Shown here: in pieces, positions 1-64,000 of the stretch
Layout of the letters: each line of letters starts with the position of its first letter
How positions within the stretch are numbered: position 1 is the stretch's first letter
From: Dehalococcoidia bacterium
GTDB lineage: Bacteria; Chloroflexota; Dehalococcoidia; Lucifugimonadales; Australimonadaceae
Assembly: GCA_965261385.1 (NCBI GenBank)
Contig: CBDHDB010000001.1
Coordinates: 1,205,418-1,269,417, forward strand
DNA: 64,000 nucleotides
Direction of reading: 5' to 3'
Translations under genes and position numbers: made by a program
Notes under the pieces: generated by a model
Seen by the model: only the letters and a program-made list of their open reading frames with translations
Database searches by the model: none
What the model was told of the DNA's origin: nothing

Positions 1-215
1 GCACGTCTGACCTGGGCATCATCTCCATGCGACGGCGATTGATCCGCGCGGCCAGGACGTTCGCCGAGTCCGGCGAAACTCCCTACGAAGTGATGACGCC
101 CGAGGTCTACGCGATCAGGTCGGACGCCGTCCTCATCCCCACCGAGGAGTCCTGGTTTGACCAGACGACCGATAGGCGCAAGGTGACCGCCGGCAACCCG
201 GACTGCCCCGCATAG
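1..215 (+). CDS. C-terminal fragment of a Rieske non-heme iron oxygenase (LigXa/phthalate 4,5-dioxygenase type), 5' end outside the window
   Basis: Frame from position 3 reads TSDLGIISMRRRLIRAA...VYAIRS, matching the C-termini of the paralogues at 1677 (STDSGIIHTRYRLL...FAIRS) and 27302 (TSDTAIIAMRRRLL). Confidence 0.8.
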   Translation, partial: TSDLGIISMRRRLIRAARTFAESGETPYEVMTPEVYAIRSDAVLIPTEESWFDQTTDRRKVTAGNPDCPA

Positions 216-317
216 AAAATCGTCATCCCGCGAAGGCGGGAACCTCGTATTTACCCCTCCCCCATCTGCGGGGGGCCGGGAGGGGGCAAAGCCCCCTCCC
301 CGTGGGAAGGAGTCGCC

Positions 318-1520
318 ATGAACGGACGTGAGCTCCGGTTCGGCGTGATTGGCCTGGGCCGGGCCGGCAGCGGGATGCTGTCGGCCCTCGCGAGGCACCC
401 CGACATCAGAGTAACTGCCGCAGCCGACCTCCATAAACAGCACCGCGACCGGTTCGAGGCCGACTTCGCCGGCGAGACGTTCTCCGACGCCGAAGCCCTC
501 TGCGAGAGTCCGCACGTGGACGCCGTCTACATCGCCACCCCCCACGAGATGCACGTCGAGCACCTGCAAATGGCCGCGGCGAATGGCAAGCACGCCATCG
601 TCGAGAAACCGATGGCCCTCACCCTGGAGGACTGCGAGACCATGACCGCCACCGCCGAGCAGGCCGGCGTCGTCCTCATCGTAGGACACACGGCCAGCTT
701 CAACCCCACGGTGCGGAAGATGCGCAGACTCGTCGTCGAGGGGGATTTCGGCCGCTTGGGCTTCATCACCGCCACGGCGTACACCGACTTCCTCTACCGT
801 CCGCGCCGCCCCGAAGAGCTGGTCACCGCACTGGGCGGCGGCATCATGTACAACCAGGTCCCGCACCAAGTCGATGCTGCGAGGTTCATCGCCGGCGGCA
901 TGGCTCGCAGCGTACGGGCTGCGGCGATGGACCTCGACAACGCGCGCCACACCGAGGGCGGCTATACCGCGTTCCTCGATTTCGAGAATGGCGCCGTAGC
1001 CACCCTGTCGTACAGCGGGTACGACCACTTCGATTCCTCCGAACTGGTCAGCGGAAAAGGCCCCAAGGAGGCTGAGCGCTACGGCGCCACGCGCCGGACC
1101 CTCCGCGCGGTAGGGTCGTCGGAGGAAGAAACGTCGATGCGCATCAGCACCGGCTACGGCGGCGAGCGGCCCGTCGTGCGCGAGCGCGCCAGCCAAGGGC
1201 CGCCTTCCCTGCTCCAAGGCGAGCTCGGCTCATTCCTCGTTACGTGCGAGGGGGCCGACCTCCGGATGCTTCCCGAGGGCGTCGGGGCATACACCACCGA
1301 GGGATTCAAGCTGATCGAGCCCGACCCCTGGCGCGGCGTCCAGGGCCGCGGCGCGGTCATCGACGAACTGTACTTCGCCGTCACTGAGGGCCGCCCTCTC
1401 GTCCACCACGGACGATGGGCGAAGGCCACCATGGAAATCTGTCTGGCGATGCTCAAGTCCTCCCGCACCCGCCGCGAAGTCATGCTCGACCACCAGACCC
1501 CGACCGTCGACACTCCGTAG
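318..1520 (+). CDS. Gfo/Idh/MocA oxidoreductase, probable cis-dihydrodiol dehydrogenase (phthalate 4,5-dihydrodiol dehydrogenase-like)
   Basis: GVIGLGRAG Rossmann motif, YIATPHEMH and VEKPMA motifs; AAGGAG RBS; lies between two Rieske oxygenase genes. Confidence 0.85.
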   Translation: MNGRELRFGVIGLGRAGSGMLSALARHPDIRVTAAADLHKQHRDRFEADFAGETFSDAEALCESPHVDAVYIATPHEMHVEHLQMAAANGKHAIVEKPMALTLEDCETMTATAEQAGVVLIVGHTASFNPTVRKMRRLVVEGDFGRLGFITATAYTDFLYRPRRPEELVTALGGGIMYNQVPHQVDAARFIAGGMARSVRAAAMDLDNARHTEGGYTAFLDFENGAVATLSYSGYDHFDSSELVSGKGPKEAERYGATRRTLRAVGSSEEETSMRISTGYGGERPVVRERASQGPPSLLQGELGSFLVTCEGADLRMLPEGVGAYTTEGFKLIEPDPWRGVQGRGAVIDELYFAVTEGRPLVHHGRWAKATMEICLAMLKSSRTRREVMLDHQTPTVDTP

Positions 1521-1676
1521 GCGCGGTCCTCGCATCCCCCTACCGTCTTGAGGGAGGACTGAGGCGCTTCCCTAACCCCCCGTGTGCAATAGCAATCCTC
1601 CGTTTGCTAGAATGCGGTGCCGGTGCTTCGTCGCCGCCGATGTGCCGTATGTGGCCATATCGACTAGGAGGTCGCG

Positions 1677-3002
1677 ATGCTATCCAGGGAAGAGAATGAA
1701 CTGATGTGCCGCGTCGGGGCCGGGACTCCGACCGGAGAGATGCTTCGCCACTACTGGATTCCGGCGCTCATGTCGTCGGAGTTGCCCGAGCGCGATGGTC
1801 AGCCGCTCCGGCTGCGCCTGCTCGGCGAGGACCTCGTCGCATTCCGCGACACCGCTGGGAAGGTCGGCATGGTCGATGACCGCTGCCCGCACCGAGGCGC
1901 CGGCATGTTCTTCGGCCGCAACGAGGAGTACGGCCTACGCTGCGTCTACCACGGCTGGAAGTTCGACACCACCGGCGCGTGCATAGACATGCCGAACGCT
2001 CCTGAAGGCGAAGTCTTCAAGAGCAAGGTCGGCATCAAGGCGTATCTCTGCCAGGAGCGCAACGGCGTCATATGGACGTACATGGGCGCCCAAGAGTCCG
2101 CGCCCCCCTTGCCCGACTTCGAATGGAACATGGTGCCTGTGGAGCACCGCCACATCGCCAAGCGGCTGCAGATCAACAACTTCGTGCAGGCCCTCGAAGG
2201 CGACATCGACAACTCCCACAACTCCTACCTCCACACCAAGTTCCCCTTCCACATGTCCCAGCCCAACGACAAGACGATGGGCCCCTACTACAAGGAGCTC
2301 GACCGCTGTCCCGTGTTCGAGGCCGTCGACACCGACTACGGCGTGCTGATTGGCTGCCACCGCAACGTGGACGACGACCGCTACTACTGGCGTTTGAGCC
2401 AGTTCCTCCTGCCCTTCTACACCATGACCGGCCCCTACGGCGAAGACCCGACCAGGGGCTTCCGCGCGTGGATCCCCATCGACGATGAACACACGATGGT
2501 CTTCGGCGCCACCTACCACCCCAACCGCCCCCTCACCGAGGACGAGGTCCTCAACCTCGAGAAGCGCCCCGGCGTGTACAACGTCGGCGAAGGCGGGTTC
2601 CTCCCCATGGACCCGACCCTCCCAGGCAGCCAGTGGCGCCCGCGTCAGAACATCATGAACGACTTCTGGAACGACTATCACGCGCAGCAGACCGAGCGCT
2701 GGTGCGGCATCCCCGGCACCTTCGCCCAGGACTCCGGAATGCAAGAGACGATGGGGCCCATCTACGACAGGACCAAGGAACACCTCGTCTCGACGGACTC
2801 CGGAATCATCCACACGCGCTACCGCCTGTTGAACGCCGCCAAGGCTTTCCGGGACACCGGCGAGTTGCCCCCGAACGTCGACGACCCGACGCTGTTCGCA
2901 ATCCGGTCCGCCGCGACCGTCCTGCCGAAGGCGGAGGACTGGGTCGAGGCGATGAAGCAGCACCAGATCGCCTTCCAGCCGGTGAACCACGCGGGGGCCT
3001 AG
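1677..3002 (+). CDS. Rieske non-heme iron oxygenase alpha subunit (LigXa/phthalate type)
   Basis: Rieske CPH...CVYH; mononuclear Fe motif EGDIDNSHNSYLH; QD...QETMGPI; AGGAGG RBS. Confidence 0.92.
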   Translation: MLSREENELMCRVGAGTPTGEMLRHYWIPALMSSELPERDGQPLRLRLLGEDLVAFRDTAGKVGMVDDRCPHRGAGMFFGRNEEYGLRCVYHGWKFDTTGACIDMPNAPEGEVFKSKVGIKAYLCQERNGVIWTYMGAQESAPPLPDFEWNMVPVEHRHIAKRLQINNFVQALEGDIDNSHNSYLHTKFPFHMSQPNDKTMGPYYKELDRCPVFEAVDTDYGVLIGCHRNVDDDRYYWRLSQFLLPFYTMTGPYGEDPTRGFRAWIPIDDEHTMVFGATYHPNRPLTEDEVLNLEKRPGVYNVGEGGFLPMDPTLPGSQWRPRQNIMNDFWNDYHAQQTERWCGIPGTFAQDSGMQETMGPIYDRTKEHLVSTDSGIIHTRYRLLNAAKAFRDTGELPPNVDDPTLFAIRSAATVLPKAEDWVEAMKQHQIAFQPVNHAGA

Positions 3003-3021
3003 CGCCCCGTCGGGGTCGCAT

Positions 3022-4410
3022 TTGAGTAGCAGCCGCGCCTCATTGGTGTGCCGCGTTTGTGGCCACGCCAATGAGGCGGATGCCCGGTTTTGCGCCGCAT
3101 GTCGCGGACGTCTCCTACCTTCCACCGGCCCCTCGCCGGTGGAGCGATGGCGGGCCCGCGCGAGGCTCCGGCGCACGCTCATCCGGACGGCGGCGGCGGG
3201 CCTGGCGCTCTTCGCCGTGGCCTGGATGGTCGTCGAGAACATCGGGCTCGCCCGTTTCCTCCCTGACCCCGCATCAGACCTGACCTCGACCCTCGCGATC
3301 GGCGATTGGCCGACCGAGGGCGGAAGCCCCTTCCGGGCCGGCGCCGCGCCGACGCCGCCCGCCCCTCTACGCGGAGAAGTGGTCTGGGAAGCAGACCTCG
3401 GCGCTCCGCCGGGAGGTGGCGCCATCGTGCTGGACAGCAACGTGTACGCGGGCGCGACCGACGGCTCCATGCATGCCTTCTCCGCCTCGGACGGCGCCCC
3501 GCTCTGGAGCCGAGGCCTCGGAGCGCCCATCAGCTCGACCCCCTCCGCCGCGGGAGGCCTCATCTTCGTCGGAATGCTGGACGGACGGCTTGCGGCGCTA
3601 GACCGTCGGAACGGTGCCGTTGCGTGGACCTTCCAGACTGCCGGGCCGGTGCTCTCCTCTCCGGCCGTCGTCGACGGCGTGCTCTTCGTAGGCTCCAGCG
3701 ACCACCGGCTCTACGCGATCGACGCCCTCACCGGCAAGGAACGATGGAGCTTCGCCACGGAGGGGCGCGTCGCTTCCGGGCCTGCGGTGAACGAAAAGAT
3801 CGCGATAGTCACGTCCCAGGACAACCACATCCACTTCATCGATAAGCGGACCGCCAAACGACGGTTCGACTACCGAATAGCGCTTGCCGGCGGCTCTCCC
3901 GCGATCGCGGACGACTCGGTCTACGCCGCCGACATCCGCGGCACGGTCCGGCGTGTGCGCTGGGACAACCGAGAGTGGCCCTTGGAGAAAGCCGTCCGCG
4001 CCGTTCGCCGCTGGATGTTCCGCTGGGGAATGGCGAGCGAGCTACCGCCTGAGAAAGGCGTGGTCTGGGTGAGGCAAGAAGCAGGCGAGAGCTTCATCGG
4101 GACCCCCGCCGTCGACCACGAGCGAGTGTATGCGAGCACAGTCGTCGGCAAAGTGCTCGCGTACGACCGGCAAGCGGGCGCCGAGCGATGGCGGGCCGAC
4201 GTCGGCGCGCCGGCCGCAACCTCCCCCGTCGTTCTCGGAGACGAGGTCGTCGTCGGAACGCGAACAGGCCCCCTGGTCTCGCTCGACGCCGCCACGGGCG
4301 CGGAGCGGTGGCTTATCGACCTGAGCGACGGCGCGGCCCACGAAATCGCTGCTGGAGCCGGAGCCCTCTACGTCGCGAAATCGAACGGGACCATAGCCGC
4401 AATCCGCTGA
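3022..4410 (+). CDS. PQQ-like beta-propeller (BamB-like) membrane protein with N-terminal zinc ribbon
   Basis: CRVC...CAAC, one TM helix, repeated SSPAV / ALDxxTGxxRW propeller motifs. Confidence 0.8.
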   Translation: MSSSRASLVCRVCGHANEADARFCAACRGRLLPSTGPSPVERWRARARLRRTLIRTAAAGLALFAVAWMVVENIGLARFLPDPASDLTSTLAIGDWPTEGGSPFRAGAAPTPPAPLRGEVVWEADLGAPPGGGAIVLDSNVYAGATDGSMHAFSASDGAPLWSRGLGAPISSTPSAAGGLIFVGMLDGRLAALDRRNGAVAWTFQTAGPVLSSPAVVDGVLFVGSSDHRLYAIDALTGKERWSFATEGRVASGPAVNEKIAIVTSQDNHIHFIDKRTAKRRFDYRIALAGGSPAIADDSVYAADIRGTVRRVRWDNREWPLEKAVRAVRRWMFRWGMASELPPEKGVVWVRQEAGESFIGTPAVDHERVYASTVVGKVLAYDRQAGAERWRADVGAPAATSPVVLGDEVVVGTRTGPLVSLDAATGAERWLIDLSDGAAHEIAAGAGALYVAKSNGTIAAIR

Positions 4411-4469
4411 TTCCACTAAGCGGGATTTTCGCAGCTATGCGCCCACATTTTCCTCACCTGAGTTCTCGT

Positions 4470-4499
4470 TTGACAGGCCGTTAAACCCCTCCCTAGAAT
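4470..4499 (+). promoter_or_regulatory. sigma70-type promoter of the collagen-lipoprotein/ABC operon
   Basis: TTGACA (4470-4475), 18 bp, TAGAAT (4494-4499). Confidence 0.6.
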
Positions 4500-4561
4500 G
4501 CGCCCCTGTTGGACGCCCAAAACCCTATTCTCCGCAATGGGCGCAAGAGGGAGGATTTCCG

Positions 4562-5065
4562 ATGAGAATCATTCCAGCCGTTTGCTTCCTTATGCTTGCG
4601 GTCACACTCGTTGCCGCGGCATGCACGGGCGAAACGGGACCGGCAGGGCAGACTGGCCCCGCGGGACCGGCAGGCGCAGCAGGGCCGGCAGGGCCTGTGG
4701 GACCGGCTGGCGCCGATGGCGCTCAAGGCCCCCCCGGCGATCCTGCGCCCGCATCGGCTGCCGGAATCTCTCTCGATAAAGCGGTCTACACCATCGGCTC
4801 CGAGAGAACGTTCACCGTGACAGGATGGGGCTTCATCCCAGGAGAAGCAGTCCTCATCACCTTCCACACCGACGCCTACGGCCCTGGGACCATCGGGGGC
4901 GCCGACGTGAACGAGTTCGGCACGTTCCAACTAACCCAAGGCGGCCGGTTCAGGATGGACCGCGTCAGCTCGAGTCCCGGAACGTACACCGTCACGGCGG
5001 AAGGCCACATGGGCTCCTTAGCAACTGCCCCCATCACTTTCGTTGCCCCTGAACCGGCGGAGTAA
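4562..5065 (+). CDS. Collagen-like lipoprotein
   Basis: Signal peptide ending AAAC, 13 consecutive Gly-X-Y triplets, then a small beta-rich domain. Confidence 0.8.
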   Translation: MRIIPAVCFLMLAVTLVAAACTGETGPAGQTGPAGPAGAAGPAGPVGPAGADGAQGPPGDPAPASAAGISLDKAVYTIGSERTFTVTGWGFIPGEAVLITFHTDAYGPGTIGGADVNEFGTFQLTQGGRFRMDRVSSSPGTYTVTAEGHMGSLATAPITFVAPEPAE

Positions 5066-5097
5066 CTGACGGCAAGTGGACCAGGGAGGACTGACCA

Positions 5098-6873
5098 ATG
5101 ACGATTAGAAACCGTGCGCTCAAAGCGCTAATGCTTGTTACGAGCATTCTTGTTCTAAGCATGGCGCTGGCCGCTTGCAGCTCGGACGACCCCACTCCGA
5201 CCCCAACCACGGCTCCGGTGGCGCCCGCCCCCACGGCTACCCCGCTTCCCGATGGAAGCGGCAGTGCTCCCGAGCCCACACCCACGGCGATGGCGATGAC
5301 CGAGTCGCGCTACGGGGGCATCGCGAACTTCTCCACCCGCGCCGACCCGCCTCGCGGCTGGGACCCCATCCGGTCCGGCAGCATCAGCGTTCTCATGGCG
5401 GCGGGCTCCATCTTCGGCATGGGGAACATGATCCGGCAGTGCCCTGACGACGGTGCATCCGTCTGCCCCGGCGTCGCCGACGAGTGGTCAAAGAACGACG
5501 ACGGCACTGTGTGGACCTTCAAGCTCCGCGACAACGTCTACTGGCACGACGGGACTAAGCTGACCGCTCCCGACGTCAAGTTCTGGCTGGAGCTTGCCTC
5601 CTTCGGCGTGAAGGTCGGCGACGACGTGAGGCGCCCCGCCGGCTGGGACTTCATCCCGTGGGTCGAAAGCGTGGACGCGCCCGACGACTCGACCGTCGTC
5701 ATCACGCTGACGAGTCCGGTGTTCGACTTCGACCAGCTGCTCGCGGTCGACAACCAGATACTGGCGCACCCCCGGCACCTGATGCAGCCGGAGATCGACA
5801 AGGGCAACGTCAACGTCTCGCCGCTGGATGTCGGACTCGTAGGACTCGGTCCGTTCTACGTCGAGTCCTACCGACCGGGCAGCGTCGCCAAGATGCGCCG
5901 GTTCGACAATTACTACCTCACCGACGAGGGCGGGAACCAGCTTCCTTACCTCGACGGCATCGACTTCTTCATCACGCCGGACCCATCCGGCATGGACACT
6001 GCGTTCCGCACCGGGCGTCTCGACGCCACGGCCCGCGGCTCCGGGTTCCAGCTAACCCCAGAGCGGGAGAACGCCATCATCGATACCCTCGGCGCAGACA
6101 AGGTGCAGATCCTCGAGATGGCCCAGTCCAGCTTCTGGGCAGTGGCGTTCAACACGCTCCGTGAAGGACCTCTGCAAGACGTGAAGATCCGGCGGGCTAT
6201 CCACCTCTGGCTCGACCGCGACGAGCTAGTTGAGGTGACGTTCGGCGGCTTTGGAAAGGTCACCGGCATGTTCGACCCCGACACCGCGTGGGCTGTCCCC
6301 GGCCTCATGGAGACGCCCGGCTGGAACTCGGCCACCAAGGACGCCGACCGGCAGACGGCCAAGGGCCTTATGGCCGAGGCAGGCTACCCGAACGGTTTCG
6401 AGACCGAGTTCATGTGCCGCAGGTTGTGGGGGTTCGTGTGCGAGCCCATCGTCGGACAACTGGAGGCCCTCGGCATCAGCGTAGACCTCCAGCTCGTGGA
6501 CGACGCAACCCGGGCCTCCAGGACCCTCGAAGGCGCGTACGACATGGTGATGAGCGGGCCGACGGTGGCGTTGCCGAGTCAGTACCTCTCGATCATAGCG
6601 AGCCAGGGCTTCCAGGTGGCGGCGGACCCGAAGCACAACGACACCATGGTCGACGACTTCTTCACCCGTTTGGCCGCGGCGGGCAGCATCGAGGAGCGGG
6701 TCGAAATCTCCCGTGAGATGGAGCAGTACAGTGCCGTGGAGCAGGTCTACTCGGCCTCGCTATACACGGAGAACGCGCACTCGGTCGCCCGCGAGTATGT
6801 CATGGGCATCCAGGTGCCGATCGACAACTACCGGCGGAACTTGGACTTTGCGACGGTCTGGTTGGACAAGTAG
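5098..6873 (+). CDS. ABC transporter substrate-binding lipoprotein, family 5 (Opp/Dpp/Nik type)
   Basis: LAAC lipobox, PT linker, WTFKLRDNVYWHDG motif, GLGPF, PYLDGI. Confidence 0.92.
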   Translation: MTIRNRALKALMLVTSILVLSMALAACSSDDPTPTPTTAPVAPAPTATPLPDGSGSAPEPTPTAMAMTESRYGGIANFSTRADPPRGWDPIRSGSISVLMAAGSIFGMGNMIRQCPDDGASVCPGVADEWSKNDDGTVWTFKLRDNVYWHDGTKLTAPDVKFWLELASFGVKVGDDVRRPAGWDFIPWVESVDAPDDSTVVITLTSPVFDFDQLLAVDNQILAHPRHLMQPEIDKGNVNVSPLDVGLVGLGPFYVESYRPGSVAKMRRFDNYYLTDEGGNQLPYLDGIDFFITPDPSGMDTAFRTGRLDATARGSGFQLTPERENAIIDTLGADKVQILEMAQSSFWAVAFNTLREGPLQDVKIRRAIHLWLDRDELVEVTFGGFGKVTGMFDPDTAWAVPGLMETPGWNSATKDADRQTAKGLMAEAGYPNGFETEFMCRRLWGFVCEPIVGQLEALGISVDLQLVDDATRASRTLEGAYDMVMSGPTVALPSQYLSIIASQGFQVAADPKHNDTMVDDFFTRLAAAGSIEERVEISREMEQYSAVEQVYSASLYTENAHSVAREYVMGIQVPIDNYRRNLDFATVWLDK

Positions 6874-7003
6874 GCCAAGCCCCCTCCCACCCCCGCGAAA
6901 GGGGGACCCTAGCCCTCCCTCTCACAGACGGGGGGCTGGGGCGCATCCCCTCCCCCGGTCTACGGGGGAGGGCTAGGGAAAGGGAGAGCTTGAGGAGCGC
7001 GGG

Positions 7004-7972
7004 ATGCAGAAGTACATAGCGCGGCGGGTGCTGCTCTTCATCCCGACGCTCCTGCTCGCGAGTATCCTCATCTTCGGGATCCTCCGAGTCTTGCCCGGAG
7101 ACGTCGCCCTCGCCATCCTCGGACAAGAGGCCGTCGAGAGCGGCGGCGGCTACACCGAGACGCAGATCAGGGAGCTCCGCGCCGAGCTGGGTCTGAACGA
7201 CCCCCTGCCTCTTCAGTACGCCAAATGGGCCTGGTCGATGGTGAACGGCGAGTTCGGCGGAGAGTCGATCCGCTCCACCGAGCCGCTTTCGGAAATCATC
7301 GCGCGCCGCCTGCCGGTGACGTTGCAGCTCACCGTGTACACGATGGTGCTGTCCATGCTTGTGGCGCTCCCCCTTGGGATATTCTCCGCCTTATACCAGG
7401 ATAAGTGGCCGGACTACGTCCTCCGCATGGGGGCCATCTTGGGGCAATCGATGCCCAACTTCTGGATTGCGCTTCTCCTGCTGCTCTTCATGGTCACGCA
7501 GATCGGCTGGTCCCCGCCCCTGGGCTACGTGAATGTTTGGGAGAATCCGTTCCACCACTTCCAGCTCATGATTTGGCCCGCTCTGATTCTCGCCTGGCGC
7601 TTCAGCGCCTACGTCACCCGCATCACCCGCTCCGGCATGCTCGAAGTGTTGGCCCAGGACTACGTCAGGACGGCGAAGGCGAAAGGGCTGAGCCAGCAGC
7701 TGGTCGTGCGGCGCCATAGCCTGCCCAACGTGCTGATTCCCGTTATCACGTTGGGGGGCTTGGAGGTCGGCACCCTGCTCGGCGGCACGGTGATCTTGGA
7801 GAACCTGTTCGGCATCCCCGGCGTCGGTCAAGCTATCGTAGAAGCCGCCGTCGGAAGGGACTTCCCCGTGGTGCAGAGCCTGGCGATGATGCTCGTCTTT
7901 TTCATGCTCGCGCTCAACCTCGTGGTGGATATCGCTTACTCTTACGTCGACCCGCGCGTACGGTACGCGTAG
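7004..7972 (+). CDS. Peptide/nickel ABC transporter permease (DppB/OppB-like)
   Basis: DYVRTAKAKGL EAA loop, ends DPRVRY. Confidence 0.92.
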   Translation: MQKYIARRVLLFIPTLLLASILIFGILRVLPGDVALAILGQEAVESGGGYTETQIRELRAELGLNDPLPLQYAKWAWSMVNGEFGGESIRSTEPLSEIIARRLPVTLQLTVYTMVLSMLVALPLGIFSALYQDKWPDYVLRMGAILGQSMPNFWIALLLLLFMVTQIGWSPPLGYVNVWENPFHHFQLMIWPALILAWRFSAYVTRITRSGMLEVLAQDYVRTAKAKGLSQQLVVRRHSLPNVLIPVITLGGLEVGTLLGGTVILENLFGIPGVGQAIVEAAVGRDFPVVQSLAMMLVFFMLALNLVVDIAYSYVDPRVRYA

Positions 7973-7997
7973 GCGGACAGGTGAAGGTATAGCCGGA

Positions 7998-8921
7998 GTG
8001 GAACTCGGATCTACAGCCGCAAACCAAACGACCCTCGAGCAGCTTGCGCGCGAGGCAAGGCCCAAGCGCACGTTCGCGCAGAATCTCAAGCGGTTCGCGC
8101 GCAGGAAGCCCATCGGCGCCATCAGCGCGGTTGCGCTCATCCTCCTTGCCCTCGTCGCGCTGTTCGCGCCGTGGATCTCGACCCACGACCCGATCCGTTA
8201 CCAGGTGGCGGCCGAGCGGCTCGAAGGCCCGTCGGCCTCGCACTTCATGGGCACGGACAACCTGGGCCGCGACGTCTTCAGCCGGGTTGTCCACGGAGCG
8301 CGCATCTCGCTCCAGGTGGGATTCCTCGCCATCGTGCTCGGCACCGTCACCGGCATGGTCATCGGCGTGCTCTCCGGTTACCTTGGCGGCAAACTCGACC
8401 TGGTGGTGCAGCGGCTCGTCGACGTGTTGATGGGATTCCCCTTCATCGTGCTGGCCATGCTGCTCGTTGTCGCGCTGGGCGCGTCGCTGCTCAACGTGGG
8501 CATCGCCTTATCGGTCGCCATCGTCCCGCGAGTCGTCCGCCTGTCGCGGTCGAGCACGTTGAGCGTGAAGGAGGAGATGTACGTACTCGCCGCTGTGACG
8601 GTCGGCGTGAGCCTGCCCCGGATGGTGTTCCTCCACATCCTTCCGAACACCCTCGGCCCCGTCTTCGTCCTGGCGACGGGCGCCCTTGGCGGCGTGATCG
8701 TCGCCGAGGCTGGCCTGGCCTTCTTGGGCCTCGGCGTGCCGCCGCCGTCGCCTAGCTGGGGCGGGATGTTGAACGTCGGCGCGCGCGGCTACATGGAGGC
8801 CGCCCCCTGGATGGTCATCTTCCCGGGCATGGCGCTCTCCGTGGTCGTGTTCACGTTCGCGCTGCTGGGCGACGCCCTGCGCGACGTGCTGGACCCGCGC
8901 CTCCGGCGGGGCGACTCGTAG
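7998..8921 (+). CDS. Peptide/nickel ABC transporter permease (DppC/OppC-like)
   Basis: HFMGTDNLGRDVFSR, PSWGGML, GDALRDVLDPR. Confidence 0.92.
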   Translation: MELGSTAANQTTLEQLAREARPKRTFAQNLKRFARRKPIGAISAVALILLALVALFAPWISTHDPIRYQVAAERLEGPSASHFMGTDNLGRDVFSRVVHGARISLQVGFLAIVLGTVTGMVIGVLSGYLGGKLDLVVQRLVDVLMGFPFIVLAMLLVVALGASLLNVGIALSVAIVPRVVRLSRSSTLSVKEEMYVLAAVTVGVSLPRMVFLHILPNTLGPVFVLATGALGGVIVAEAGLAFLGLGVPPPSPSWGGMLNVGARGYMEAAPWMVIFPGMALSVVVFTFALLGDALRDVLDPRLRRGDS

Positions 8922-9010
8922 GCCAGGCGGAGCATCGCCTTGCTGTGCGCCCTGCACTGAGTAGAAACGTTTGAGACCGAGCGGCGCCTGCCGCTCATGG
9001 AGAGTCGTTC

Positions 9011-10018
9011 GTGGGAACCTTGCTGGAGGTCCGAGACCTCCGTACCGAATTCAACTCCGAAGGCGGCATCGTCAAGGCCGTCGACGGAATCAGCTACGAC
9101 CTCCAGGAAGGTGAGACCCTGGGCCTCGTCGGCGAAAGCGGCTGCGGCAAAAGCGTCAGCGCCCTCTCGCTGCTCCAGCTCATCCCCAACCCGCCCGGCA
9201 GAATCGTAGGCGGCGAGGTCATCTTCGAGGGCCAAGACCTGCTGAAGCTCTCTGAGAGGCAGATGCGGAGCATCCGCGGCAACAAGATCGCCATGATCTT
9301 CCAAGAGCCGATGACCTCGCTGAACCCGGTCCTGACCATCGGGCGCCAGCTCACCGAGACCGTCGAGGTTCACATGGGCCTCTCGCCGGAAGCAGCCGTC
9401 CGCCGCAGCGTGGAGCTCCTCGGCATGGTCGGCATTCCCGACGCCAAGAGCCGCCTGAGCAACTACCCCCACCAGTTCAGCGGAGGCATGCGCCAGCGAG
9501 TAATGATCGCGATCGCCCTCAGCTGCAACCCCCGGCTGCTGCTCGCCGACGAAGCCACCACCGCCCTCGACGTGACCATCCAAGCCCAAATCCTCGAGCT
9601 CATCCAGCGGCTGAGCGCCGAAGCGGGCGCGGCCGTCATCATCATCACCCATAACCTCGGGGTGGTCGCCCGCTACGCGGACCGCGTCAACGTGATGTAC
9701 GCGGGCAAGATTATCGAGCGCGGGACGGCGGACGAGATCTACGAGATGCCGAAGCACCCGTACACGCGCGGCCTATTGGGGTCCGTGCCTAGGCTCGACG
9801 TGGACCGCGAAGATAGGCTCGCGTCCATCGAGGGCATGCCGCCCGACCTCGACCGGCTCCCGCCCGGCTGCTCGTTCGTCCCCCGCTGCCCCCATGCGGA
9901 CGACCACTGCCGCGCCGAGATTCCGCCCCTCTCGTCGAACGACGGCAGCGACCATGTCTACGCGTGTTGGAAAGGACACGAGTTCGGGCCCATGGAGCTC
10001 GTGCAGGCGAAAGCATGA
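9011..10018 (+). CDS. Oligopeptide ABC transporter ATP-binding protein (DppD/OppD-like)
   Basis: Walker [22 protein letters not shown]-terminal Cys cluster. Confidence 0.93.
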
Positions 10019-11031
10019 CCCAGACCTCCCCTGCTCCGACCGCGCCGCCGTCGCCCCAAGACGTCCTCCTCGAAGTCAACGACGTCAAGATGCACTTCCC
10101 CGTGGTGGCCGGCGTCATCCTTCAGCGCCAGGTTGGAGAGATCAAGGCCGTCGACGGCGTCAGCTTCACCGTGCAGCGAGGCGAAACATTGGGCCTCGTC
10201 GGCGAGAGCGGCTCGGGCAAGACCACCATCGGACGCGTCATCCTCCAGGTCTACCGCGCCACGAGCGGCCAGATCGTGTTCGACGGCATCGACCTTGCAA
10301 CCCTCAAGGGCGGGGCCATGCGGGCGATGCGCCGCCGCATCCAGGTCGTCTTCCAGGACCCCTACAGCTCCCTCAACCCCCGCATCAAGACCGGCGACAT
10401 CGTTGGTGAGCCCCTCAAGGTGCATAAGCTGGTCGAGACCAAAGAGGAGTACCAGTCGCGCGTTGCCGACCTCTTCCGCACCGTTGGACTGAACCCCAAC
10501 ATGGCCGACCGCTACCCCCACGAGTTCAGCGGCGGGCAGCGCCAGCGGATCGGCGTCGCCCGCGCCCTTGCCGTGCAGCCCGACTTCATCGTCGCCGACG
10601 AGCCCGTCTCCGCCCTCGACGTTTCCATCCAAGCCCAGCTCATCAACCTGCTCGAGGACCTGCAGAAGCAGTTCGGACTCACCTACCTCTTCATCGCGCA
10701 CGACCTCTCCGTCGTACGCCACATCTCCGACCGCGTCGCCGTCATGTACCTGGGCAAGATCATGGAGGTGGCGGACAGAGTCAGCATCTTCCAAGACCCC
10801 CTGCACCCCTACTCCAAAGCGCTCATGTCCGCGGTCCCCATCCCCAATCCGCGCGCCGAGCGCAGCCGCGAGCGGATCATCCTCGAAGGAACGATCCCCA
10901 GCCCCCTTCACCCCCCGACAGGGTGCGTCTTCCACACCCGCTGCCCGATGGCCATCGACGAGTGCAAGATCACCGTCCCCCAACTCGAAGAAAAACGCCC
11001 CGGCCACGCCGTAGCCTGCATCCGCGTGTAG
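10015..11031 (+). CDS. Oligopeptide ABC transporter ATP-binding protein (DppF/OppF-like)
   Basis: [16 protein letters not shown]; ATG at 10015 overlaps the upstream stop (ATGA). Confidence 0.93.
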
Positions 11032-11499
11032 GCCGCTCCCAATCCTCTTCCGTCATTCCCGCGAACGGAGACCTTCGCGTAAACCTCACACTGGTTCGTG
11101 GTGAGCCTGAGGCTGCTGTATTGCGAACTTTCCGATGGGCAGTCGACTTGTGGAACAGCAAGTCTGCCGTGCCGCGCCAGCCTAGGGGGTAGTCGGGCCA
11201 CGGCCTGCGGGTATCGGTACCTCTTGTTGTATTGCGTCCTACCCATGTCCATGGACGAGAGGCAATCACAACGGAAAGATCCGATACTCGTGGGCGGTAG
11301 ACCTGAACCCTCCGGCAAGCAACCGCACCCAAGGCCTATGACGTGGTTCGAGTCCCGGCAAGTACGGCGGCGTTCGCCGGTCGGGTAAATTCCGCTAAAC
11401 TGGGCGGCCTCTCAGGGGGTGGGGTCGAAGGGCGGACTAGTCCGCATTAGGCCCTCGACCTCAGCCCGACGTGCCGAGGTGTGCTACGCTTTTCGGGTA

Positions 11500-11721
11500 A
11501 TGCCCACCTCCCGCGATAACCGCCGCCTGGTGACCTACGTCCCGGTTGTCATCGCGACTGAGATCGAGCGACGTGCACGAGCTGACGGCCGGACGGTGAG
11601 CGGCTGGCTGTCGCGCCTCATCGCCGAGGCACTCAGCGACGTCGACCAGGACGTCGAGGTCAGGCTCCCGCCGCTGGCAACGCCCTCATCACTCGTAACC
11701 CCGCAGGCCCCTGCAGCGTAA
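11500..11721 (+). CDS. Small ribbon-helix-helix (CopG/Arc-like) DNA-binding protein, 3' end cut by IS66
   Basis: RLVTYVP...IERRARADGRTVSGWLSRLIAEAL fits an RHH pattern. Removing the IS66 and one TSD copy extends the frame as ...PAAAWVDNRSAPTLTPA* (stop at 13204). Confidence 0.6.
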   Translation: MPTSRDNRRLVTYVPVVIATEIERRARADGRTVSGWLSRLIAEALSDVDQDVEVRLPPLATPSSLVTPQAPAA

Positions 11722-13150
11722 CTGTTCAGAGTTGAGGAGAGAGGAGCAGTTGGCGGCAGGCGGCGAGGGGATTCAGGCCTTGGGCCCGCCAGGAGCCGAA
11801 GAGCGAAGTCAGGGTCATCTTGGCGTCGGTCCCTTGCGCTGACCGAGTCCCCCCGCTGACCTTGCGGCTCACGACCAAGTGACGCAGGCTGCGCTCGGCG
11901 GCGTTGTTGTCCGACGGCGCCGCCGGTTCGCCCACGAAGACGAGGAGTTCCTTGATGTGGCGCTCGATGCGACGGCACAGCTTGGCCTGGGCTGCCGCGC
12001 GGTCATCCAGGAAGGGACGGCAGAGGGCCAGGAGGCGCTGTTCCCAGGCCTGTTGTGCGGCGCGCCGCTGCTTTTCCTTGGGATGGGCGAAGGCTTTGGC
12101 CTCAGCGTAAAGCCCATGGACGGCTTCGGCCCACTGGGCCAGCCGGCCGTCATCGGGGTAGAGGCCCCGCAGGTCGTGGATGTCCCGCAGCAGATGGACC
12201 CAGCACCGCTGTTTGGGGCCGTCGTAGTGGTGGTAGGCGGCGTAGAAATCGCAGACCAGCACCCCCGCGAACCCGTCGCCGAGGACTTCATCCACCACCG
12301 ACTTGCCTCGGCCACGCCGCAGGAAGTAGCGGTCGGTGGGCGTGCTGAACGTCCACACATAGCCGTTGGCGCCGTTCTCCCGCCAGCCGGTCTCATCGGC
12401 GTGGACCACCGGGCTGCCGCGGATGCGCTCCAAGATGCCCGCCACTGCGGGCCGGGCCTTCTCCGCCGTGCGCTGGGTGGCTGCGACGATGGCTCCCACG
12501 CTGAGGCGCAACTGATGGACGGTGCGCAGATACCATTGGATGCTGCGGATGGGCAGCCTCCCCTCCTCCCGCAGGGTGGCAATCAGGCTGACCAGGTTGA
12601 CTCCCAGGCGCTGCTTCCCCAAGGCAGCCCTGTCCAACTCTGCCGAGGGGAGGCAGTTGCGCCGGCAGCGGGGACAAACCCGGGCGATGAAGACGTGCTC
12701 GGTGACTTGCGCGGGGACCCGGGGCAGGTCGATGACCTCCCGGGTGCGATGGGCCCAGCCGCCGGACAACGGGGTCCCGCAATCGGGGCAGCTCTCCACG
12801 ACGTGCTCCACCCGGTGGGTGGGGGCCATCCGTCGACGGGAGAAGCCATGGGGCCGGGGCTTCCGGGGCTGCTGGGGGGCCGGAGGTTTCGGGCTGGACT
12901 GTGGCTTGAGGCCGGGCATTCCCGATGGGCCGCCCGGTTTGGCTTTGTCCTCCAACTGGGCAATGCGCCGTTCCAAGCGCCCAATGACCGTCTGCTGCTG
13001 GACGATGAGGGCGATGAGTTCGTCGCGGCGGGCGGCGTCCAAGTCGATGCGGGCATCCATGTCATCTCTATCACCGAACTGCCTCGGTCAGCGCTAGCCC
13101 TTAGGAACACCACTTTTAGCCAATCCTCCTCACCAACTCTGAACAGGTAC
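11718..13150 (-). mobile_element. IS66-family insertion sequence (single-ORF, ISBst12-like group)
   Basis: 17-bp terminal IRs GTAACTGTTCAGAGTTG / GTACCTGTTCAGAGTTG (1 mismatch); 8-bp target duplication CCTGCAGC at 11710-11717 and 13151-13158. Confidence 0.93.
11726..13060 (-). CDS. IS66 family transposase
   Basis: CPDCG...CPRC zinc finger, HADETGW, CDFYAAY, QRCWVHLLR, NNAAERSLR. Confidence 0.95.
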   Translation of the reverse strand: MDARIDLDAARRDELIALIVQQQTVIGRLERRIAQLEDKAKPGGPSGMPGLKPQSSPKPPAPQQPRKPRPHGFSRRRMAPTHRVEHVVESCPDCGTPLSGGWAHRTREVIDLPRVPAQVTEHVFIARVCPRCRRNCLPSAELDRAALGKQRLGVNLVSLIATLREEGRLPIRSIQWYLRTVHQLRLSVGAIVAATQRTAEKARPAVAGILERIRGSPVVHADETGWRENGANGYVWTFSTPTDRYFLRRGRGKSVVDEVLGDGFAGVLVCDFYAAYHHYDGPKQRCWVHLLRDIHDLRGLYPDDGRLAQWAEAVHGLYAEAKAFAHPKEKQRRAAQQAWEQRLLALCRPFLDDRAAAQAKLCRRIERHIKELLVFVGEPAAPSDNNAAERSLRHLVVSRKVSGGTRSAQGTDAKMTLTSLFGSWRAQGLNPLAACRQLLLSPQL

Positions 13151-13396
13151 CCTGCAGCCGCATGGGTTGACAACCGGTCAGCCCCGACCCTCACACCCGC
13201 CTAGACGGAAGCCCTACCCCCGCCGTCGCCACGTCTGCGACGACAACGACGGGCCTCGATGCCGACGAGGTCCGAGCCCAGGCGGATCCCGAGTACGCCG
13301 ACTGGCTACGACGGAAAGGACTCCGACCATGACCTGGTCCGTCTGAAAAGGGAAAGCCCCGCCAAACGGCGAGGCTCTCCCGGACGGCCAGCCAAG

Positions 13397-15381
13397 TGTT
13401 AGTGACGGTTTGAAAATGACCCCGTGATGACGGAATGGAATTGACCCACCCCTGAGCAAGAGCATCCTCCCTGCAGACTGACGGGGAGGAGAACGTTGCT
13501 GAAAGGTGGGACGATGAAAGACCTGTACGAGATGAGGGGTCAGGGGCATTCGATCCGCGGGATCACACGGGAGTTGGGCGTCTCCCGGAACTCGGTGCGC
13601 AAGTATCTGAGGTCGCCGGGAGTGCCGCAGGCGAAGCAACGACCGCCGCGGGCGTCCAAGCTGGACGCCTACACCGGCTACATCGACCGCCGGTTGGGGG
13701 AGGGTCTGGACAACTGCGTCGTGCTGCACCGGGAGTTGCGGTCGCTGGGCTACGAAGGCGGCTACACGATCCTGAAGGCCTACGTGTCGCCACGCCGTCG
13801 TCGACAGCCCCGCGCGACGATGCGGTTCGAGACGGAGCCCGGCGAGCAAGCGCAGGTGGACTGGGGGAGCTTCAGCTACGTCGGCGCAGACGGACGCAAG
13901 CACCGGCTCTGGGCGTTCGTGATGGTGCTGGGCTGGTCGCGAGCGATCTACGTCGAGTTCGTCCGGCGTGCGGACGTGGCGAGCTTCATGCAGTGCCACG
14001 TCAACGCGTTCGAATACTTCGGCGGGGCGCCGCGGCGGCGCCTGTATGACAACGCGAAGGTGGTGGTGCTGGGCCGGGATGCGGACGGGCGTCCGGAGTG
14101 GAACCGGCGGATGCTGGACCTGTCGCTGCGCATCGGATTCGAGCTGCGGGTGTGCCAGCCGTATCGGGCACAGACGAAGGGCAAGGTGGAGAGCGGGGTC
14201 AAGTATGTGCGCGGCAACCTGTGGCCCAGCGTCCGCTTCACGGACGACGCGGACTTGAACCGGCAGACCCTCGAGTGGTGCGACAGCGTGGCGAACCGGC
14301 GTGTGCACGGGACGATGGGCCGGCGTCCCTGGGAGATGCTGGCCGAGGAGCGGGTCCACCTCGGAGGGTTGCCGGAGCGTTCGGGACTGGCGCCGTATCT
14401 CAGGGACGACCGCAGGGTGGCGCACGACGGCTACGTGCACTGGGAGGGCTCCCGCTACGGTGTGCCCTGGCGGTGGGCGGGAGCGACGGTCCAGGTGGGA
14501 CAGCGCTCGGGGACGGTGGAGATCTGGACGGGCGACCAGCGCTTGGCCAGTGGGAAGGGTTGCCCAGGGGCCGAAGCGCTCGACAATACGCTGGACGCGG
14601 CGGCCGGCAAGCAGTTGACCTACCCGGAGATGCTCGCCGAGCTGCTGGGCGTGGAGGTCAACGCTCGCCGCGAGCGCTACCTCACCACGAGAACCAAGCT
14701 CGCGCATCTGCCCTTCCAGCGCTCCATCGAGCAGTTCGACTTCCAACCCTCCGTCGACGAGCGCCAGGTCAAGGAGTTGGCCAACCTCGCCTTCGTCGCC
14801 GAAGCCACCAACATCCTGCTGCTCGGACCGCCCGGCGTGGGCAAGACCCACTTGGCCGTCGCATTGGCGCTCAAGGCGATCGGGCACGGCTATGGCGCTT
14901 ACTTCGTTCGCGCCTACGACCTGATGGAAGACCTCAGGAGGGCCCAGGCCGAGCAGAACCTCGGGCGGCGCATGCGTGTCTACCTCGCTCCCAAGGTCCT
15001 CGTCGTCGACGAGTTCGGCATCTGGCCCTACGACAGAGACGCAGCGACTGCTTTCTTCACGCTGGTCTCAGCCCGCTACGAACGCGGGAGCATCATCCTG
15101 ACCTCGAACAAGGGCTTCGGCGAGTGGGGTGAGCTGCTGGGCGACACCGTCATCGCCTCAGCCGTCCTTGACCGGCTGCTCCACCACAGCCACATCCTCA
15201 ACATCAGGGGGGAGAGCTATCGTCTCAAGGAGAAGCGCCAAGCGGGCCTGTTCATCTCGCATCACGTGCTCAGCACAACGCCGGACGGGCAGACGACAAC
15301 TGACAGAATCGCTGGACATAGCGGCGGGGTGGGTCAATTCTAAACCGTCACACCGGGGTCAAAAGTAAACCGTCATTGACA
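13397..15381 (+). mobile_element. IS21-family insertion sequence with internal deletion(s)
   Basis: TGTTAGTGACGGTTT... and ...AAACCGTCATTGACA ends with repeated subterminal motifs; 4-bp target duplication CAAG at 13393-13396 and 15382-15385. Confidence 0.92.
13496..15343 (+). CDS. In-frame fusion of IS21 transposase IstA and helper ATPase IstB
   Basis: IstA: HTH, FETEPGEQAQVDWG, YDNAK, KGKVE. IstB: GPPGVGKT, LVVDEFG, LTSN, LDRLLHH, GESYR. One continuous 615-aa frame. Confidence 0.88.
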   Translation: MLKGGTMKDLYEMRGQGHSIRGITRELGVSRNSVRKYLRSPGVPQAKQRPPRASKLDAYTGYIDRRLGEGLDNCVVLHRELRSLGYEGGYTILKAYVSPRRRRQPRATMRFETEPGEQAQVDWGSFSYVGADGRKHRLWAFVMVLGWSRAIYVEFVRRADVASFMQCHVNAFEYFGGAPRRRLYDNAKVVVLGRDADGRPEWNRRMLDLSLRIGFELRVCQPYRAQTKGKVESGVKYVRGNLWPSVRFTDDADLNRQTLEWCDSVANRRVHGTMGRRPWEMLAEERVHLGGLPERSGLAPYLRDDRRVAHDGYVHWEGSRYGVPWRWAGATVQVGQRSGTVEIWTGDQRLASGKGCPGAEALDNTLDAAAGKQLTYPEMLAELLGVEVNARRERYLTTRTKLAHLPFQRSIEQFDFQPSVDERQVKELANLAFVAEATNILLLGPPGVGKTHLAVALALKAIGHGYGAYFVRAYDLMEDLRRAQAEQNLGRRMRVYLAPKVLVVDEFGIWPYDRDAATAFFTLVSARYERGSIILTSNKGFGEWGELLGDTVIASAVLDRLLHHSHILNIRGESYRLKEKRQAGLFISHHVLSTTPDGQTTTDRIAGHSGGVGQF

Positions 15382-15701
15382 CAAGCAACGGTGTGCGGGG
15401 ACCGGGCCCGACTGTCGTCTGATTCTACCCCCGCGAGCCACTCGACGCGCCTCCCGCACGCCTGCGCGTAGAGCGGCCTCTACGCCCCTCGGCCATGGAA
15501 AAATGGGGCAGCCCCCACCCTCAGAGGGCCGGGTGGCCAGCCCGCGCCGCCGCCCTGGGCATCCTGGCGGTGCCGGCGCGGGGGATTCTCGGGCCTCGGC
15601 GCGGCATTCTGCTATTCGGGAAGGGCGGCGTGGGGCGACTCCCGGAGCCCACGTCCGCCCCCCCTAACGGGGGAACGGGGGCGGTGTGCACGCTCAGGCG
15701 T

Positions 15702-15775
15702 GAGCGCACGCCTAGAGCGCGGGGGCCAGCGACATTGAGCGCACGCCTAGGCGCGGGGGCTAGCGACATTGAGCG
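15702..15775 (+). repeat. 34-35 bp tandem repeats (iteron-like) at the 3' end of the Rep-like gene
   Basis: GAGCGCACGCCTAG(A)GCGCGGGGGC(C/T)AGCGACATT at 15702 and 15737, partial third unit at 15771. Confidence 0.75.
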
Positions 15776-16748
15776 GGGTCAGTCGGCTGCTTCGGCGGTG
15801 GCGGTGGCAGGACGCGGCGGCCCACGATGCGGAGCTCGCCCGCCTTCTCCAGCTTGTGCAGCGTCTCCCACCCCTCTGTGACAAGCTCGCGCCCACGTTG
15901 CCGCGACGATAGGGGGCGCGTGATGGCTACCACGTCGGCGTCGCTGAGCTCGCGATACCGCTGCGGGTCCTGCACCTGCACCCACATCCCGCTGGGCGTT
16001 CGCATGCGCGTGACGCCCGGATTCCACCACTCGTAGCTCAGATTGAGCAGCGTGGTGTAGGCGACGGAGGACTTGGCGCCCCACTCGCTGAGCGACTGTG
16101 GCACAAACGGCCCGTCCCCCGAGCCGGGCGGCAGATCCACGATGAAGTCCGCTTCATCGTGGAGGGGGATTGGCTTCGGAGGGAGGCCGGACATGAGCAC
16201 GATGCGCTGGAAGCCTCCGCGTCCTGTGGCGGGGTCGTGCCACGGGATTTCCAGCGCATCGAGGGTGGCGCGTGCCTTCAGGAGTCGCGGCCAGTACTCC
16301 GTGGGCCTGGGTTGCCGAGCGCCTGGGTACAAGCCATCGAGCAACTGGCGGAGCGTCACGTTGAACGCGACGGGTTGCCCCGCCTGGCGCTCGACGTAGG
16401 GCGCGTACAAGACGGCCTCGATGAACAAGCGCATCGCGAGGGGCGCGCCCGGCCCTCCGCTGCGCTGCGGATTCACGTCGCCGAGCTGGTAGAGCTGGAT
16501 AGGCAATGCGGGGCCGTGGTGGTCGCCCTCGAAGCCGGGCAAGACGAGCTGGCCGCGCTGGTGCGCCTAGCGGCCCGCGGATGCTCATCGCTCACCATCG
16601 CCAGCTTCGCGGGCAGATGGCGCTTGAGCCGGAGGTTGGGCGCCGCCACCAACGGCCGCTCCAGCCAAGCGACGATTAGGGGATAGAGCGGGTTCCTCCC
16701 GTCGCGGTCGTCCTCGGGGTACTCCATCACCAGATTGACGAGGTCCAT
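15760..16748 (-). pseudogene. Frameshifted mobile-element protein, possibly a replication initiator
   Basis: Overlapping protein-like ORFs 16473-16748 and 15760-16542 in different frames appear to be one gene broken near 16550; function inferred from context only. Confidence 0.45.
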
Positions 16749-17045
16749 GGCGGAGGCTTAGATCGCTATACGCTCGCCGGCCGGCCATGTCCACCCGGCG
16801 AGTCCCCCGTGCAACCACCCCGTGAAGCGCATGGTCTACCGTGTGGGTGACCCCTTCTCGCGGACTACTGTCGTTACGTCAACTGGCGGAACCCATCGAC
16901 CACAGCGGCGGATAGGCGCGGTCTGCAGTTGTCTGGGTTGACGCGATTCCGCCGCGATCGCACGCGCCTTTCGTCAGCGGCCGACAGCCCGTTCACGCCT
17001 AGGGTGCCGGGGCGTGGGATTCGTCACCAAGGGGTCGCACTCCCA

Positions 17046-17074
17046 GGGTTCCCCCGCACACGCGGGGATAGACC
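17046..17074 (+). CRISPR. Solitary type I-E CRISPR repeat unit (no array, no cas genes)
   Basis: GGGTTCCCCCGCACACGCGGGGATAGACC: CCCCGC-ACAC-GCGGGG hairpin and ATAGACC 3' handle resemble the type I-E repeat GTGTTCCCCGCGCCAGCGGGGATAAACCG; no second copy about 61 bp up- or downstream. Confidence 0.75.
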
Positions 17075-17260
17075 TGCAGCACACGGTCAGCCTGGCGCTT
17101 CTCGCGGAGCCGGTATCAGGCTGCGGTCCCGCGGTTACAGCCGTGCTCCAATCATGGAGATAGCGAGGTGCGGCCGTGTCACGTTCTACCGGGCAGGCTC
17201 ACGAACACAGGGAACCCTCCCCACACCACGCTCAAGACAGGGTAACGACAACAGACTACG

Positions 17261-18421
17261 TTACGAGGAGCCCATGATGGCCGTCGCCCACTGCTCCATG
17301 ACCTCACGCCGCTGCTCGAACAGGTCGGAGCGCTGGTAGCTGATCTCCAGCGAAGAGCCCGCGACATGCGACAGCGCCAGCTCCGCGATGACCCGATCGA
17401 TACCGGACTCAGCCGCCCACACGCGGAAGCTACTTCTCATGCCGTGCGGTGTCGCCTGGATGCCGTTCTCCCTGAACAGCTTGGAGACCGTAGCGTCGCT
17501 CATCACTCGACCTGTCGGCGACGGGAAGACGAGGCCGGAGTCGCCAGTGAACTCCCGAGCACAGTCCAAGACCGCCATCGCCTCCGGCGACAGCGGGACG
17601 CGGTGCTCGCGCGCCGATTTCATGCGCGAGGCCGGGATGGTCCACGTCGCGGAGTCCAAGTCAATCTCCGCCCAGCGTGCGCCCCGAACCTCACCGCTCC
17701 TGGTAGCCGTCAGCACGAGGAACCGGACGGCCAACTTCGTCGTCTCCGCAGCGTCCGATGCCCCTATCGTCCCCAACGCAGCGTGAACATCGCGCCAGGG
17801 GAGAGCGCGCTGGTGCGTCACCTTCCTACCCGCCTTTGGCAGTGCCGCGACCACGTCGCGCGCCGGGTTGTCCGTGCGATATCCCATGCTGATGGCCCAC
17901 TGCATGACCGCGGAGATGTACCCGCGCGTCTTCCGGGCGGTTTCGCGACGGTTCGTCCAGATCGGCAACAACACGTTGAGCAAGTCCGCGCTGGTGATGG
18001 TGTCCACGCGAAGGTTGCCGATGGCCGGGTGGACGTGCGCATCGAGGCGTGCCCGCCATATCGACCCCGTCCTTGTTCCGTCCTTCCAGCTCTCGGCGTT
18101 CATCGAAATCACCTTCTCCGCAGCCTGCCGGAGGCTTGGAATCGCCGCCCTTCGCTTGCGGTCCGCCAACGGATCGACACCGGCGCGAACTGCCTTTGCG
18201 TTCTCGATGGCGAGCGCGCGCGCTTCTGCCAGCGAGACGAGCGCAAGCGGTCCTAACCCGATGTGCGTGGGTCGCCCGTTGATGCGAAGGCGTTGTATCC
18301 ACGACTTGGTCAGCCCTCCGCTTGCGCTAGGCCTTACCAGCAAGGACAATCCGTAACTGCCACGCCCCCCGTCGGAGTAGCGGCCAGGTTCCTTAACGGT
18401 CCGCACGAAAGCAGCCGACAA
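17261..18421 (-). CDS. Tyrosine recombinase/integrase (P4-like, with N-terminal arm-binding domain)
   Basis: PGRYSDG..GLSLLV..K.W arm domain; catalytic TATRSGEV, MKSAREHRVPL, HGMRSSFR, LSH, Y. The true start may lie a few codons upstream. Confidence 0.93.
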   Translation of the reverse strand: MSAAFVRTVKEPGRYSDGGRGSYGLSLLVRPSASGGLTKSWIQRLRINGRPTHIGLGPLALVSLAEARALAIENAKAVRAGVDPLADRKRRAAIPSLRQAAEKVISMNAESWKDGTRTGSIWRARLDAHVHPAIGNLRVDTITSADLLNVLLPIWTNRRETARKTRGYISAVMQWAISMGYRTDNPARDVVAALPKAGRKVTHQRALPWRDVHAALGTIGASDAAETTKLAVRFLVLTATRSGEVRGARWAEIDLDSATWTIPASRMKSAREHRVPLSPEAMAVLDCAREFTGDSGLVFPSPTGRVMSDATVSKLFRENGIQATPHGMRSSFRVWAAESGIDRVIAELALSHVAGSSLEISYQRSDLFEQRREVMEQWATAIMGSS

Positions 18422-18686
18422 GGACGATGGGCGGGTCAGTGCTCGCTGAATGGTTGTTACCTCAGTTGTACCTTTTGGATACTATACTACGGCGAATCAC
18501 AATGGACGGCTACGGACTGATGCACTAGGCCGTCATGCGGTGCATCGTGAATCGAAGCGGTGCTAGACGGACAGTAACGGACGGGCTTATGGAGTCTCGC
18601 GGTCACCAAACGTGACATCAGGACGCGGCGTGAAAGCGCCGCGTTTCGCTTTACATGAGCACTACGTGGAAGGAGGGGAGCAGCCC

Positions 18687-19426
18687 ATGACGGACGGACA
18701 GCGCCGCCTCTACGACGACCTCGCCTACCTGTGGCCGCTGATGAGCCCTCCCGAGCACTACGAGGAGGAGGCCGGGTACTGGCTGCGCGAGCTCCGAGCA
18801 CGACTGGCGCCAGGCAAGCGGCGAATCCTCGACCTCGGCGCCGGAGGCGGTCATAACCTCCACTACCTGATCGGCGAGTTCGAGGCGGCGCGGTCGATCT
18901 ATCCGAGCCCATGCTCGAGCACTCGCGGCGCCTGAACCCCGGCGTCGCTCATCACGTCGACGACATGCGGACCGTGCGCCTCGGCGAGACGTTCGACGCC
19001 GTCCTCGTCCACGACGCCATCGACTACATGACGACTGAGGCTGACCTGCTCGCCGTGTTCGCAACGGCGCGCGCCCACCTCGGCCCCGGCGGTCTGTTGC
19101 TCGTCGCACCCGACCACTACGAGGAGACCTTCGTGTCGCCCTTCGTCGACTACGAGACCAACCGCGGCCCCGAGACCGAGCTCACGTACGTTGAGTACTC
19201 GACACGCCTCAATCCCAACGACACGACCGTCGAGACAACGTACGTGTTCTTCATCAACGAGGGCGGCGAGCTGCGAATCGAGATGGACAGCCACACGACG
19301 GGCCTGTTTCCCATCGCCACGTGGGAGCGCCTGCTAATCGAGGCCGGCTTCGAGGTCGAGCGCGTCGATTACCCCGTCAGCGAGGACGGGCGGCCGATGT
19401 TCCTCTGGGTAGGGCGAATGCTATAA
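18687..19426 (+). pseudogene. Class I SAM-dependent methyltransferase with a 1-nt frameshift near 18890
   Basis: ILDLGAGGG in the first frame; VDLSEPMLEHSRRL...FDAVLVHDAIDY continues in the next frame. Could be a sequencing indel. Confidence 0.8.
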
Positions 19427-19536
19427 AGGTGACATTAGGGGGCGCGTGGGGGAGAAGAGCGGTTGGCCGGCGGGCGCGCAGACCCTCTCTCTAACTCTCT
19501 CCCGCAGACGGGCGAGAGGACCGGAGGGAGAGGCGC

Positions 19537-20529
19537 TCAGCCTCCATTCACGATCGAGAGGATGACTGCCGCAAGCTTGTCGGGGTCGTGGCGCGTGCCC
19601 CACGATGGGTCCAGGAGGTCGGCGATTACGGGAGTGACGCCGGCTTCCTCCAAGGACGCCTCCGGCGGGACCGCTTGCTGGTGAAACTGGGGCGCAATCT
19701 CGACCAGCGTCTCGTTCATCACGAAATGGGTGGGCGCGACGCCCGCGTGGCGCTTCAAGGCCGCCAAGTGATCGGCGGCGCCCAAGCCGTCGGTCTCCAT
19801 GTGCTGGGTCGCGACGTTGCAGATGAATATCTTGGGGCAGCCGGCCTCGCGGACGGCTTCCGCCAGACCCCCGATGAGGAGGTTCGGCAGGATGCTGGTG
19901 TAGAGGCTCCCCGGGCCGATAAGAACCGCGTCCGCCGCGCGAATCGCGTCGATGGCCGCGGGGTTAGCGGCAACGTCGTCCGGGGTCAGACGGAGCGCTG
20001 CGATGCGCTCGCCCGCCTGGCCCACGGCGGACTCGCCGTCGAGCAGCCGGCCGGACTCCGTTTCAGCTTCGAGCGTGATCCCGGCCTGCAGCGACGACGG
20101 AATGACGCGCCCCCGGACCGACAACAGCTCGTGAGCGGCGTCGAGGGCCTCGCCGAAGCCGCCCTCGGAAGTGACCATCGCCGACAGCAGAAGATTGCCC
20201 AGGTTATGGCCTTCGAGTCCTTCGCCCTCGTCGAACCGGAACGAGAAGACGCGCTCCATAAGGGGCTCGGCGTCCGAGAGCGCGATCAAGCATTTCCGGG
20301 CGTCGCCGAGGGGAGGCACGCCGAGCATCTCCCGCAGACGGCCTGTGCTTCCTCCGTCGTCGGCGGGAGTGATGATCGCGCTGAGATTGTCCGTCCGGCG
20401 CTTCAGACCTCTCAGCAGGATGGGCAACCCTGTCCCGCCGCCGATGGCCACGAGATGCGGCCCCCCGCTGCCCTGCCGACGGAAGGCCGGATTCTCTGTC
20501 TGACGTAGGTGCGTGTTCATAGGCGACAC
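19537..20529 (-). CDS. yvcK: YvcK/GlmR family gluconeogenesis factor (CofD-like)
   Basis: IGGGTGL, DDGGSTG, GHNLGNL, GPGSLYTSILPNL, RHDP. Confidence 0.9.
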   Translation of the reverse strand: MSPMNTHLRQTENPAFRRQGSGGPHLVAIGGGTGLPILLRGLKRRTDNLSAIITPADDGGSTGRLREMLGVPPLGDARKCLIALSDAEPLMERVFSFRFDEGEGLEGHNLGNLLLSAMVTSEGGFGEALDAAHELLSVRGRVIPSSLQAGITLEAETESGRLLDGESAVGQAGERIAALRLTPDDVAANPAAIDAIRAADAVLIGPGSLYTSILPNLLIGGLAEAVREAGCPKIFICNVATQHMETDGLGAADHLAALKRHAGVAPTHFVMNETLVEIAPQFHQQAVPPEASLEEAGVTPVIADLLDPSWGTRHDPDKLAAVILSIVNGG

Positions 20530-20677
20530 GACAACGATAGCCGCAACCGGAAGCGATGGCTATGCCGAGCGTCCTTCCGGGAGGGTCCGTTATCAATGGC
20601 CCTGTTCGCCGTTTCTGGATGGCCCCTGCTCTCGTTCTGGATGGAACGTGGGCTGTTCCGTTAGAATGGGGGAGACG

Positions 20678-20754
20678 GGGCGGTTAGCTCAGTTGGTTAG
20701 AGCGCTTGCTTCACACGCAAGAGGTCACAGGTTCAAGTCCTGTATCGCCCACCA
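20678..20754 (+). tRNA. tRNA-Val (CAC)
   Basis: GGGCGGT/ATCGCCC acceptor stem, CTTGC-TTCACAC-GCAAG anticodon arm, GGTTCAAGTCC T-arm, CCA end. Confidence 0.96.
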
Positions 20755-20762
20755 TCTCGAGT

Positions 20763-20848
20763 GCCGAGGTGGCGGAACGGCAGACGCGCTGTGTTCAGGG
20801 CGCAGTGTCCTTACGGGCGTGCGAGTTCAAATCTCGCCCTCGGCACCA
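20763..20848 (+). tRNA. tRNA-Leu (CAG)
   Basis: GCCGAGG/CCTCGGC acceptor, CTGTG-TTCAGGG-CGCAG anticodon arm, long variable arm, CCA end. Confidence 0.96.
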
Positions 20849-20897
20849 ATAGAGATGACGATGAACGCCGGTCTCGCGCCGGCGGACGGTGAGAGTA

Positions 20898-20975
20898 GCG
20901 CTAGTAGCTCAGTCTGGATAGAGCGCATCCCTGCGGAGGATGAGGTCGTGGGTTCGAGTCCCACCTAGCGCGCCA
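20898..20975 (+). tRNA. tRNA-Arg (GCG)
   Basis: GCGCTAG/CTAGCGC acceptor, CATCC-CTGCGGA-GGATG anticodon arm, GGTTCGAGTCCC, CCA end. Confidence 0.94.
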
Positions 20976-21075
20976 CCCCCCTATACTCACGGCATGGACC
21001 CGCGTGAAGATTCCCGGCTCATGCCCGAGACCTGGCAAAAGGCCCCTCTCTTCGGCAGCCCCAAGCTGAGTACTG

Positions 21076-21564
21076 ATGAATAGCGAAGCGCCCCAGGGGC
21101 GCCGCTACCTCCCGTGGATGCTCGCGCTGGCCGGTCTGTTCTCCTTGCGAGTGGAGGCCCAACTAGTCCAGGCGGCGTACGAGGTCCCGTCTCTCCCTCC
21201 GTTCGAGGCATGGCAGGGTTCCGGATTGCCCTACCCAGCGCTTCTGGCTTCGCAGGCGGGCATTCTCGTCGTAATGGCCGTTGTCCTTGTGCGAGTCAAA
21301 GCGGATGCGATCGCTCCCCGTCCGTGGAAGCACCGGACGTGCTTCGTGCTGGGGGGCGTCTACTTCACCGTCATGGCGTTCCGCCTATTCGCAGGGCTGA
21401 CGCTCCTCACTGAGCACTCGTGGTTCGCCGCGGGCCTCCCCGCCTTCTTCCACGTCGTTCTCGCGACATTCATCCTGACGCTGGGCCACTACGTCTATCG
21501 AAGGGGGACAGAGGAGGCAGCCTCCTCCCTGAGACAGGCGGCTTCAGGGGCGCGGCGTGACTGA
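21076..21564 (+). CDS. Hypothetical four-TM membrane protein
   Basis: Four hydrophobic segments; stop overlaps the next start. Confidence 0.75.
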   Translation: MNSEAPQGRRYLPWMLALAGLFSLRVEAQLVQAAYEVPSLPPFEAWQGSGLPYPALLASQAGILVVMAVVLVRVKADAIAPRPWKHRTCFVLGGVYFTVMAFRLFAGLTLLTEHSWFAAGLPAFFHVVLATFILTLGHYVYRRGTEEAASSLRQAASGARRD

Positions 21565-22447
21565 GGCGAAGGCGGACCTTTCGCGCCTGGCAGTCGCCGG
21601 CTCGTACCCGGCAATCATCGCGCTGGGCGCCGCGCTCTACGCTGCATTTGCCGCAGTGGGATGGCCCGCGACACTCGCCTCCTACGCCCCGGTGCTGGTC
21701 GGCGCGGCCCTCATCACGCTGCACGAGCTCAAGCTGCCCTATCGCGCGACGTGGCGGCCCCCCGCGGAGGATGTCCGCGCCGACGCGCTGTTCCTGGCTA
21801 CGGTGCAGGTTGGTCTTCCGTATCTCCTGTCTCTCAGCCTGGTCATCGCGCTGGCCGGAGCCCTGGAAGCCAACAGTCTCACCGTGAACGGCTTCTGGCC
21901 TCACGACCTTCCTGTCGTGGCGCAAGCCGCATTGATGCTGTTGGGGGCCGATCTCCTGCGGTACTGGCTCCATCGAGCGTTCCACCGCTTCACGCTCATG
22001 TGGCGGCTGCACGCGGTGCATCACTCGCCGGCCCAGCTGTACTGGTTCAACGTAGGACGGTTCCACCCTATCGAGAAAGCGATTCAGTACGCCGTCGACA
22101 CGTTGCCCTTCGCGCTCATGGGCGTTTCGCACGAGGTGCTCGCGGCGTATTTCGTCTTCTACGCGCTCAACGGGTTCTTCCAGCATTCGAACTGCCGGGT
22201 GAGGCTCGGCCCGCTGAACTACATCGTCAGCGGCCCCGAGCTGCACCGGTGGCATCACTCGCGGATCGTGCAGGAGTCGGACAGCAACTTCGGGAACAAC
22301 CTCATCGTGTGGGACATACTGTTCGGCACGCGGTTCCTCCCGAAGGGCCGCGACGTCGGGCCCCTCGGTCTTCTCAACCCCGAGTACCCAAAAGGATTCT
22401 TCGCACAGATGAGGACTCCATTCATACGAGGACTGGAGAATGGCTAG
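21557..22447 (+). CDS. Sterol desaturase / fatty acid hydroxylase family protein
   Basis: His boxes YWLHRAFH, LHAVHHS, FHPIE, FQHSN, LHRWHHS; WDILFGT. Confidence 0.9.
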   Translation: MTEAKADLSRLAVAGSYPAIIALGAALYAAFAAVGWPATLASYAPVLVGAALITLHELKLPYRATWRPPAEDVRADALFLATVQVGLPYLLSLSLVIALAGALEANSLTVNGFWPHDLPVVAQAALMLLGADLLRYWLHRAFHRFTLMWRLHAVHHSPAQLYWFNVGRFHPIEKAIQYAVDTLPFALMGVSHEVLAAYFVFYALNGFFQHSNCRVRLGPLNYIVSGPELHRWHHSRIVQESDSNFGNNLIVWDILFGTRFLPKGRDVGPLGLLNPEYPKGFFAQMRTPFIRGLENG

Positions 22448-24116
22448 CAACGCCTTGGGTCACATCGCACACGCCGCCGGCTATGCCCTGCTGCGAAAGG
22501 GCCTCAGCCTGATGCAGTCTCGGCGGACACGGGCGTTCGTGGAAGGAGCGAAGCGCCCCCGCGACGCCCAGCTATCCCTATTGCGCCGCATCCTGTCGGA
22601 GAATACCGATACGGAGTTCGGCAAGCGCCACGGGTTCTCGCGAGTCGACGGAGCGGCTGCATACCGCCATGCGGTCCCCCTGCAGACGTACGAAGATCTA
22701 CGCCCCCTGATCGAGCGGCAGGAGCTGACGGGAGAGCAATGCCTCACCATGGAGCCGCCGGTGTACTACCACCGCACGAGTGGGACAGTGGGGGCGCCGA
22801 AGAATATACCGGTCACGGCGTCCGGCCTGAAACGGATGAAGCACGACCAGCAGATGGGGGCCTACGTTTGGTCCCGAGACTCAGCAATCCTCGAAGGAAA
22901 AGCGTTCGCGATCAGCGGCCAAGCCGTCGAAGGCCGGATGGAAGGCGGCACGCCGTTCGGCTCCGCGTCGGGGGTGCTCTATAAGACCCAGTCGCGGTTC
23001 GTGCGGTCGAAGTACGTCCTGCCCGCTGAGCTTGCGGACATCGAAGACTACGAGGCGCGCTACCTTGCGATGGTGGTCCACGGGCTCGCGGAGTCCGGAG
23101 TCAGCGGCATCGCCACCGCCAACCCCTCAACGTTCCTCCGCCTGCTGTCGGTCGCGGACCAGAACGCCGACGTCGTCCTTGGGGCCATCGCGTCGGGACG
23201 ATTGCCGGGCGCGGGCGCGCTGCCCGCGGTCATGGGGCGAGGACTGAAGGCCCGTCCTCAGCGCGCCGCGTACCTAGCGGACCGCCTCAAAGCGGCGGGA
23301 CGCTTCACCTACACTGACATCTGGCCGGACCTCAAGGGAGTGGTGACGTGGACAGGCGGCAGCTGCGGGACCGCTCTGCACGGCCTGTCGGGCCTGCTGC
23401 CGGCGGATATCCCCATCATCGAAGTGGGCTACCTGGCCAGCGAGTTCCGGGGAACGCTCAATATCGACGCCCGCAACAACGTATGCCTGCCCACCCTCTT
23501 CCAAACCTACTTTGAGTTTGCCGAGAGGAGCGCCTGGGAAGCGGGGAGCGCGGAGTTCCTCGGCCTCCACGAGCTCGACGAGGGCGGCGAGTACTACGTG
23601 TTCGTCACCACGCTCGATGGCCTCTACCGGTACGACATGAACGACATCGTCCGCGTCAGCGGAAGAGTGCATGAGACGCCCACCCTCGACTTCGTCCAGA
23701 AGGGCAAAGGGACCACCAACATCACGGGGGAGAAGCTGACCGAAGCGCAAGTGCTCGACGCAGCCCCCGCCGCTCTGTCGAGACGGGACGCGCGGCAGCA
23801 GTTCTTCATCGTCATCGCCGACGAGAACGCCGCACGCTATACGCTATTTGTCGAAGCCGACGGACACGGCGACGGCGGCGCCATCGCCGACGAGGTCGAC
23901 GCGCGGCTGTGCGAGCTGAACGTGGAGTACGAGGCCAAGCGGAAGAGCGGCCGGCTCAAGCCATTGGACGTCCGCTGGCTCCGGCGCGGAGCGGGCGAAC
24001 AGTATCGCGCCAGTTGCGTGGCGGACGGCCAGCGAGACGCTCAGTTCAAGTACCTGCACTTGCAGTACGCCCGTGAGTGCAAGCTCGATTTCGCCGGCCT
24101 GGTAGAGGCGGGGTAA
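22440..24116 (+). CDS. GH3 family acyl-acid amido synthetase (adenylate-forming)
   Basis: TSGTVGAPKNIP, YLASE, GLYRYDMNDIV, GEKLTE and the N-terminal TEFGKRHGF motif of GH3 proteins. Confidence 0.88.
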   Translation: MASNALGHIAHAAGYALLRKGLSLMQSRRTRAFVEGAKRPRDAQLSLLRRILSENTDTEFGKRHGFSRVDGAAAYRHAVPLQTYEDLRPLIERQELTGEQCLTMEPPVYYHRTSGTVGAPKNIPVTASGLKRMKHDQQMGAYVWSRDSAILEGKAFAISGQAVEGRMEGGTPFGSASGVLYKTQSRFVRSKYVLPAELADIEDYEARYLAMVVHGLAESGVSGIATANPSTFLRLLSVADQNADVVLGAIASGRLPGAGALPAVMGRGLKARPQRAAYLADRLKAAGRFTYTDIWPDLKGVVTWTGGSCGTALHGLSGLLPADIPIIEVGYLASEFRGTLNIDARNNVCLPTLFQTYFEFAERSAWEAGSAEFLGLHELDEGGEYYVFVTTLDGLYRYDMNDIVRVSGRVHETPTLDFVQKGKGTTNITGEKLTEAQVLDAAPAALSRRDARQQFFIVIADENAARYTLFVEADGHGDGGAIADEVDARLCELNVEYEAKRKSGRLKPLDVRWLRRGAGEQYRASCVADGQRDAQFKYLHLQYARECKLDFAGLVEAG

Positions 24117-24121
24117 GAGAT

Positions 24122-25255
24122 TTGCGTATCCAACGGCTGGAGGTCACGAGCTTCCCCGTCCCCTTCCGGGCCGTCTTCCGCCACGCATCCGCCAGCCGCG
24201 CCAAGGCGGAGAACCTCATCGTCGCGGCCCATTCGGAGTCCGGCGAGGCGGGGTACGGCGAGGGGTGCCCCCGCAGCTACGTGACCGGGGAGACGGTGGA
24301 GAGCGGCGCCGCATTCATTCGGCAGCACGCAGCTTCGATTGCCGACAGCGTGACCGACGCCCAAAGCTTGCGGGGGTGGGCCGACGCCCACCGCGAAGTC
24401 ATCGACCGGAACCCTGCAGCGTTCTGCGCAATCGAAATCGCAGTGCTCGATCTGCTGGGAAAGGCGGAGCTCAGACCCATCGAGGAGGTCCTGGGCCTGC
24501 CGCGGCTGACTGGCCGGTTCCCCTACTCCGCGGTGTTGGGGGACGCGCCGCACCTGGCCTATTGGTGGCAGCTCCGGCGCTACTGGAAGCGGGGCTTTCG
24601 GGACTTCAAGGTGAAGGTGTCGGGCAACCTCACGCGCGACCAACGGAAGATACGCCTGTTCGAGAAAAAAACCGACCCGGAGCTGCGGGTGCGGTTCGAC
24701 GCGAACAACCTGTGGGAGTCAGCGGACGAGTGCATCCGTCACGTGAACGCGCTTCCTTATGCGGTCTACGCAATCGAGGAGCCGCTGCGGGAAGGGGACT
24801 TGGCCGGGTTCGAGCGCGTGGGCGTGGAGTGCGGAACAAAAATCATCCTCGACGAGAGCCTGCTGCGCGCCGAACAGCTCGATAGGCTGAACGACCCGGA
24901 CCGGTGGATCGTGAACGTGCGAGTCTCGAAGATGGGCGGCCTCATCCGGTCGCTGGAAGTGACCCAGCGGGCTGCCGAGCTTGGGCTTGGCGTAATCGTC
25001 GGCGCCCAGGTCGGAGAGACGAGCATCCTCACTCGCGCGGGCCTGACGGTGATGCATGCAGCACGTCCGAATCTCGTGGCGTCAGAGGGCGCGTTCGGCA
25101 CGCACTTGCTCAAACGGGACCTCACGTCGGAAAGTCTGATGTTCGGCGACGATGGGGCGATCGTCGCCGAGCGGGAGGACGTCGGCGCGGCGCCGGGGTT
25201 GGGACTGGAGGTACGCAGAGGGGATCTCGTCCCGCTGCGCTTTTCTTCGTCATGA
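24122..25255 (+). CDS. Enolase superfamily enzyme (MLE subgroup; dipeptide epimerase/racemase-like)
   Basis: GYGEGCPRSYVTGET, KVK, metal ligands in DANN / EEPL / DESL, SKMGG; TTG start 5 nt after the GH3 stop is the likely start. Confidence 0.85.
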   Translation: MRIQRLEVTSFPVPFRAVFRHASASRAKAENLIVAAHSESGEAGYGEGCPRSYVTGETVESGAAFIRQHAASIADSVTDAQSLRGWADAHREVIDRNPAAFCAIEIAVLDLLGKAELRPIEEVLGLPRLTGRFPYSAVLGDAPHLAYWWQLRRYWKRGFRDFKVKVSGNLTRDQRKIRLFEKKTDPELRVRFDANNLWESADECIRHVNALPYAVYAIEEPLREGDLAGFERVGVECGTKIILDESLLRAEQLDRLNDPDRWIVNVRVSKMGGLIRSLEVTQRAAELGLGVIVGAQVGETSILTRAGLTVMHAARPNLVASEGAFGTHLLKRDLTSESLMFGDDGAIVAEREDVGAAPGLGLEVRRGDLVPLRFSSS

Positions 25256-25293
25256 GGGCGGAAGGTGCTCTCGATAAGGAAGCGGAGAACGAC

Positions 25294-25932
25294 TCAGCCC
25301 CCGAGAACGACTCGCACGATCTGGCGCTCCAAGCGGCCGCCCAGCTCGACGGCCAAGTCGAGGTAGGTCTTGTCCACCTTCGCCACCGCAGTCGCGACGC
25401 CGATTACGCGGCCCACCTGGAACTCGACAATCGTCGAGACCAGCTCGCCGCCGGGGACTTCGCGGAGGACGAGCAGACCGGCGGAGTGGCCGTGGAAACC
25501 CGACGGCTTCAGCACCTCGACGCCGGTGATCTTGCGGTCCATGGCATCCGTCTCGCCCACGCTCTTCCTCAGACGAGCGACGAAAGTCTCGTCGATCCAC
25601 GCTTGCGCGTCCTCGGGGCGCTGGAACAGGTGAACGGCCGTCGACGCCTCCAGAAGCTCCGACGGCTCCTCGGCGAGGGTCGAGCCGCCCTGCGGGACGA
25701 TGAACCCGACCTCGTAGCCGTTGAGCCGATTCGCCTCGGTCAGCGACTCGACGGTGTCCGGGCCGTCGGCGCGCTTGGCGAAGGTCTCGTTATCGAGGTC
25801 CTCCTCGCGCAGCGACTCGAACCCCGCCAGCTCGTCGGGCAGCTGAGACTTGTCCAGCGCCATGAAGCGCAAATCGCCTGATGTGACGCCGAGCGTCAGC
25901 TGTGAGAGTCGGTCTTGGGTAGCTTCAGTCAT
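25294..25932 (-). CDS. Hypothetical protein
   Basis: Protein-like acidic ORF with AAGGAG RBS before the ATG at 25932. Confidence 0.7.
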   Translation of the reverse strand: MTEATQDRLSQLTLGVTSGDLRFMALDKSQLPDELAGFESLREEDLDNETFAKRADGPDTVESLTEANRLNGYEVGFIVPQGGSTLAEEPSELLEASTAVHLFQRPEDAQAWIDETFVARLRKSVGETDAMDRKITGVEVLKPSGFHGHSAGLLVLREVPGGELVSTIVEFQVGRVIGVATAVAKVDKTYLDLAVELGGRLERQIVRVVLGG

Positions 25933-26010
25933 GGCGCGGCGCTCCTTGGCCGTCAAGGTTACGCTGGCGCGGCGGCTGTGACCACTAGCCTCGCCTGCGG
26001 GCGCTTCCCA

Positions 26011-27144
26011 TTACCTGGCCAAGTCGAACAAAGCGGCGGCATTCTCGCGGAGAATCTTGCGCCGGGTTTCGGCGGGGAGGTGGGCCGTCTCTCGCGTGAC
26101 AACCTCGTCCGAGTAAGGCCAAGTGCCGTCGGCGTGGGGGAAGTCGGAAGCCCACATCATGTGGCCGTCGCCGAAGAAGTCGACGAGATGTAGGCCGACC
26201 TCGTCGGCCTGATAGGTGGCCCAGACCTGGCGCTTGAATACGTCGCTTGGGCGCTCTTTCAGGTCGGAATGTTGGCCGGCGCCCTCCGCCTTCTTCAGGC
26301 GATAGTCCATCTCTTGGACCACGTAGGGGATCCATCCCGTGCCGGACTCGGCGAGGACGACCCGCAAGCCTGGACGGCGTTCCAAGACCCCCAGCGAGAA
26401 GAGGTTGACGAAAGGCTCCAGAAAGGCAGTGCCCGCGTTCCCGAGGCCAAGGTCGAAGGCGGGGACGCGGGCCGTTCCGGCTAGGGCCGTCCGGCGCGCC
26501 CGCATCGAGCCGGTCTGAAGACTGCCGCCGACGTGATAGGCCACGACCATGCCCGTCTCCTCGGCGACGTCCCAGAAGCGGTCCCACGGCTCCATGCACA
26601 TGTCGACCGTGACATCGTTGACCAGAAAGCACACTTCTCGCAGCCGGCCCCTTTTCGCCACCCGCACGAGCTCGTCAGTAGCGGCTATGGGGTCGACGGG
26701 CGAGAGGGCGGCGGCGGGGAGGAAGCGTTTCGGCGCCGCGTCCGCGAATTCGGTGGCCCAGTCGTTGTACGCGCTGACGCAGAAGTTCCTCAGTTCGGCG
26801 TTTTCGATGTGCAGCTCGATGATCGGGGGATACATCAAGGAGGCCTCAATGCCGTCGCGGTCCATGTCTTCGATGCGCTTTGCGGGAGTCGTCGGACGGC
26901 CGGGCTCGGCAAACCCGATGCGGTCGAGCGCCGATTTATTGCGCTTAGGGTTCGCGAAGTAACGCTCGCCCCTGAAGTCGCCCCACGAGAAGCCGTCGCA
27001 CACCCAGAGCTCGCCGTCGTCGCCCCGGTCTTCGACGTGGGGGGCGCGCGCGCGGAGCGCCTTGGGGACGCGGTCGAGCCAGAGGTCCTTAGGCAAGTAT
27101 CCGAGGTCGATGTGGTCGTCGGCCGATATCTTGAGATAGTCCAT
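26011..27144 (-). CDS. Amidohydrolase family protein (amidohydro_2)
   Basis: ISADDH, DMDRDGI, AYNDW, ESGTGW, WASDFPH, ENAAALF; GGAGG RBS. Confidence 0.88.
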   Translation of the reverse strand: MDYLKISADDHIDLGYLPKDLWLDRVPKALRARAPHVEDRGDDGELWVCDGFSWGDFRGERYFANPKRNKSALDRIGFAEPGRPTTPAKRIEDMDRDGIEASLMYPPIIELHIENAELRNFCVSAYNDWATEFADAAPKRFLPAAALSPVDPIAATDELVRVAKRGRLREVCFLVNDVTVDMCMEPWDRFWDVAEETGMVVAYHVGGSLQTGSMRARRTALAGTARVPAFDLGLGNAGTAFLEPFVNLFSLGVLERRPGLRVVLAESGTGWIPYVVQEMDYRLKKAEGAGQHSDLKERPSDVFKRQVWATYQADEVGLHLVDFFGDGHMMWASDFPHADGTWPYSDEVVTRETAHLPAETRRKILRENAAALFDLAR

Positions 27145-27301
27145 GGTTGGCCCTCCCGTCGGCGGCTGCACTGAGGGGCAGCCCCAACTCCGGCAAGCTA
27201 CTCCCACGCCCAAGGCGGGGTCAACAAAATCGCGTTCCGCCGGGCGTGTTGTTGTATCGTTGCCTCGATCCGGCAGGGGCGCCGGACAGCAGGAGGCGCG
27301 G

Positions 27302-28600
27302 ATGTTCAGTATCGAGGACAACACGAGGCTGACGGCGACCGCTCGGGGCACGGAGATGGGGAACCTCCTTCGCCGCTTCTGGACGCCGTTCCTTCTATCC
27401 GACGAGCTGCCGAGACCCGATTGCCCCCCGGTGCGGGTCCGGCTGATGGGCGAGAGCCTCGTCGCGTTCCGCGACAGCGCGGGGCGCATCGGGCTGCTGG
27501 CCGAGCGGTGCCCCCACCGCCGCGCCAGCCTCTACTTCGGGCGAAACGAGGAGTGGGGCCTGCGCTGCATCTACCACGGCTGGAAGTTCGACATCGAGGG
27601 GCAGTGTGTCGACATGCCGTCCGAGCCCGCAACGTCCAACTACAAGGAGAAGGTGCGCCAGCCCGCGTATCCGACGGCGGAGCGGGGCGGCGTTGTCTGG
27701 GCGTACCTAGGGCCGTCGGACGCCACGCCGGAGCTGCCGGGATTCGCCTGGCTCGACCTTCCGCCCTCCCACGTGCACGTGACGAAGCGGTTGGAGCGCA
27801 CGAGCTGGGTGCAGGGACTGGAAGGCGGAGTCGACTCGGCCCACTCCAACTTCTTGCATGCCTCCGTGGACTCATTCCGGCGCACGCCGGCCTGGCTGGA
27901 ACGCGCTCAAAACGCGCCGAACCTGCGCTCCCGGTACCACGCCCTGGACCGGTCTCCCGTCTTCGTCGCGGAAGACACGGACTACGGAGTCCGAGTAGGA
28001 GCGCGGCGCGACATCGGCGAGGGCAAGTACTACTGGCGGTTCACCCACTGGCTGATGCCGTTCTACAACCTTTTCAGGCAGGGCGCGCTGCAGCCCGGCA
28101 ACAACAGCCAGGGCATCGCCTGGACGCCCATCGACGACAACAGCTGCTGGACCATCGTCGCGACCTGGAACGAGGAACGGTCGCTGTCGGGCGAGGACAT
28201 CGAGTCCGCCGAGGACTTCGCGGGCCCCGCGCTCCCGGGCACGTTCCTGCCGGTCCGCAACATCGACAACGAGTACCTCATCGACCGCGAGGTCCAGCAG
28301 TCCTCGACCTTCACAGGCATCGCGGGCGTTCAGGCCCAAGACATGGCCGTGCAAGAGAGCATGGGCCCGATAGTCGACCGCCACGAGGAGCACCTCGGCA
28401 CGAGCGACACAGCGATCATCGCGATGCGGCGGAGGCTGCTACGGCAAGCGCGCGCCTTAGCAGACGGCGCCGAACCCATCGCGGCGCGCGATCCGTCGGT
28501 GTACCGGGTGCGCTTCGCGGAGGCCTTAGTGGACCAGGACGAAGAGCTAACCCACACCGCGCGTGAGGAGCTTTGCTCCTCAACGGCGAGGGAACCCTAA
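27302..28600 (+). CDS. Rieske non-heme iron oxygenase alpha subunit (LigXa/phthalate type)
   Basis: CPHRRA...CIYHGW; EGGVDSAHSNFLH; QDMAVQESMG; AGGAGG RBS. Confidence 0.92.
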   Translation: MFSIEDNTRLTATARGTEMGNLLRRFWTPFLLSDELPRPDCPPVRVRLMGESLVAFRDSAGRIGLLAERCPHRRASLYFGRNEEWGLRCIYHGWKFDIEGQCVDMPSEPATSNYKEKVRQPAYPTAERGGVVWAYLGPSDATPELPGFAWLDLPPSHVHVTKRLERTSWVQGLEGGVDSAHSNFLHASVDSFRRTPAWLERAQNAPNLRSRYHALDRSPVFVAEDTDYGVRVGARRDIGEGKYYWRFTHWLMPFYNLFRQGALQPGNNSQGIAWTPIDDNSCWTIVATWNEERSLSGEDIESAEDFAGPALPGTFLPVRNIDNEYLIDREVQQSSTFTGIAGVQAQDMAVQESMGPIVDRHEEHLGTSDTAIIAMRRRLLRQARALADGAEPIAARDPSVYRVRFAEALVDQDEELTHTAREELCSSTAREP

Positions 28601-28619
28601 CAACCAAGGAGCACTGAAG

Positions 28620-29378
28620 ATGCCCAGACTCACAATAGCCGACTTGCAGCAGATGAAGAACGAGGGCAAGAAGATTGCGGCGGGCGTGTGCTACGACGTT
28701 CAGATGACGCGCATATGGGAGCGCGCCGGAGTCGACCTCCTCTCGGTGGGAGACAGCGTGAGCCGCACGTTCCTCGGCATGGAGAACGAGGACGAGTTCA
28801 CGATCGACGCGATGCTCCTGTTCGGCAAGGCGGTCAGCCGGGTGGCGGAGCGGGCCGCGGTGAACGTCGATATGCCGACGGCGACGTGCAACGCCGGACC
28901 CAAGGCGGTCGAGGCGGCGGCCCGCCGGATCAAAGAGGAAACGGGCGCGGACATGACCAAGGTGGACATCCGCACCCAGGAGGAGACGCTGTTCGACGAC
29001 GTGCTGGCGGTGATCGAGACGGGCTTGCCGGTCTACCCCCAGATTGGGTTCGACGTCTGGGAGCCCCGACACGAGGACGCAGCGGCGCACGACCACGTGA
29101 TGAAGTGGTGCAGCGCCGTGCAGGACGCCGGGGCCGTGATGATCGACCTCACCAACGTGAGCAACGAGATATACGCCGACGTGGCGAAGGCGATGCGCGT
29201 CCCGGTCATCGGCGGGCAGACGGGGCCGGAGGCGGCCGGCCGCATCTACGTGAGCTACGCGCTCACCGGCTACCGGGCCGACTCCATCGATCGGACCGAC
29301 GGGGCCCCGAGCGCGGCCAAGTACATCTACGACATCGCCAGCCAGGCGGTCGCGAACGTCCACGCGGGGGCCTGGTAG
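28620..29378 (+). CDS. Divergent PanB-like (ketopantoate hydroxymethyltransferase family) protein
   Basis: K...KI...YD, LLSVGDS, VDMP and VPVIG retained; the usual KLEGG and GHIGL motifs are replaced by KVDIR and PQIGF. Confidence 0.75.
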   Translation: MPRLTIADLQQMKNEGKKIAAGVCYDVQMTRIWERAGVDLLSVGDSVSRTFLGMENEDEFTIDAMLLFGKAVSRVAERAAVNVDMPTATCNAGPKAVEAAARRIKEETGADMTKVDIRTQEETLFDDVLAVIETGLPVYPQIGFDVWEPRHEDAAAHDHVMKWCSAVQDAGAVMIDLTNVSNEIYADVAKAMRVPVIGGQTGPEAAGRIYVSYALTGYRADSIDRTDGAPSAAKYIYDIASQAVANVHAGAW

Positions 29379-29558
29379 GGCCGCTCCGGGCTACGTCCGT
29401 CGTGTGCGAGGTTCCCGCCTGCCTGGGATTTGACGGGAGGGGGCACGGGACATGACCGCGCTGTGCCCCGCACGCCTTCGTTCTGGAGTACCATGCGACG
29501 GTTAGGGGACGCCGCTGCCCTGCGGGCGTCCCGGACCACTTGATAGGAGAGCGGCTGG

Positions 29559-30590
29559 ATGATTATCGATTCCCATGGGCACTACACCACGGCCCCAGCC
29601 GGGGTGCAGATTTTTCGAGCTACGCAAATCACCTTCATGGGAGCTCCGGTCAAGCACCCTGTGAACGTCACCGACGACCAGATACGAGCATCGCTGGAGA
29701 ACGGGCAGCTCAAACTGCAGAACGAGCGCGGCACGGAGGTGGCGCTCTTCTCCCCGCGCGCCTCATGGATGGGGCACCACTTCGGCGGCGAGCTCATCAG
29801 CCGCTTCTGGACCGAAATCAACAACGACCTCATCAGGCGTGTCTGCGACATCTATCCCGACCGCTTCATCCCCGTCGCGTCGCTGCCGCAGTCGCCCGGC
29901 GTGCCTCCGGAGCGAGGCGTCGTGCAGGAGCTGGAACGGGTCGTGAACGAGATGGGGTTCGTCGGATGCAACCTCAACCCCGACCCCTCCGGCGGCTGGT
30001 GGACGGACCCGCCGTTGGGCGACCGGTACTGGTACCCGCTCTACGAGAAGATGGTCGAGCTGGACGTGCCCGCGATGATTCACGGCTCCGGCACGTGCAA
30101 CCCCGCGTTCACGACAACCGGCTCCCACTACATGAACATAGACAACACCGGCTTCGTGCAGCTGCTAGAGTCGGACGTGTACCGGGACTTCCCCGGCATC
30201 AAGTTCATCATGCCCCACGGCGGCGGCGCCATCCCCTACCAATACGCCCGCTTCAAGGGCCTCAGCATCATGGCCAACCGCGAGCCGTTCGACGAGTTCC
30301 TTGGCCGCATGTTCTTCGACACCGCCATCTACAGCCAGGCGGCGGTCGAGTACCTGATTAAGACGGTGGGCGTCGACAACGTGCTGTTCGCGTCGGAGAT
30401 GATCGGCGGCGTGCAGGCCGTCGACCCCGACTCCGGACGGCAGTACGACGACACCAAGCCCTACATCGACGGCATCGATTGGCTGTCGGACGAGGACCGC
30501 AAGAAGCTGTTTGAGGACAACGTGCAACGGGCGTACCCTCGGATGAAGCCCTACATCGAGAAGATTGCGAAGGCCCAAGGGGAGAACTGA
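29559..30590 (+). CDS. ligJ: 4-oxalomesaconate hydratase-like amidohydrolase
   Basis: MIIDSHGHYTTAP, SPRAS.MGHH, LPQSPGV, NLNPDPSGG, PHGGGAIPY, FASEMIG, DDTKPYI. Confidence 0.8.
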   Translation: MIIDSHGHYTTAPAGVQIFRATQITFMGAPVKHPVNVTDDQIRASLENGQLKLQNERGTEVALFSPRASWMGHHFGGELISRFWTEINNDLIRRVCDIYPDRFIPVASLPQSPGVPPERGVVQELERVVNEMGFVGCNLNPDPSGGWWTDPPLGDRYWYPLYEKMVELDVPAMIHGSGTCNPAFTTTGSHYMNIDNTGFVQLLESDVYRDFPGIKFIMPHGGGAIPYQYARFKGLSIMANREPFDEFLGRMFFDTAIYSQAAVEYLIKTVGVDNVLFASEMIGGVQAVDPDSGRQYDDTKPYIDGIDWLSDEDRKKLFEDNVQRAYPRMKPYIEKIAKAQGEN

Positions 30591-30693
30591 GGAAGGGCCT
30601 ATTCTCGTCCACCTTCCAAGGGAGGCCGCCTTCCAAGGAGGAACCGAGGACAGGGCCTAGACTCAACGGCAACAGGCAACCAAGGAGGAAGCC

Positions 30694-31779
30694 ATGGACA
30701 CGACTCTCGCCGCAGTGAAGATTGAGCCCCGTAAGGCGGAGATACAGGAAATCGACGTCCCTGATATCGACTACAACAGCGCTCTGATGAAAGTCGAAGC
30801 GGCCGGCATGTGCGGGTCCTACGGCTACTTCACGGGAGCAGGGCGCGGGGGAGTTCCAGTCCCCGGCATGAACGCCCACGAGAACGCCGGAGTGATCGTG
30901 AAGGCCGGCCAGGGCTTCCTGGACCGCCACGGCATCGAGGAAGGCGAGCTCGTCGCGCTGGAGGAGTACCTCCCATGCGGGCACTGCGAGTGGTGCCGTA
31001 AGGGCGAGTTCAGGCACTGCTGGTTCACCGACACGCACAACAACCCCAACCCCAGCAGGCTCGCGGGCGGTTTCCGGCAGTACCTCTACCTACCCCCGAA
31101 TGTCGTGCTGCACAAGCTTCCCCAAACGATGACGGCCGACGAGGCCGCGCTGGCCCTGCCGGTCGGCAATGGCGTGCAGTGGGCATGCAAAGAGGGCGAG
31201 GCCGGTCCGGGCAAGACGATTGTCGTGCAGGGGCCGGGCTCCAAGGGCCTCGGCTCGACCCTCGCGGCCAAGAAGTTCGGCGCGACGGTCATCGTGACCG
31301 GCCTGTCCAAGGACACGGCGCGGCTCGAAGCGGCGAAGCGGCTCGGCGCGGACTACACCATCGACGTCCAAGCGAACGACTTCACCTCCACGATCATGGA
31401 CATTACGAACGGGCGCGGGGCGGACGCGGTCGTCGACTGCACGACCGGCCGCCACACCGTCATCTTCAATCAGGCCATCGATGTCCTGGTGCGGCGCGGC
31501 GGCATCGTCGTCACGCAGGCGTACGAGCTCGAGTCCTTCTCGTTGGAGAAGTTGACGGGCAAGTACGGCACGCTCCGAGCGTGCCGGGGCCACAGCTACG
31601 CGAGCGTAGCGCTGGGCCTCGAATGGATCGCCTCGGGCGAGTTCCCGCTCAAGGAGCTGATGACGCACCACTACCCGCTGGAGATGACCGGCGAGGCTTG
31701 TCTCGCCTCGGGCGGCGAGGGCGACGCCGGCGACGCCGTCTGGGTTATGGTCAACCCTTGGATGGGAACGGGGAACTAG
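30694..31779 (+). CDS. Zinc-binding (MDR family) dehydrogenase
   Basis: GMCGS, HENAG, CGHCEWC...C structural Zn motif, GPGSKG. Confidence 0.88.
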   Translation: MDTTLAAVKIEPRKAEIQEIDVPDIDYNSALMKVEAAGMCGSYGYFTGAGRGGVPVPGMNAHENAGVIVKAGQGFLDRHGIEEGELVALEEYLPCGHCEWCRKGEFRHCWFTDTHNNPNPSRLAGGFRQYLYLPPNVVLHKLPQTMTADEAALALPVGNGVQWACKEGEAGPGKTIVVQGPGSKGLGSTLAAKKFGATVIVTGLSKDTARLEAAKRLGADYTIDVQANDFTSTIMDITNGRGADAVVDCTTGRHTVIFNQAIDVLVRRGGIVVTQAYELESFSLEKLTGKYGTLRACRGHSYASVALGLEWIASGEFPLKELMTHHYPLEMTGEACLASGGEGDAGDAVWVMVNPWMGTGN

Positions 31780-31846
31780 GGTTGCTTGGCGACGGGGAGG
31801 GACCGCTTCGCGGGAATGACGGCCCCTCCCTGCCTCCGCAGACAAC

Positions 31847-31969
31847 GGGGGCTTTGCATAACCCCTTCCGTCATTCCCGCGAAAGCGGGAATCCAGGGTG
31901 CGCGGGAGTGCAGACGAGGCGCATGGCAGGAAGAACGCCCGCCAGAAAATAAGGTTACGCAAAGGTCTC
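31847..31969. mobile_element. MITE-like element with IS5/IS1106-like ends carrying a REP hairpin
   Basis: Ends GGGGGCTTTGCATAACC and GGTTACGCAAAGGTCTC (13/17 inverted match); internal GTCATTCCCGCGAAAGCGGGAATC palindrome. Confidence 0.55.
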
Positions 31970-32032
31970 GCAGACGGGAGAGGGATTTCGAGAGGATCGC
32001 GGACAGGGGGACTGAGAAAGGAGCAACTGAAC

Positions 32033-33016
32033 ATGGCCACGCTCGTAGGAACGTTCTTTCATTCGCACGGCGGCACGACTTCGCTCCCGCCTGAGCTATG
32101 GGTTGAGCGCCGGAACGCGCGGCCGATTCGCGCGGACGTGCCCAACGAGTCCCTCGAAGTGAACGTAGCCAAGGCCGAGCGCACCCATGAGGGATTCCGC
32201 GTGCTACGGGAGAAGATCGCGGAATTGGAGACGGACGTCCTCGTCGTGTTCAGCGACGACCAGCTCGAATGTTTCGACTTCAACAACTACCCGGCGTTCG
32301 CGGTGTACGTGGGAGAGCGGTTCAACAAGTCGCCTCGAGAGACGCCCTTCCCGCAGATCGGGCGGCACGCGGAGCCTGGCCAGTCGCTCCTCGGGCATCC
32401 CGAGCTGGCCGTGAGCGTCCTGGGAGGCGTGATGTCGCGCGGGTTCGACCCGGCTTTCTGCATGGACATGCCGAAACCGGACCGGGGTCTGGCGGGTGGA
32501 ATCATCCGGTCCGTCGAGGAACTGACCGACTTCACGACCCCTGTCGTGCCAATCATGATGAACCTCTACTTCGCGCCCCAGGTGACGGGTCTGCGGAGCT
32601 ACCAGTTCGGCAAGGCGGTCCGCGAAGTCATCGACGAGTTCCCCCGCGACATGCGGGTCGGGGTCGTCGCGTCGGGCGGGCTGTGGCACACCCCCGGCAT
32701 GCCGGGGGCCTGGCTCAACACGGAGTTCGACCGCGAGACGCTGGCGCGCCTGGAAGCCGGCGACGCCCGCGGCATGGCCGAGCACTTCGACAGCTACGTC
32801 ATCCCCGACGACGACACGAGTCAGGACATGTCGCAGCGCGCCCGCGCCATCACGGGCATGCCGACGCCGGGAGGTCCGGCGCTGGGGACGCGGGAGACGT
32901 GCGCGTGGATAGCCGCCGCCGCCGTCACCGAGGGTAGCCCCACGACCATCGTGGACTACATCGACGTCTTCGCCTCGCCGGTGGGCAACGCCTTCGCCTA
33001 CTGCGTCGACGTGTAA
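32033..33016 (+). CDS. LigB-family (type II) extradiol ring-cleavage dioxygenase
   Basis: N-terminal HSH, DVLVVFSDDQ...YPAFAVY, GHPELA, VVASGGLWH; AAAGGAG RBS. Confidence 0.82.
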   Translation: MATLVGTFFHSHGGTTSLPPELWVERRNARPIRADVPNESLEVNVAKAERTHEGFRVLREKIAELETDVLVVFSDDQLECFDFNNYPAFAVYVGERFNKSPRETPFPQIGRHAEPGQSLLGHPELAVSVLGGVMSRGFDPAFCMDMPKPDRGLAGGIIRSVEELTDFTTPVVPIMMNLYFAPQVTGLRSYQFGKAVREVIDEFPRDMRVGVVASGGLWHTPGMPGAWLNTEFDRETLARLEAGDARGMAEHFDSYVIPDDDTSQDMSQRARAITGMPTPGGPALGTRETCAWIAAAAVTEGSPTTIVDYIDVFASPVGNAFAYCVDV

Positions 33017-33038
33017 GGGCCGCCTCTTTCGGAGACCT

Positions 33039-34520
33039 TTGCATAGTAGGCGTCTTTCTTGTGGTAAGGACGGGGATGCCTTACTGCGACGACGTGTGCG
33101 AGGAGGGCTAGCCCCTTTCTTCGCGATCCTGCTCGTCGCCCTAGCCGCGTGCGCCTCACCTACGCCTACTGCCACCCCGACGGCGACGCCGACTCCAACG
33201 TCCGCTCCGACGGCATCGCCCATCCCCATCCCGACGCTCACAGCAATGCCCACCGCGAGGCCGCCGTTGGACGCGCGAGCGGTCATGCTTCAGCAGACGG
33301 CGGACCGCGTGCGGGCCTAGATAATCACGGCTGTAGACGCCGGTTGCGCGTTCACGTACGAGGAGGCGACTTACCGCAGCAGCGGGTTCCGCACGCTCGA
33401 GGACGGCGATGTCGTGGACAGGCCGATGGGCCAAGTCACCACCACAGTCATAGAGCGCGGCTCCGATGGAAGGATCGGAGTGATTGGCCAATCTTCGAGG
33501 AGCGGCCTCGGCGGCGCGAGCCCGATGGGCGGCTCCTTCAGCGGCGACCTCGATTTTGCGTCGTGGACTGGCGACCAGCTCGATAGCCTAGCGGACATCC
33601 TCACCCGAGGCGCCTACGCGGGCGAATCGTCGTTCAGGGGCAAACCAAGTCTGCGCTACGAGTCGCGCATGGAGCGTGGGCCTTCGCAGGACGCGGCGGC
33701 GCCCGTGGCGGCGCGGTCCGTATACGACTACCTCATCGACAACCCCTTTGTCCGTATCGAGAGCCAGTACGACGTTTTCCCCGACGGCAGGGTCGAGCTG
33801 GTGCGGCAGTGGGCGATGAGCGAGTTCGGAGTTGGAAGCTGCCCCAGCGATGGGCCGGACGAGGCGCGGCAGGAGCTCGAGCGGGTTGCGGTGGAATCGT
33901 ACGCTGCGCTCCTAGAAAGCATCGAGTCGGCTCAGTGCGGCATCTTCTTCGATACAGAGCAATTCCGCAGGGAAGGGTATCGGAGGGAAGGAGAGGCGCT
34001 TCCGACAACAACGATGAGCCGAATGACGTTCGAGCGGCACGGCGAAGGCCGCTGGCTGCTGCACGGCAGCTCCGAGCAGACCTCCAACGGAAAGCTCATC
34101 CTGCGCAGCAGGACGAAGGCATGGCATGCCGAGACCTTCGATCCGTCCATCGGCGAATGGCGGGCAATGGAGCCCCAGCTGCCGGAATTCGCCTTCGGCC
34201 CGAACGAGACTGCCAAGTTGTATGCCATCGACGTTGGCGGCCTGGTGGCCAACGAGGAAGAGTACAACATCCTCACGGCGTCCCCCGACGGGATAGAGGG
34301 CTACGAGTACGCGGGCGAGACGACAGTGCAAGGGCGTCCTGCCGAGCGGTACGAGAAGAGGGAGCTGGACGTAAAAGAGGAAGGCATCGCTGATCTCCTC
34401 CAGGTCAGGGAGTACGTGAAGGACAACCCGCTCCTCTTCACCCTCCGCACCCACGCCATCCTCCCCGAAGGCGAGCTCCGGCTCGAAGACGAACTCATGC
34501 TGGCGGGCATTGGGCATTGA
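33039..34520 (+). pseudogene. Lipoprotein with PT linker and two internal repeat domains, split by an in-frame TAG at 33318-33320
   Basis: LAAC lipobox; the ORF at 33414 is in the same frame as 33039; the halves share YAGE..xG.P..RYE and NP motifs. Start codon uncertain. Confidence 0.65.
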
Positions 34521-34547
34521 GGAGTGCGGGGGGTAGGAGCACTTCCC

Positions 34548-34676
34548 CTACCCCGGAAACATGGTGATGGGCTGTTCGATGGCAGGGTTATAGCGCTGGT
34601 GGCCTTAGCGGATCATGCGGGCTTGGTTGCGGTCGGGGGTGTGGTAGACGCTTTCCTGCGTCATCATGATGCACTC
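34548..34676 (-). repeat. Decayed duplicate of the last 43 codons of the Rieske gene at 36776
   Basis: Gapless alignment to 36776-36904; reads ECIMMTQESVYHTPDRNQARMIR*GHQRYNPAIEQPITMFPG*. Confidence 0.9.
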
Positions 34677-34892
34677 CTCTCACGCAGACGGGAGAGGGGA
34701 GTGGTTGTGCCTGTCCCGCAGGCGGGAGATGGAGTGTAGCGGCGAGGCTTCGAATCTGTGATGGAGCGTCGAAAGGAGTGAGACCGCCAACGGCGCAGGG
34801 CGGGCCACAACGAAGCCGCGGTGGGCCAAATGAGCGTAATGAGGCCACCATAGACGGGGGCGTTCGCGTATTGCCCAGTGGGAACGCAGGAA

Positions 34893-36635
34893 CTATTTCC
34901 TCCAAATGCTGGGGGCGCGCTCAGCCATTTCGCATTGACGCTCCTCAATACGGGTAACGTCCCATTCAGTAAGATCGCCAAGCCTCTTTGTCAATTCCAG
35001 AACTTGGTCGTTGTAGTATTCCTTCTTCACAGAGAATTGCTTGTCTTTCCCTTTGCGGTTCTTGCTAAGGTTGAGAAGGGCTTGGTTGCCTAGCATGTTG
35101 CAATAGCTCTTCAGTTTCAAACCTAAAGTGTCCCTCTGGACCACCATGCTCGGAATATCGTAGCCCATGGCCTCGATCCATTCCCGAGCATTCTTGGTAA
35201 TAGTCCTCCGGTTGATCAATTTGGAAGCAACTGAAATAGGGAAAATGTGCTCCCTATCGACTTCATAGGGCAGTACGCCCGATCCATTACTTGATATCGG
35301 ATCTAGCTTTCTTAGTAAGTGCCTTGTCGTATTGGAGGACTCAATTTCCGCCCTCTTGAACAAATCAATAAACTCTCCGTCAGGCACCATGAGGTCACGT
35401 ATCTCATCAAATGCATCTTGAACTTTGTTCCTCCTTGACAGCTGTGCCCAGTACGGCCAGCTCTTCTCGTAGGCATTAGGGCGTTTGTTGCCAATCGTAA
35501 TATTGCGTATTTGTAGGGAGAGGGTTAGTTGAACCGCTTCGTCAAATCGCGCGTGTGCATGGGTATGAACCATTGTCAAGAAGGCATTCGACTAGACATT
35601 CAATTGATTAAGGTCTCTAATGTCTTGAGATAATCGTGAGTTTCCTTGAGGACGCACTACTGAGAGGTAATTCTTTATGTAATTCCCTACATCTTCAATG
35701 ACACGCTCTACCTCTCCAGTGCCTTGATCCTTTACGACCCTATCTACAGCCTTGTCCAGGCTACGCTTTGTAGTGTACCCGTGCCTAGAGGACCATACCG
35801 TGTGCAGATAGTTATCCATGGCGTCTATTGGGAGCCCAGCTTGCTCAAGATCATTCGCTGCCGAGTTCCATCTCTTGATAAGCTCTTCCGATAACCTAGT
35901 ATCCTCTCTCGCAACCGCTGCTAGGCGCGCCTTGATTGCCTCCGCAGGAGATAGGCGAAGCCCTCTTGTATTAGTAGTATCAAATACTAGGTATGCTTGC
36001 CCTTCTGAAGCAACTTCAATTGGAAGTAATTTCACATTATTTTGAACGTATGCACACAAAGCGCGTAATGCTTCCTTTGAGTTTGGCTCATTTTGAATAT
36101 AGTCTCTGACGAGATTGCTTAGCGTTTTTGCAGCTGACAACACTCGGTCATCTTTTTGCGGATGCAACGAAGATAACTCGGCAGTAGAACCGATTGTATG
36201 CACAATGGAACGATATATCTCGTTGTCAGGTTGCTGCAGAGTCAAGACTAACGCCCCTGTAAGTTGTCCGTCATCGTTGCCTCGCGCAATCAATCGATTA
36301 AGTGTATATGCTCGTTCCTCTAATTCATAATCTTTGCAACAATCTTGTAGGATGGCAAGAAGTATTGATAATGTAGAGATTCGTTGTTGGCCATCAATTA
36401 CTGCTACCTTCCCGCTTTCTTGTGGCTGCAGCAGCAATGTTCCTAGGAAATACCACGGCCATCGCTGTTCATGAGCCTTCAGAATGTCGTCCCAGAGTTG
36501 CCGGACTTCAACTCTCGTCCACTTGAATCGCCTTTGAGGGTGAACTACCTTGAACAAATTGTTATACCCAGCATTCGAAAAAAGGCTGTTCGGAGGGGTT
36601 GCATCTGTTCCTATGTTAATTGCCCGACTGACCAT
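34893..36635 (-). pseudogene. DUF262 + DUF1524 (GmrSD-like type IV restriction) gene split by an in-frame TAG at 35592-35594
   Basis: QRRFKW, IDGQQR, FDTTNTRG in the N-half; EHIFP, LGNQALL..N in the C-half; the ORFs are 12 nt apart in the same frame; visibly AT-rich. Confidence 0.85.
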
Positions 36636-36775
36636 ATTACCTCCTCTGAATTGGGCTTAGAATTAAGCTAAATGTATCACGTCTGACACTTCCCCTGCTA
36701 CAGCCCACGTATCGGACTTGCGGCCGCCTATTCCAGCCTCCGCAGCTTGCTCCCGACCCACGCCTATCCATCCCC

Positions 36776-38023
36776 CTACCCCGGGAACATCCCAATAATC
36801 TCTTCGATGGCCGGGTTGTAGCGCTGGTGGCCGTAGCGGATCATGCGGGCCTGGTTGCGGTCGGGGGTGTAGTAGACGCTCTCCTGGGTCATCATGATGC
36901 ACTCGTTGGCGGCGGGGTCGCGGAAGACGTTCATGGGGTCGCCGCCGTCCGCCACGGTAGCCATCGCCTCGTTGAGCATCCGGCGCAGCTGGATTACGCC
37001 CACGTCGGACTCGCCCAGGCGCTCGTTGGTGCGGTCGGCGATGGGGGTCTGGGTCACCCAGGCCATGAAGTCCTGGACGAGGGGGACCTCCAAGTTGAGC
37101 TCGCCGTCCCGGTAGAGCGGAATCTCGTAGTAGGGGACGACCTGCTGGGGCGGAACGTCGATCTCCGGCGGGAACTGGTAGCGCGTGTAGACGACGTGGA
37201 GCGTGTTGTGGTCGTCGATGGGCACGCGAATCTGGAACTCGGTGCTCGTCGTGCCGGTGGTCGAGCGGAGGATGTTGGGGAACACCCACGGATGGCCGAC
37301 CTTCCAGATGTCGTCGTCCTCGGTGGTCCCCTCGACGATCCGCTTCTTGAAGACGCCGTTCGCGAACTCCCGGAAGCCGATGCGCTGGTGGGGGCGGGCC
37401 ATCGCGCGGCGCCACGACGGGACCTCCTCGCCAGTCTTCTCCGCGAGGTAGAGGCCGTAGACGCCGTGCAGCCATTCCGCGTGGACGGGGTCGGCGGAGT
37501 TCTCCTGGCACTGGAGCCAGTTGCACGGCAGCACGGTGAAGCCGATGTCGCGCCAGGCGTGGTCCGTCACGAAGAGATCCCAGCGGGGCACGAGGGGCGC
37601 GGGCGACGGGCCGAGGTAGGCGAACAGCAGGCCCCCGAGCTCCTCGACGGGGTAGGCGTCGACCTTCACCTTCTCCTTGAAGCGTCCGTCGGGGTGGACG
37701 GTCTCCTCGAAGGGTTGCTCGATGCATTGCCCTGTCTCGTCCATCATCCAGCCGTGGTACATGCAGCGGAGGCCGTGCTCCTCCGGGATGCCGTAGGAGA
37801 GGTCAACGCGGCGATGGGGGCAGAAGCGTTCGATGAGGCCGAGAACGCCGGACTTGTCCTTGTACAGAACGAGGTCCTCGCCGAGGAGGCGGACGGGCTT
37901 GGAGGGCCGCTCATCGAGCTCGGCGGCGGCGGCGATGGGGTGCCAGTAGCGGCGCATGAGCACGCCCATGGGCGTGCCCTTGCCGACCTGGGTGAGCTGC
38001 TCGTTCTCCTGCTGCGTCAGCAT
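36776..38023 (-). CDS. Rieske non-heme iron oxygenase alpha subunit (LigXa/phthalate type)
   Basis: CPHRRV...CMYHGW; ENSADPVHAEWLH; QDFMAWVTQ; GGAGG RBS. Confidence 0.92.
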   Translation of the reverse strand: MLTQQENEQLTQVGKGTPMGVLMRRYWHPIAAAAELDERPSKPVRLLGEDLVLYKDKSGVLGLIERFCPHRRVDLSYGIPEEHGLRCMYHGWMMDETGQCIEQPFEETVHPDGRFKEKVKVDAYPVEELGGLLFAYLGPSPAPLVPRWDLFVTDHAWRDIGFTVLPCNWLQCQENSADPVHAEWLHGVYGLYLAEKTGEEVPSWRRAMARPHQRIGFREFANGVFKKRIVEGTTEDDDIWKVGHPWVFPNILRSTTGTTSTEFQIRVPIDDHNTLHVVYTRYQFPPEIDVPPQQVVPYYEIPLYRDGELNLEVPLVQDFMAWVTQTPIADRTNERLGESDVGVIQLRRMLNEAMATVADGGDPMNVFRDPAANECIMMTQESVYYTPDRNQARMIRYGHQRYNPAIEEIIGMFPG

Positions 38024-38159
38024 CGCTATCCTCCCCTCTCTAACTCTCCCCCGCAGACGGGAGAGAGAACCAGACACTCCCCGCCTGCGAGGGACGTTAG
38101 CACACGACGCGCGGCATAAGACTAGAATCGCGGTTGCAACTCCCGAGGAGGTGAGAGCG

Positions 38160-38858
38160 ATGACGACGTACGGGTTCGAGGACCACTGCTGGCAGGATGT
38201 CGTAAGCACCGAGGACTTGGAGCTCTACAAGCACTATCAACGGGAACTGTACGTGGGGCAACGGCCCGCGCTGCTGGCGATAGACCTGTACAACTCGGCG
38301 TACCAGGGTGGACCGCGTCCGGTGCACGAGGTGGCGAAGGAGTTTCCGAGCGGATGCGGCGAGTACGCGTGGAACGCCATCGAGCCGACGAAGCAGCTCT
38401 TCGCGATGGCGAGGTCGCGCGGCTTCCCGGTCTACTACACCACGGGCGAGGACCGTCCCGAGGCGAGGCCGAACCGCGTGCATGCGACGAACCGCCGCTC
38501 CGCCCAGAAGGGCGAGAATCCCCTAGAGATATACGAGGCGTTCCGGCCGGAGCCCGAGGACACGATCATCTACAAGCAGCGGGCGAGCGGGTTCTACGGG
38601 ACGCCGCTCGTGGCGCACCTGACGCAGGCGGGCGTCGATACGATCATAGTCTGCGGGGAGAGCACGAGCGGCTGCGTCCGCGCGTCGGTGTTGGACGCGT
38701 ACTCGAACGGCTTCCACGTCGTGCTTGTGGAGGAGTGCGTCTTCGACCGAGCACTGCTGTCGCACAAGGTCAATCTGTTCGACATGCACCACAAGTACGC
38801 GGACGTGATGCACCTGGACGAGGTGGCCGAGCGCCTAGAAGCGTTCCCGGAGGTCTAA
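38160..38858 (+). CDS. Isochorismatase/cysteine hydrolase family (maleamate amidohydrolase-like)
   Basis: ALLAID, KQRASGFYGT, GESTSGCVRAS; GAGGAGG RBS. Confidence 0.88.
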   Translation: MTTYGFEDHCWQDVVSTEDLELYKHYQRELYVGQRPALLAIDLYNSAYQGGPRPVHEVAKEFPSGCGEYAWNAIEPTKQLFAMARSRGFPVYYTTGEDRPEARPNRVHATNRRSAQKGENPLEIYEAFRPEPEDTIIYKQRASGFYGTPLVAHLTQAGVDTIIVCGESTSGCVRASVLDAYSNGFHVVLVEECVFDRALLSHKVNLFDMHHKYADVMHLDEVAERLEAFPEV

Positions 38859-38951
38859 GGGGGACGTGATAGGGACGACTCGCTAGTACGCGAAGTGGCC
38901 TATGGCTGGGACGACTGAACCGTCGTGGTCCGACGAGCCAATCACGAGACC

Positions 38952-39716
38952 TTAATCCCCATCCATGCCGACGGATGCAGGCTCGGGGGAGTCGGCGGCA
39001 AGGCGGGCGAAGAGGCGGTCCGTGAAGGGCGAGACCTTGCCGGAGGCGACGAGTAGCGCCTTGTGCCACTCGTCCTCTATCGGCGCCCCGTCTTGCTTGG
39101 AGATGCGAATCTCGTCGATCTGATCGCTCCCGTCGCGCAGGAGGACGACGTCGAGAGGGTAGTCGACGTTCGACGCGGAGGCTTTCGTTTCGGCGAAGGC
39201 CAGCAGGCCCGCGCGCAGGCCGTCGGCGATGGGGTGCTCGAAGCTCCACAGGTGGTCCAGGATGGGCTTGCCGTAGCGGCTGTCGCCGATGATGGCGTAA
39301 GGGGTCGCGGCATTGACCTCCACCCAATTGCCTTCCGGGAAGACCAGGAACATTTGGGGCCGCTTGTCCTCCGACAGCCGGCCGCCGACGATGCAATGGA
39401 GGTCGAACGCCAGGCCGGACTCGCGCAGCCACTCGCTGTCTTCGGTGCGGACGCGCCTGATCTGCCGAGCGAGGGTGTTGGTTGCTTCATAGGTGCGCGC
39501 AGGCCCGTCCGCATCACTGGACATCTGCCCGGCGAAGTAGGTGATGACCTTGTCCCGCAGCGAGCGCAAGCCGCTCGTGAGGACGAATATCGGGTAACCG
39601 CCGATGTCGTGTACGGCAATCTTGGGGGCGCGTGATATCTCCGTGCCGCTCGTGATGCGAGTGTCCGCGATAGCGAGCAGTCCGTCCGCGCTCTTGATTC
39701 CTAGGCAGAATGTCAT
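38952..39716 (-). CDS. Proteasome-type Ntn protease (Anbu)
   Basis: MTFCLGI (Thr nucleophile after Met removal), DTRITSG, FPEGNW, IGDSRYGKPILD. Confidence 0.88.
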   Translation of the reverse strand: MTFCLGIKSADGLLAIADTRITSGTEISRAPKIAVHDIGGYPIFVLTSGLRSLRDKVITYFAGQMSSDADGPARTYEATNTLARQIRRVRTEDSEWLRESGLAFDLHCIVGGRLSEDKRPQMFLVFPEGNWVEVNAATPYAIIGDSRYGKPILDHLWSFEHPIADGLRAGLLAFAETKASASNVDYPLDVVLLRDGSDQIDEIRISKQDGAPIEDEWHKALLVASGKVSPFTDRLFARLAADSPEPASVGMDGD

Positions 39717-39770
39717 CAGTCAACCGGGCGATTGGTAGTCGAGGCCGGCGGCGGCCGCGCTTGGGAGAGT

Positions 39771-40754
39771 TTAGCGCAGCGGAGGAGCCGCGCGCCCTTG
39801 ACTCGCGGACGACGCCAAAGAAGTTGCGCCGGTGGGCCGGAAAATCTCTCCGGTGAGTCTGTCGTTGATCGCGGCCAGGCGGGCCTGCACGAGGCCCACG
39901 AACTCGTGCATCCCGTTGATGATGATGTCCGCGGCGGTGGCGGCTTTGAGCTCCAAGCCGAGGAGCGTAATCTCCTTGGCGGCCTCCAGCCTGCGCCCCG
40001 CCGGAGTGCGGACGGTTGCTTCGTTGAACTCCTCCGTCAGGCGCTCGATGCAAAACACCAGGCTGCGGGGGAAGTCTGGCTCGAAGACCAGCATGTCCAC
40101 CACGTCTCCCACGCGCATGAAACCGCGGTGCTGCTTCCGGTAGGCCTCGAGCGCGCTGGCCGACCGCAGCACCTGCCGCCATTGGGAGCGGTCCAAGGCG
40201 CTCCCCACTCCTCGCTCGGCCGGGAGCTGGACAAAATACTTCACGTCGACGATACGGCTGGTCATGTCGGCGCGCTCCAGGAAAACGCCCAGACGGAACC
40301 ACCTTGCCCCCTCCGTCCAAAGGACCGTGTTCTCGAACAGCCCGAGAATCATGGGGACGGAGCTGCGGACGAGGTCCAGCTCGTCGGGGAGGCGGCGGCC
40401 GCGTTCGCGGCCGAGAGCGAGGTGCAGCCAGTTGATTTGCTCGAACACCTCCCGTGATATCTGGTCCCGCAGCTCGCGGGCCAGACCTCGCGCGCTGGAC
40501 ACGACGGAGCGTATAGAGACAGGAGAATCGGGAGAGAAGACGAGGTAGTCCTCAGGCGCCAGCGCCTCGTCCCTCCCGTGAGCCTCCTCGAACTCATCGT
40601 TCGCGTCCATAGCGTAGAGCACGGTCTCCAGCCCCGCAGCGGCGCGGTTCTCGTGGGCTATCGAATGATGGACGTCCGCCATCCTCGCGACGTTGTCCGC
40701 GCGTTCAAGGTGCCGGCCCAGCCAGTACAGGTTCTCAGCGACTCGGGCGAGCAT
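39771..40754 (-). CDS. Alpha-E domain protein (DUF403)
   Basis: MLARVAENLYWLGRHLERA, second ERAD motif, FPRSL; TGATG overlap with the upstream gene. Confidence 0.9.
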   Translation of the reverse strand: MLARVAENLYWLGRHLERADNVARMADVHHSIAHENRAAAGLETVLYAMDANDEFEEAHGRDEALAPEDYLVFSPDSPVSIRSVVSSARGLARELRDQISREVFEQINWLHLALGRERGRRLPDELDLVRSSVPMILGLFENTVLWTEGARWFRLGVFLERADMTSRIVDVKYFVQLPAERGVGSALDRSQWRQVLRSASALEAYRKQHRGFMRVGDVVDMLVFEPDFPRSLVFCIERLTEEFNEATVRTPAGRRLEAAKEITLLGLELKAATAADIIINGMHEFVGLVQARLAAINDRLTGEIFRPTGATSLASSASQGRAAPPLR

Positions 40755-42211
40755 CAACCGGCCTCCGCGGGCCTGCGCAGCACCCAGCTGTCCTTGCTGC
40801 CGCCGCCTTGGGACGAGTTCACGATGAACGAGCTGCTATTGGGAGCAACGCGGGTAAGGCCGCCGGGCAGCACCCACGACCGCTCTCCCGTCACCACAAA
40901 CACCCGTAGGTCGCACCGTCGGGGCTCGAACGAGCCGTCCTCGAACGCGGGGACGGTGCTGAACCGCTGAAGCGGCTGCCCTATCCAGTGGCGAGGATTG
41001 GCGCGCAACTCGCGACGCATTCGCTCGGTACGGTCCTCGTCTGCTTGGGGGCCGATGAAGACGCCGTACCCGCCCGACCCGTCCGTTGGCTTGACCACCA
41101 GCTCGCGTAGATTGTCGAGGATGTATTCGAGGTCGTCGGGGTGTCGCCCCAGGTAGGTCGGCACACCTTCGAGAAGCGGCTCCTCTCCTAGGTAGAAGCG
41201 TATGAGGTCGGGGACGTAGCGGAAGACCGCCTTGTCGTCGGCCACTCCGGCGCCGAGGGCGTTGGCGATGGTCACGTTTCCCGCGCGGTACGCTCCAATG
41301 AGGCCGGGAACGCCCATGAGGGAGTCCTGACGGAATAGCGTCGGGTCGAGGAACGCATCGTCGACGCGGCGGTAAATGACGTGCACGCGTTCCAGTCCGG
41401 CGGTCGACCGAACGAAGAGCTGGTCGACGCTCACGACGAGGTCGCGGCCCTCGACCAGTTCGACGCCCATCTCGCGGGCGAGGAAGATGTGTTCGAAGTA
41501 GGCCGAGTTGTAGGGGCCGGGTGTGAGGACGACCACCTTGCACTCAGCCGCGTGGACTCCCGCCGGCCTACAGGCGACCAGGCTTTCGAGGAGGTGATCG
41601 CCGTACTCGTCGACGGATGCGACTCCAGCGGCGGGAAAGAACTCGGGAACGGCGCTGCGCATCGTGCGCCGGTTCTCTATCACGTAGGAGACGCCGGAGG
41701 GCGTTCGCAGATTGTCCTCCAACAGGCGGAACTCGCCGTCGTCGCACCGGACCAGATCACACCCCGCGACGTGCACGAAGCAGCCCAGCGGAGGAACGAC
41801 ATCGACAATCTCTCGAATGAAGGCGGGATGGCCGAGAACGAGATCGGGAGGGACGACGCCATCCGTCACGCACCGGTGGGCGGTGTAGGCGTCGCGCAGA
41901 AAGAGGTTCAACGCGGCGATACGCTGCCGCAGTCCGGCGTCCAGACGGTCCCATTCGTCTTGCTCGATCACCCGGGGGATGAGCGAGAACGGGAATATCC
42001 GCTCCGCCCCGGCGTCATCTGAGTACACGGTGAAGGTGATGCCGTTGTTGAGCGTTTCGAGGTCGGCGGCTTCCTGGAGCTCGTGGTACTGCGCCGCGTC
42101 CAGCTGTGAGAACGCCCGAAAGAGCGCCTCGTAGGACGGTCGGACGGAAGCCCCATCGAACATCTCGTCGTAGCCGGCGATCTTCCGGTAGTCTGCGAAC
42201 AGGTCTGCCAT
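40754..42211 (-). CDS. Circularly permuted type 2 ATP-grasp protein
   Basis: EDNLRTPSGVSY, NSAYFEH, YRRVDD, KPTDGSGGYG, PGGLTR, VNSSQGGGSKD. Confidence 0.92.
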   Translation of the reverse strand: MADLFADYRKIAGYDEMFDGASVRPSYEALFRAFSQLDAAQYHELQEAADLETLNNGITFTVYSDDAGAERIFPFSLIPRVIEQDEWDRLDAGLRQRIAALNLFLRDAYTAHRCVTDGVVPPDLVLGHPAFIREIVDVVPPLGCFVHVAGCDLVRCDDGEFRLLEDNLRTPSGVSYVIENRRTMRSAVPEFFPAAGVASVDEYGDHLLESLVACRPAGVHAAECKVVVLTPGPYNSAYFEHIFLAREMGVELVEGRDLVVSVDQLFVRSTAGLERVHVIYRRVDDAFLDPTLFRQDSLMGVPGLIGAYRAGNVTIANALGAGVADDKAVFRYVPDLIRFYLGEEPLLEGVPTYLGRHPDDLEYILDNLRELVVKPTDGSGGYGVFIGPQADEDRTERMRRELRANPRHWIGQPLQRFSTVPAFEDGSFEPRRCDLRVFVVTGERSWVLPGGLTRVAPNSSSFIVNSSQGGGSKDSWVLRRPAEAG

Positions 42212-42269
42212 TGCCCCTAGAGGATAACTGCTTCCGTTCATCCGGCGCAGGGCCTCGGCGGACGCGGCG

Positions 42270-42452
42270 CTAGACTGCCCGCGCAAGCGAGGATATTTCG
42301 CGGACGCGCTCGGTCCCATCGCGGGTTAGCTCCTCTCGGAGGCTCAACCGACGCTGGGCATGGGCGCGGCACTCCGGCTCGGACCCCGCCGCGCGCCCGC
42401 GCTCGATCCAAAGGGCAAGGGTGACGTTGCGTATTTCTGACTCGGTGACCAT
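42270..42452 (-). CDS. Small 60-aa protein heading the ATP-grasp operon (weak DUF2934-like pattern)
   Basis: GGGGAGG RBS just before the ATG; co-oriented with and 58 nt upstream of the ATP-grasp gene. Confidence 0.5.
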   Translation of the reverse strand: MVTESEIRNVTLALWIERGRAAGSEPECRAHAQRRLSLREELTRDGTERVREISSLARAV

Positions 42453-42515
42453 GACTTGCCTCCCCTATTGGAATCGCGTTTCTCCGCTCCGCGTCTCCTA
42501 GAGTGACGCCAAGTT

Positions 42516-42553
42516 GTTTCGATGCGGTTGCCGAGGTGTAAAGAAACGGTTAC
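42516..42553 (-). promoter_or_regulatory. GlnR/OmpR-box-like array of four pentamers at 11-bp period
   Basis: Minus strand reads GTAAC-n6-TTTAC-n6-GCAAC-n6-GAAAC. Confidence 0.4.
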
Positions 42554-42728
42554 GGCTCGCGGAGGGGCCACGGCTTTCTCCTCTGCCCGAAACGACAAGC
42601 CGCCCGTTGACCTGCGGGCCGCCGCTTGGCACACTCGCGGCTGCGGGAGACTGCGCAATCGAGGAGGCGCTTTTGAATCGTCGCGACGGACATGCCGGAC
42701 ACCATAGCCACCGAGCAGGCGGAGCAAC

Positions 42729-43691
42729 GTGATACGCATTGGCGTGCCGGACCTCGTCTCCAACTCGTACTTCCCGGCCATCGCGGCCGTCGACCTGGGC
42801 GCATTCCAAGCCGAGGGCCTCGACGCCGATATTGAGCTCGTGTTCCCCGTCCCGCGAGCGATGGAGATGCTTCGCGACGGCGAGCTCGACTACGTGGCGG
42901 GCTCGGCCCACGCCGTGCTGACGGCGTTCCCCCAGTGGAAAGGAGCGAAGCTCCTCGCTGAGCTCGCACAGCACATGTACTGGTTCCTCGTGCTCAGGAA
43001 GGACATCGGCGCGCGGCGCGGCGACATCGAGGCCGTGAAGGGCCTCCGCATCGTCGCGGCGCCGGGTCCCCGCGACGGTCTGGAGCAGATGCTCCGCGAG
43101 GCGGGCATCGAGCCTGAGCGCGAAGGAGTGCGCATAGGCCCGGTGCCGGGGGCGCTTACGTCGGGAGTGTCGTTCGGTGTGCAGGCGGCGAAGGCGCTGG
43201 CCGAAGGCGCCATCGACGGCTTCTGGGCGAACGGCATGGGCACGGAGGTGGCCGTACGCTCCGGCGCCGGGACCGTCGTGCTGGACGTTCGCCGGGGCGA
43301 CGGCCCACCGGCGGCCCGCGGCTACACGTTCCCTGCGCTCGTGACCACGGACCGCAAGATCGCCGCCCAGCCGGACGAGGCCGCCGCCGCGGTGCGGGCC
43401 ATCGTGACCGCGCAGCGCATGCTGAAGGCCGACCCCTCCCGGGCAAGGGAGGTCGGCGAGCGGCGGTTCCCCGCCCAGGAGGCGGCCCTGATTGCGGAAC
43501 TGATCGAGCGCGACCTGCCGTATTACGACCCCTCGATATCGGAAGAGGCGGTGGAGCGGATGGGCCGGTTCGCCCAGGGCATTGGGCTGCTGTCCGGACC
43601 CGTTCCCTATGAGGAGGTCGTCGCGGCGCAGTTCGCCGGCCTATGGGCGTCCGAAGCGCCGGAAGAGAGGAGCGAGCGTGGCGAAACCTGA
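42729..43691 (+). CDS. NitT/TauT-family ABC substrate-binding-like protein
   Basis: NMT1/SsuA-type pattern (F..EGLD.., G..DY, A...G.IDG); no signal peptide and no adjacent permease. Confidence 0.8.
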   Translation: MIRIGVPDLVSNSYFPAIAAVDLGAFQAEGLDADIELVFPVPRAMEMLRDGELDYVAGSAHAVLTAFPQWKGAKLLAELAQHMYWFLVLRKDIGARRGDIEAVKGLRIVAAPGPRDGLEQMLREAGIEPEREGVRIGPVPGALTSGVSFGVQAAKALAEGAIDGFWANGMGTEVAVRSGAGTVVLDVRRGDGPPAARGYTFPALVTTDRKIAAQPDEAAAAVRAIVTAQRMLKADPSRAREVGERRFPAQEAALIAELIERDLPYYDPSISEEAVERMGRFAQGIGLLSGPVPYEEVVAAQFAGLWASEAPEERSERGET

Positions 43692-44022
43692 GCTGGAGTT
43701 CTTCGACCCCCGCGACATCCCCAGCGAGCCGATTGCGCCGGTGGAAGGACTGAGTCAGCAGATACTCTCCCGCGACGAGGAGACGGGCGATTACACGCGC
43801 TTGCTGCGGTTCGAGCCGGGGACGGACACCTCGCCCATGGGCCCCCAGGTCCACGACTTCTGGGAGGAGGTCTGGATTATCGAAGGGAGCATCCACGACA
43901 TCCCGCTGGACAAGACGTTCACCGCCGGCATGTACGCCTGCCGTCCGCCGGGCATGCCCCACGGGCCCTGGGTCTCGCCGAACGGATGCCGCACCTTCGA
44001 AGTGAGACGCTATGACCGGTGA
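43678..44022 (+). CDS. ChrR-like cupin protein
   Basis: HDFWEEVWIIEG, YACRPPGMPHGPW. Confidence 0.85.
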   Translation: MAKPELEFFDPRDIPSEPIAPVEGLSQQILSRDEETGDYTRLLRFEPGTDTSPMGPQVHDFWEEVWIIEGSIHDIPLDKTFTAGMYACRPPGMPHGPWVSPNGCRTFEVRRYDR

Positions 44023-44150
44023 CGGGGCGCGGCCCCCTCTCTAACGCCGCTCCCTCTGATCCCTCTCCCGTCCGCGAGACCATTTGCGTAACCTCGAACT
44101 GGCGCAGGCGCTGAACACCTGTCGCAGGCGCTCAGCTGGTGAACGAAAGA

Positions 44151-44576
44151 TCAGAGGGGGTTGCGCCAGCGGAGGCCGGGAAAGCGGCTGAAGTCCGCGT
44201 CGTTGGAGTGGACCTCCGCCTGGTGCTCCATGGCTAGGGCGGCGATGTGGGCGTCCGTGACCAGGTTCGCGCCGACGCGTGCGGCGGCCAGCGCCCGGCG
44301 GAGCAGCGTCAGGTGCTCCGCACCGGGGTTCAACGATATGACGTGGAGAAATTGAAACCACTCCCTCACATAGTCCACCGCCTGTTCGGGGGCCACCGGA
44401 TGCTCCACAACCCGTGGGTGAGTCATCAGCCGTACAAATCCCGTCGACACCACCCATGGGACTCCGATTCGTTCCGTGCCGTTCACCAGACCGTCCCACC
44501 AGCGGCGGGCTGGTTCGTGGAGCGGATTGCGGCGGTTGTACGCATACACCAACAGGTTAATGTCCGGGACAATCAC
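44151..44576 (-). CDS. vapC: VapC-family PIN domain toxin
   Basis: PDINLLVYA, NLVTDAHIAALA.E, SNDADFSRFPGLRWRNPL. Confidence 0.92.
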   Translation of the reverse strand: MIVPDINLLVYAYNRRNPLHEPARRWWDGLVNGTERIGVPWVVSTGFVRLMTHPRVVEHPVAPEQAVDYVREWFQFLHVISLNPGAEHLTLLRRALAAARVGANLVTDAHIAALAMEHQAEVHSNDADFSRFPGLRWRNPL

Positions 44577-44833
44577 CGAGTGTGCTTCCTGATGAATTCC
44601 TCGATTTCGAGCTCGTCGCTAAGCTGATTGAGCCTGAGAGGGTCAACCCCAGGCATAAACCCGCTGTCATTCGGGACCACGCTGAACCGGCGCAATGGAG
44701 CTTGTCCTCCGCCGGACGACAGCCCCCGGCGCAGCGCGTCGTTCACCACCCGCTTGAAAGGCGCGTTGAGGAGCCGCGCCTGCTCCTTGAGAGAGTCCGC
44801 GATATCGTCATCCAGCGTAAGCGTCGTTCTCAT
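44573..44833 (-). CDS. vapB: VapB-type (CopG/RHH) antitoxin
   Basis: MRTTLTLDDD...FKRVVNDALRRGL; 4-nt overlap with vapC. Confidence 0.88.
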   Translation of the reverse strand: MRTTLTLDDDIADSLKEQARLLNAPFKRVVNDALRRGLSSGGGQAPLRRFSVVPNDSGFMPGVDPLRLNQLSDELEIEEFIRKHTR

Positions 44834-44837
44834 GGAC

Positions 44838-44868
44838 GCATCATGATGCTGGCCGAACGTGATGTCAA
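44838..44868 (-). promoter_or_regulatory. vapBC promoter (probably leaderless) with palindromic operator
   Basis: TTGACA-17-CATGAT ending 6 nt before the ATG; perfect palindrome GCATCATGATGC (44838-44849) over the -10. Confidence 0.7.
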
Positions 44869-45274
44869 GACGCGGATAAGCCTGCTGCAAGGGGATACCG
44901 AGCCCAAGGTCCGATACGAAGTCGGGACGAACGCCCTGGATGATGCGACAGTCGCTTTGTTCGAGGCGTGCCCCACCCGGCTGCGATGCGACCCCGGGTA
45001 GTCTACGGCTAGAAGTTAATGCTCCTCCTGCCCCACCCCCACCGCCGTGACACTTGCCCCTTACCCCAACGCCCACTCCTTCCGTAAAATTAGCCCCCAC
45101 CATGCCCACCAGCACGAACCTGCCTCCTCTCCATCTCACGCGCTCTCCGATGCGGCAACCTCGAAGCCTGCCGGTAAATGAAAACAGATTTTCGAAACCA
45201 ACAACTTCTGAAAGCCGCGAAGCAGGCCGTGGCCATGAAAAAAACTTGTGAAACCCCCGTCTCACCGTGCAAAT

Positions 45275-45390
45275 CCAACAACTTTTTACTCGTAAGCGAA
45301 TGTGCAACCCAACAACTTTTTGCTCGTAGCCGAAATGTGGCCCAACAATTTTTCACTCGTAGCCCAAATGCAGGCCAACAACTTTTTTCA
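45275..45390. repeat. 33-34 bp tandem repeat array with CCAACAA(C/T)TTTT core
   Basis: Units start at 45275, 45309, 45342, 45375; an isolated CCAACAACTT lies at 45198. Confidence 0.85.
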
Positions 45391-45481
45391 CCCCGCCCCA
45401 ACCCTCTCCCCCGTCTACCAGACCTCAGACGGGGGAGCGGACCAGACCCTCCTCGCAAGCGGAGAGAGGACTTCCACAGCA

Positions 45482-46174
45482 ATGAGAACGCCTCACCGAA
45501 CGCTCGCCTTCAGCCACGCCGGCGCCGCAAGACGCTTCGCCGCCCGCAGGCTGCTCGTCGCGGGCTACACCGGCCGCGACCAGGCGGCGGTCGACGCGCA
45601 CGTCGCCGAGCTTGCCCGCCAGGGCGTGCCGCCCCCCGATCACACGCCGTGGATATTCGTCGCGAACCCTGAGACGCTCCGGGTAGGCGGGACCGTCTGG
45701 GCGTACGACGGCGCATCGTCCGGGGAAGCCGAGTACGTGCTGCTCATCGATAGGGACGGCATCTTGGTGTGCATCGGAAGCGACCACACCGACCGCAGCC
45801 TCGAAAGGCTCTCCATCGAGAAGTCCAAGCAGGTGTACCCGCGAGCGCTGAGCAAACAGGTCTGGCGTCTCGACGAGCTTCTCCCGCGATGGGACTCGCT
45901 GCGGCTTCGGAGCTGGACCGGCGAGAAAGGCAGGCTCGCGCCCTACCAAGACGGAACGCTCGGGCAGCTCATCCGGCCCGAGCGGCTGCTCGAGCTCGTT
46001 GGGTCGCGCCCCGACGCCGGGACCGTCGTCTTTTCAGGCACATTGCCCGTCATCGGTGGACAAGTGCGTTCGGCCTCTCGCTTCGAGGCCGAGCTCGCCG
46101 ACACGGACGGGCGACCGCTCGCAACCCTGGCATATGACACTCTCGTCTTGCCCCCGCAGCCGCAGCCAACCTAG
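45482..46174 (+). CDS. DUF2848 family protein (FAH-like fold)
   Basis: AGYTGRDQ..V..H..EL, SSGEAE, GSDHTDR.LE, SKQ. Confidence 0.85.
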   Translation: MRTPHRTLAFSHAGAARRFAARRLLVAGYTGRDQAAVDAHVAELARQGVPPPDHTPWIFVANPETLRVGGTVWAYDGASSGEAEYVLLIDRDGILVCIGSDHTDRSLERLSIEKSKQVYPRALSKQVWRLDELLPRWDSLRLRSWTGEKGRLAPYQDGTLGQLIRPERLLELVGSRPDAGTVVFSGTLPVIGGQVRSASRFEAELADTDGRPLATLAYDTLVLPPQPQPT

Positions 46175-46255
46175 CCCCACTTGCCGCCCCGCCCATCCCC
46201 TCCCTACACTTGCCCCGCTTGAATCCCTGAATACTTCCCACCGGAGAGGCGCGCC

Positions 46256-48010
46256 ATGACCATGCAACGCCACGAGACCATCGCCAAACCCTCCACCTCC
46301 CGCGACGACCCCAACCTCCGCGACTACGAAGCCACTCGTGCATCCTTCGACTGGACCAGCGTCGAGAGCGAGATCGACTGGCTGCCCGACGGCGGCCTCA
46401 ACCTCGCCTACGAGGCCATCGACCGTCACGTCGTCCACGGCAAGGGCGACAAGCCCGCCATGATCTGGGAGGGCAAGAACGGCGAGTCCGAGACCTACTC
46501 TTACGATGACATGCGCCGCGAGACCAACAAGTTCGCCAACGTCCTCGCTGGGCTCGGCGTCGAGAAGGGCGACCGCGTCTTCACCTTCATGGAGCGCATC
46601 CCCGAAATTTACTTCACGGTCTTCGGGACCCTCAAGGCCGGATGCGTCATCGGCCCCCTCTTCTCCGCCTTCGGCCCCGACCCCGTGCGCGACCGCATGG
46701 AGAACAGCGGCGCCAGGGTCCTCGTCACCCAGCCCGAGCTCCGCAAGAAGGTCGAATCCATCATCCCCCAACTCCCGGCCCTCGAGCACATCATCGTCGT
46801 CAATAAGAACGGTCGTTCCTCCGAGCCCCTCGCCGGCGGCGACCTCGATTACTACGAGCTGATGGGCGACGCCTCCGACGAGTTCGGCCCCATAGCCACC
46901 ACCCGCGACGACTACTCCATCATGCACTACACGTCCGGCACCACCGGCAAGCCCAAGGGCGCCGTCCATCGCCACAACGCGGTCATCCAGCATTACCTCA
47001 CCGGCAAGTGGTGCCTCGACCTCCACCCCGACGACATCTACTGGTGCACCGCCGACCCCGGATGGGTCACCGGCACCTCTTACGGCATGTCGGCCCCCTG
47101 GACCAACGGCGTCACCCAAATCATCTACGAGGGCGGGTTCAGCGCCCGCAAGTGGTACCAGATACTCCAGGACTACAAGGTCACCGTCTGGTACACCGCG
47201 CCCACAGCCATCCGCATGCTCATGAAGTCCGGCTCCGAGCTCCCCCAGACCTACGACCTCTCCAGCCTCCGTTTCGCGGCGTCCGTCGGCGAGCCCCTCA
47301 ATCCCGAGGCCGTCGAATGGGGCGTGCATGCCGTGGGCATGCCCTTCCACGACAACTGGTGGCAGACGGAGACCGGCGGCATCATGATTGCCAACTACGC
47401 TTCCGTCGACATCCGCCCCGGCTCCATGGGCAAGCCTCTCCCCGGCATCGAACCCGGCATCATCGACGCCGACGGCAACGAGAAGCCCGTGGGCCAAGAG
47501 GGCAATCTCGCCGTCCGCACGCCCTGGCCCTCCATGTTCCAGACCTACTGGGAGCAGCAGGAACGCTACGACTCCCGCTTCGTGAAGGGCTGGTACCTCA
47601 CCGGCGACGAGGCAGTGAAGGACGCGGACGGCTACTACTGGTTCATCGGGCGCTCCGACGACGTCATCAACACCGCCGGGCACCTCGTCGGGCCCTTCGA
47701 GGTCGAGTCCGCCCTCATCGAGCATCCCGCCGTCGCCGAGGCCGGCGTCATCGGCAAGCCCGACCCCATCGCCATGGAGGTCGTCAAAGCCTTCGTCTCC
47801 CTCAAGGAGGGCTACGAGCCAAGCGACGCCCTGCGCCGCGAGCTCATGGGCTTCGCGAGAGAGAAGCTGGCCGCCGCCGTCGCCCCCCGCGAGATTGAAA
47901 TCATCCCCGGCCTGCCGAAGACGCGCAGCGGCAAGATCATGCGGCGCCTCCTCAAAGCCCGCGAGCTCGGCCTCGACGAAGGCGACACGTCAACGTTGGA
48001 GGAGGACTAG
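46256..48010 (+). CDS. acsA: Acetate--CoA ligase (AMP-forming)
   Basis: [43 protein letters not shown]. Confidence 0.92.
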
Positions 48011-48098
48011 CGAGTGCGAAGTGGGGCGATGGACAGACAAGACCAGCCCCACTCCAGCCCCTCGCAGTCGCCGGAAACTCCGGCGAAGCCTACCTCTG

Positions 48099-48332
48099 TC
48101 AGCAGCCAGGGTGGCCAACGTTGCCGCAGCATACCTGCCACCCTCTTATCTTCCGCCAATAGTTGGCGGCCGCGACGACGAGCGTCCTGTGCCACGGCAG
48201 TTCGCTTGCCCGAAGGTTGGCCACGGTCATACACCAAATATCGCGCGAGAGGAGGTCGCCCCACTCCCGCTGCCGCCGGTGGCTGTGCCCGCCGTCCTCG
48301 CCGTGATGGTCGTGGTGGAGCTCGTCGCTCAT
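48099..48332 (-). CDS. Small His-rich protein ending in CCGNVGHPGC (putative metal-binding)
   Basis: MSDELHHDHHGEDGGHSH N-terminus and Cys-rich C-terminus; AGGGGA upstream. Confidence 0.55.
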   Translation of the reverse strand: MSDELHHDHHGEDGGHSHRRQREWGDLLSRDIWCMTVANLRASELPWHRTLVVAAANYWRKIRGWQVCCGNVGHPGC

Positions 48333-48481
48333 CGCTGGACCGTCCCCTGATTCGACTAGCCACTCTATGCAGATGAGATAGCGAGCGTCAATCCGTGCGC
48401 GCGACTCCTCCCCACATAGATAGGGGAAGAATTCTCGAAGCAATAACGAATGCGACCGCCTAGCCTTGCTAGAATCACCTC

Positions 48482-49552
48482 ATGCCCGACCTCCCCGACA
48501 AACTCAACCTGCTGCTCTTCATGGATCCCGCGAAGACGCCCACCGCCGAGTTGGAGGCCGTCGCGCCCGGACGCCTGAACGTTACCGCCGCGCCCGGCCA
48601 AGCGTTCGCTGACGACGCAGGCATCCACCCCCCGACGACCGGCCTCTGGAAGGCCGAGCCCTGGAGCGCCGACCTCGCCCCCGAGGAGCGCGAGCGGCTC
48701 CTGTGCGAGGCCCACATCCTCGTCGTGACCCTCCCCTTCCCCAAGCGCCTGCTGCCTCGCATGCCCAACCTGCTCTGGGCGCAGTACCTCTGGGCGGGCA
48801 TCTCCGACCTCCGTTACTCCGACCTCTGGGGCTCCCGCGTCCGCGTCGGCTCGTCCCGCGGGCACGTCGAGACTCTCCCCATCGCCGAGATGGTCATCGC
48901 CGCCTCGCTCTACTTCGCGAAGGAGCTCGGCCTGGCCGCCCGCCAGACCGCGAGCGGCGAGCTGAACGCGGCTCCCTACGACCTCCGCCTCCTCGCTGGC
49001 AAGACTATGGGCGTGATCGGCCTCGGCGGCATCGGCCTGCAGGTTGCGCGGCTCGCCAAGGCCATGGGCATGCGCGTCATCGCCTCACGCCGCTCAGCCG
49101 ACCGCCGCATGGAGAACGTCGGCGATGTCGATGTCCTCTACTCCCCGTCCGAGCTGACCGCCCTGCTCTCCGAGTCCGACTACGTGGCGCTCGCCCCCGT
49201 CCTCACCGACGACACCCTGCGAATGATCAATCGCGCCTCGCTCGCAGCGATGAAGGACGGCGCCGTCCTCATCAACGTCGGGCGGGGCGAGCTCATCGAC
49301 GAGGCCGACCTGAAGGATGCCCTGCGCTCCGGCAAGCTTCGCGGCGCCTACCTCGACGTCTACGACGACGAATGGTCCCGCCTTCCCGACCCCGAGCTGA
49401 CAGCCCTTCCCAACGTCATCATGACCCCCCACAACTCCGGCCATGTCGACGTCCCCTCCACCTCCTCCATAGAGATCCTCAAGGAGAACATCCAACGCTT
49501 CCTCGCAGGCGAGCCCCTCATCAACGAGGTCGACTGGGCCCGCGGCTACTAG
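48482..49552 (+). CDS. D-2-hydroxyacid dehydrogenase
   Basis: GVIGLGGIG, INVGRG, GAYLDV, TPHNSG; TGCTAGAAT 6 nt before the ATG suggests a leaderless mRNA. Confidence 0.9.
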   Translation: MPDLPDKLNLLLFMDPAKTPTAELEAVAPGRLNVTAAPGQAFADDAGIHPPTTGLWKAEPWSADLAPEERERLLCEAHILVVTLPFPKRLLPRMPNLLWAQYLWAGISDLRYSDLWGSRVRVGSSRGHVETLPIAEMVIAASLYFAKELGLAARQTASGELNAAPYDLRLLAGKTMGVIGLGGIGLQVARLAKAMGMRVIASRRSADRRMENVGDVDVLYSPSELTALLSESDYVALAPVLTDDTLRMINRASLAAMKDGAVLINVGRGELIDEADLKDALRSGKLRGAYLDVYDDEWSRLPDPELTALPNVIMTPHNSGHVDVPSTSSIEILKENIQRFLAGEPLINEVDWARGY

Positions 49553-49585
49553 TCCGCGTGGAGAGGGGGAACACGCGGGGGGGGG

Positions 49586-52318
49586 CTACGGAAGGAGCAG
49601 AGCGTGGTCTAAGGCCCCTGAGGAGCCTTCCTGGGCAGGATTGAGGCCATCGACGAGGCGGCCTTTGGCGGTCTGCCGCATCCGGTTCGCGACGACCTCG
49701 AAGACATCCTCATGCTCCGCGACGTACTCTTCCGCCTCGGAGGGGTTGATGCTCGCCAGGCGCTCGAAGAGCTCGTAGGCCTCCACGCTGGTGAGAGGCG
49801 CGCCCTCCGCGAGGCTGTCGGCGAAGTGAGCCAGCGAGTCATCGGTGAGCGGCGCCGTCCAGCCAAGCAGGTAGCCAAGAGCATGCTCGCTCGTGTGGCG
49901 GTTGGCGAGCCAGGCATCGACGCGGCGGTCGATGAAGTCCTCGTAGATGGGATGAGAGGGATAGGCGAGCAGGTCGGTCTCCAGGCTTTCGTCGAGAACG
50001 AGCCAGAACGCCCGCTCGAAGACATGCGCTTGCGCCTCCGCAAGCCCCCTCGCCTCGTGGGAAGGGAAAGCGCCGCCAGTCGGGTAGTGTATGGCTTGTA
50101 GAGCGTGGCCAAGCTCATGGGCCAAGGTCCCGAGCGCCTCCGAGAACCGGCGCTCCACGTTCACTGCCACCACGATGCGCCCGTGCTCAGTGTCCTGGAG
50201 GCCGACTGCGTCTCGTTTCAGTTCCTCGCGTTCTTCTAAGAGCGGCGCGTGGTTCTCCGGGTCCTCAAAGGCGAATCGGCCTTGGTAAAGGTCGTCGACG
50301 CGATCGAGGAAGTCCTGTTCCGAGAGTAGCTCGATATCGACAGGGATGTCCGCCGTGCTCGCGCCGGTGAGGAGGTAGACCCCGGCGTCCGCGACGCGGG
50401 ACAGGTCCTCGGTCAAGTCGAAACCCGCCTCGCCCAGGACGGGCCGAGAGTCGTCGAGGAGAGCTTCTAGTCCAGCGAGCATCAGGGCGATATCGTCGTC
50501 CGTGTATTGCACGGGCGCGGGCGGCGGGCTGTCGAGCGCAAGCCATTCGACCGTGACGGCGTAGACGTTGTCATCCTCGTCCCACTCCTCGATCTCGTTG
50601 TCGGGATCGATCACCATCTCGAGGAGGTGCGGGCCGGGAGCGAGCGACGCGCACATCTCGCAGCGAGCGCTCGTCACGGCGATGCTGGCGCCGGCGCGTA
50701 CGAAGCGCTCCAGCCGCTCGAAGACCTCGCCGTCGATGCGGAACTCGGTCTGCACTCCCTCGACGTGCAGATCACTCTGCGGCGGGGCCTCGTTGAACAG
50801 CGCGCCTGCAAGGAAGGGCGCGTCGCCAACGGATGGGGCAACGCTCTCCGTGCCGCCGAACGTGTCTGAGACGACCAGCAGAGCATCGTGTCCATCGGGC
50901 CGGTAGAGAGTGAGATTGGGGAGCTGGACGGGGGACGGCGGAGTTGGCGCGGGCTCGGCCTCGGGCGGGGGCAGCCCCGGCAGAGCGCCGGTCCCCCAAG
51001 TGAAGGTCTGCTCATACACGTTGTTCGACTCGTCCGACTCGGCGATGACGTTTCCCGGGTCTAAAGTCAGACGCAGCGTGTGCTCCCCAGGGGCAAGAGC
51101 AAGGACATCGAGCAAGCCGTCCCAGGGCCCGGCCCGGCCGGTTCTTCCACTAAGCAAACCGTCGTCGACAAATGCATCCCACACGACACGCCCATCGACG
51201 GAGACGTGCACGGAGATATCTTGGAGCACCGAGACCGCGCCGGGATTGGCGAGCGAGAACAGCACGAAGCTCGTAACGTCGACGGAGAGGGCGGACGACG
51301 TCGTAGCGCCGGGGTAGGAGGTGACGACGAGAGGGGCCGTCCAGCCGTCCGGCGTAAAAGGGACGAGGTCGGGCAGGCGGCCGGCCGGTTCGTCCGGCGG
51401 GTCGCCGGTGACGAGGACAGCGACTATGTAGGAGTTATCGGTCTCGTCCGACTCGCCGACTTGGTCGAGAGGGTCAATGACGAGCTCGAATTCGTGAGCG
51501 CCAGGGATGAGCAAGACCCGGCTCGCCAGCTCCCCCCAAGCCCACGTTTCACTGAACCAGCCGGACGAAAGCGATGTGCCCCGCCAGCGTTCAACGAGGA
51601 CTCCATCGACCAGGAGATCGACGTAGTGGGGAGTGCTAACGCTTTCTGGACCGGCGTTCTCGTAGGCCCAGCTTATGAATATTGGTTCGGGCTCCAAGCT
51701 GATTTCGTGCCTGCGGCTCGTTTCCAGATTGTTCATGAAGAGGGGAGCAGGCCAACCCAGAGGCGCGTAGGGCGCCAGGTTGCCGCGAACGACCCGCTCG
51801 GGAGGTGGAGTCCTCGTCGGCAAGGGCGATGGGGTGGGACTCGACGATAGCGTCGGAGTCAGCGTGGGCGTGACGGCGAGGTCAGGCGTGGGCGTCGGCG
51901 TGAGCGTAACGGCTGGGCCGGGCGTGGGCGTCGGCGTGAGACTAACGGCTGGATCGGGTGTGGGCGCCGGCGTAAGCGTAGCGGTTAGTTCAGGCGTGGG
52001 AGTCGGCGTGAGCGTAGCGGCTAAGTCAGGCGTGGGAGTGGGCGTAGGGGTGCCGGGGAGGTCGGGCATGGGAGTCGGCGGGGGGGTGGCGGTCAAATCG
52101 GGTGTGAGAGTCGGCGTGGGGGTGAGCGGGGGTGCGTCCTCCGGCGTGACAGTAGGCGTTGGCTCGGGCGTAGAAGCCGGAGTCGGCGCCGTCGTCGGGG
52201 CTTCGGGGGTTGGCAGACCGGGGTCGCTAGGGGTGCTAGTCGGCGTTTGCGTAGGCGGGTCGCAAGCCGCGCCTGCGAAGACGACTAGGAGTACGCAAGT
52301 CAAGAGTCTCCTCAGCAT
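49586..52318 (-). CDS. Large lipoprotein: PT-rich repeat linker, three CARDB-like domains and a C-terminal HExxH zinc-peptidase-like domain
   Basis: AAC lipobox; three PG.H.L....DP....E.DE.(D/N)N repeats; LAHELGHALQ followed by LAEAQA. Confidence 0.75.
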   Translation of the reverse strand: MLRRLLTCVLLVVFAGAACDPPTQTPTSTPSDPGLPTPEAPTTAPTPASTPEPTPTVTPEDAPPLTPTPTLTPDLTATPPPTPMPDLPGTPTPTPTPDLAATLTPTPTPELTATLTPAPTPDPAVSLTPTPTPGPAVTLTPTPTPDLAVTPTLTPTLSSSPTPSPLPTRTPPPERVVRGNLAPYAPLGWPAPLFMNNLETSRRHEISLEPEPIFISWAYENAGPESVSTPHYVDLLVDGVLVERWRGTSLSSGWFSETWAWGELASRVLLIPGAHEFELVIDPLDQVGESDETDNSYIVAVLVTGDPPDEPAGRLPDLVPFTPDGWTAPLVVTSYPGATTSSALSVDVTSFVLFSLANPGAVSVLQDISVHVSVDGRVVWDAFVDDGLLSGRTGRAGPWDGLLDVLALAPGEHTLRLTLDPGNVIAESDESNNVYEQTFTWGTGALPGLPPPEAEPAPTPPSPVQLPNLTLYRPDGHDALLVVSDTFGGTESVAPSVGDAPFLAGALFNEAPPQSDLHVEGVQTEFRIDGEVFERLERFVRAGASIAVTSARCEMCASLAPGPHLLEMVIDPDNEIEEWDEDDNVYAVTVEWLALDSPPPAPVQYTDDDIALMLAGLEALLDDSRPVLGEAGFDLTEDLSRVADAGVYLLTGASTADIPVDIELLSEQDFLDRVDDLYQGRFAFEDPENHAPLLEEREELKRDAVGLQDTEHGRIVVAVNVERRFSEALGTLAHELGHALQAIHYPTGGAFPSHEARGLAEAQAHVFERAFWLVLDESLETDLLAYPSHPIYEDFIDRRVDAWLANRHTSEHALGYLLGWTAPLTDDSLAHFADSLAEGAPLTSVEAYELFERLASINPSEAEEYVAEHEDVFEVVANRMRQTAKGRLVDGLNPAQEGSSGALDHALLLP
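51866..52050 (-). repeat. 36-bp coding tandem repeats (TPTPTPDLAATL-like)
   Basis: About five 12-aa units in the linker; coordinates approximate. Confidence 0.7.
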
Positions 52319-52475
52319 GGGAGAGTAGTCTACGCTAGGCGGTGTGTTGGACTGCTGAGGCTTATGGAGTGGGGTGTTGGTCTAACGAGCCTAGCAAGGG
52401 CCACTTGCGGTTGGGCGCGAGGGCCGGTTCTGGGCGGAAACCGCCCAGAACCCTAGCCTCTCATCTCGATTCCTA

Positions 52476-53759
52476 CTACGTCGCCCCAAGCAAGCGGCTG
52501 AACACCTCGTGTTCTTCCTCGCTCAACCCGGCTACTACACCGAGCAGGTCATTGATTACATCGGGGGCGATGTACCCCCAAGCACTCTGGTCGTAACCTG
52601 CGATGCCCGCGTGCTCTATGAAGTCTGCGTCTTCCGCCGCCGCCCTGATGGCCTCTCTCCACGTTTGCACTATCTCGTCAGGAGTTCCCGGCGGGAGGAT
52701 ATATCCCCTCGATGCGCCGATGATTTCGTACGCCGCATCGAATGCATTCTGGAAGCCTTGTGACGCGTCCGTAACTTCGTAGATATGGGGAATCTCGCTC
52801 CAGTCTTTGTCGTACCCCATCTCTTTGAGGAATTCGACCTCTTCTGGAGTCGCCGGGTCGCCCCAGCGGAACAGCGGCACGAACTGCTGCGTTTCTATCC
52901 ATTCGGGGAATAGTTGTCTGACGTTTCTCGGCGAGACGCGGCCGGTGGCGTCAAGCTCGCCACGGTCCATCGCCGCCATGATGTCGCTGCTCCCATCGTA
53001 CCCGTAAACGATTCGCACCGGCCCATCGAGCATCTGCACAAACTCGGCGCCCTGCTCAGCCGACTGGCCGGGTGAAACGCTGCCTATGTTGATCGTCTTG
53101 CCCTGTGCGAGCAGATCGTCCCAAGACTCAGCTATCTCGCGGCGCACCCACACGTCGCCCATGGATCCAGTCCCTGACAGCGCCCCAAGGTAGACCAGCG
53201 AGTCTAGCTCGAAATCAGGGATGTCCACCCCAGCCAGCTCACGGGCGATGAAGTTGGGATGCAGCGTGGCCATTGTGAACCCGTCGGGATCGGCCTTCAT
53301 CGTGTACCGGATCCCCCGCTCGCCTCCGCCTCCAACGAGGTTCCGCACAAAGAATCGCGGTTCACCCGGTATGTATCTGGGTAGGTAGATCGCGAGCATC
53401 CTGGAGAACGTGTCATAGCCGCCTCCAGGCGAGTAAGGAACGATGATTTCGATGGTCTTGCTGCTGAAGTACTCTTCCGCATCAAACGCCGTTTCATCGG
53501 CGGGAGGAGGCTCCGTCGGCTGCGGGGCTGCCGTCGCAGTTGGCGTCGGCGGTATCGGGGTTGGCTCGCCAGGCGCCAGCGTAGGAGTTGGCGTTGCGGG
53601 CACAGAGGTAGGCGTCGGTATAGAGGACGCCGGCGTGAGAGTGGGAGTCGCTGTTGGCTCGGGCGAATCCGAACCGCAGCCCACACCAATCATGACTCCC
53701 AGCGCTGCTATCACGACCGCCGCCAGACAAAGTCTACGTCTGCCTAACCTTTGACCCAT
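52476..53759 (-). CDS. Bug/TctC-family (tripartite tricarboxylate transporter) substrate-binding lipoprotein
   Basis: IIVPYSPGGGYD, NLVGGGG, ADPDGFT, GYDGS, LPPGTP. Confidence 0.85.
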   Translation of the reverse strand: MGQRLGRRRLCLAAVVIAALGVMIGVGCGSDSPEPTATPTLTPASSIPTPTSVPATPTPTLAPGEPTPIPPTPTATAAPQPTEPPPADETAFDAEEYFSSKTIEIIVPYSPGGGYDTFSRMLAIYLPRYIPGEPRFFVRNLVGGGGERGIRYTMKADPDGFTMATLHPNFIARELAGVDIPDFELDSLVYLGALSGTGSMGDVWVRREIAESWDDLLAQGKTINIGSVSPGQSAEQGAEFVQMLDGPVRIVYGYDGSSDIMAAMDRGELDATGRVSPRNVRQLFPEWIETQQFVPLFRWGDPATPEEVEFLKEMGYDKDWSEIPHIYEVTDASQGFQNAFDAAYEIIGASRGYILPPGTPDEIVQTWREAIRAAAEDADFIEHAGIAGYDQSAWGYIAPDVINDLLGVVAGLSEEEHEVFSRLLGAT

Positions 53760-53963
53760 GAGACCTTCTCCTGGTTGCCCGTCTTGAGCCCGTGCCCATA
53801 TCGACGGCCAATTGATTGTTCGCTCTTCTTATGCAGGGTGCAGCAGAAGCTGCCTGAGCCTCTGTCGTTCTCATGGAGGTGGCCATCGACGTCGATGGTC
53901 ACCTCCATGTTCCTACTCATCTGCCGCAGCCAGGCTAGGGGCCGCTGCTCTGTGATGCGTTAG

Positions 53964-55244
53964 CTATGGCGCATCAACGCCCATCAGCCGGTAGTAAATA
54001 GGCAGGAGTTCCGGCTGCTCTTCCAGTGCTCGCTTCCCGTTGGCGAAGACGGCGGTGAGCTCCTCTGGCGAGCAATAGAAGGGCTCGTACCCCGCGATGT
54101 TCGCGGCTTCGTGGTATCCGTCGTCGTGCGCGGTCTGTCGAAGGACCTCCCGCCACACTTCAACAATCTCCGACGGCGTTCCGGGCGGCAGAATCCAGGT
54201 GCGCCCGAACTGGCTGTTCAGCGACAGGACTGTTTCGAGGATCAATCGCTGTCCTTCCGTCGATTCAACCACCTCGTACACGTGCGGCGGTACGGGCGCG
54301 TCGAGCTGTTCGATCCAGTCGATGTACTGTGGATCGCCCTCGGGCTCCACCCCCCACCTCAGGATCGGAATGTGATACTTGTTCGTAACCCACTCGGGGT
54401 ATAGCCGCGGAACGCTGGAGTACGAGCCGCGGGTGGTGGCGCTGATCTCGCCGCGGTCGAATGCGGCCATAATCTCGGATGAGCCGCCGTACCCGGTGAT
54501 GTTCTGGATGGGCGCTCCCAGCATCTCCATCCAGCGCGGCACCGTGCCGCCGCCCTCGTCCGGTTGGGTCATCCCATTGACGAGCGTGATCCCGCTAGCC
54601 AGGACCTCGTCCCAAGAGGTTGCGATGCTCCGAGGCGTGTACAGGGAGCCTGTCGATGTTGGCAGCGCGCAGTCCACACCGCCGATGATCGGCGCCTGGG
54701 AGAAGTCGAATCCCAGGTCCTCGCCGCGCAATGCAGCGTGGGGAATGGACGAGTGGATGGAGTGCGTGGTCAGGCCGTCCGGGTCTGCCTTAACTGTGTA
54801 GGCGAGAGCTCTGCGGCTCCCGCCGCCCGGCAGGTTCTTCACAACGAACCTCGGGCTCCCCGGGAAGTACTGCCGCGCGAACTTGGCCACGAGCCGCGAG
54901 AAGGTGTCGTACCCGCCTCCCGGAGCGAAACCGACGACAATTTCGATTGTTCTCCCCGAGAAATATTCCTCAGCATCGAACTCGGACTCCGGCGTCGCGG
55001 TAGGCGGCACAGGAGTCGGCGTTGCAGGGGCAGGAGTGGGCGTCGCCTGCCCGGGAGCCGTCGGGGGCGTCGGCGTTGCGGGCGCGGGAGTTGGCGTCGG
55101 CTCGCCGGGCGCCGATGTAGGGGTGGCCGTGGCGGCCGGAGCCGAGGTTGGCGTGGGGTCGCCCCCACACGCTGCGAGCGCCAGCGACATCACGAGAACC
55201 AAGACCAGCACAGGCGCGAATCTGGTCAACACACGGTCTACCAT
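53964..55244 (-). CDS. Bug/TctC-family substrate-binding lipoprotein
   Basis: IVVGFAPGGGYD, NLPGGG, ADPDGLT, LPPGTP; LAAC lipobox; tandem paralogue of 52476. Confidence 0.85.
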   Translation of the reverse strand: MVDRVLTRFAPVLVLVLVMSLALAACGGDPTPTSAPAATATPTSAPGEPTPTPAPATPTPPTAPGQATPTPAPATPTPVPPTATPESEFDAEEYFSGRTIEIVVGFAPGGGYDTFSRLVAKFARQYFPGSPRFVVKNLPGGGSRRALAYTVKADPDGLTTHSIHSSIPHAALRGEDLGFDFSQAPIIGGVDCALPTSTGSLYTPRSIATSWDEVLASGITLVNGMTQPDEGGGTVPRWMEMLGAPIQNITGYGGSSEIMAAFDRGEISATTRGSYSSVPRLYPEWVTNKYHIPILRWGVEPEGDPQYIDWIEQLDAPVPPHVYEVVESTEGQRLILETVLSLNSQFGRTWILPPGTPSEIVEVWREVLRQTAHDDGYHEAANIAGYEPFYCSPEELTAVFANGKRALEEQPELLPIYYRLMGVDAP

Positions 55245-55352
55245 CGATTCCTCCTTAGTCCCCGGCGACCTAGGCAGCAGCGCAGGGCTTGGACAACGGT
55301 CAAGGAGATTCTCTCTCCTAAATAACTACGCAACAGGACCGCATCGGGTTTT

Positions 55353-55667
55353 CTAGTTGCCGCCCCGAACATAGAACCAGCGGCGGACGCCGTCCCAGTA
55401 CAGCTCAGGGTCGGCGAAGATCACCTGGCCGTTATCCGCGCGGCTCAACACCTGAGCCCCCCATGCGTCGGGGTCGCCCTCGTCTCCGTCAACGGCGCGC
55501 CACTCGGACCACTGCCGCCACCGCTCCAGGTGCCCGGTCACGTCCAGGTAGTCCTTGAGGAGCTCGGCGTTGGGTATGGCAGCCTCGGCGACGCTCATTC
55601 CATCGGCGTCGACCATCAATATCGAGTCGGCTCCTCCGCGGACTCGCCATTCTACGGTTAGCGCCAT
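55353..55667 (-). CDS. Hypothetical 104-aa protein in the dioxygenase operon
   Basis: AGGAGG RBS; Trp/acidic-rich, protein-like. Confidence 0.7.
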   Translation of the reverse strand: MALTVEWRVRGGADSILMVDADGMSVAEAAIPNAELLKDYLDVTGHLERWRQWSEWRAVDGDEGDPDAWGAQVLSRADNGQVIFADPELYWDGVRRWFYVRGGN

Positions 55668-55692
55668 TGGCCCTCCTGATTAGCCGGACGGT

Positions 55693-56235
55693 CTAGAAAA
55701 AGAACGTGACGACCTTTGCCAGCAGGACGTTCTGGTCGAGAAGAATCGAGCGCTTCGCCACTTTCCAACCCGTGTCCGGGTCGCGGCGCAGGACATGGTC
55801 CCGGCGGCCGACGAACAGGTTCACCTCTTCGATAAGCCGGTTGTGCCACACGAAGAAGTTGTCGGATACGCTCACTTCGTCGCCCTGAACGTCGGTGACG
55901 CGGATGTTGGAGATGATGTGGCGTATGCGGGAGACCGGCTCCTCCGCCCAGTGGACGCCGGTCATCAGTTGCCGCACTCGCCCTTCCAGAACGTCTTTCC
56001 CTTCGTCGAACCACGAAATCTCGGAGGCCGGGTCCGAGTTCTCGCGGTCCCATTGGCCGAACTTCACGTTCTTACGAATCGGCATGAAGTAGTGGATGTC
56101 CTCGGCCATCAGGTCGATCCACTCTTCGTAGCGCCGTTCGTCCAACAGAGCGGCCTCGTGATAGATGAACTGCTCGATTTCGTCCTTGAGGACGAGGCGC
56201 TCTATAACTTGAGGCGAAATTGTGTTCGTGGTCAA
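55693..56235 (-). CDS. Aromatic ring-hydroxylating dioxygenase beta subunit
   Basis: EQFIYHEAALLDERRYEEW, WAEEP.SR..H, R.I.LDQNVL. Confidence 0.92.
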   Translation of the reverse strand: MTTNTISPQVIERLVLKDEIEQFIYHEAALLDERRYEEWIDLMAEDIHYFMPIRKNVKFGQWDRENSDPASEISWFDEGKDVLEGRVRQLMTGVHWAEEPVSRIRHIISNIRVTDVQGDEVSVSDNFFVWHNRLIEEVNLFVGRRDHVLRRDPDTGWKVAKRSILLDQNVLLAKVVTFFF

Positions 56236-56310
56236 GGTTAAGGCTCCTGGGGGTGTGTCAGCTCTCGTGCCCCTATCTCAGGGCAGATAGAGAAGAGGCA
56301 AGGCACGACC

Positions 56311-56556
56311 TCACATCTCTTCAGCGAAGTCCGCCACGTCGGTGAAGAACGTCCATTCCTCCTCGCCAACCGCGGGGTCCCCTGTGGCGGACTCGATGTA
56401 GCGGACGTTCACCCATCCGCCGTCTCCCGGGTTGCCGACGATCTCCACGATGGAGCCGTCCTTCAGCGAGAGCTTGACGCCAACCGGCACTTCACGAAGC
56501 AGCGGCCCCCCAGCCGGGGTCCGGAACCTGCTGCTGTTGCCCTTGTCTGTCGCCAT
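56311..56556 (-). CDS. Hypothetical 81-aa protein between the dioxygenase alpha and beta genes
   Basis: GGAG RBS; beta-rich, no Cys. Confidence 0.7.
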   Translation of the reverse strand: MATDKGNSSRFRTPAGGPLLREVPVGVKLSLKDGSIVEIVGNPGDGGWVNVRYIESATGDPAVGEEEWTFFTDVADFAEEM

Positions 56557-56589
56557 TGTTCGTTACTCCGTTGTCCTATGCCTGTCCCG

Positions 56590-57963
56590 CTAATGCTTCA
56601 CCGGGAAGATCTCGTCCCACGACCCAGCCTCCATGAACTCCAGCCACCGGCGGAGCCGGTTGCGCTGGTTCTCTTCCGCGTAAGTCGTGCCGAGGACGAC
56701 GAACCCCGGGACGCGGTCGTCCGGTTGGGCTAGGCCCAAGCCCTGCACGAAGGGGTAGTCGAGCTTCTGGGCCGTGGTTCCCTTGCTCGCGGGGTAGGCG
56801 TAGTTCCAGTTCTCCATATCGTCGGACTCAGTGCAGCCCATGGGGCCGCAGTACCGCATGGCGTAGTGACGCTTCCCGTCCTTCACTTCCTGCGGAGCGT
56901 CCCTGTCAACCTGGAAGATGCGCCAGCTTTCCGTCATACCGGGGGCAATCGGGTGCCAGTGGAGAATGCGCCACGAGTCAACCGTCACGTTGGGGAAGAC
57001 GTTGAAGTGCCCGCCTCCCTGTCCGCCCGGCGGCAGGAACTGGCCTTCGTACTTGGCTGCCTTCTTGTCCCTGGCCTGCTGGTAGTACTCGTCCGCACCT
57101 GGCACGCGGTCCCAGGTGTTCCGGTAAGGGGGAACGCCGGCCTCGTGGTAGATGGTCATGTGCCCGCCGTGACCGTACTCCCTGCTCACCATCTCGTGAT
57201 TCGAGCGGGGGAACGCCGCTCGAAGCAGGCCCCTGTTGCCACCGTCTCTCGCGCCCTGAGGGCCGATTGCCGCCGCGTTGACCGAGAGGTGCGTCATCGC
57301 CCCGTGCGTGCCGTCGCCTGCGAAGCTGAAGGCGGGGAACTTCCAGTTGGTGGGAATCCGCCACCGCATGATCGGCATGAACACCTCGACGCCGTTGTCC
57401 TCGCCGGCCGAGCTCTGGAAGCAGTGGCGGACGCTGGGCGCGATAGGACCAAGGTACTCCTCGAACGGCGGGGCCTTCGCGTCCCACGTGGCCCAGATCG
57501 ACCCGTAGTAGTTGCACACCTGCGCGACCTCGTGGAGCGGCCACTGGCTCTTGTCGAAGTCGGGCCCATACGCCGCCTTGCCGTGCCCCATGCCGACCAG
57601 CCGCCCGTCCGTGTCGTACGTCCAAGCGTGGAACGGACAGGTGAAGACGAGTGCGTTGCCCTGGTCGTACCGGCACACCTTCATCCCCCGGTGGCGGCAC
57701 GTGTTGAGGAACACGTGAATCGTGCCCGTCTGCCCTCGGACGAGGATGACTTCCTCTTCGCCCATGCGGGACGCGGCAAAGTCGCCAGGGTTGGGCACCA
57801 TGCTTTCGTGGCCGATGAACAGCCACGCGCGCTGGAAGATCTGCTCCATCTCCTGTCGGTAGATGTCATCGTTTACATAGACCTCGCGGTTAATCATCCC
57901 GCGCTCCACGTCCACGAGCGATCGTAAAGACCTGTCTCCCCGATTCGAGATTACACTCGTCAT
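56590..57963 (-). CDS. Aromatic ring-hydroxylating dioxygenase alpha subunit
   Basis: NTCRHRG...CPFHAW Rieske motif; NWK...DGTHGAMTH; ESDDMENW. Confidence 0.93.
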   Translation of the reverse strand: MTSVISNRGDRSLRSLVDVERGMINREVYVNDDIYRQEMEQIFQRAWLFIGHESMVPNPGDFAASRMGEEEVILVRGQTGTIHVFLNTCRHRGMKVCRYDQGNALVFTCPFHAWTYDTDGRLVGMGHGKAAYGPDFDKSQWPLHEVAQVCNYYGSIWATWDAKAPPFEEYLGPIAPSVRHCFQSSAGEDNGVEVFMPIMRWRIPTNWKFPAFSFAGDGTHGAMTHLSVNAAAIGPQGARDGGNRGLLRAAFPRSNHEMVSREYGHGGHMTIYHEAGVPPYRNTWDRVPGADEYYQQARDKKAAKYEGQFLPPGGQGGGHFNVFPNVTVDSWRILHWHPIAPGMTESWRIFQVDRDAPQEVKDGKRHYAMRYCGPMGCTESDDMENWNYAYPASKGTTAQKLDYPFVQGLGLAQPDDRVPGFVVLGTTYAEENQRNRLRRWLEFMEAGSWDEIFPVKH

Positions 57964-58190
57964 TTCTTGCTCCTTACCGTAGCGACTTGTTAGCTCAAAT
58001 GCCGTCGGCTTTATCGGAACTGGCAGGGACTTAGTTTGTGCAAACTTACGTAACGCTAAACGTGATTTATATCAGTACAGGTTTCACTCCGGAGCATTCT
58101 ACTTCAGAGCCGACTGTACTTTTGAGCGCGACTGTACCACCAGGCCCGTTGGCAGTCAATCGACGCGGACCGGCTACCGAGACGCCTGCG

Positions 58191-59498
58191 TCAGGCGTCC
58201 GCGCTCCCCGAGCGGGCCTCCTCGCGCGCTCGCCGCTTGCGTTCGGCGCGCTCCACCTCCTCAGGGGGGTGGACGTTCCTAAACGCAAGGTACAGACCGA
58301 TGAGGTAAACGGTCTTGAACGCGCCCGCGGCGACGAACGGCGCGCTTGCGGAGACGCTCTGCCACAGAAACGTCGCGATGGAAGGCGTGGCTGCGCCTAC
58401 CGCCGCTTGGCTAACATTGGTGACGCTCGCCATGGCCACTCGCTCGTCCCTGTTCACGATCGCCATGGTGTAGGACTGCCGGGGTGGCCCGTCCATCTGC
58501 GAGAAGAAGGCGCGCAAGAGCCAGAAGAGCACCGCCAACCCACTCGTCGGCGCGAACGGGATTGCGACCGTGAAAATCACCGCAGGGATGTGGGTGAAGA
58601 TAACTGTATTCAGAAGCCCTATCCAGTTCGCCAACCGCGCCGCGATCCAGAGAGAGACCATGTTGAGCACGTTCGATCCCGCCAGCAGGTAGCTGACCTC
58701 CTCGAGCTCGAACCCATACTCCACCCGAAACCAGACTGCCACGAGGCTGAAGAAAACGAATCGCGTCGCGAAGTTGTCGACCGAGAAGATAGCGGCTAGC
58801 GAGAAGATCGTCTTCCGGGACTCCAGCTTGAGCGGGTTCCGCCACCGCCCTCCGGCGATGCCGGAGTCGATCACCGGCGAGAGGAAGCCGTACATGGCTG
58901 CGGAAGCCAGCATGAGGACGGCGTACCCGACGAACATCAGCTTGAACGCCGTGAGCTCGCCGACGCCAAGGACCACGACCATCACGGCGGGCAGAGCTGC
59001 CCCAAGGGTGCCCGACAGCCGGGCGGCTCTCTCGCCGATTCCAGCGAGAGCGAACAGGTCGGTCCGGTGCTCGGCAGTGGTCGTGTCGGGAAGCGTCGCC
59101 TGCTCTAGGGGCTGCATCGGCCCCCGTGGACCGCTCCCGGAGATGGCCAAGCTCCCCACGAAGAAGGAAACGAACGCCAACAGGGTGTATCGCTCCGTGA
59201 AGGCGTAGCCCAGACCGGCCAAGGCCATCATCACGGAGAAGCCGATGAGCAAGCGCCGCTTACCGATGGTGTCGCCGATGAAGACGATCAGCGTGGCGAA
59301 CAGTGTGCTGCCGATGGAGCCGATGGTGACCAGCAACCCCATCTGCACGAAGCTGTAGCCAAGCTCGATGAGGTAGATCCCGAAGAAGACCGCAATCAGC
59401 GACTGCCCAAAGGTCCTCAGAAATCGAGCAGTTACGATGAGCCAGGCATCTCTGGTGACCCAGCCGAGCGGACGGGATGAAACGGCCAACGCATCCAC
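58191..59498 (-). CDS. MFS transporter
   Basis: About 12 TM segments; GDTIGKRR motif A; QMDGPPRQSY. Confidence 0.88.
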   Translation of the reverse strand: MDALAVSSRPLGWVTRDAWLIVTARFLRTFGQSLIAVFFGIYLIELGYSFVQMGLLVTIGSIGSTLFATLIVFIGDTIGKRRLLIGFSVMMALAGLGYAFTERYTLLAFVSFFVGSLAISGSGPRGPMQPLEQATLPDTTTAEHRTDLFALAGIGERAARLSGTLGAALPAVMVVVLGVGELTAFKLMFVGYAVLMLASAAMYGFLSPVIDSGIAGGRWRNPLKLESRKTIFSLAAIFSVDNFATRFVFFSLVAVWFRVEYGFELEEVSYLLAGSNVLNMVSLWIAARLANWIGLLNTVIFTHIPAVIFTVAIPFAPTSGLAVLFWLLRAFFSQMDGPPRQSYTMAIVNRDERVAMASVTNVSQAAVGAATPSIATFLWQSVSASAPFVAAGAFKTVYLIGLYLAFRNVHPPEEVERAERKRRAREEARSGSADA

Positions 59499-59734
59499 CT
59501 TAGGGGCTGAGTCGGGGCCGGACGTACAAGCAGTCGTCGCGACAGCGACGCCGCATCCGCGGCTAGTCTAGCACCGGGAAGGCGATGGGCCAGATGCCAA
59601 CGGACAACAAGCGTGCAGCCTACACGACATTCTGGGCGGGGATAGGGGAGATAGGAAGGAGGTGAGACAACTTGCGCGCCGGCGAGAGGGAGACTGCGTC
59701 CACCCTCGGCGCGTTCGTGAGACGCGGGCGGGAG

Positions 59735-64000: not shown

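Follow-up and report, generated by a model that had tools for sequence, protein, structure and literature searches.

The window analysed here is a stretch of 64,000 nucleotides that corresponds to positions 1205418-1269417 of C1, one of the two contigs (C1 and C2, 4.23 Mb) that make up the host genome. Its first part belongs to an integrated island, which carries, close to one of its ends and in the non-coding DNA located between a Rep-like gene and an integrase gene, a single copy of a CRISPR repeat. The features of this part of the window are the following (window positions).

1..18595, no strand: part, within the window, of a ~21.6-kb island inserted at tRNA-Lys
11700-13151: IS66 copy inserted in the island
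13396-15382: IS21 copy inserted in the island
15760..16748, minus strand: broken Rep-like gene, no Pfam, PHROG or PDB sequence match
16749..17046, no strand: upstream non-coding stretch, in which any plus-strand promoter for the repeat unit, divergent from the Rep-like gene, would lie
17047..17074, plus strand: solitary repeat unit, 28/28 match to the host type I-E CRISPR repeat
17052-17057 / 17062-17067, plus strand: stem read from the sequence, with the loop at 17058-17061 and the tail ATAGACC at 17068-17074
17067..17068, plus strand: predicted Cas6e cut site, at the foot of the stem on its 3' side, as for type I-E Cas6e
17075..17260, no strand: downstream non-coding stretch, up to the integrase stop, holding a weak hairpin at 17108-17122; 95-96% identical to the sister copy on C2
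17261..18421, minus strand: intact P4-type tyrosine integrase gene (int), 386 aa, with Arm-DNA-bind_3, Phage_int_M and Phage_integrase domains (Pfam)
18596..18609, plus strand: attR, a 14-nt copy of the tRNA-Lys 3' end (CTCGCGGTCACCAA)

The attL site of the island is an intact tRNA-Lys(CTT) gene located ~3 kb before the start of the window (C1:1202358-1202434), and the copy found in attR is one G shorter than that of attL (14/15-nt direct repeat). In two sister genomes, G001 and G002, collinearity with C1 extends to tRNA-Lys(CTT) and resumes directly at window position 18596; both therefore display the empty site. Together with the copy of the tRNA 3' end, this empty site identifies the ~21.6 kb lying between tRNA-Lys and attR as an inserted island. 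The integrative element that an earlier note on this DNA had proposed is thus borne out by its integrase domains, its bounds and its empty site. The cargo includes a GFO/IDH/MocA-family oxidoreductase, a Rieske oxygenase, a PQQ-repeat protein and a five-gene peptide ABC transporter. The int gene lies at the attR end of the island, and the repeat ~1.5 kb inside this end. An attachment site made of the repeat itself was rejected, since the junctions of the element are tRNA-Lys and 18596-18609 and the repeat lies 1.5 kb inside.

The integrase has a 97% copy on C2 and nine paralogs at 40-47% in the same genome. No orthologous island was found elsewhere: among 61 genome loci the best relatives of the integrase reach 55% identity at most, among 80 metagenome loci 54%, and none of these loci carries a repeat of I-E type (one unrelated regex match in the 61, none in the 80). 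Among 40 related genomes, only G005 (67% DNA identity) and G011 (64%) match int, both without the repeat, and tblastx comparisons with 10 paralogous islands gave only noise outside int. The Rep-like gene consists of two minus-strand pieces (16473-16748 and 15760-16542). Its frameshift corresponds to a deletion of 25 nt at 16565 relative to the contigs assembled from runs X9, X11 and X18, i.e. three of the four runs examined, the deletion being shared by X3; by frame arithmetic, the 25 extra bases of the X9, X11 and X18 contigs join both reading frames. Its homologs are mostly metagenomic proteins of 420-450 aa. As for the name Rep-like, it is a lead only: language-model look-alikes include proteins of plasmid replication-initiator families (Rep3_N, TrfA, RepC or RepA_C) in minorities of their members (0.92, a recognition below the usual bar), and searches of Pfam, PHROG and PDB returned no sequence match. 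Globally, the island is, judging by its sequence, decaying in this genome, as it displays IS66 and IS21 insertions, a frameshifted Rep-like gene and, in its sister copy, a repeat split by an IS.

The plus strand of the window reads GGTTCCCCCGCACACGCGGGGATAGACC at 17047-17074, which is a single intact copy of the conserved 28-nt unit. The preceding base, 17046, is the counterpart of the variable final base of the preceding 33-nt spacer in the host arrays and lies outside the conserved unit. The repeat with its hairpin and ATAGACC handle had therefore been recognised correctly in the earlier note, but at a length of 29 bp, one base more than the conserved unit. Within the unit, CCCCGC (17052-17057) pairs with GCGGGG (17062-17067) around the loop ACAC, and this stem is identical when read on either strand. 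The hairpin is present in both the MFE and the centroid folds predicted for 16990-17180, the overall fold stability of this 191-nt stretch being not unusual (z = -1.6). Allowing up to three mismatches, the repeat is matched once in the window and not at all in 100 shuffles. The sense strand of the repeat is the plus strand of the window, because the main array of the host follows cas2 directly and in the same orientation, and because the degenerate repeats are found at the far ends of the arrays. Type I-E Cas6e cleaves at the 3' base of the repeat stem.

The host carries the cognate system. A single cas locus, located on C2, encodes Cas3, Cse1, Cse2, Cas7, Cas5, Cas6e, Cas1e and Cas2e, all of which reach NCBIfam I-E models, and no second copy of any cas gene was found in the genome or, as had been claimed, any cas gene in the window. 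Searching the whole genome with up to six substitutions yields 224 copies of the repeat: five arrays of 190, 17, 7, 5 and 2 repeats (221 in total), the window copy and two degenerate copies in the cas locus. The array of 190 repeats adjoins the complete cas3-to-cas2 operon, and several of the array pieces adjoin IS copies. The window copy agrees with the array consensus at 28/28 positions, as it does with the arrays of two congeners, G003 and G004, which carry 261 and 179 copies of the same repeat. The search for a host I-E locus with a matching repeat, recommended in the earlier note, thus ended with a complete operon and 221 array repeats, and the concern that the sequence might be a genome-wide REP was set aside, all other copies lying in arrays apart from the two degenerate copies of the cas locus and the IS-split sister copy. 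The three genomes contain 216 (host), 256 (G003) and 165 (G004) distinct spacers, none of which is common to any two of them; this lack of sharing suggests spacer turnover.

The cas locus and one of the arrays call for some observations of their own. Between the cas3 stop and the cse1 start, on the strand opposite to the cas operon, lies a mini-array (L164 7126-7197 (+), i.e. C2 2204125-2204196) that comprises in order a degenerate repeat keeping the hairpin, a 33-nt spacer and a near-perfect repeat. By its layout, it is a regulatory crRNA-like element of a known kind (CreA/CreR). Its spacer has no seed target within 700 nt, and the cas3-cse1 intergenic region displays no DNA-level conservation in G003 and G004. 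A repeat-like hairpin in the sense orientation, six substitutions away from the 29-nt repeat, is located at L164 1984-2012 (-) (C2 2198983-2199011), in the 89-nt gap separating the cas6e stop from the cas1 start; it could be a candidate Cas6e site in the mRNA of the cas operon, uncoupling the interference genes from the adaptation genes. Two spacers of an orphan array (C2 257790-258799, the first 1.5 kb of which are in L008) match the host's own contig C1, at 333768-333799 (32/32) and 671674-671706 (32/33). The bases upstream of these self-targets are unlike an AAG-type PAM, and one of the two self-matching spacers is unusual in being 43 nt long and containing internal repeats.

The repeat is located 187 nt past the int stop and 298 nt ahead of the Rep-like start, and is antisense to both of these genes, which are co-directional; therefore, the unit would need a promoter of its own. 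The surrounding region (16749-17260) holds no ORF with coding-like GC3, so that the non-coding site proposed between the Rep-like gene and the 3' end of the integrase gene is retained; an ORF of 136 aa (16929-17339) was rejected as a gene since it fails this GC3 filter. The unit is also alone. The single match in the window agrees with the earlier claim that it contains no second repeat. Furthermore, scanning 120 nt on each side with the whole repeat, its 3' half, its tail and its 5' part revealed no partial second repeat above the level of shuffled sequences (57 to 500 of 500 shuffles equal or better). At the registers where neighbouring repeats would be expected, 5/28 (next repeat) and 10/28 bases match. 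The weak AGCC..GGCT hairpin reported downstream is indeed present at 17108-17122.

The flanks of the unit do not resemble the leaders, trailers or spacers of the host arrays, all array starts having been inspected, and a remnant of an array at its original locus was rejected on this ground, no leader, trailer or old spacer being common with the host arrays. BLAST of the flanks in the genome finds the sister island copy as sole match. In 300 other genomes of the order, the flanks are absent beyond chance-level matches of 28-33 nt, and the 24-nt cores of either flank have no match among viral contigs. One of the matches in the order, 26/28 with 17082-17109 (L178 1501-1528, in G090 and G177), was considered as an old spacer and rejected: it lies in a PEBP-family gene of two genomes belonging to another family of the order, and is read as chance because it is out of spacer register and its seed is unmatched. 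The nearest IS end is 1.66 kb from the repeat, which is not directly bordered by any recognisable spacer, leader or IS end. Scanning 16500-17400 for sigma-70-type promoters and terminators revealed no site; as the promoter scan also returned nothing at the tRNA cluster and at the main CRISPR leader, it says little for this organism. No acr/aca-like gene or small HTH ORF was seen among the neighbours scanned, which are the integrase gene and the Rep-like pseudogene.

A second copy of the island is present on C2. Window positions 16869-18608 have a 96.7% identical counterpart there, which is part of a larger island copy and in which the same repeat, at the corresponding position, is interrupted within its loop by an insertion of 2945 bp. 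This insertion displays IS21-type ends (TGT..ACA), a 4-bp target duplication (GCAC) and a nested IS of 2.57 kb; the split repeat spans L165 4599-7575, i.e. C2 1140598-1143574. As the same repeat is found at the same place in the diverged copy, the unit is older than the split of the two island copies. The sister copy, like the window, holds a single repeat and no array, which answers the question of whether a relative has a full array at this place. The identity of the repeat between the copies gives no sign of selection, because a 28-mer would remain unchanged at 3.3% divergence by chance about 4 times in 10. At the start of the window, a cargo block of 11 kb (1-11143) is 99.94% identical to C2 1094758-1105900, versus 96.7% at the integrase end; this higher identity points to a recent conversion or duplication of the block.

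The stretch is also present in 20 public runs from eight studies (24 runs listed, none on record as RNA). In the contigs of all four runs examined, from four studies, each flank is joined to the repeat: contigs of the left flank run through the repeat to 17073 or 17074, and others extend into int from a start at 17050 or 17078. As these k=31 contigs break at the repeat, the number of repeats between the flanks in the other samples is not readable from them. One low-depth contig of X18 bridges 16872-17144 with 19 bases missing somewhere within 17005-17119, and may correspond to a variant devoid of part of the repeat.

Among IMG/VR contigs, exactly one holds the 26-nt core of the repeat. This phage contig (L168, 6494 bp, ~52% GC) carries genes for the large and small terminase subunits and contains the full 28-mer once, at 5385-5412 (+), between flanks unrelated to those of the island; no second hairpin of the repeat kind is found on it. 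The phage unit is co-directional with the neighbouring genes and is located 52 nt before a start codon preceded by a ribosome-binding site. From its sequence context, the phage contig appears as an independent carrier of a solitary repeat unit matching the same I-E system. Conversely, searching the 652 spacers of the three genomes (216 from the host, 436 from G003 and G004) against either island copy or the phage contig gave no credible match; the best is 16 nt exact, and two others of 20-21 nt with two mismatches lie in the part found only on C2.

Judged by these features, the unit of the island is a solitary repeat unit (SRU): it matches the repeat, is intergenic, is devoid of partial repeats nearby, is carried by a mobile element and is located away from the cas genes. 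The class and its mechanism have been described by Camara-Wilpert et al. (2023, PMC10651486), whose SRUs are intergenic, lack partial repeats and come from data sets of viruses and plasmids. According to the same source, ~90% of the viruses carrying SRUs infect hosts with CRISPR-Cas, 83% of the SRUs of these viruses match the host subtype, and RNA anti-CRISPR (Racr) candidates directed against I-C, I-E, I-F and V-A systems inhibited them. RNA anti-CRISPR activity is the only role of SRUs known from experiments. With RacrIF1, Cas6f and a filament of Cas7f assemble on the RNA located upstream of the Cas6f cleavage site, Cas5f and Cas8f being absent, and inhibition is dose-dependent (PMC10651486). 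Co-location of Racrs with acr/aca genes is frequent but not obligatory, and a Racr would be expected to have its own promoter within ~250 bp upstream and to be expressed as a small RNA.

The unit resembles these SRUs and Racrs in being a single intergenic repeat on a mobile element, without partial repeat or cas gene nearby, in a host of the cognate subtype; going by the cas operon and arrays, the host does encode the I-E subtype that such a Racr would face. It differs from the published ones in several respects. Indeed, its carrier is a tRNA-integrated island with metabolic cargo instead of a virus or a plasmid; no recognisable promoter and no acr neighbour were seen, and the unit is antisense to both flanking genes; finally, the repeat is an exact copy of that of the host rather than a mere mimic. 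The class is already known; what is new in this case is the tRNA-integrated carrier with its metabolic genes, the lineage, which is uncultured, and the pairing with a phage case. Full-text literature searches retrieved no description of SRUs on such tRNA-integrated islands, which is not proof of their absence. The rank of strongest non-coding signal in the window, which the earlier note had given to the repeat, appears too high, since the class has been described before and the island that carries this candidate is decaying.

The most likely working mode of the unit is that of an RNA anti-CRISPR directed against the host I-E system, a reading that we hold tentatively, at somewhat less than an even chance. 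In this mode, whose steps of transcription, Cas6e cleavage and inhibition we infer from the comparison with known Racrs, a plus-strand transcript initiated within the 298 nt upstream would form the repeat hairpin, to which the host Cas6e would bind before cutting after G17067. Devoid of 5' handle, the RNA upstream of the cut would next trap Cas6e and Cas7 in unproductive complexes, which would dampen interference and primed adaptation against the island on cell entry. Such a decoy effect would need strong expression, since one chromosomal copy would compete with more than 220 array repeats. As the island is decaying in this genome, the unit may also be the leftover of a function that was useful while the island was mobile. 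As to its origin, a host-type array is the most likely source, whether the repeat was captured directly or is what was left after an island-borne mini-array collapsed.

The earlier suggestion that the element sequesters or redirects the host Cascade is retained insofar as the repeat is genuine, solitary, host-matching and carried by an island; the redirection of CreA type is not. In this alternative, a crRNA-like regulator (CreA/CreR/crlRNA), the unit and the 33 nt located downstream would guide Cascade to a partly matching promoter. The length of 33 nt is that of the spacers of the host system, and the host carries such a mini-array in its cas3-cse1 spacer. However, no second repeat or repeat-like hairpin follows, even in degenerate form, the register where it would be expected matching at 5/28 bases and partial matches remaining at shuffle level. 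BLAST of the 33 nt retrieves only the sequence itself and the sister copy, which differs at guide position 3; its seed has one other site in the genome (12/12, at an unrelated place on C2), which is below the mean of 1.7 obtained for 30 shuffled guides. Lacking paired repeats and a seed target, its two defining features, a crRNA-like role is not supported by the sequence and would be very surprising. Mini-arrays of this kind, encoding crRNA-like RNAs, are reported in ~19% of bacterial I-E loci by Shmakov et al. (2023, 10.1101/2023.03.03.530964). The unit is similar to them as a repeat-derived sequence that is located outside an array and would rely on the host Cas6 and Cascade; unlike them, as they sit inside cas loci and contain two repeat-like sequences around a spacer partly matching a promoter, it consists of one repeat without target, on an island located on another contig. 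The mini-CRISPR arrays of viruses and plasmids, which are described as serving conflicts between elements (PMC10651486, PMC11656645), likewise involve a mobile element borrowing a host-type repeat, and a collapsed mini-array is a plausible origin of the unit, although neither spacer nor second repeat is left in it. Prophage attachment sites that mimic CRISPR repeats, described by Varble et al. (10.1101/2020.10.09.333658), also place a repeat near the integrase gene of an integrative element; here, by contrast, the att site is the 3' end of tRNA-Lys, and the repeat, located on the 3' side of int, is 1.5 kb away from the junction, within the island.

Nearly as likely as the RNA anti-CRISPR reading is an inert scar, i.e. 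a fragment of a host array, or what remains of a mini-array after its collapse, left by recombination in an IS-rich and rearranged genome, functionless and too young to have eroded. The genome indeed contains five array pieces (2, 5, 7, 17 and 190 repeats), several of them beside IS copies, and many SRUs located in cas loci were judged to be spurious duplications by Shmakov et al. (10.1101/2023.03.03.530964). The decay of the island and the IS-split sister copy fit such a scar, as do the lack of any sign of selection on the 28-mer, its antisense orientation relative to its neighbours, the possible 19-nt deletion variant in X18 and the fact that none of the 652 spacers targets the island. Against it, the insert is exactly one whole repeat, with no spacer, leader or IS end abutting it and the nearest IS end 1.66 kb off, in flanks that match the sister copy only; moreover, the same exact repeat is found solitary on an unrelated phage contig, and such a double accident is harder to explain. 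A role in the processing or termination of transcripts of the island itself, which would couple island expression to the host Cas6e, is improbable. On the minus strand, the stem, formed in a read-through transcript of int, could pause or stop transcription before the Rep-like gene; on the plus strand, a Cas6e cut could trim RNA antisense to int. The position of the unit between two co-directional genes, 187 nt past the int stop, and a CCCCGC/GCGGGG stem that is the same on both strands would suit this role, and Cas6e sites in mRNA may be used, as the cas operon has a sense repeat-like hairpin between cas6e and cas1. However, the minus strand has no U-run after the stem, and a terminator would not need full identity of GGTTC and ATAGACC. 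Very remote, finally, is a seed or remnant of an array still accepting spacers, that is, a minimal leader-plus-repeat unit. In type I-E, one repeat preceded by a leader is enough for adaptation, and the k=31 contigs of the other samples are compatible with extra units between the flanks; nevertheless, the upstream sequence is unlike any leader of the host arrays, and both copies of the genome hold exactly one repeat.

Returning to the RNA anti-CRISPR reading, an extended version, in which the island uses a perfect host I-E repeat as an RNA decoy and a phage of the same host clade does likewise independently, is rather doubtful. If true, repeat mimicry would be a general entry ticket for elements invading this heavily armed lineage and could explain how two self-matching spacers are tolerated in the genome. 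If the unit is active, RNA anti-CRISPRs would extend from phages and plasmids to chromosomal islands with metabolic genes, in a little-studied, uncultured lineage with high GC content and very large I-E arrays, and one repeat would have two natural, independent carriers, the island and the phage. If the unit is inert, it would show cleanly how fragments of arrays are dispersed and preserved in IS-rich genomes, and would warn against taking every lone repeat found on a mobile element for an anti-CRISPR.

Some minor observations concern the surroundings of the unit. Just outside attR, a methyltransferase-like gene reads as two overlapping ORFs on the plus strand (18612-18935 and 18911-19426), which may reflect a frameshift. 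Upstream of the Rep-like gene, a 32-nt box (16853-16883) recurs at three other places on C2, two of these copies being located within ~3 kb of paralogous integrases. The first 11 nt of this box (CTTCTCGCGGA) recur at 17098-17108, 24 nt past the repeat, and eight of them resemble the att core; the box and its 11-nt recurrence may be candidate protein-binding sites.

Follow-up and report, generated by a model that had tools for sequence, protein, structure and literature searches.

Which product would call for an amide-forming GH3 enzyme, a membrane-bound di-iron oxygenase and a member of the enolase superfamily to be encoded side by side? The question is raised by four genes in a 64,000-nucleotide stretch of a Dehalococcoidia genome, referred to below as the window (Table 1). 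As the sequence-only reading had described, the genes are co-oriented, joined by two 8-nt overlaps and one 5-nt gap (21076-25255), and lie just downstream of a tRNA cluster (20678-20975). The hydroxylase gene starts at a GTG (21557) within the 3' end of the membrane-protein gene, the GH3 gene starts at an ATG (22440) within the 3' end of the hydroxylase gene, and the GH3 stop codon (TAA, 24114-24116) is followed after 5 nt by the TTG of the enolase gene. We take this TTG (24122) as the enolase start because it matches the 366-377 residues of most homologues as well as the point at which the PDB alignments start. The next open reading frame downstream (25294-25956) is on the opposite strand. 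Our best reading, to which we give a probability of about 0.6, is a membrane-level pathway in which an N-acyl amino acid lipid is hydroxylated and subsequently epimerised or dehydrated.

Table 1. Position of the cassette genes and associated features in the window
Feature	Position	Strand	Remarks
tRNA-Val(CAC), tRNA-Leu(CAG), tRNA-Arg(GCG) cluster	20678-20975	+	ARAGORN; just upstream of cassette
Small membrane protein gene	21076-21564	+	162 aa
Hydroxylase gene	21557-22447	+	296 aa
GH3 gene	22440-24116	+	558 aa
Enolase-superfamily gene	24122-25255	+	377 aa from TTG 24122; alternative GTG 24077 gives 392 aa
Arg282 codon (Arg267 from TTG start)	24920-24922	+	Second catalytic Lys position of the MLE subgroup

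Conservation, distribution and fusions of the cassette

Co-occurrence elsewhere was checked in 80 related loci found through GH3. In every one of them the hydroxylase, GH3 and enolase genes lie next to each other in the same order and on a single strand, with the hydroxylase gene always directly upstream of GH3, an arrangement far beyond chance. At the level of individual open reading frames the counts are 80 for the hydroxylase, 80 for GH3 and 78 for the enolase. By title the loci belong to four phyla (Pseudomonadota 38, Chloroflexota 36, Actinomycetota 3, Binatota 3), which interleave on the tree, GH3 identity staying at 53-94%. Beyond the cassette, every other gene family is confined to 20 or fewer of these loci, the flanks being unconserved. 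A single predicted database protein of 1207 residues (P0288) unites FA_hydroxylase, GH3 and enolase domains in one chain and in cassette order, the domains being 48, 44 and 44% identical to their respective counterparts in the window, with all motifs intact. Co-occurrence in 80/80 loci, the spread over four phyla, the unconserved flanks and the fusion together support the view that the cassette genes form a functional unit.

The cassette is conserved, self-contained and horizontally shared. It is also patchy, being present in 7 of 24 genomes of its own family (one copy is decaying) and in none of the 16 other families of the order. The tRNA cluster is upstream context and lies outside the pathway: of seven family relatives, three (L010, L012 and L013) have this tRNA trio ahead of their cassette and four (L011, L014, L015 and L016) do not.

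The 162-residue protein is a small integral membrane protein with four long helices and an accessory member of the cassette. Neither it nor 20 of its homologues belongs to a Pfam or NCBIfam family, and its AF2 model (pLDDT 92) has no significant fold match in the PDB. Homologues occur in 58 of the 80 loci, where the gene may precede that of the hydroxylase, follow that of the enolase or lie some kilobases upstream, and R25, Q32, Y96, R103 and H126 are invariant among 21 sequences; the protein may be a dispensable helper. In 8-9 gammaproteobacterial loci the cassette also encloses a PotABCD-like transporter, which scores 362 bits against the PotA subfamily model (cut-off 355.6).

More remote variants of the cassette differ in their oxygenase. 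Some carry a haem-oxygenase-like di-iron oxidase fusion instead of the membrane hydroxylase; in a genome of the same family, for example, a GH3 gene follows one in which the Arg-type enolase forms a fusion with a di-iron oxidase (PF14518) unrelated to the hydroxylase, and 116 of the best 120 relatives of this fusion carry both domains. Three variants (L112-L114) have no adjacent oxygenase, so that hydroxylation cannot be a general prerequisite of the enolase step.

The amide synthetase and the hydroxylase

The 558-residue protein belongs to the GH3 family of acyl-acid amido synthetases and would join an adenylated carboxylic acid to an amine. It matches PF03321 (169.9 bits), PF23571 (63.8 bits) and PF23572 (49.7 bits), each with a cut-off of 23.6. 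The consensus of the GH3 nucleotide motifs consists of a P-loop-like S/T-S-G-T, Y-x-x-S-E and Y-R-x-x-D; the corresponding TSGTxGxPK (T113-K121), GYxxSE (G330-E335) and YRYD (Y396-D399) do not vary among 7 sequences that reach down to 35% identity. Plant GH3s (JAR1, GH3.5/3.6, GH3.12), whose substrates are auxin, jasmonate or benzoates, share the three-domain architecture and adenylation motifs; however, they act on hormones rather than lipids, score only 65-77 bits as structures (albeit over nearly the whole chain), and differ from the window protein in context, the latter being encoded in a bacterial operon alongside a membrane protein and an enolase. The sole NCBIfam match is to OlsH (NF052613), at 84.3 bits in two stretches, a model against which the remote-variant GH3s reach 104-131 bits. 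Assignment as an OlsH equivalog was rejected (cut-off 620). The window GH3 is as distant from OlsH as from the plant enzymes, and a fatty acid is therefore no more than a candidate substrate.

OlsH is described in a 2025 paper (PMC12493201) as a GH3-like, ATP-dependent N-acyl-ornithine synthetase that uses free fatty acid, ATP and Mg2+ and that also has the three nucleotide-binding motifs; homologues in several proteobacterial orders are listed in PMC12971839. GH3-type amide formation has thus only recently been shown to make bacterial lipids, and the earlier remark that bacterial GH3s are largely uncharacterised has lost force accordingly. Like the OlsH-OlsG-OlsI system of Singulisphaera acidiphila (PMC12493201), the cassette places a bacterial GH3 in an operon with lipid-tailoring genes and keeps the nucleotide motifs; formation of an N-acyl amino acid from free fatty acid, ATP and amino acid is the chemistry likely to be shared. 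Unlike that system, it has neither the OlsI alpha/beta-hydrolase nor the OlsG methyltransferase, their place being taken by the OlsE-like hydroxylase, the enolase-family enzyme and the small membrane protein. Neither of the two OlsH papers mentions an enolase or racemase, and our literature search found the enolase partner of GH3, and the four-gene combination, in no paper. The earlier statement that no such pathway is described is nevertheless weakened, some of the chemistry having been published from 2025 on.

The 296-residue protein belongs to the FA_hydroxylase superfamily (PF04116: 106.2 bits, 2e-30, cut-off 31). It is OlsE-like, an integral membrane protein whose di-iron chemistry would be that of a hydroxylase or desaturase. 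Its His boxes (HRAFH, HAVHH and HRWHH) are present, and H139, H143, H152, H155, H156, H170, H210, H230, H233 and H234 are invariant among 21 sequences. OlsE (NF052566) is the sole NCBIfam match, at 173.5 bits and nearly full length (model positions 11-285, or 275 of 293). This is far below the cut-off of 475, so that the protein was rejected as an OlsE equivalog and may have another substrate or regiochemistry. PMC12971839 describes OlsE as hydroxylating C4 of the ornithine-lipid head group in Rhizobium tropici and Agrobacterium. Unlike OlsE, the cassette hydroxylase is encoded by a gene translationally coupled to that of GH3, and is fused to GH3 in one protein.

The enolase-family enzyme and its arginine

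By its domains, MR_MLE_N and MR_MLE_C (100 bits for the latter), and its residues, the product of 24122-25255 can be assigned to the MLE subgroup of the enolase superfamily, its beta6 catalytic Lys being replaced by Arg. Its nearest structures, both by sequence and by fold (TM about 0.8), are 3jva, 1jpm and 2p88, and its top structural neighbours include 2p88 (N-succinyl-Arg/Lys racemase) and 3rit (L-Arg-D-Lys epimerase); the enzymes nearest in structure share N-acylated amino acids as substrates and act on the C-terminal residue of these. In common with the dipeptide epimerases (3jva, 1jpm YkfB, 3rit) and with 2p88, it has the fold, the KxK motif that closes beta2 and the metal-binding Asp, Glu and Asp of beta3-beta5. 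These residues align with their YkfB and 3jva counterparts, and none of K178, K180, D208, E234 and D259 varies among the 80 sequences that extend over the columns concerned. The catalytic motifs of all three enzymes, already recognised in the sequence-only reading, are thus present in the window (His boxes, GH3 nucleotide motifs, KxK and D/E/D ligands) and invariant among relatives.

What sets the protein apart from these epimerases and the racemase is its second lysine position. The stretch at 24911-24940 translates to VNVRVSKMGG, in which Arg282 aligns with K268 of 1jpm, within INIK at the end of beta6. The Arg noticed earlier in VNVRVSK is therefore genuine, and is general in the cassette, R282 and K285 being invariant in 79/79 cassette enolases. 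In another set the same column holds Arg in 27 of 28 sequences and Gln in one; Arg also occurs in all seven remote GH3-linked enolases; and among the best 150 representatives at 50% identity it is found in 121, with Lys in 15, all of these from rank 81 downwards. This Arg-type clade is always beside GH3, and is sometimes fused to GH3, hydroxylase or di-iron oxidase. Known MLE-type racemases use two acid/base lysines, and with one of them replaced by an invariant Arg, the earlier idea of a D-amino acid made by an epimerase is weakened.

All NCBIfam equivalogs were likewise missed widely. Rejected candidates were the Ala-Glu/dipeptide epimerases (NF041118, 47 bits, cut-off 500; NF011708, 40 bits, cut-off 343), o-succinylbenzoate synthase/N-succinylamino acid racemase (TIGR01927, 78.8 bits, cut-off 130.55; TIGR01928, 76.4 bits, cut-off 200.65) and the N-acetyl-D-Glu racemase DgcA (74.7 bits, cut-off 400). 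The DxD motif, which in these epimerases binds the ammonium group of the dipeptide and which the sequence-only reading described as lacking here, lies beyond the point where HMMER alignments to the epimerase structures end; in the cassette enzymes an EGAFGTH stretch is conserved, with E322, G323, G326 and T327 invariant and F325 nearly so.

The proposed pathway and its rivals

From the gene order, families, conservation, fusions and Arg substitution we infer the substrates, the sequence of the steps and what the enolase does as follows. GH3 would adenylate a free fatty acid with ATP and, in the manner of OlsH with ornithine, couple it to an amino acid at the alpha-amino group, the first guess being a basic amino acid such as ornithine or lysine. 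The OlsE-like membrane di-iron enzyme would then hydroxylate (or desaturate) the lipid, most likely at its head group. Finally, Mg2+ could let the Arg-type enolase bind the N-acyl amino acid by its free carboxylate, a lysine of the KxK motif taking the C-alpha proton. Because the lysine on the opposite face is Arg, a one-base outcome is slightly favoured over plain two-base epimerisation; beta-elimination of a hydroxyl group to an N-acyl dehydroamino acid would be an example, against which it should be said that an OlsE-type hydroxyl at C4 would be wrongly placed for such an elimination.

The product is most likely a modified N-acyl amino acid, either a lipoamino acid or a lyso-aminolipid. The oxidised N-acyl amino acid lipid suggested earlier has gained precedents in OlsH and OlsE, the closest curated families (PMC12493201 and PMC12971839), and stands as our proposal for the product itself. 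A membrane setting is suggested by the integral-membrane hydroxylase and by the fusion that tethers GH3 and enolase to it, and a lipid product by the lysophospholipase-type alpha/beta hydrolases and patatin that adjoin the enolase-GH3 pair in remote variants. There is no competing OlsB-type N-acylation route in the genome itself, which is 93% complete and has no match to the N-acyltransferase domain PF13444. Weak leads towards a basic amino acid come by analogy from ornithine in OlsH and OlsE, from 2p88 and 3rit, and from the PotABCD-like transporter; a polyamine transporter, however, would suggest amines that carry no carboxylate and so could not be used by the enolase.

It is rather unlikely that the product is instead a soluble, non-lipid amide (a signal, a siderophore-like compound or another natural product), for which GH3 would conjugate an aromatic or short acid with an amino acid before the oxygenase and enolase tailor the conjugate. 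The near-equal scores of GH3 against plant auxin, jasmonate and benzoate structures and against OlsH (84 bits) are consistent with such a product, as are the soluble haem-oxygenase-like oxidase of the fused variant, an enzyme type acting mostly on free amino acids or fatty acids, and the LigB-type ring-cleavage dioxygenase beside the variant cluster in L016. Yet the oxygenase of the window is integral to the membrane and has a lipid head-group hydroxylase as its sole curated relative, the fusion ties GH3 and enolase to such a hydroxylase, a membrane protein accompanies the cassette in 58/80 loci, and the hydrolases beside remote variants are of lipase type.

A true OlsH-type pathway, to which the enolase would be a mere addition and whose product would be an ornithine membrane lipid with two tails and a hydroxyl group, is improbable. 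In its favour, no curated family matches better than OlsH and OlsE, no OlsB-type gene was found in the genome, and PMC12971839 lists OlsH homologues in several proteobacterial orders; but scores of 84 against 620 and of 173 against 475 are far below the equivalog cut-offs. Moreover, no O-acyltransferase (OlsI- or OlsA-like) or alpha/beta hydrolase is conserved with the cassette over the 80 loci, so that a two-tailed lipid is not supported, and the patchy distribution, including a decaying copy, is unlike that of a core membrane lipid. Least probable of all is a catabolic or detoxifying cassette, in which enolase and hydroxylase process chirally complex or recalcitrant organic acids that GH3 conjugates or activates: two Amidohydro_2 genes, a Rieske/LigXa-like oxygenase and a ketopantoate-hydroxymethyltransferase-like gene flank the cassette in the window, and catabolic roles have been proposed for SAR202 enolase paralogues in PMC6946804, but the expansions described there are of the mandelate-racemase subgroup rather than MLE, known GH3 enzymes consume ATP to form amides, and the catabolic-type flanks are not conserved, the same cassette recurring in four phyla among unrelated neighbours.

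A conserved hydroxylase-GH3-enolase unit

The cassette is a genuine and widespread functional unit. The sequence-only reading had described four co-oriented genes as an operon, and its observation is confirmed in the window down to the junctions: the 8-nt overlaps it gave for the first two are both present, as is the 5-nt gap between the GH3 stop codon (TAA, 24114-24116) and the TTG of the enolase gene. A second possible enolase start is GTG 24077. The TTG start yields a length at the upper end of that of most homologues (366-377 aa), and alignments to solved structures begin where the TTG-started protein begins.

Coordinates of the cassette genes and of fused or associated features at related loci (P0288 in residues, all others in nucleotides)
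Source	Position	Strand	Feature	Basis or context
Window	21076-21564	+	Small membrane protein, 162 aa	ORF
Window	21557-22447	+	FA_hydroxylase-family protein, 296 aa	ORF, Pfam
Window	22440-24116	+	GH3 protein, 558 aa	ORF, Pfam
Window	24122-25255	+	Enolase-superfamily protein, 377 aa from TTG 24122	ORF, Pfam MR_MLE_C/N
P0288, database protein	115-249		FA_hydroxylase	Cassette order
P0288	315-827		GH3	Cassette order
P0288	996-1205		Enolase	Cassette order
L016, locus in genome G014 (same family)	6097-7953		Fused oxidase-enolase, 618 aa	5' of GH3 (36% identity)
L072, L073, L088, L092-L094 and relatives, Foliamicus-type loci	~1600-6070	same strand	PotABCD-like importer (SBP_bac_8 binding protein, two permeases, PotA-type ATPase)	

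Of 24 other genomes in the window's family, 7 carry the GH3 gene; searches of 16 other families of the order gave none. The hydroxylase, GH3 and enolase genes are collinear in all six closer same-family relatives. A wider scan with a GH3 alignment against one genome per species returned 563 stretches encoding a relative. We kept the best 80, which include two loci from one record (L069 and L071), two from one bin (L055 and L092) and one whose enolase is truncated at a contig end (L034). In 80/80 of these the three enzyme genes are adjacent, in one order and on one strand, so that the co-occurrence elsewhere that the sequence-only reading had set as a check on the operon is borne out for the enzyme trio. 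When all ORFs up to 7 kb away on both sides of the 80 loci are compared, wide recurrence is confined to the cassette genes with their antisense shadows; the most frequent other real family in the flanks is present at 20.

A search with the enolase against 1.84 billion cluster representatives recovered a protein of 1207 aa, P0288, that carries all three enzymes in one chain at 48, 44 and 44% identity to the window hydroxylase, GH3 and enolase, with the His boxes, GH3 P-loop and Arg motif all intact; a fragment, P0393, unites GH3 and enolase. This natural triple fusion, one database protein, shows that the three enzymes are likely to work together. Chance adjacency of unrelated genes is ruled out by the 80/80 collinearity, the unconserved flanks and the triple fusion.

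By record title, the 80 loci belong to Dehalococcoidia/SAR202/Chloroflexi (36), Gamma- and Alphaproteobacteria (38), Acidimicrobiales (3) and Binatia (3), with GH3 identities of 53-94%; the closest named relatives of the window's organism are Dehalococcoidia MAGs (94% identity, same synteny). In a FastTree phylogeny of GH3, confined to the best 80 and without a proper root, phyla are interleaved, gammaproteobacterial clades are nested within a Chloroflexota-Actinomycetota clade, and Azotimanducaceae are split between two distant clades. Because phyla interleave and the distribution is patchy, the pattern fits a cassette that may have spread by repeated horizontal transfer. Many of the carrier names may be linked to sponge symbionts; a literature search on three of the candidate taxon names gave one sponge paper, in which Azotimanducaceae alone is named. 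One gammaproteobacterial MAG (L055 and L092) has two divergent cassettes of different GH3 clades, and one Foliamicus chromosome record (L069 and L071) has an identical cassette at both ends, probably the overlap of a circular assembly. In a same-genus genome (G001, L012:7570-9700) the cassette is decaying: an internal deletion of ~480 nt removes all hydroxylase His boxes and the GH3 gene has an in-frame TGA, with the enolase still 93% identical.

A GH3-enolase core and a probable kinship with aminolipid synthesis

A second architecture occurs in the same family. The fused protein of L016 joins an N-terminal haem-oxygenase-like di-iron oxidase (PF14518) to a C-terminal enolase with the same Arg motif, and this oxidase-enolase/GH3 pair is flanked by alpha/beta hydrolases. 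The ~620-aa fusion is common: its relatives number 591 proteins at E <=1e-10, with both domains in 116 of the best 120; sources give the fusion (P0126-P0245) generic names only. Six of 301 sampled Chloroflexota genomes have a relative at E <=1e-60, making seven remote loci with L016, and in 7/7 GH3 lies directly 3' of the enolase and the enolase keeps its Arg. The fused oxidase is present in three of them; in another three (L112-L114) a lysophospholipase-type hydrolase lies 5' instead, with cNMP-binding proteins in the vicinity in 3/3 and a patatin in L114. Since the pair recurs in remote loci while its oxygenase partner changes, the GH3-enolase pair is the old core; its third partner is frequently a di-iron oxygenase, for which two unrelated folds are in use. 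The recurrence of both oxygenase types with the pair suggests a modular logic of oxygenation, ligation and C-alpha activation. In uncultured marine bacteria this could give rise to novel lipids, surfactant-like or signalling in kind.

Pfam assigns FA_hydroxylase, three GH3 domains and MR_MLE_C/N to the three enzymes. The sole NCBIfam match of the hydroxylase is the ornithine-lipid head-group hydroxylase OlsE, at 173.5 bits over nearly the full length (cut-off 475), and that of the GH3 protein is the N-acyl-ornithine synthetase OlsH, at 84 bits (cut-off 620); plant GH3 structures score 65-77 bits, and the protein is thus equally distant from OlsH and from plant GH3s. By these scores the window's hydroxylase and GH3 protein are remote kin of OlsE and OlsH and not equivalogs. 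OlsH, described in 2025, is a GH3-like enzyme that forms N-acyl ornithine from a free fatty acid with ATP and Mg2+, and its operon also encodes OlsG, a methyltransferase, and OlsI, an O-acyltransferase of the alpha/beta-hydrolase type (PMC12493201); OlsE hydroxylates the head group of ornithine lipid at C4 (PMC12971839). In the OlsH study, activity was seen in extracts but not in living E. coli. GH3-dependent aminolipid synthesis was demonstrated only in that year, in one planctomycete; the OlsH authors predict that homologues of non-planctomycete bacteria use other amino acids and that further bacterial GH3 enzymes form other N-acyl amino acids (PMC12493201).

The cassette is probably a variant of this recently described route, with an undescribed enolase clade as its most original element. 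With three to four genes and conservation across phyla, it offers a concrete and widespread candidate for the predicted other N-acyl amino acids. Neither OlsH paper mentions an enolase or racemase, and the literature searched contained neither the four-gene combination nor a study combining haem-oxygenase-like di-iron enzymes with the enolase superfamily; among the matches listed for bacterial GH3 amido synthetase gene clusters with a racemase, nothing was relevant. The window's own genome has no OlsB-type domain, no second GH3 and no further OlsE-like gene, and in a plasmid collection the sole GH3 genes were two distant ones from Streptomyces (26-29% identity).

An enolase clade with arginine at the second lysine position

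By sequence and by fold, the enolase is a member of the MLE subgroup. Its AF2 model (pLDDT 88) has best fold matches at TM ~0.8, and the nearest structures are the dipeptide epimerases 3jva, 1jpm and 3rit and the N-succinyl-Arg/Lys racemase 2p88. These enzymes deprotonate an N-acylated amino acid at the C-alpha of its C-terminal residue, and a GH3 product would present just such a site. K178, K180, D208, E234 and D259 (numbered from GTG 24077) are invariant among the cassette enolases, and the second catalytic lysine, K268 of 1jpm, aligns with Arg282. This position is Arg in 79/79 cassette enolases and, in a wider alignment, Arg in 27 and Gln in 1 of 28. Among the best 150 representatives at 50% identity it is Arg in 121 and Lys in 15, and the remaining 14, of which 10 are fragments, did not match the motif pattern; the Lys-type enolases all rank 81 or lower at <=42% identity, and P0327 and P0384, two of the nearest, carry a fused alpha/beta-hydrolase domain (Hydrolase_4). 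The clade that has exchanged the canonical Lys for Arg is large, with at least 121 such clusters among these 150.

Known MLE-type racemases require both lysines; in OSBS and muconate cycloisomerase the beta2 Lys is the sole acid/base. As the second Lys is here Arg, we lean towards a one-base reaction such as beta-elimination of a hydroxyl group, with epimerisation a possible alternative. Three remote loci have no neighbouring oxygenase, which argues that hydroxylation is not obligatory in every variant. The Arg-for-Lys exchange and the constant pairing with GH3 point to a chemistry not yet catalogued for the enolase superfamily.

A few weak leads bear on the substrate. At 8-9 gammaproteobacterial loci the membrane-protein and hydroxylase genes are separated by a binding-protein ABC importer whose ATPase scores above the cut-off for the PotA subfamily and whose permeases are PotB- and PotC-like. 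An enolase needs a carboxylate, which a plain polyamine would not provide. The importer hints at a basic amino acid, as do the precedents with ornithine and the structural neighbours specific for Arg/Lys.

The sequence-only reading had proposed an oxidised N-acyl, possibly D-, amino acid lipid or signal as the product. Leaving aside the D-configuration, this is the best-supported reading, backed by the OlsH/OlsE chemistry, the membrane tethering and the fusions; the D-amino acid part is weakened by the Arg at the second catalytic Lys position. Our fuller proposal, to which we give a probability of about three in ten, is that the GH3-linked enolases with Arg at beta6 form a new MLE functional family. 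No longer two-base racemases, they would work with a single base, for instance converting an oxygenated N-acyl amino acid to an N-acyl dehydroamino acid by beta-elimination, inside a membrane-tethered assembly made up of a di-iron oxygenase, a GH3 ligase and the enolase. The oxygenase module would be interchangeable, the unit horizontally spread through marine and often host-associated members of at least four bacterial phyla, and the product an undescribed class of lipoamino acids.

The small membrane protein and the surroundings of the cassette

The small membrane protein, an accessory part of the cassette, is modelled as four long helices (pLDDT 92). Pfam gave no match for 21 members at E <=1, the protein atlas gave only 'hypothetical' clusters, and the best results of Foldseek (E 0.5, LTC4 synthase) and VIA-align (Z 6.8) are respectively not significant and within helical-bundle noise. 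A di-haem cytochrome is ruled out, as only 1/4 His is conserved. Homologues are present at 58/80 loci, just 5' of the hydroxylase, just 3' of the enolase or up to ~4.5 kb upstream. Where it is missing, no other small multi-helix ORF adjoins the cassette (a few lie further off in L058 and L064); among five genomes of this kind, the gene turned up elsewhere in one and was not seen in four. Complex prediction with the hydroxylase, at 0.00 in two runs made without controls, speaks neither for nor against an association. A homologue (34% identity) lies directly after GH3 at L111:11651-12007 (-), within one of the remote clusters that have the fused oxidase, which makes the protein common to both architectures.

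In the window, three tRNA genes lie 5' of the cassette, the last ending at 20975, and the next ORF 3' is convergent. A promoter and terminator scan gave nothing exceeding shuffled expectation, and the 24 runs listed for the 4.2-kb cassette stretch include no RNA run. Beyond the tRNA genes are a phage-type tyrosine-recombinase integrase (17261-18421, -) and a CofD-family 2-phospho-L-lactate transferase (19537-20529, -). On the 3' side, 26011-30590 holds a catabolic-type run of Amidohydro_2 (-), a Rieske/LigXa-like oxygenase, a ketopantoate-hydroxymethyltransferase-like gene and a second Amidohydro_2; similar ORFs occur at up to 19/80 cassette loci. The G+C content of the cassette (~65%) matches its surroundings, and at 34001-38000 it falls to 0.54-0.59 against ~0.65 elsewhere, a stretch that may be foreign DNA.
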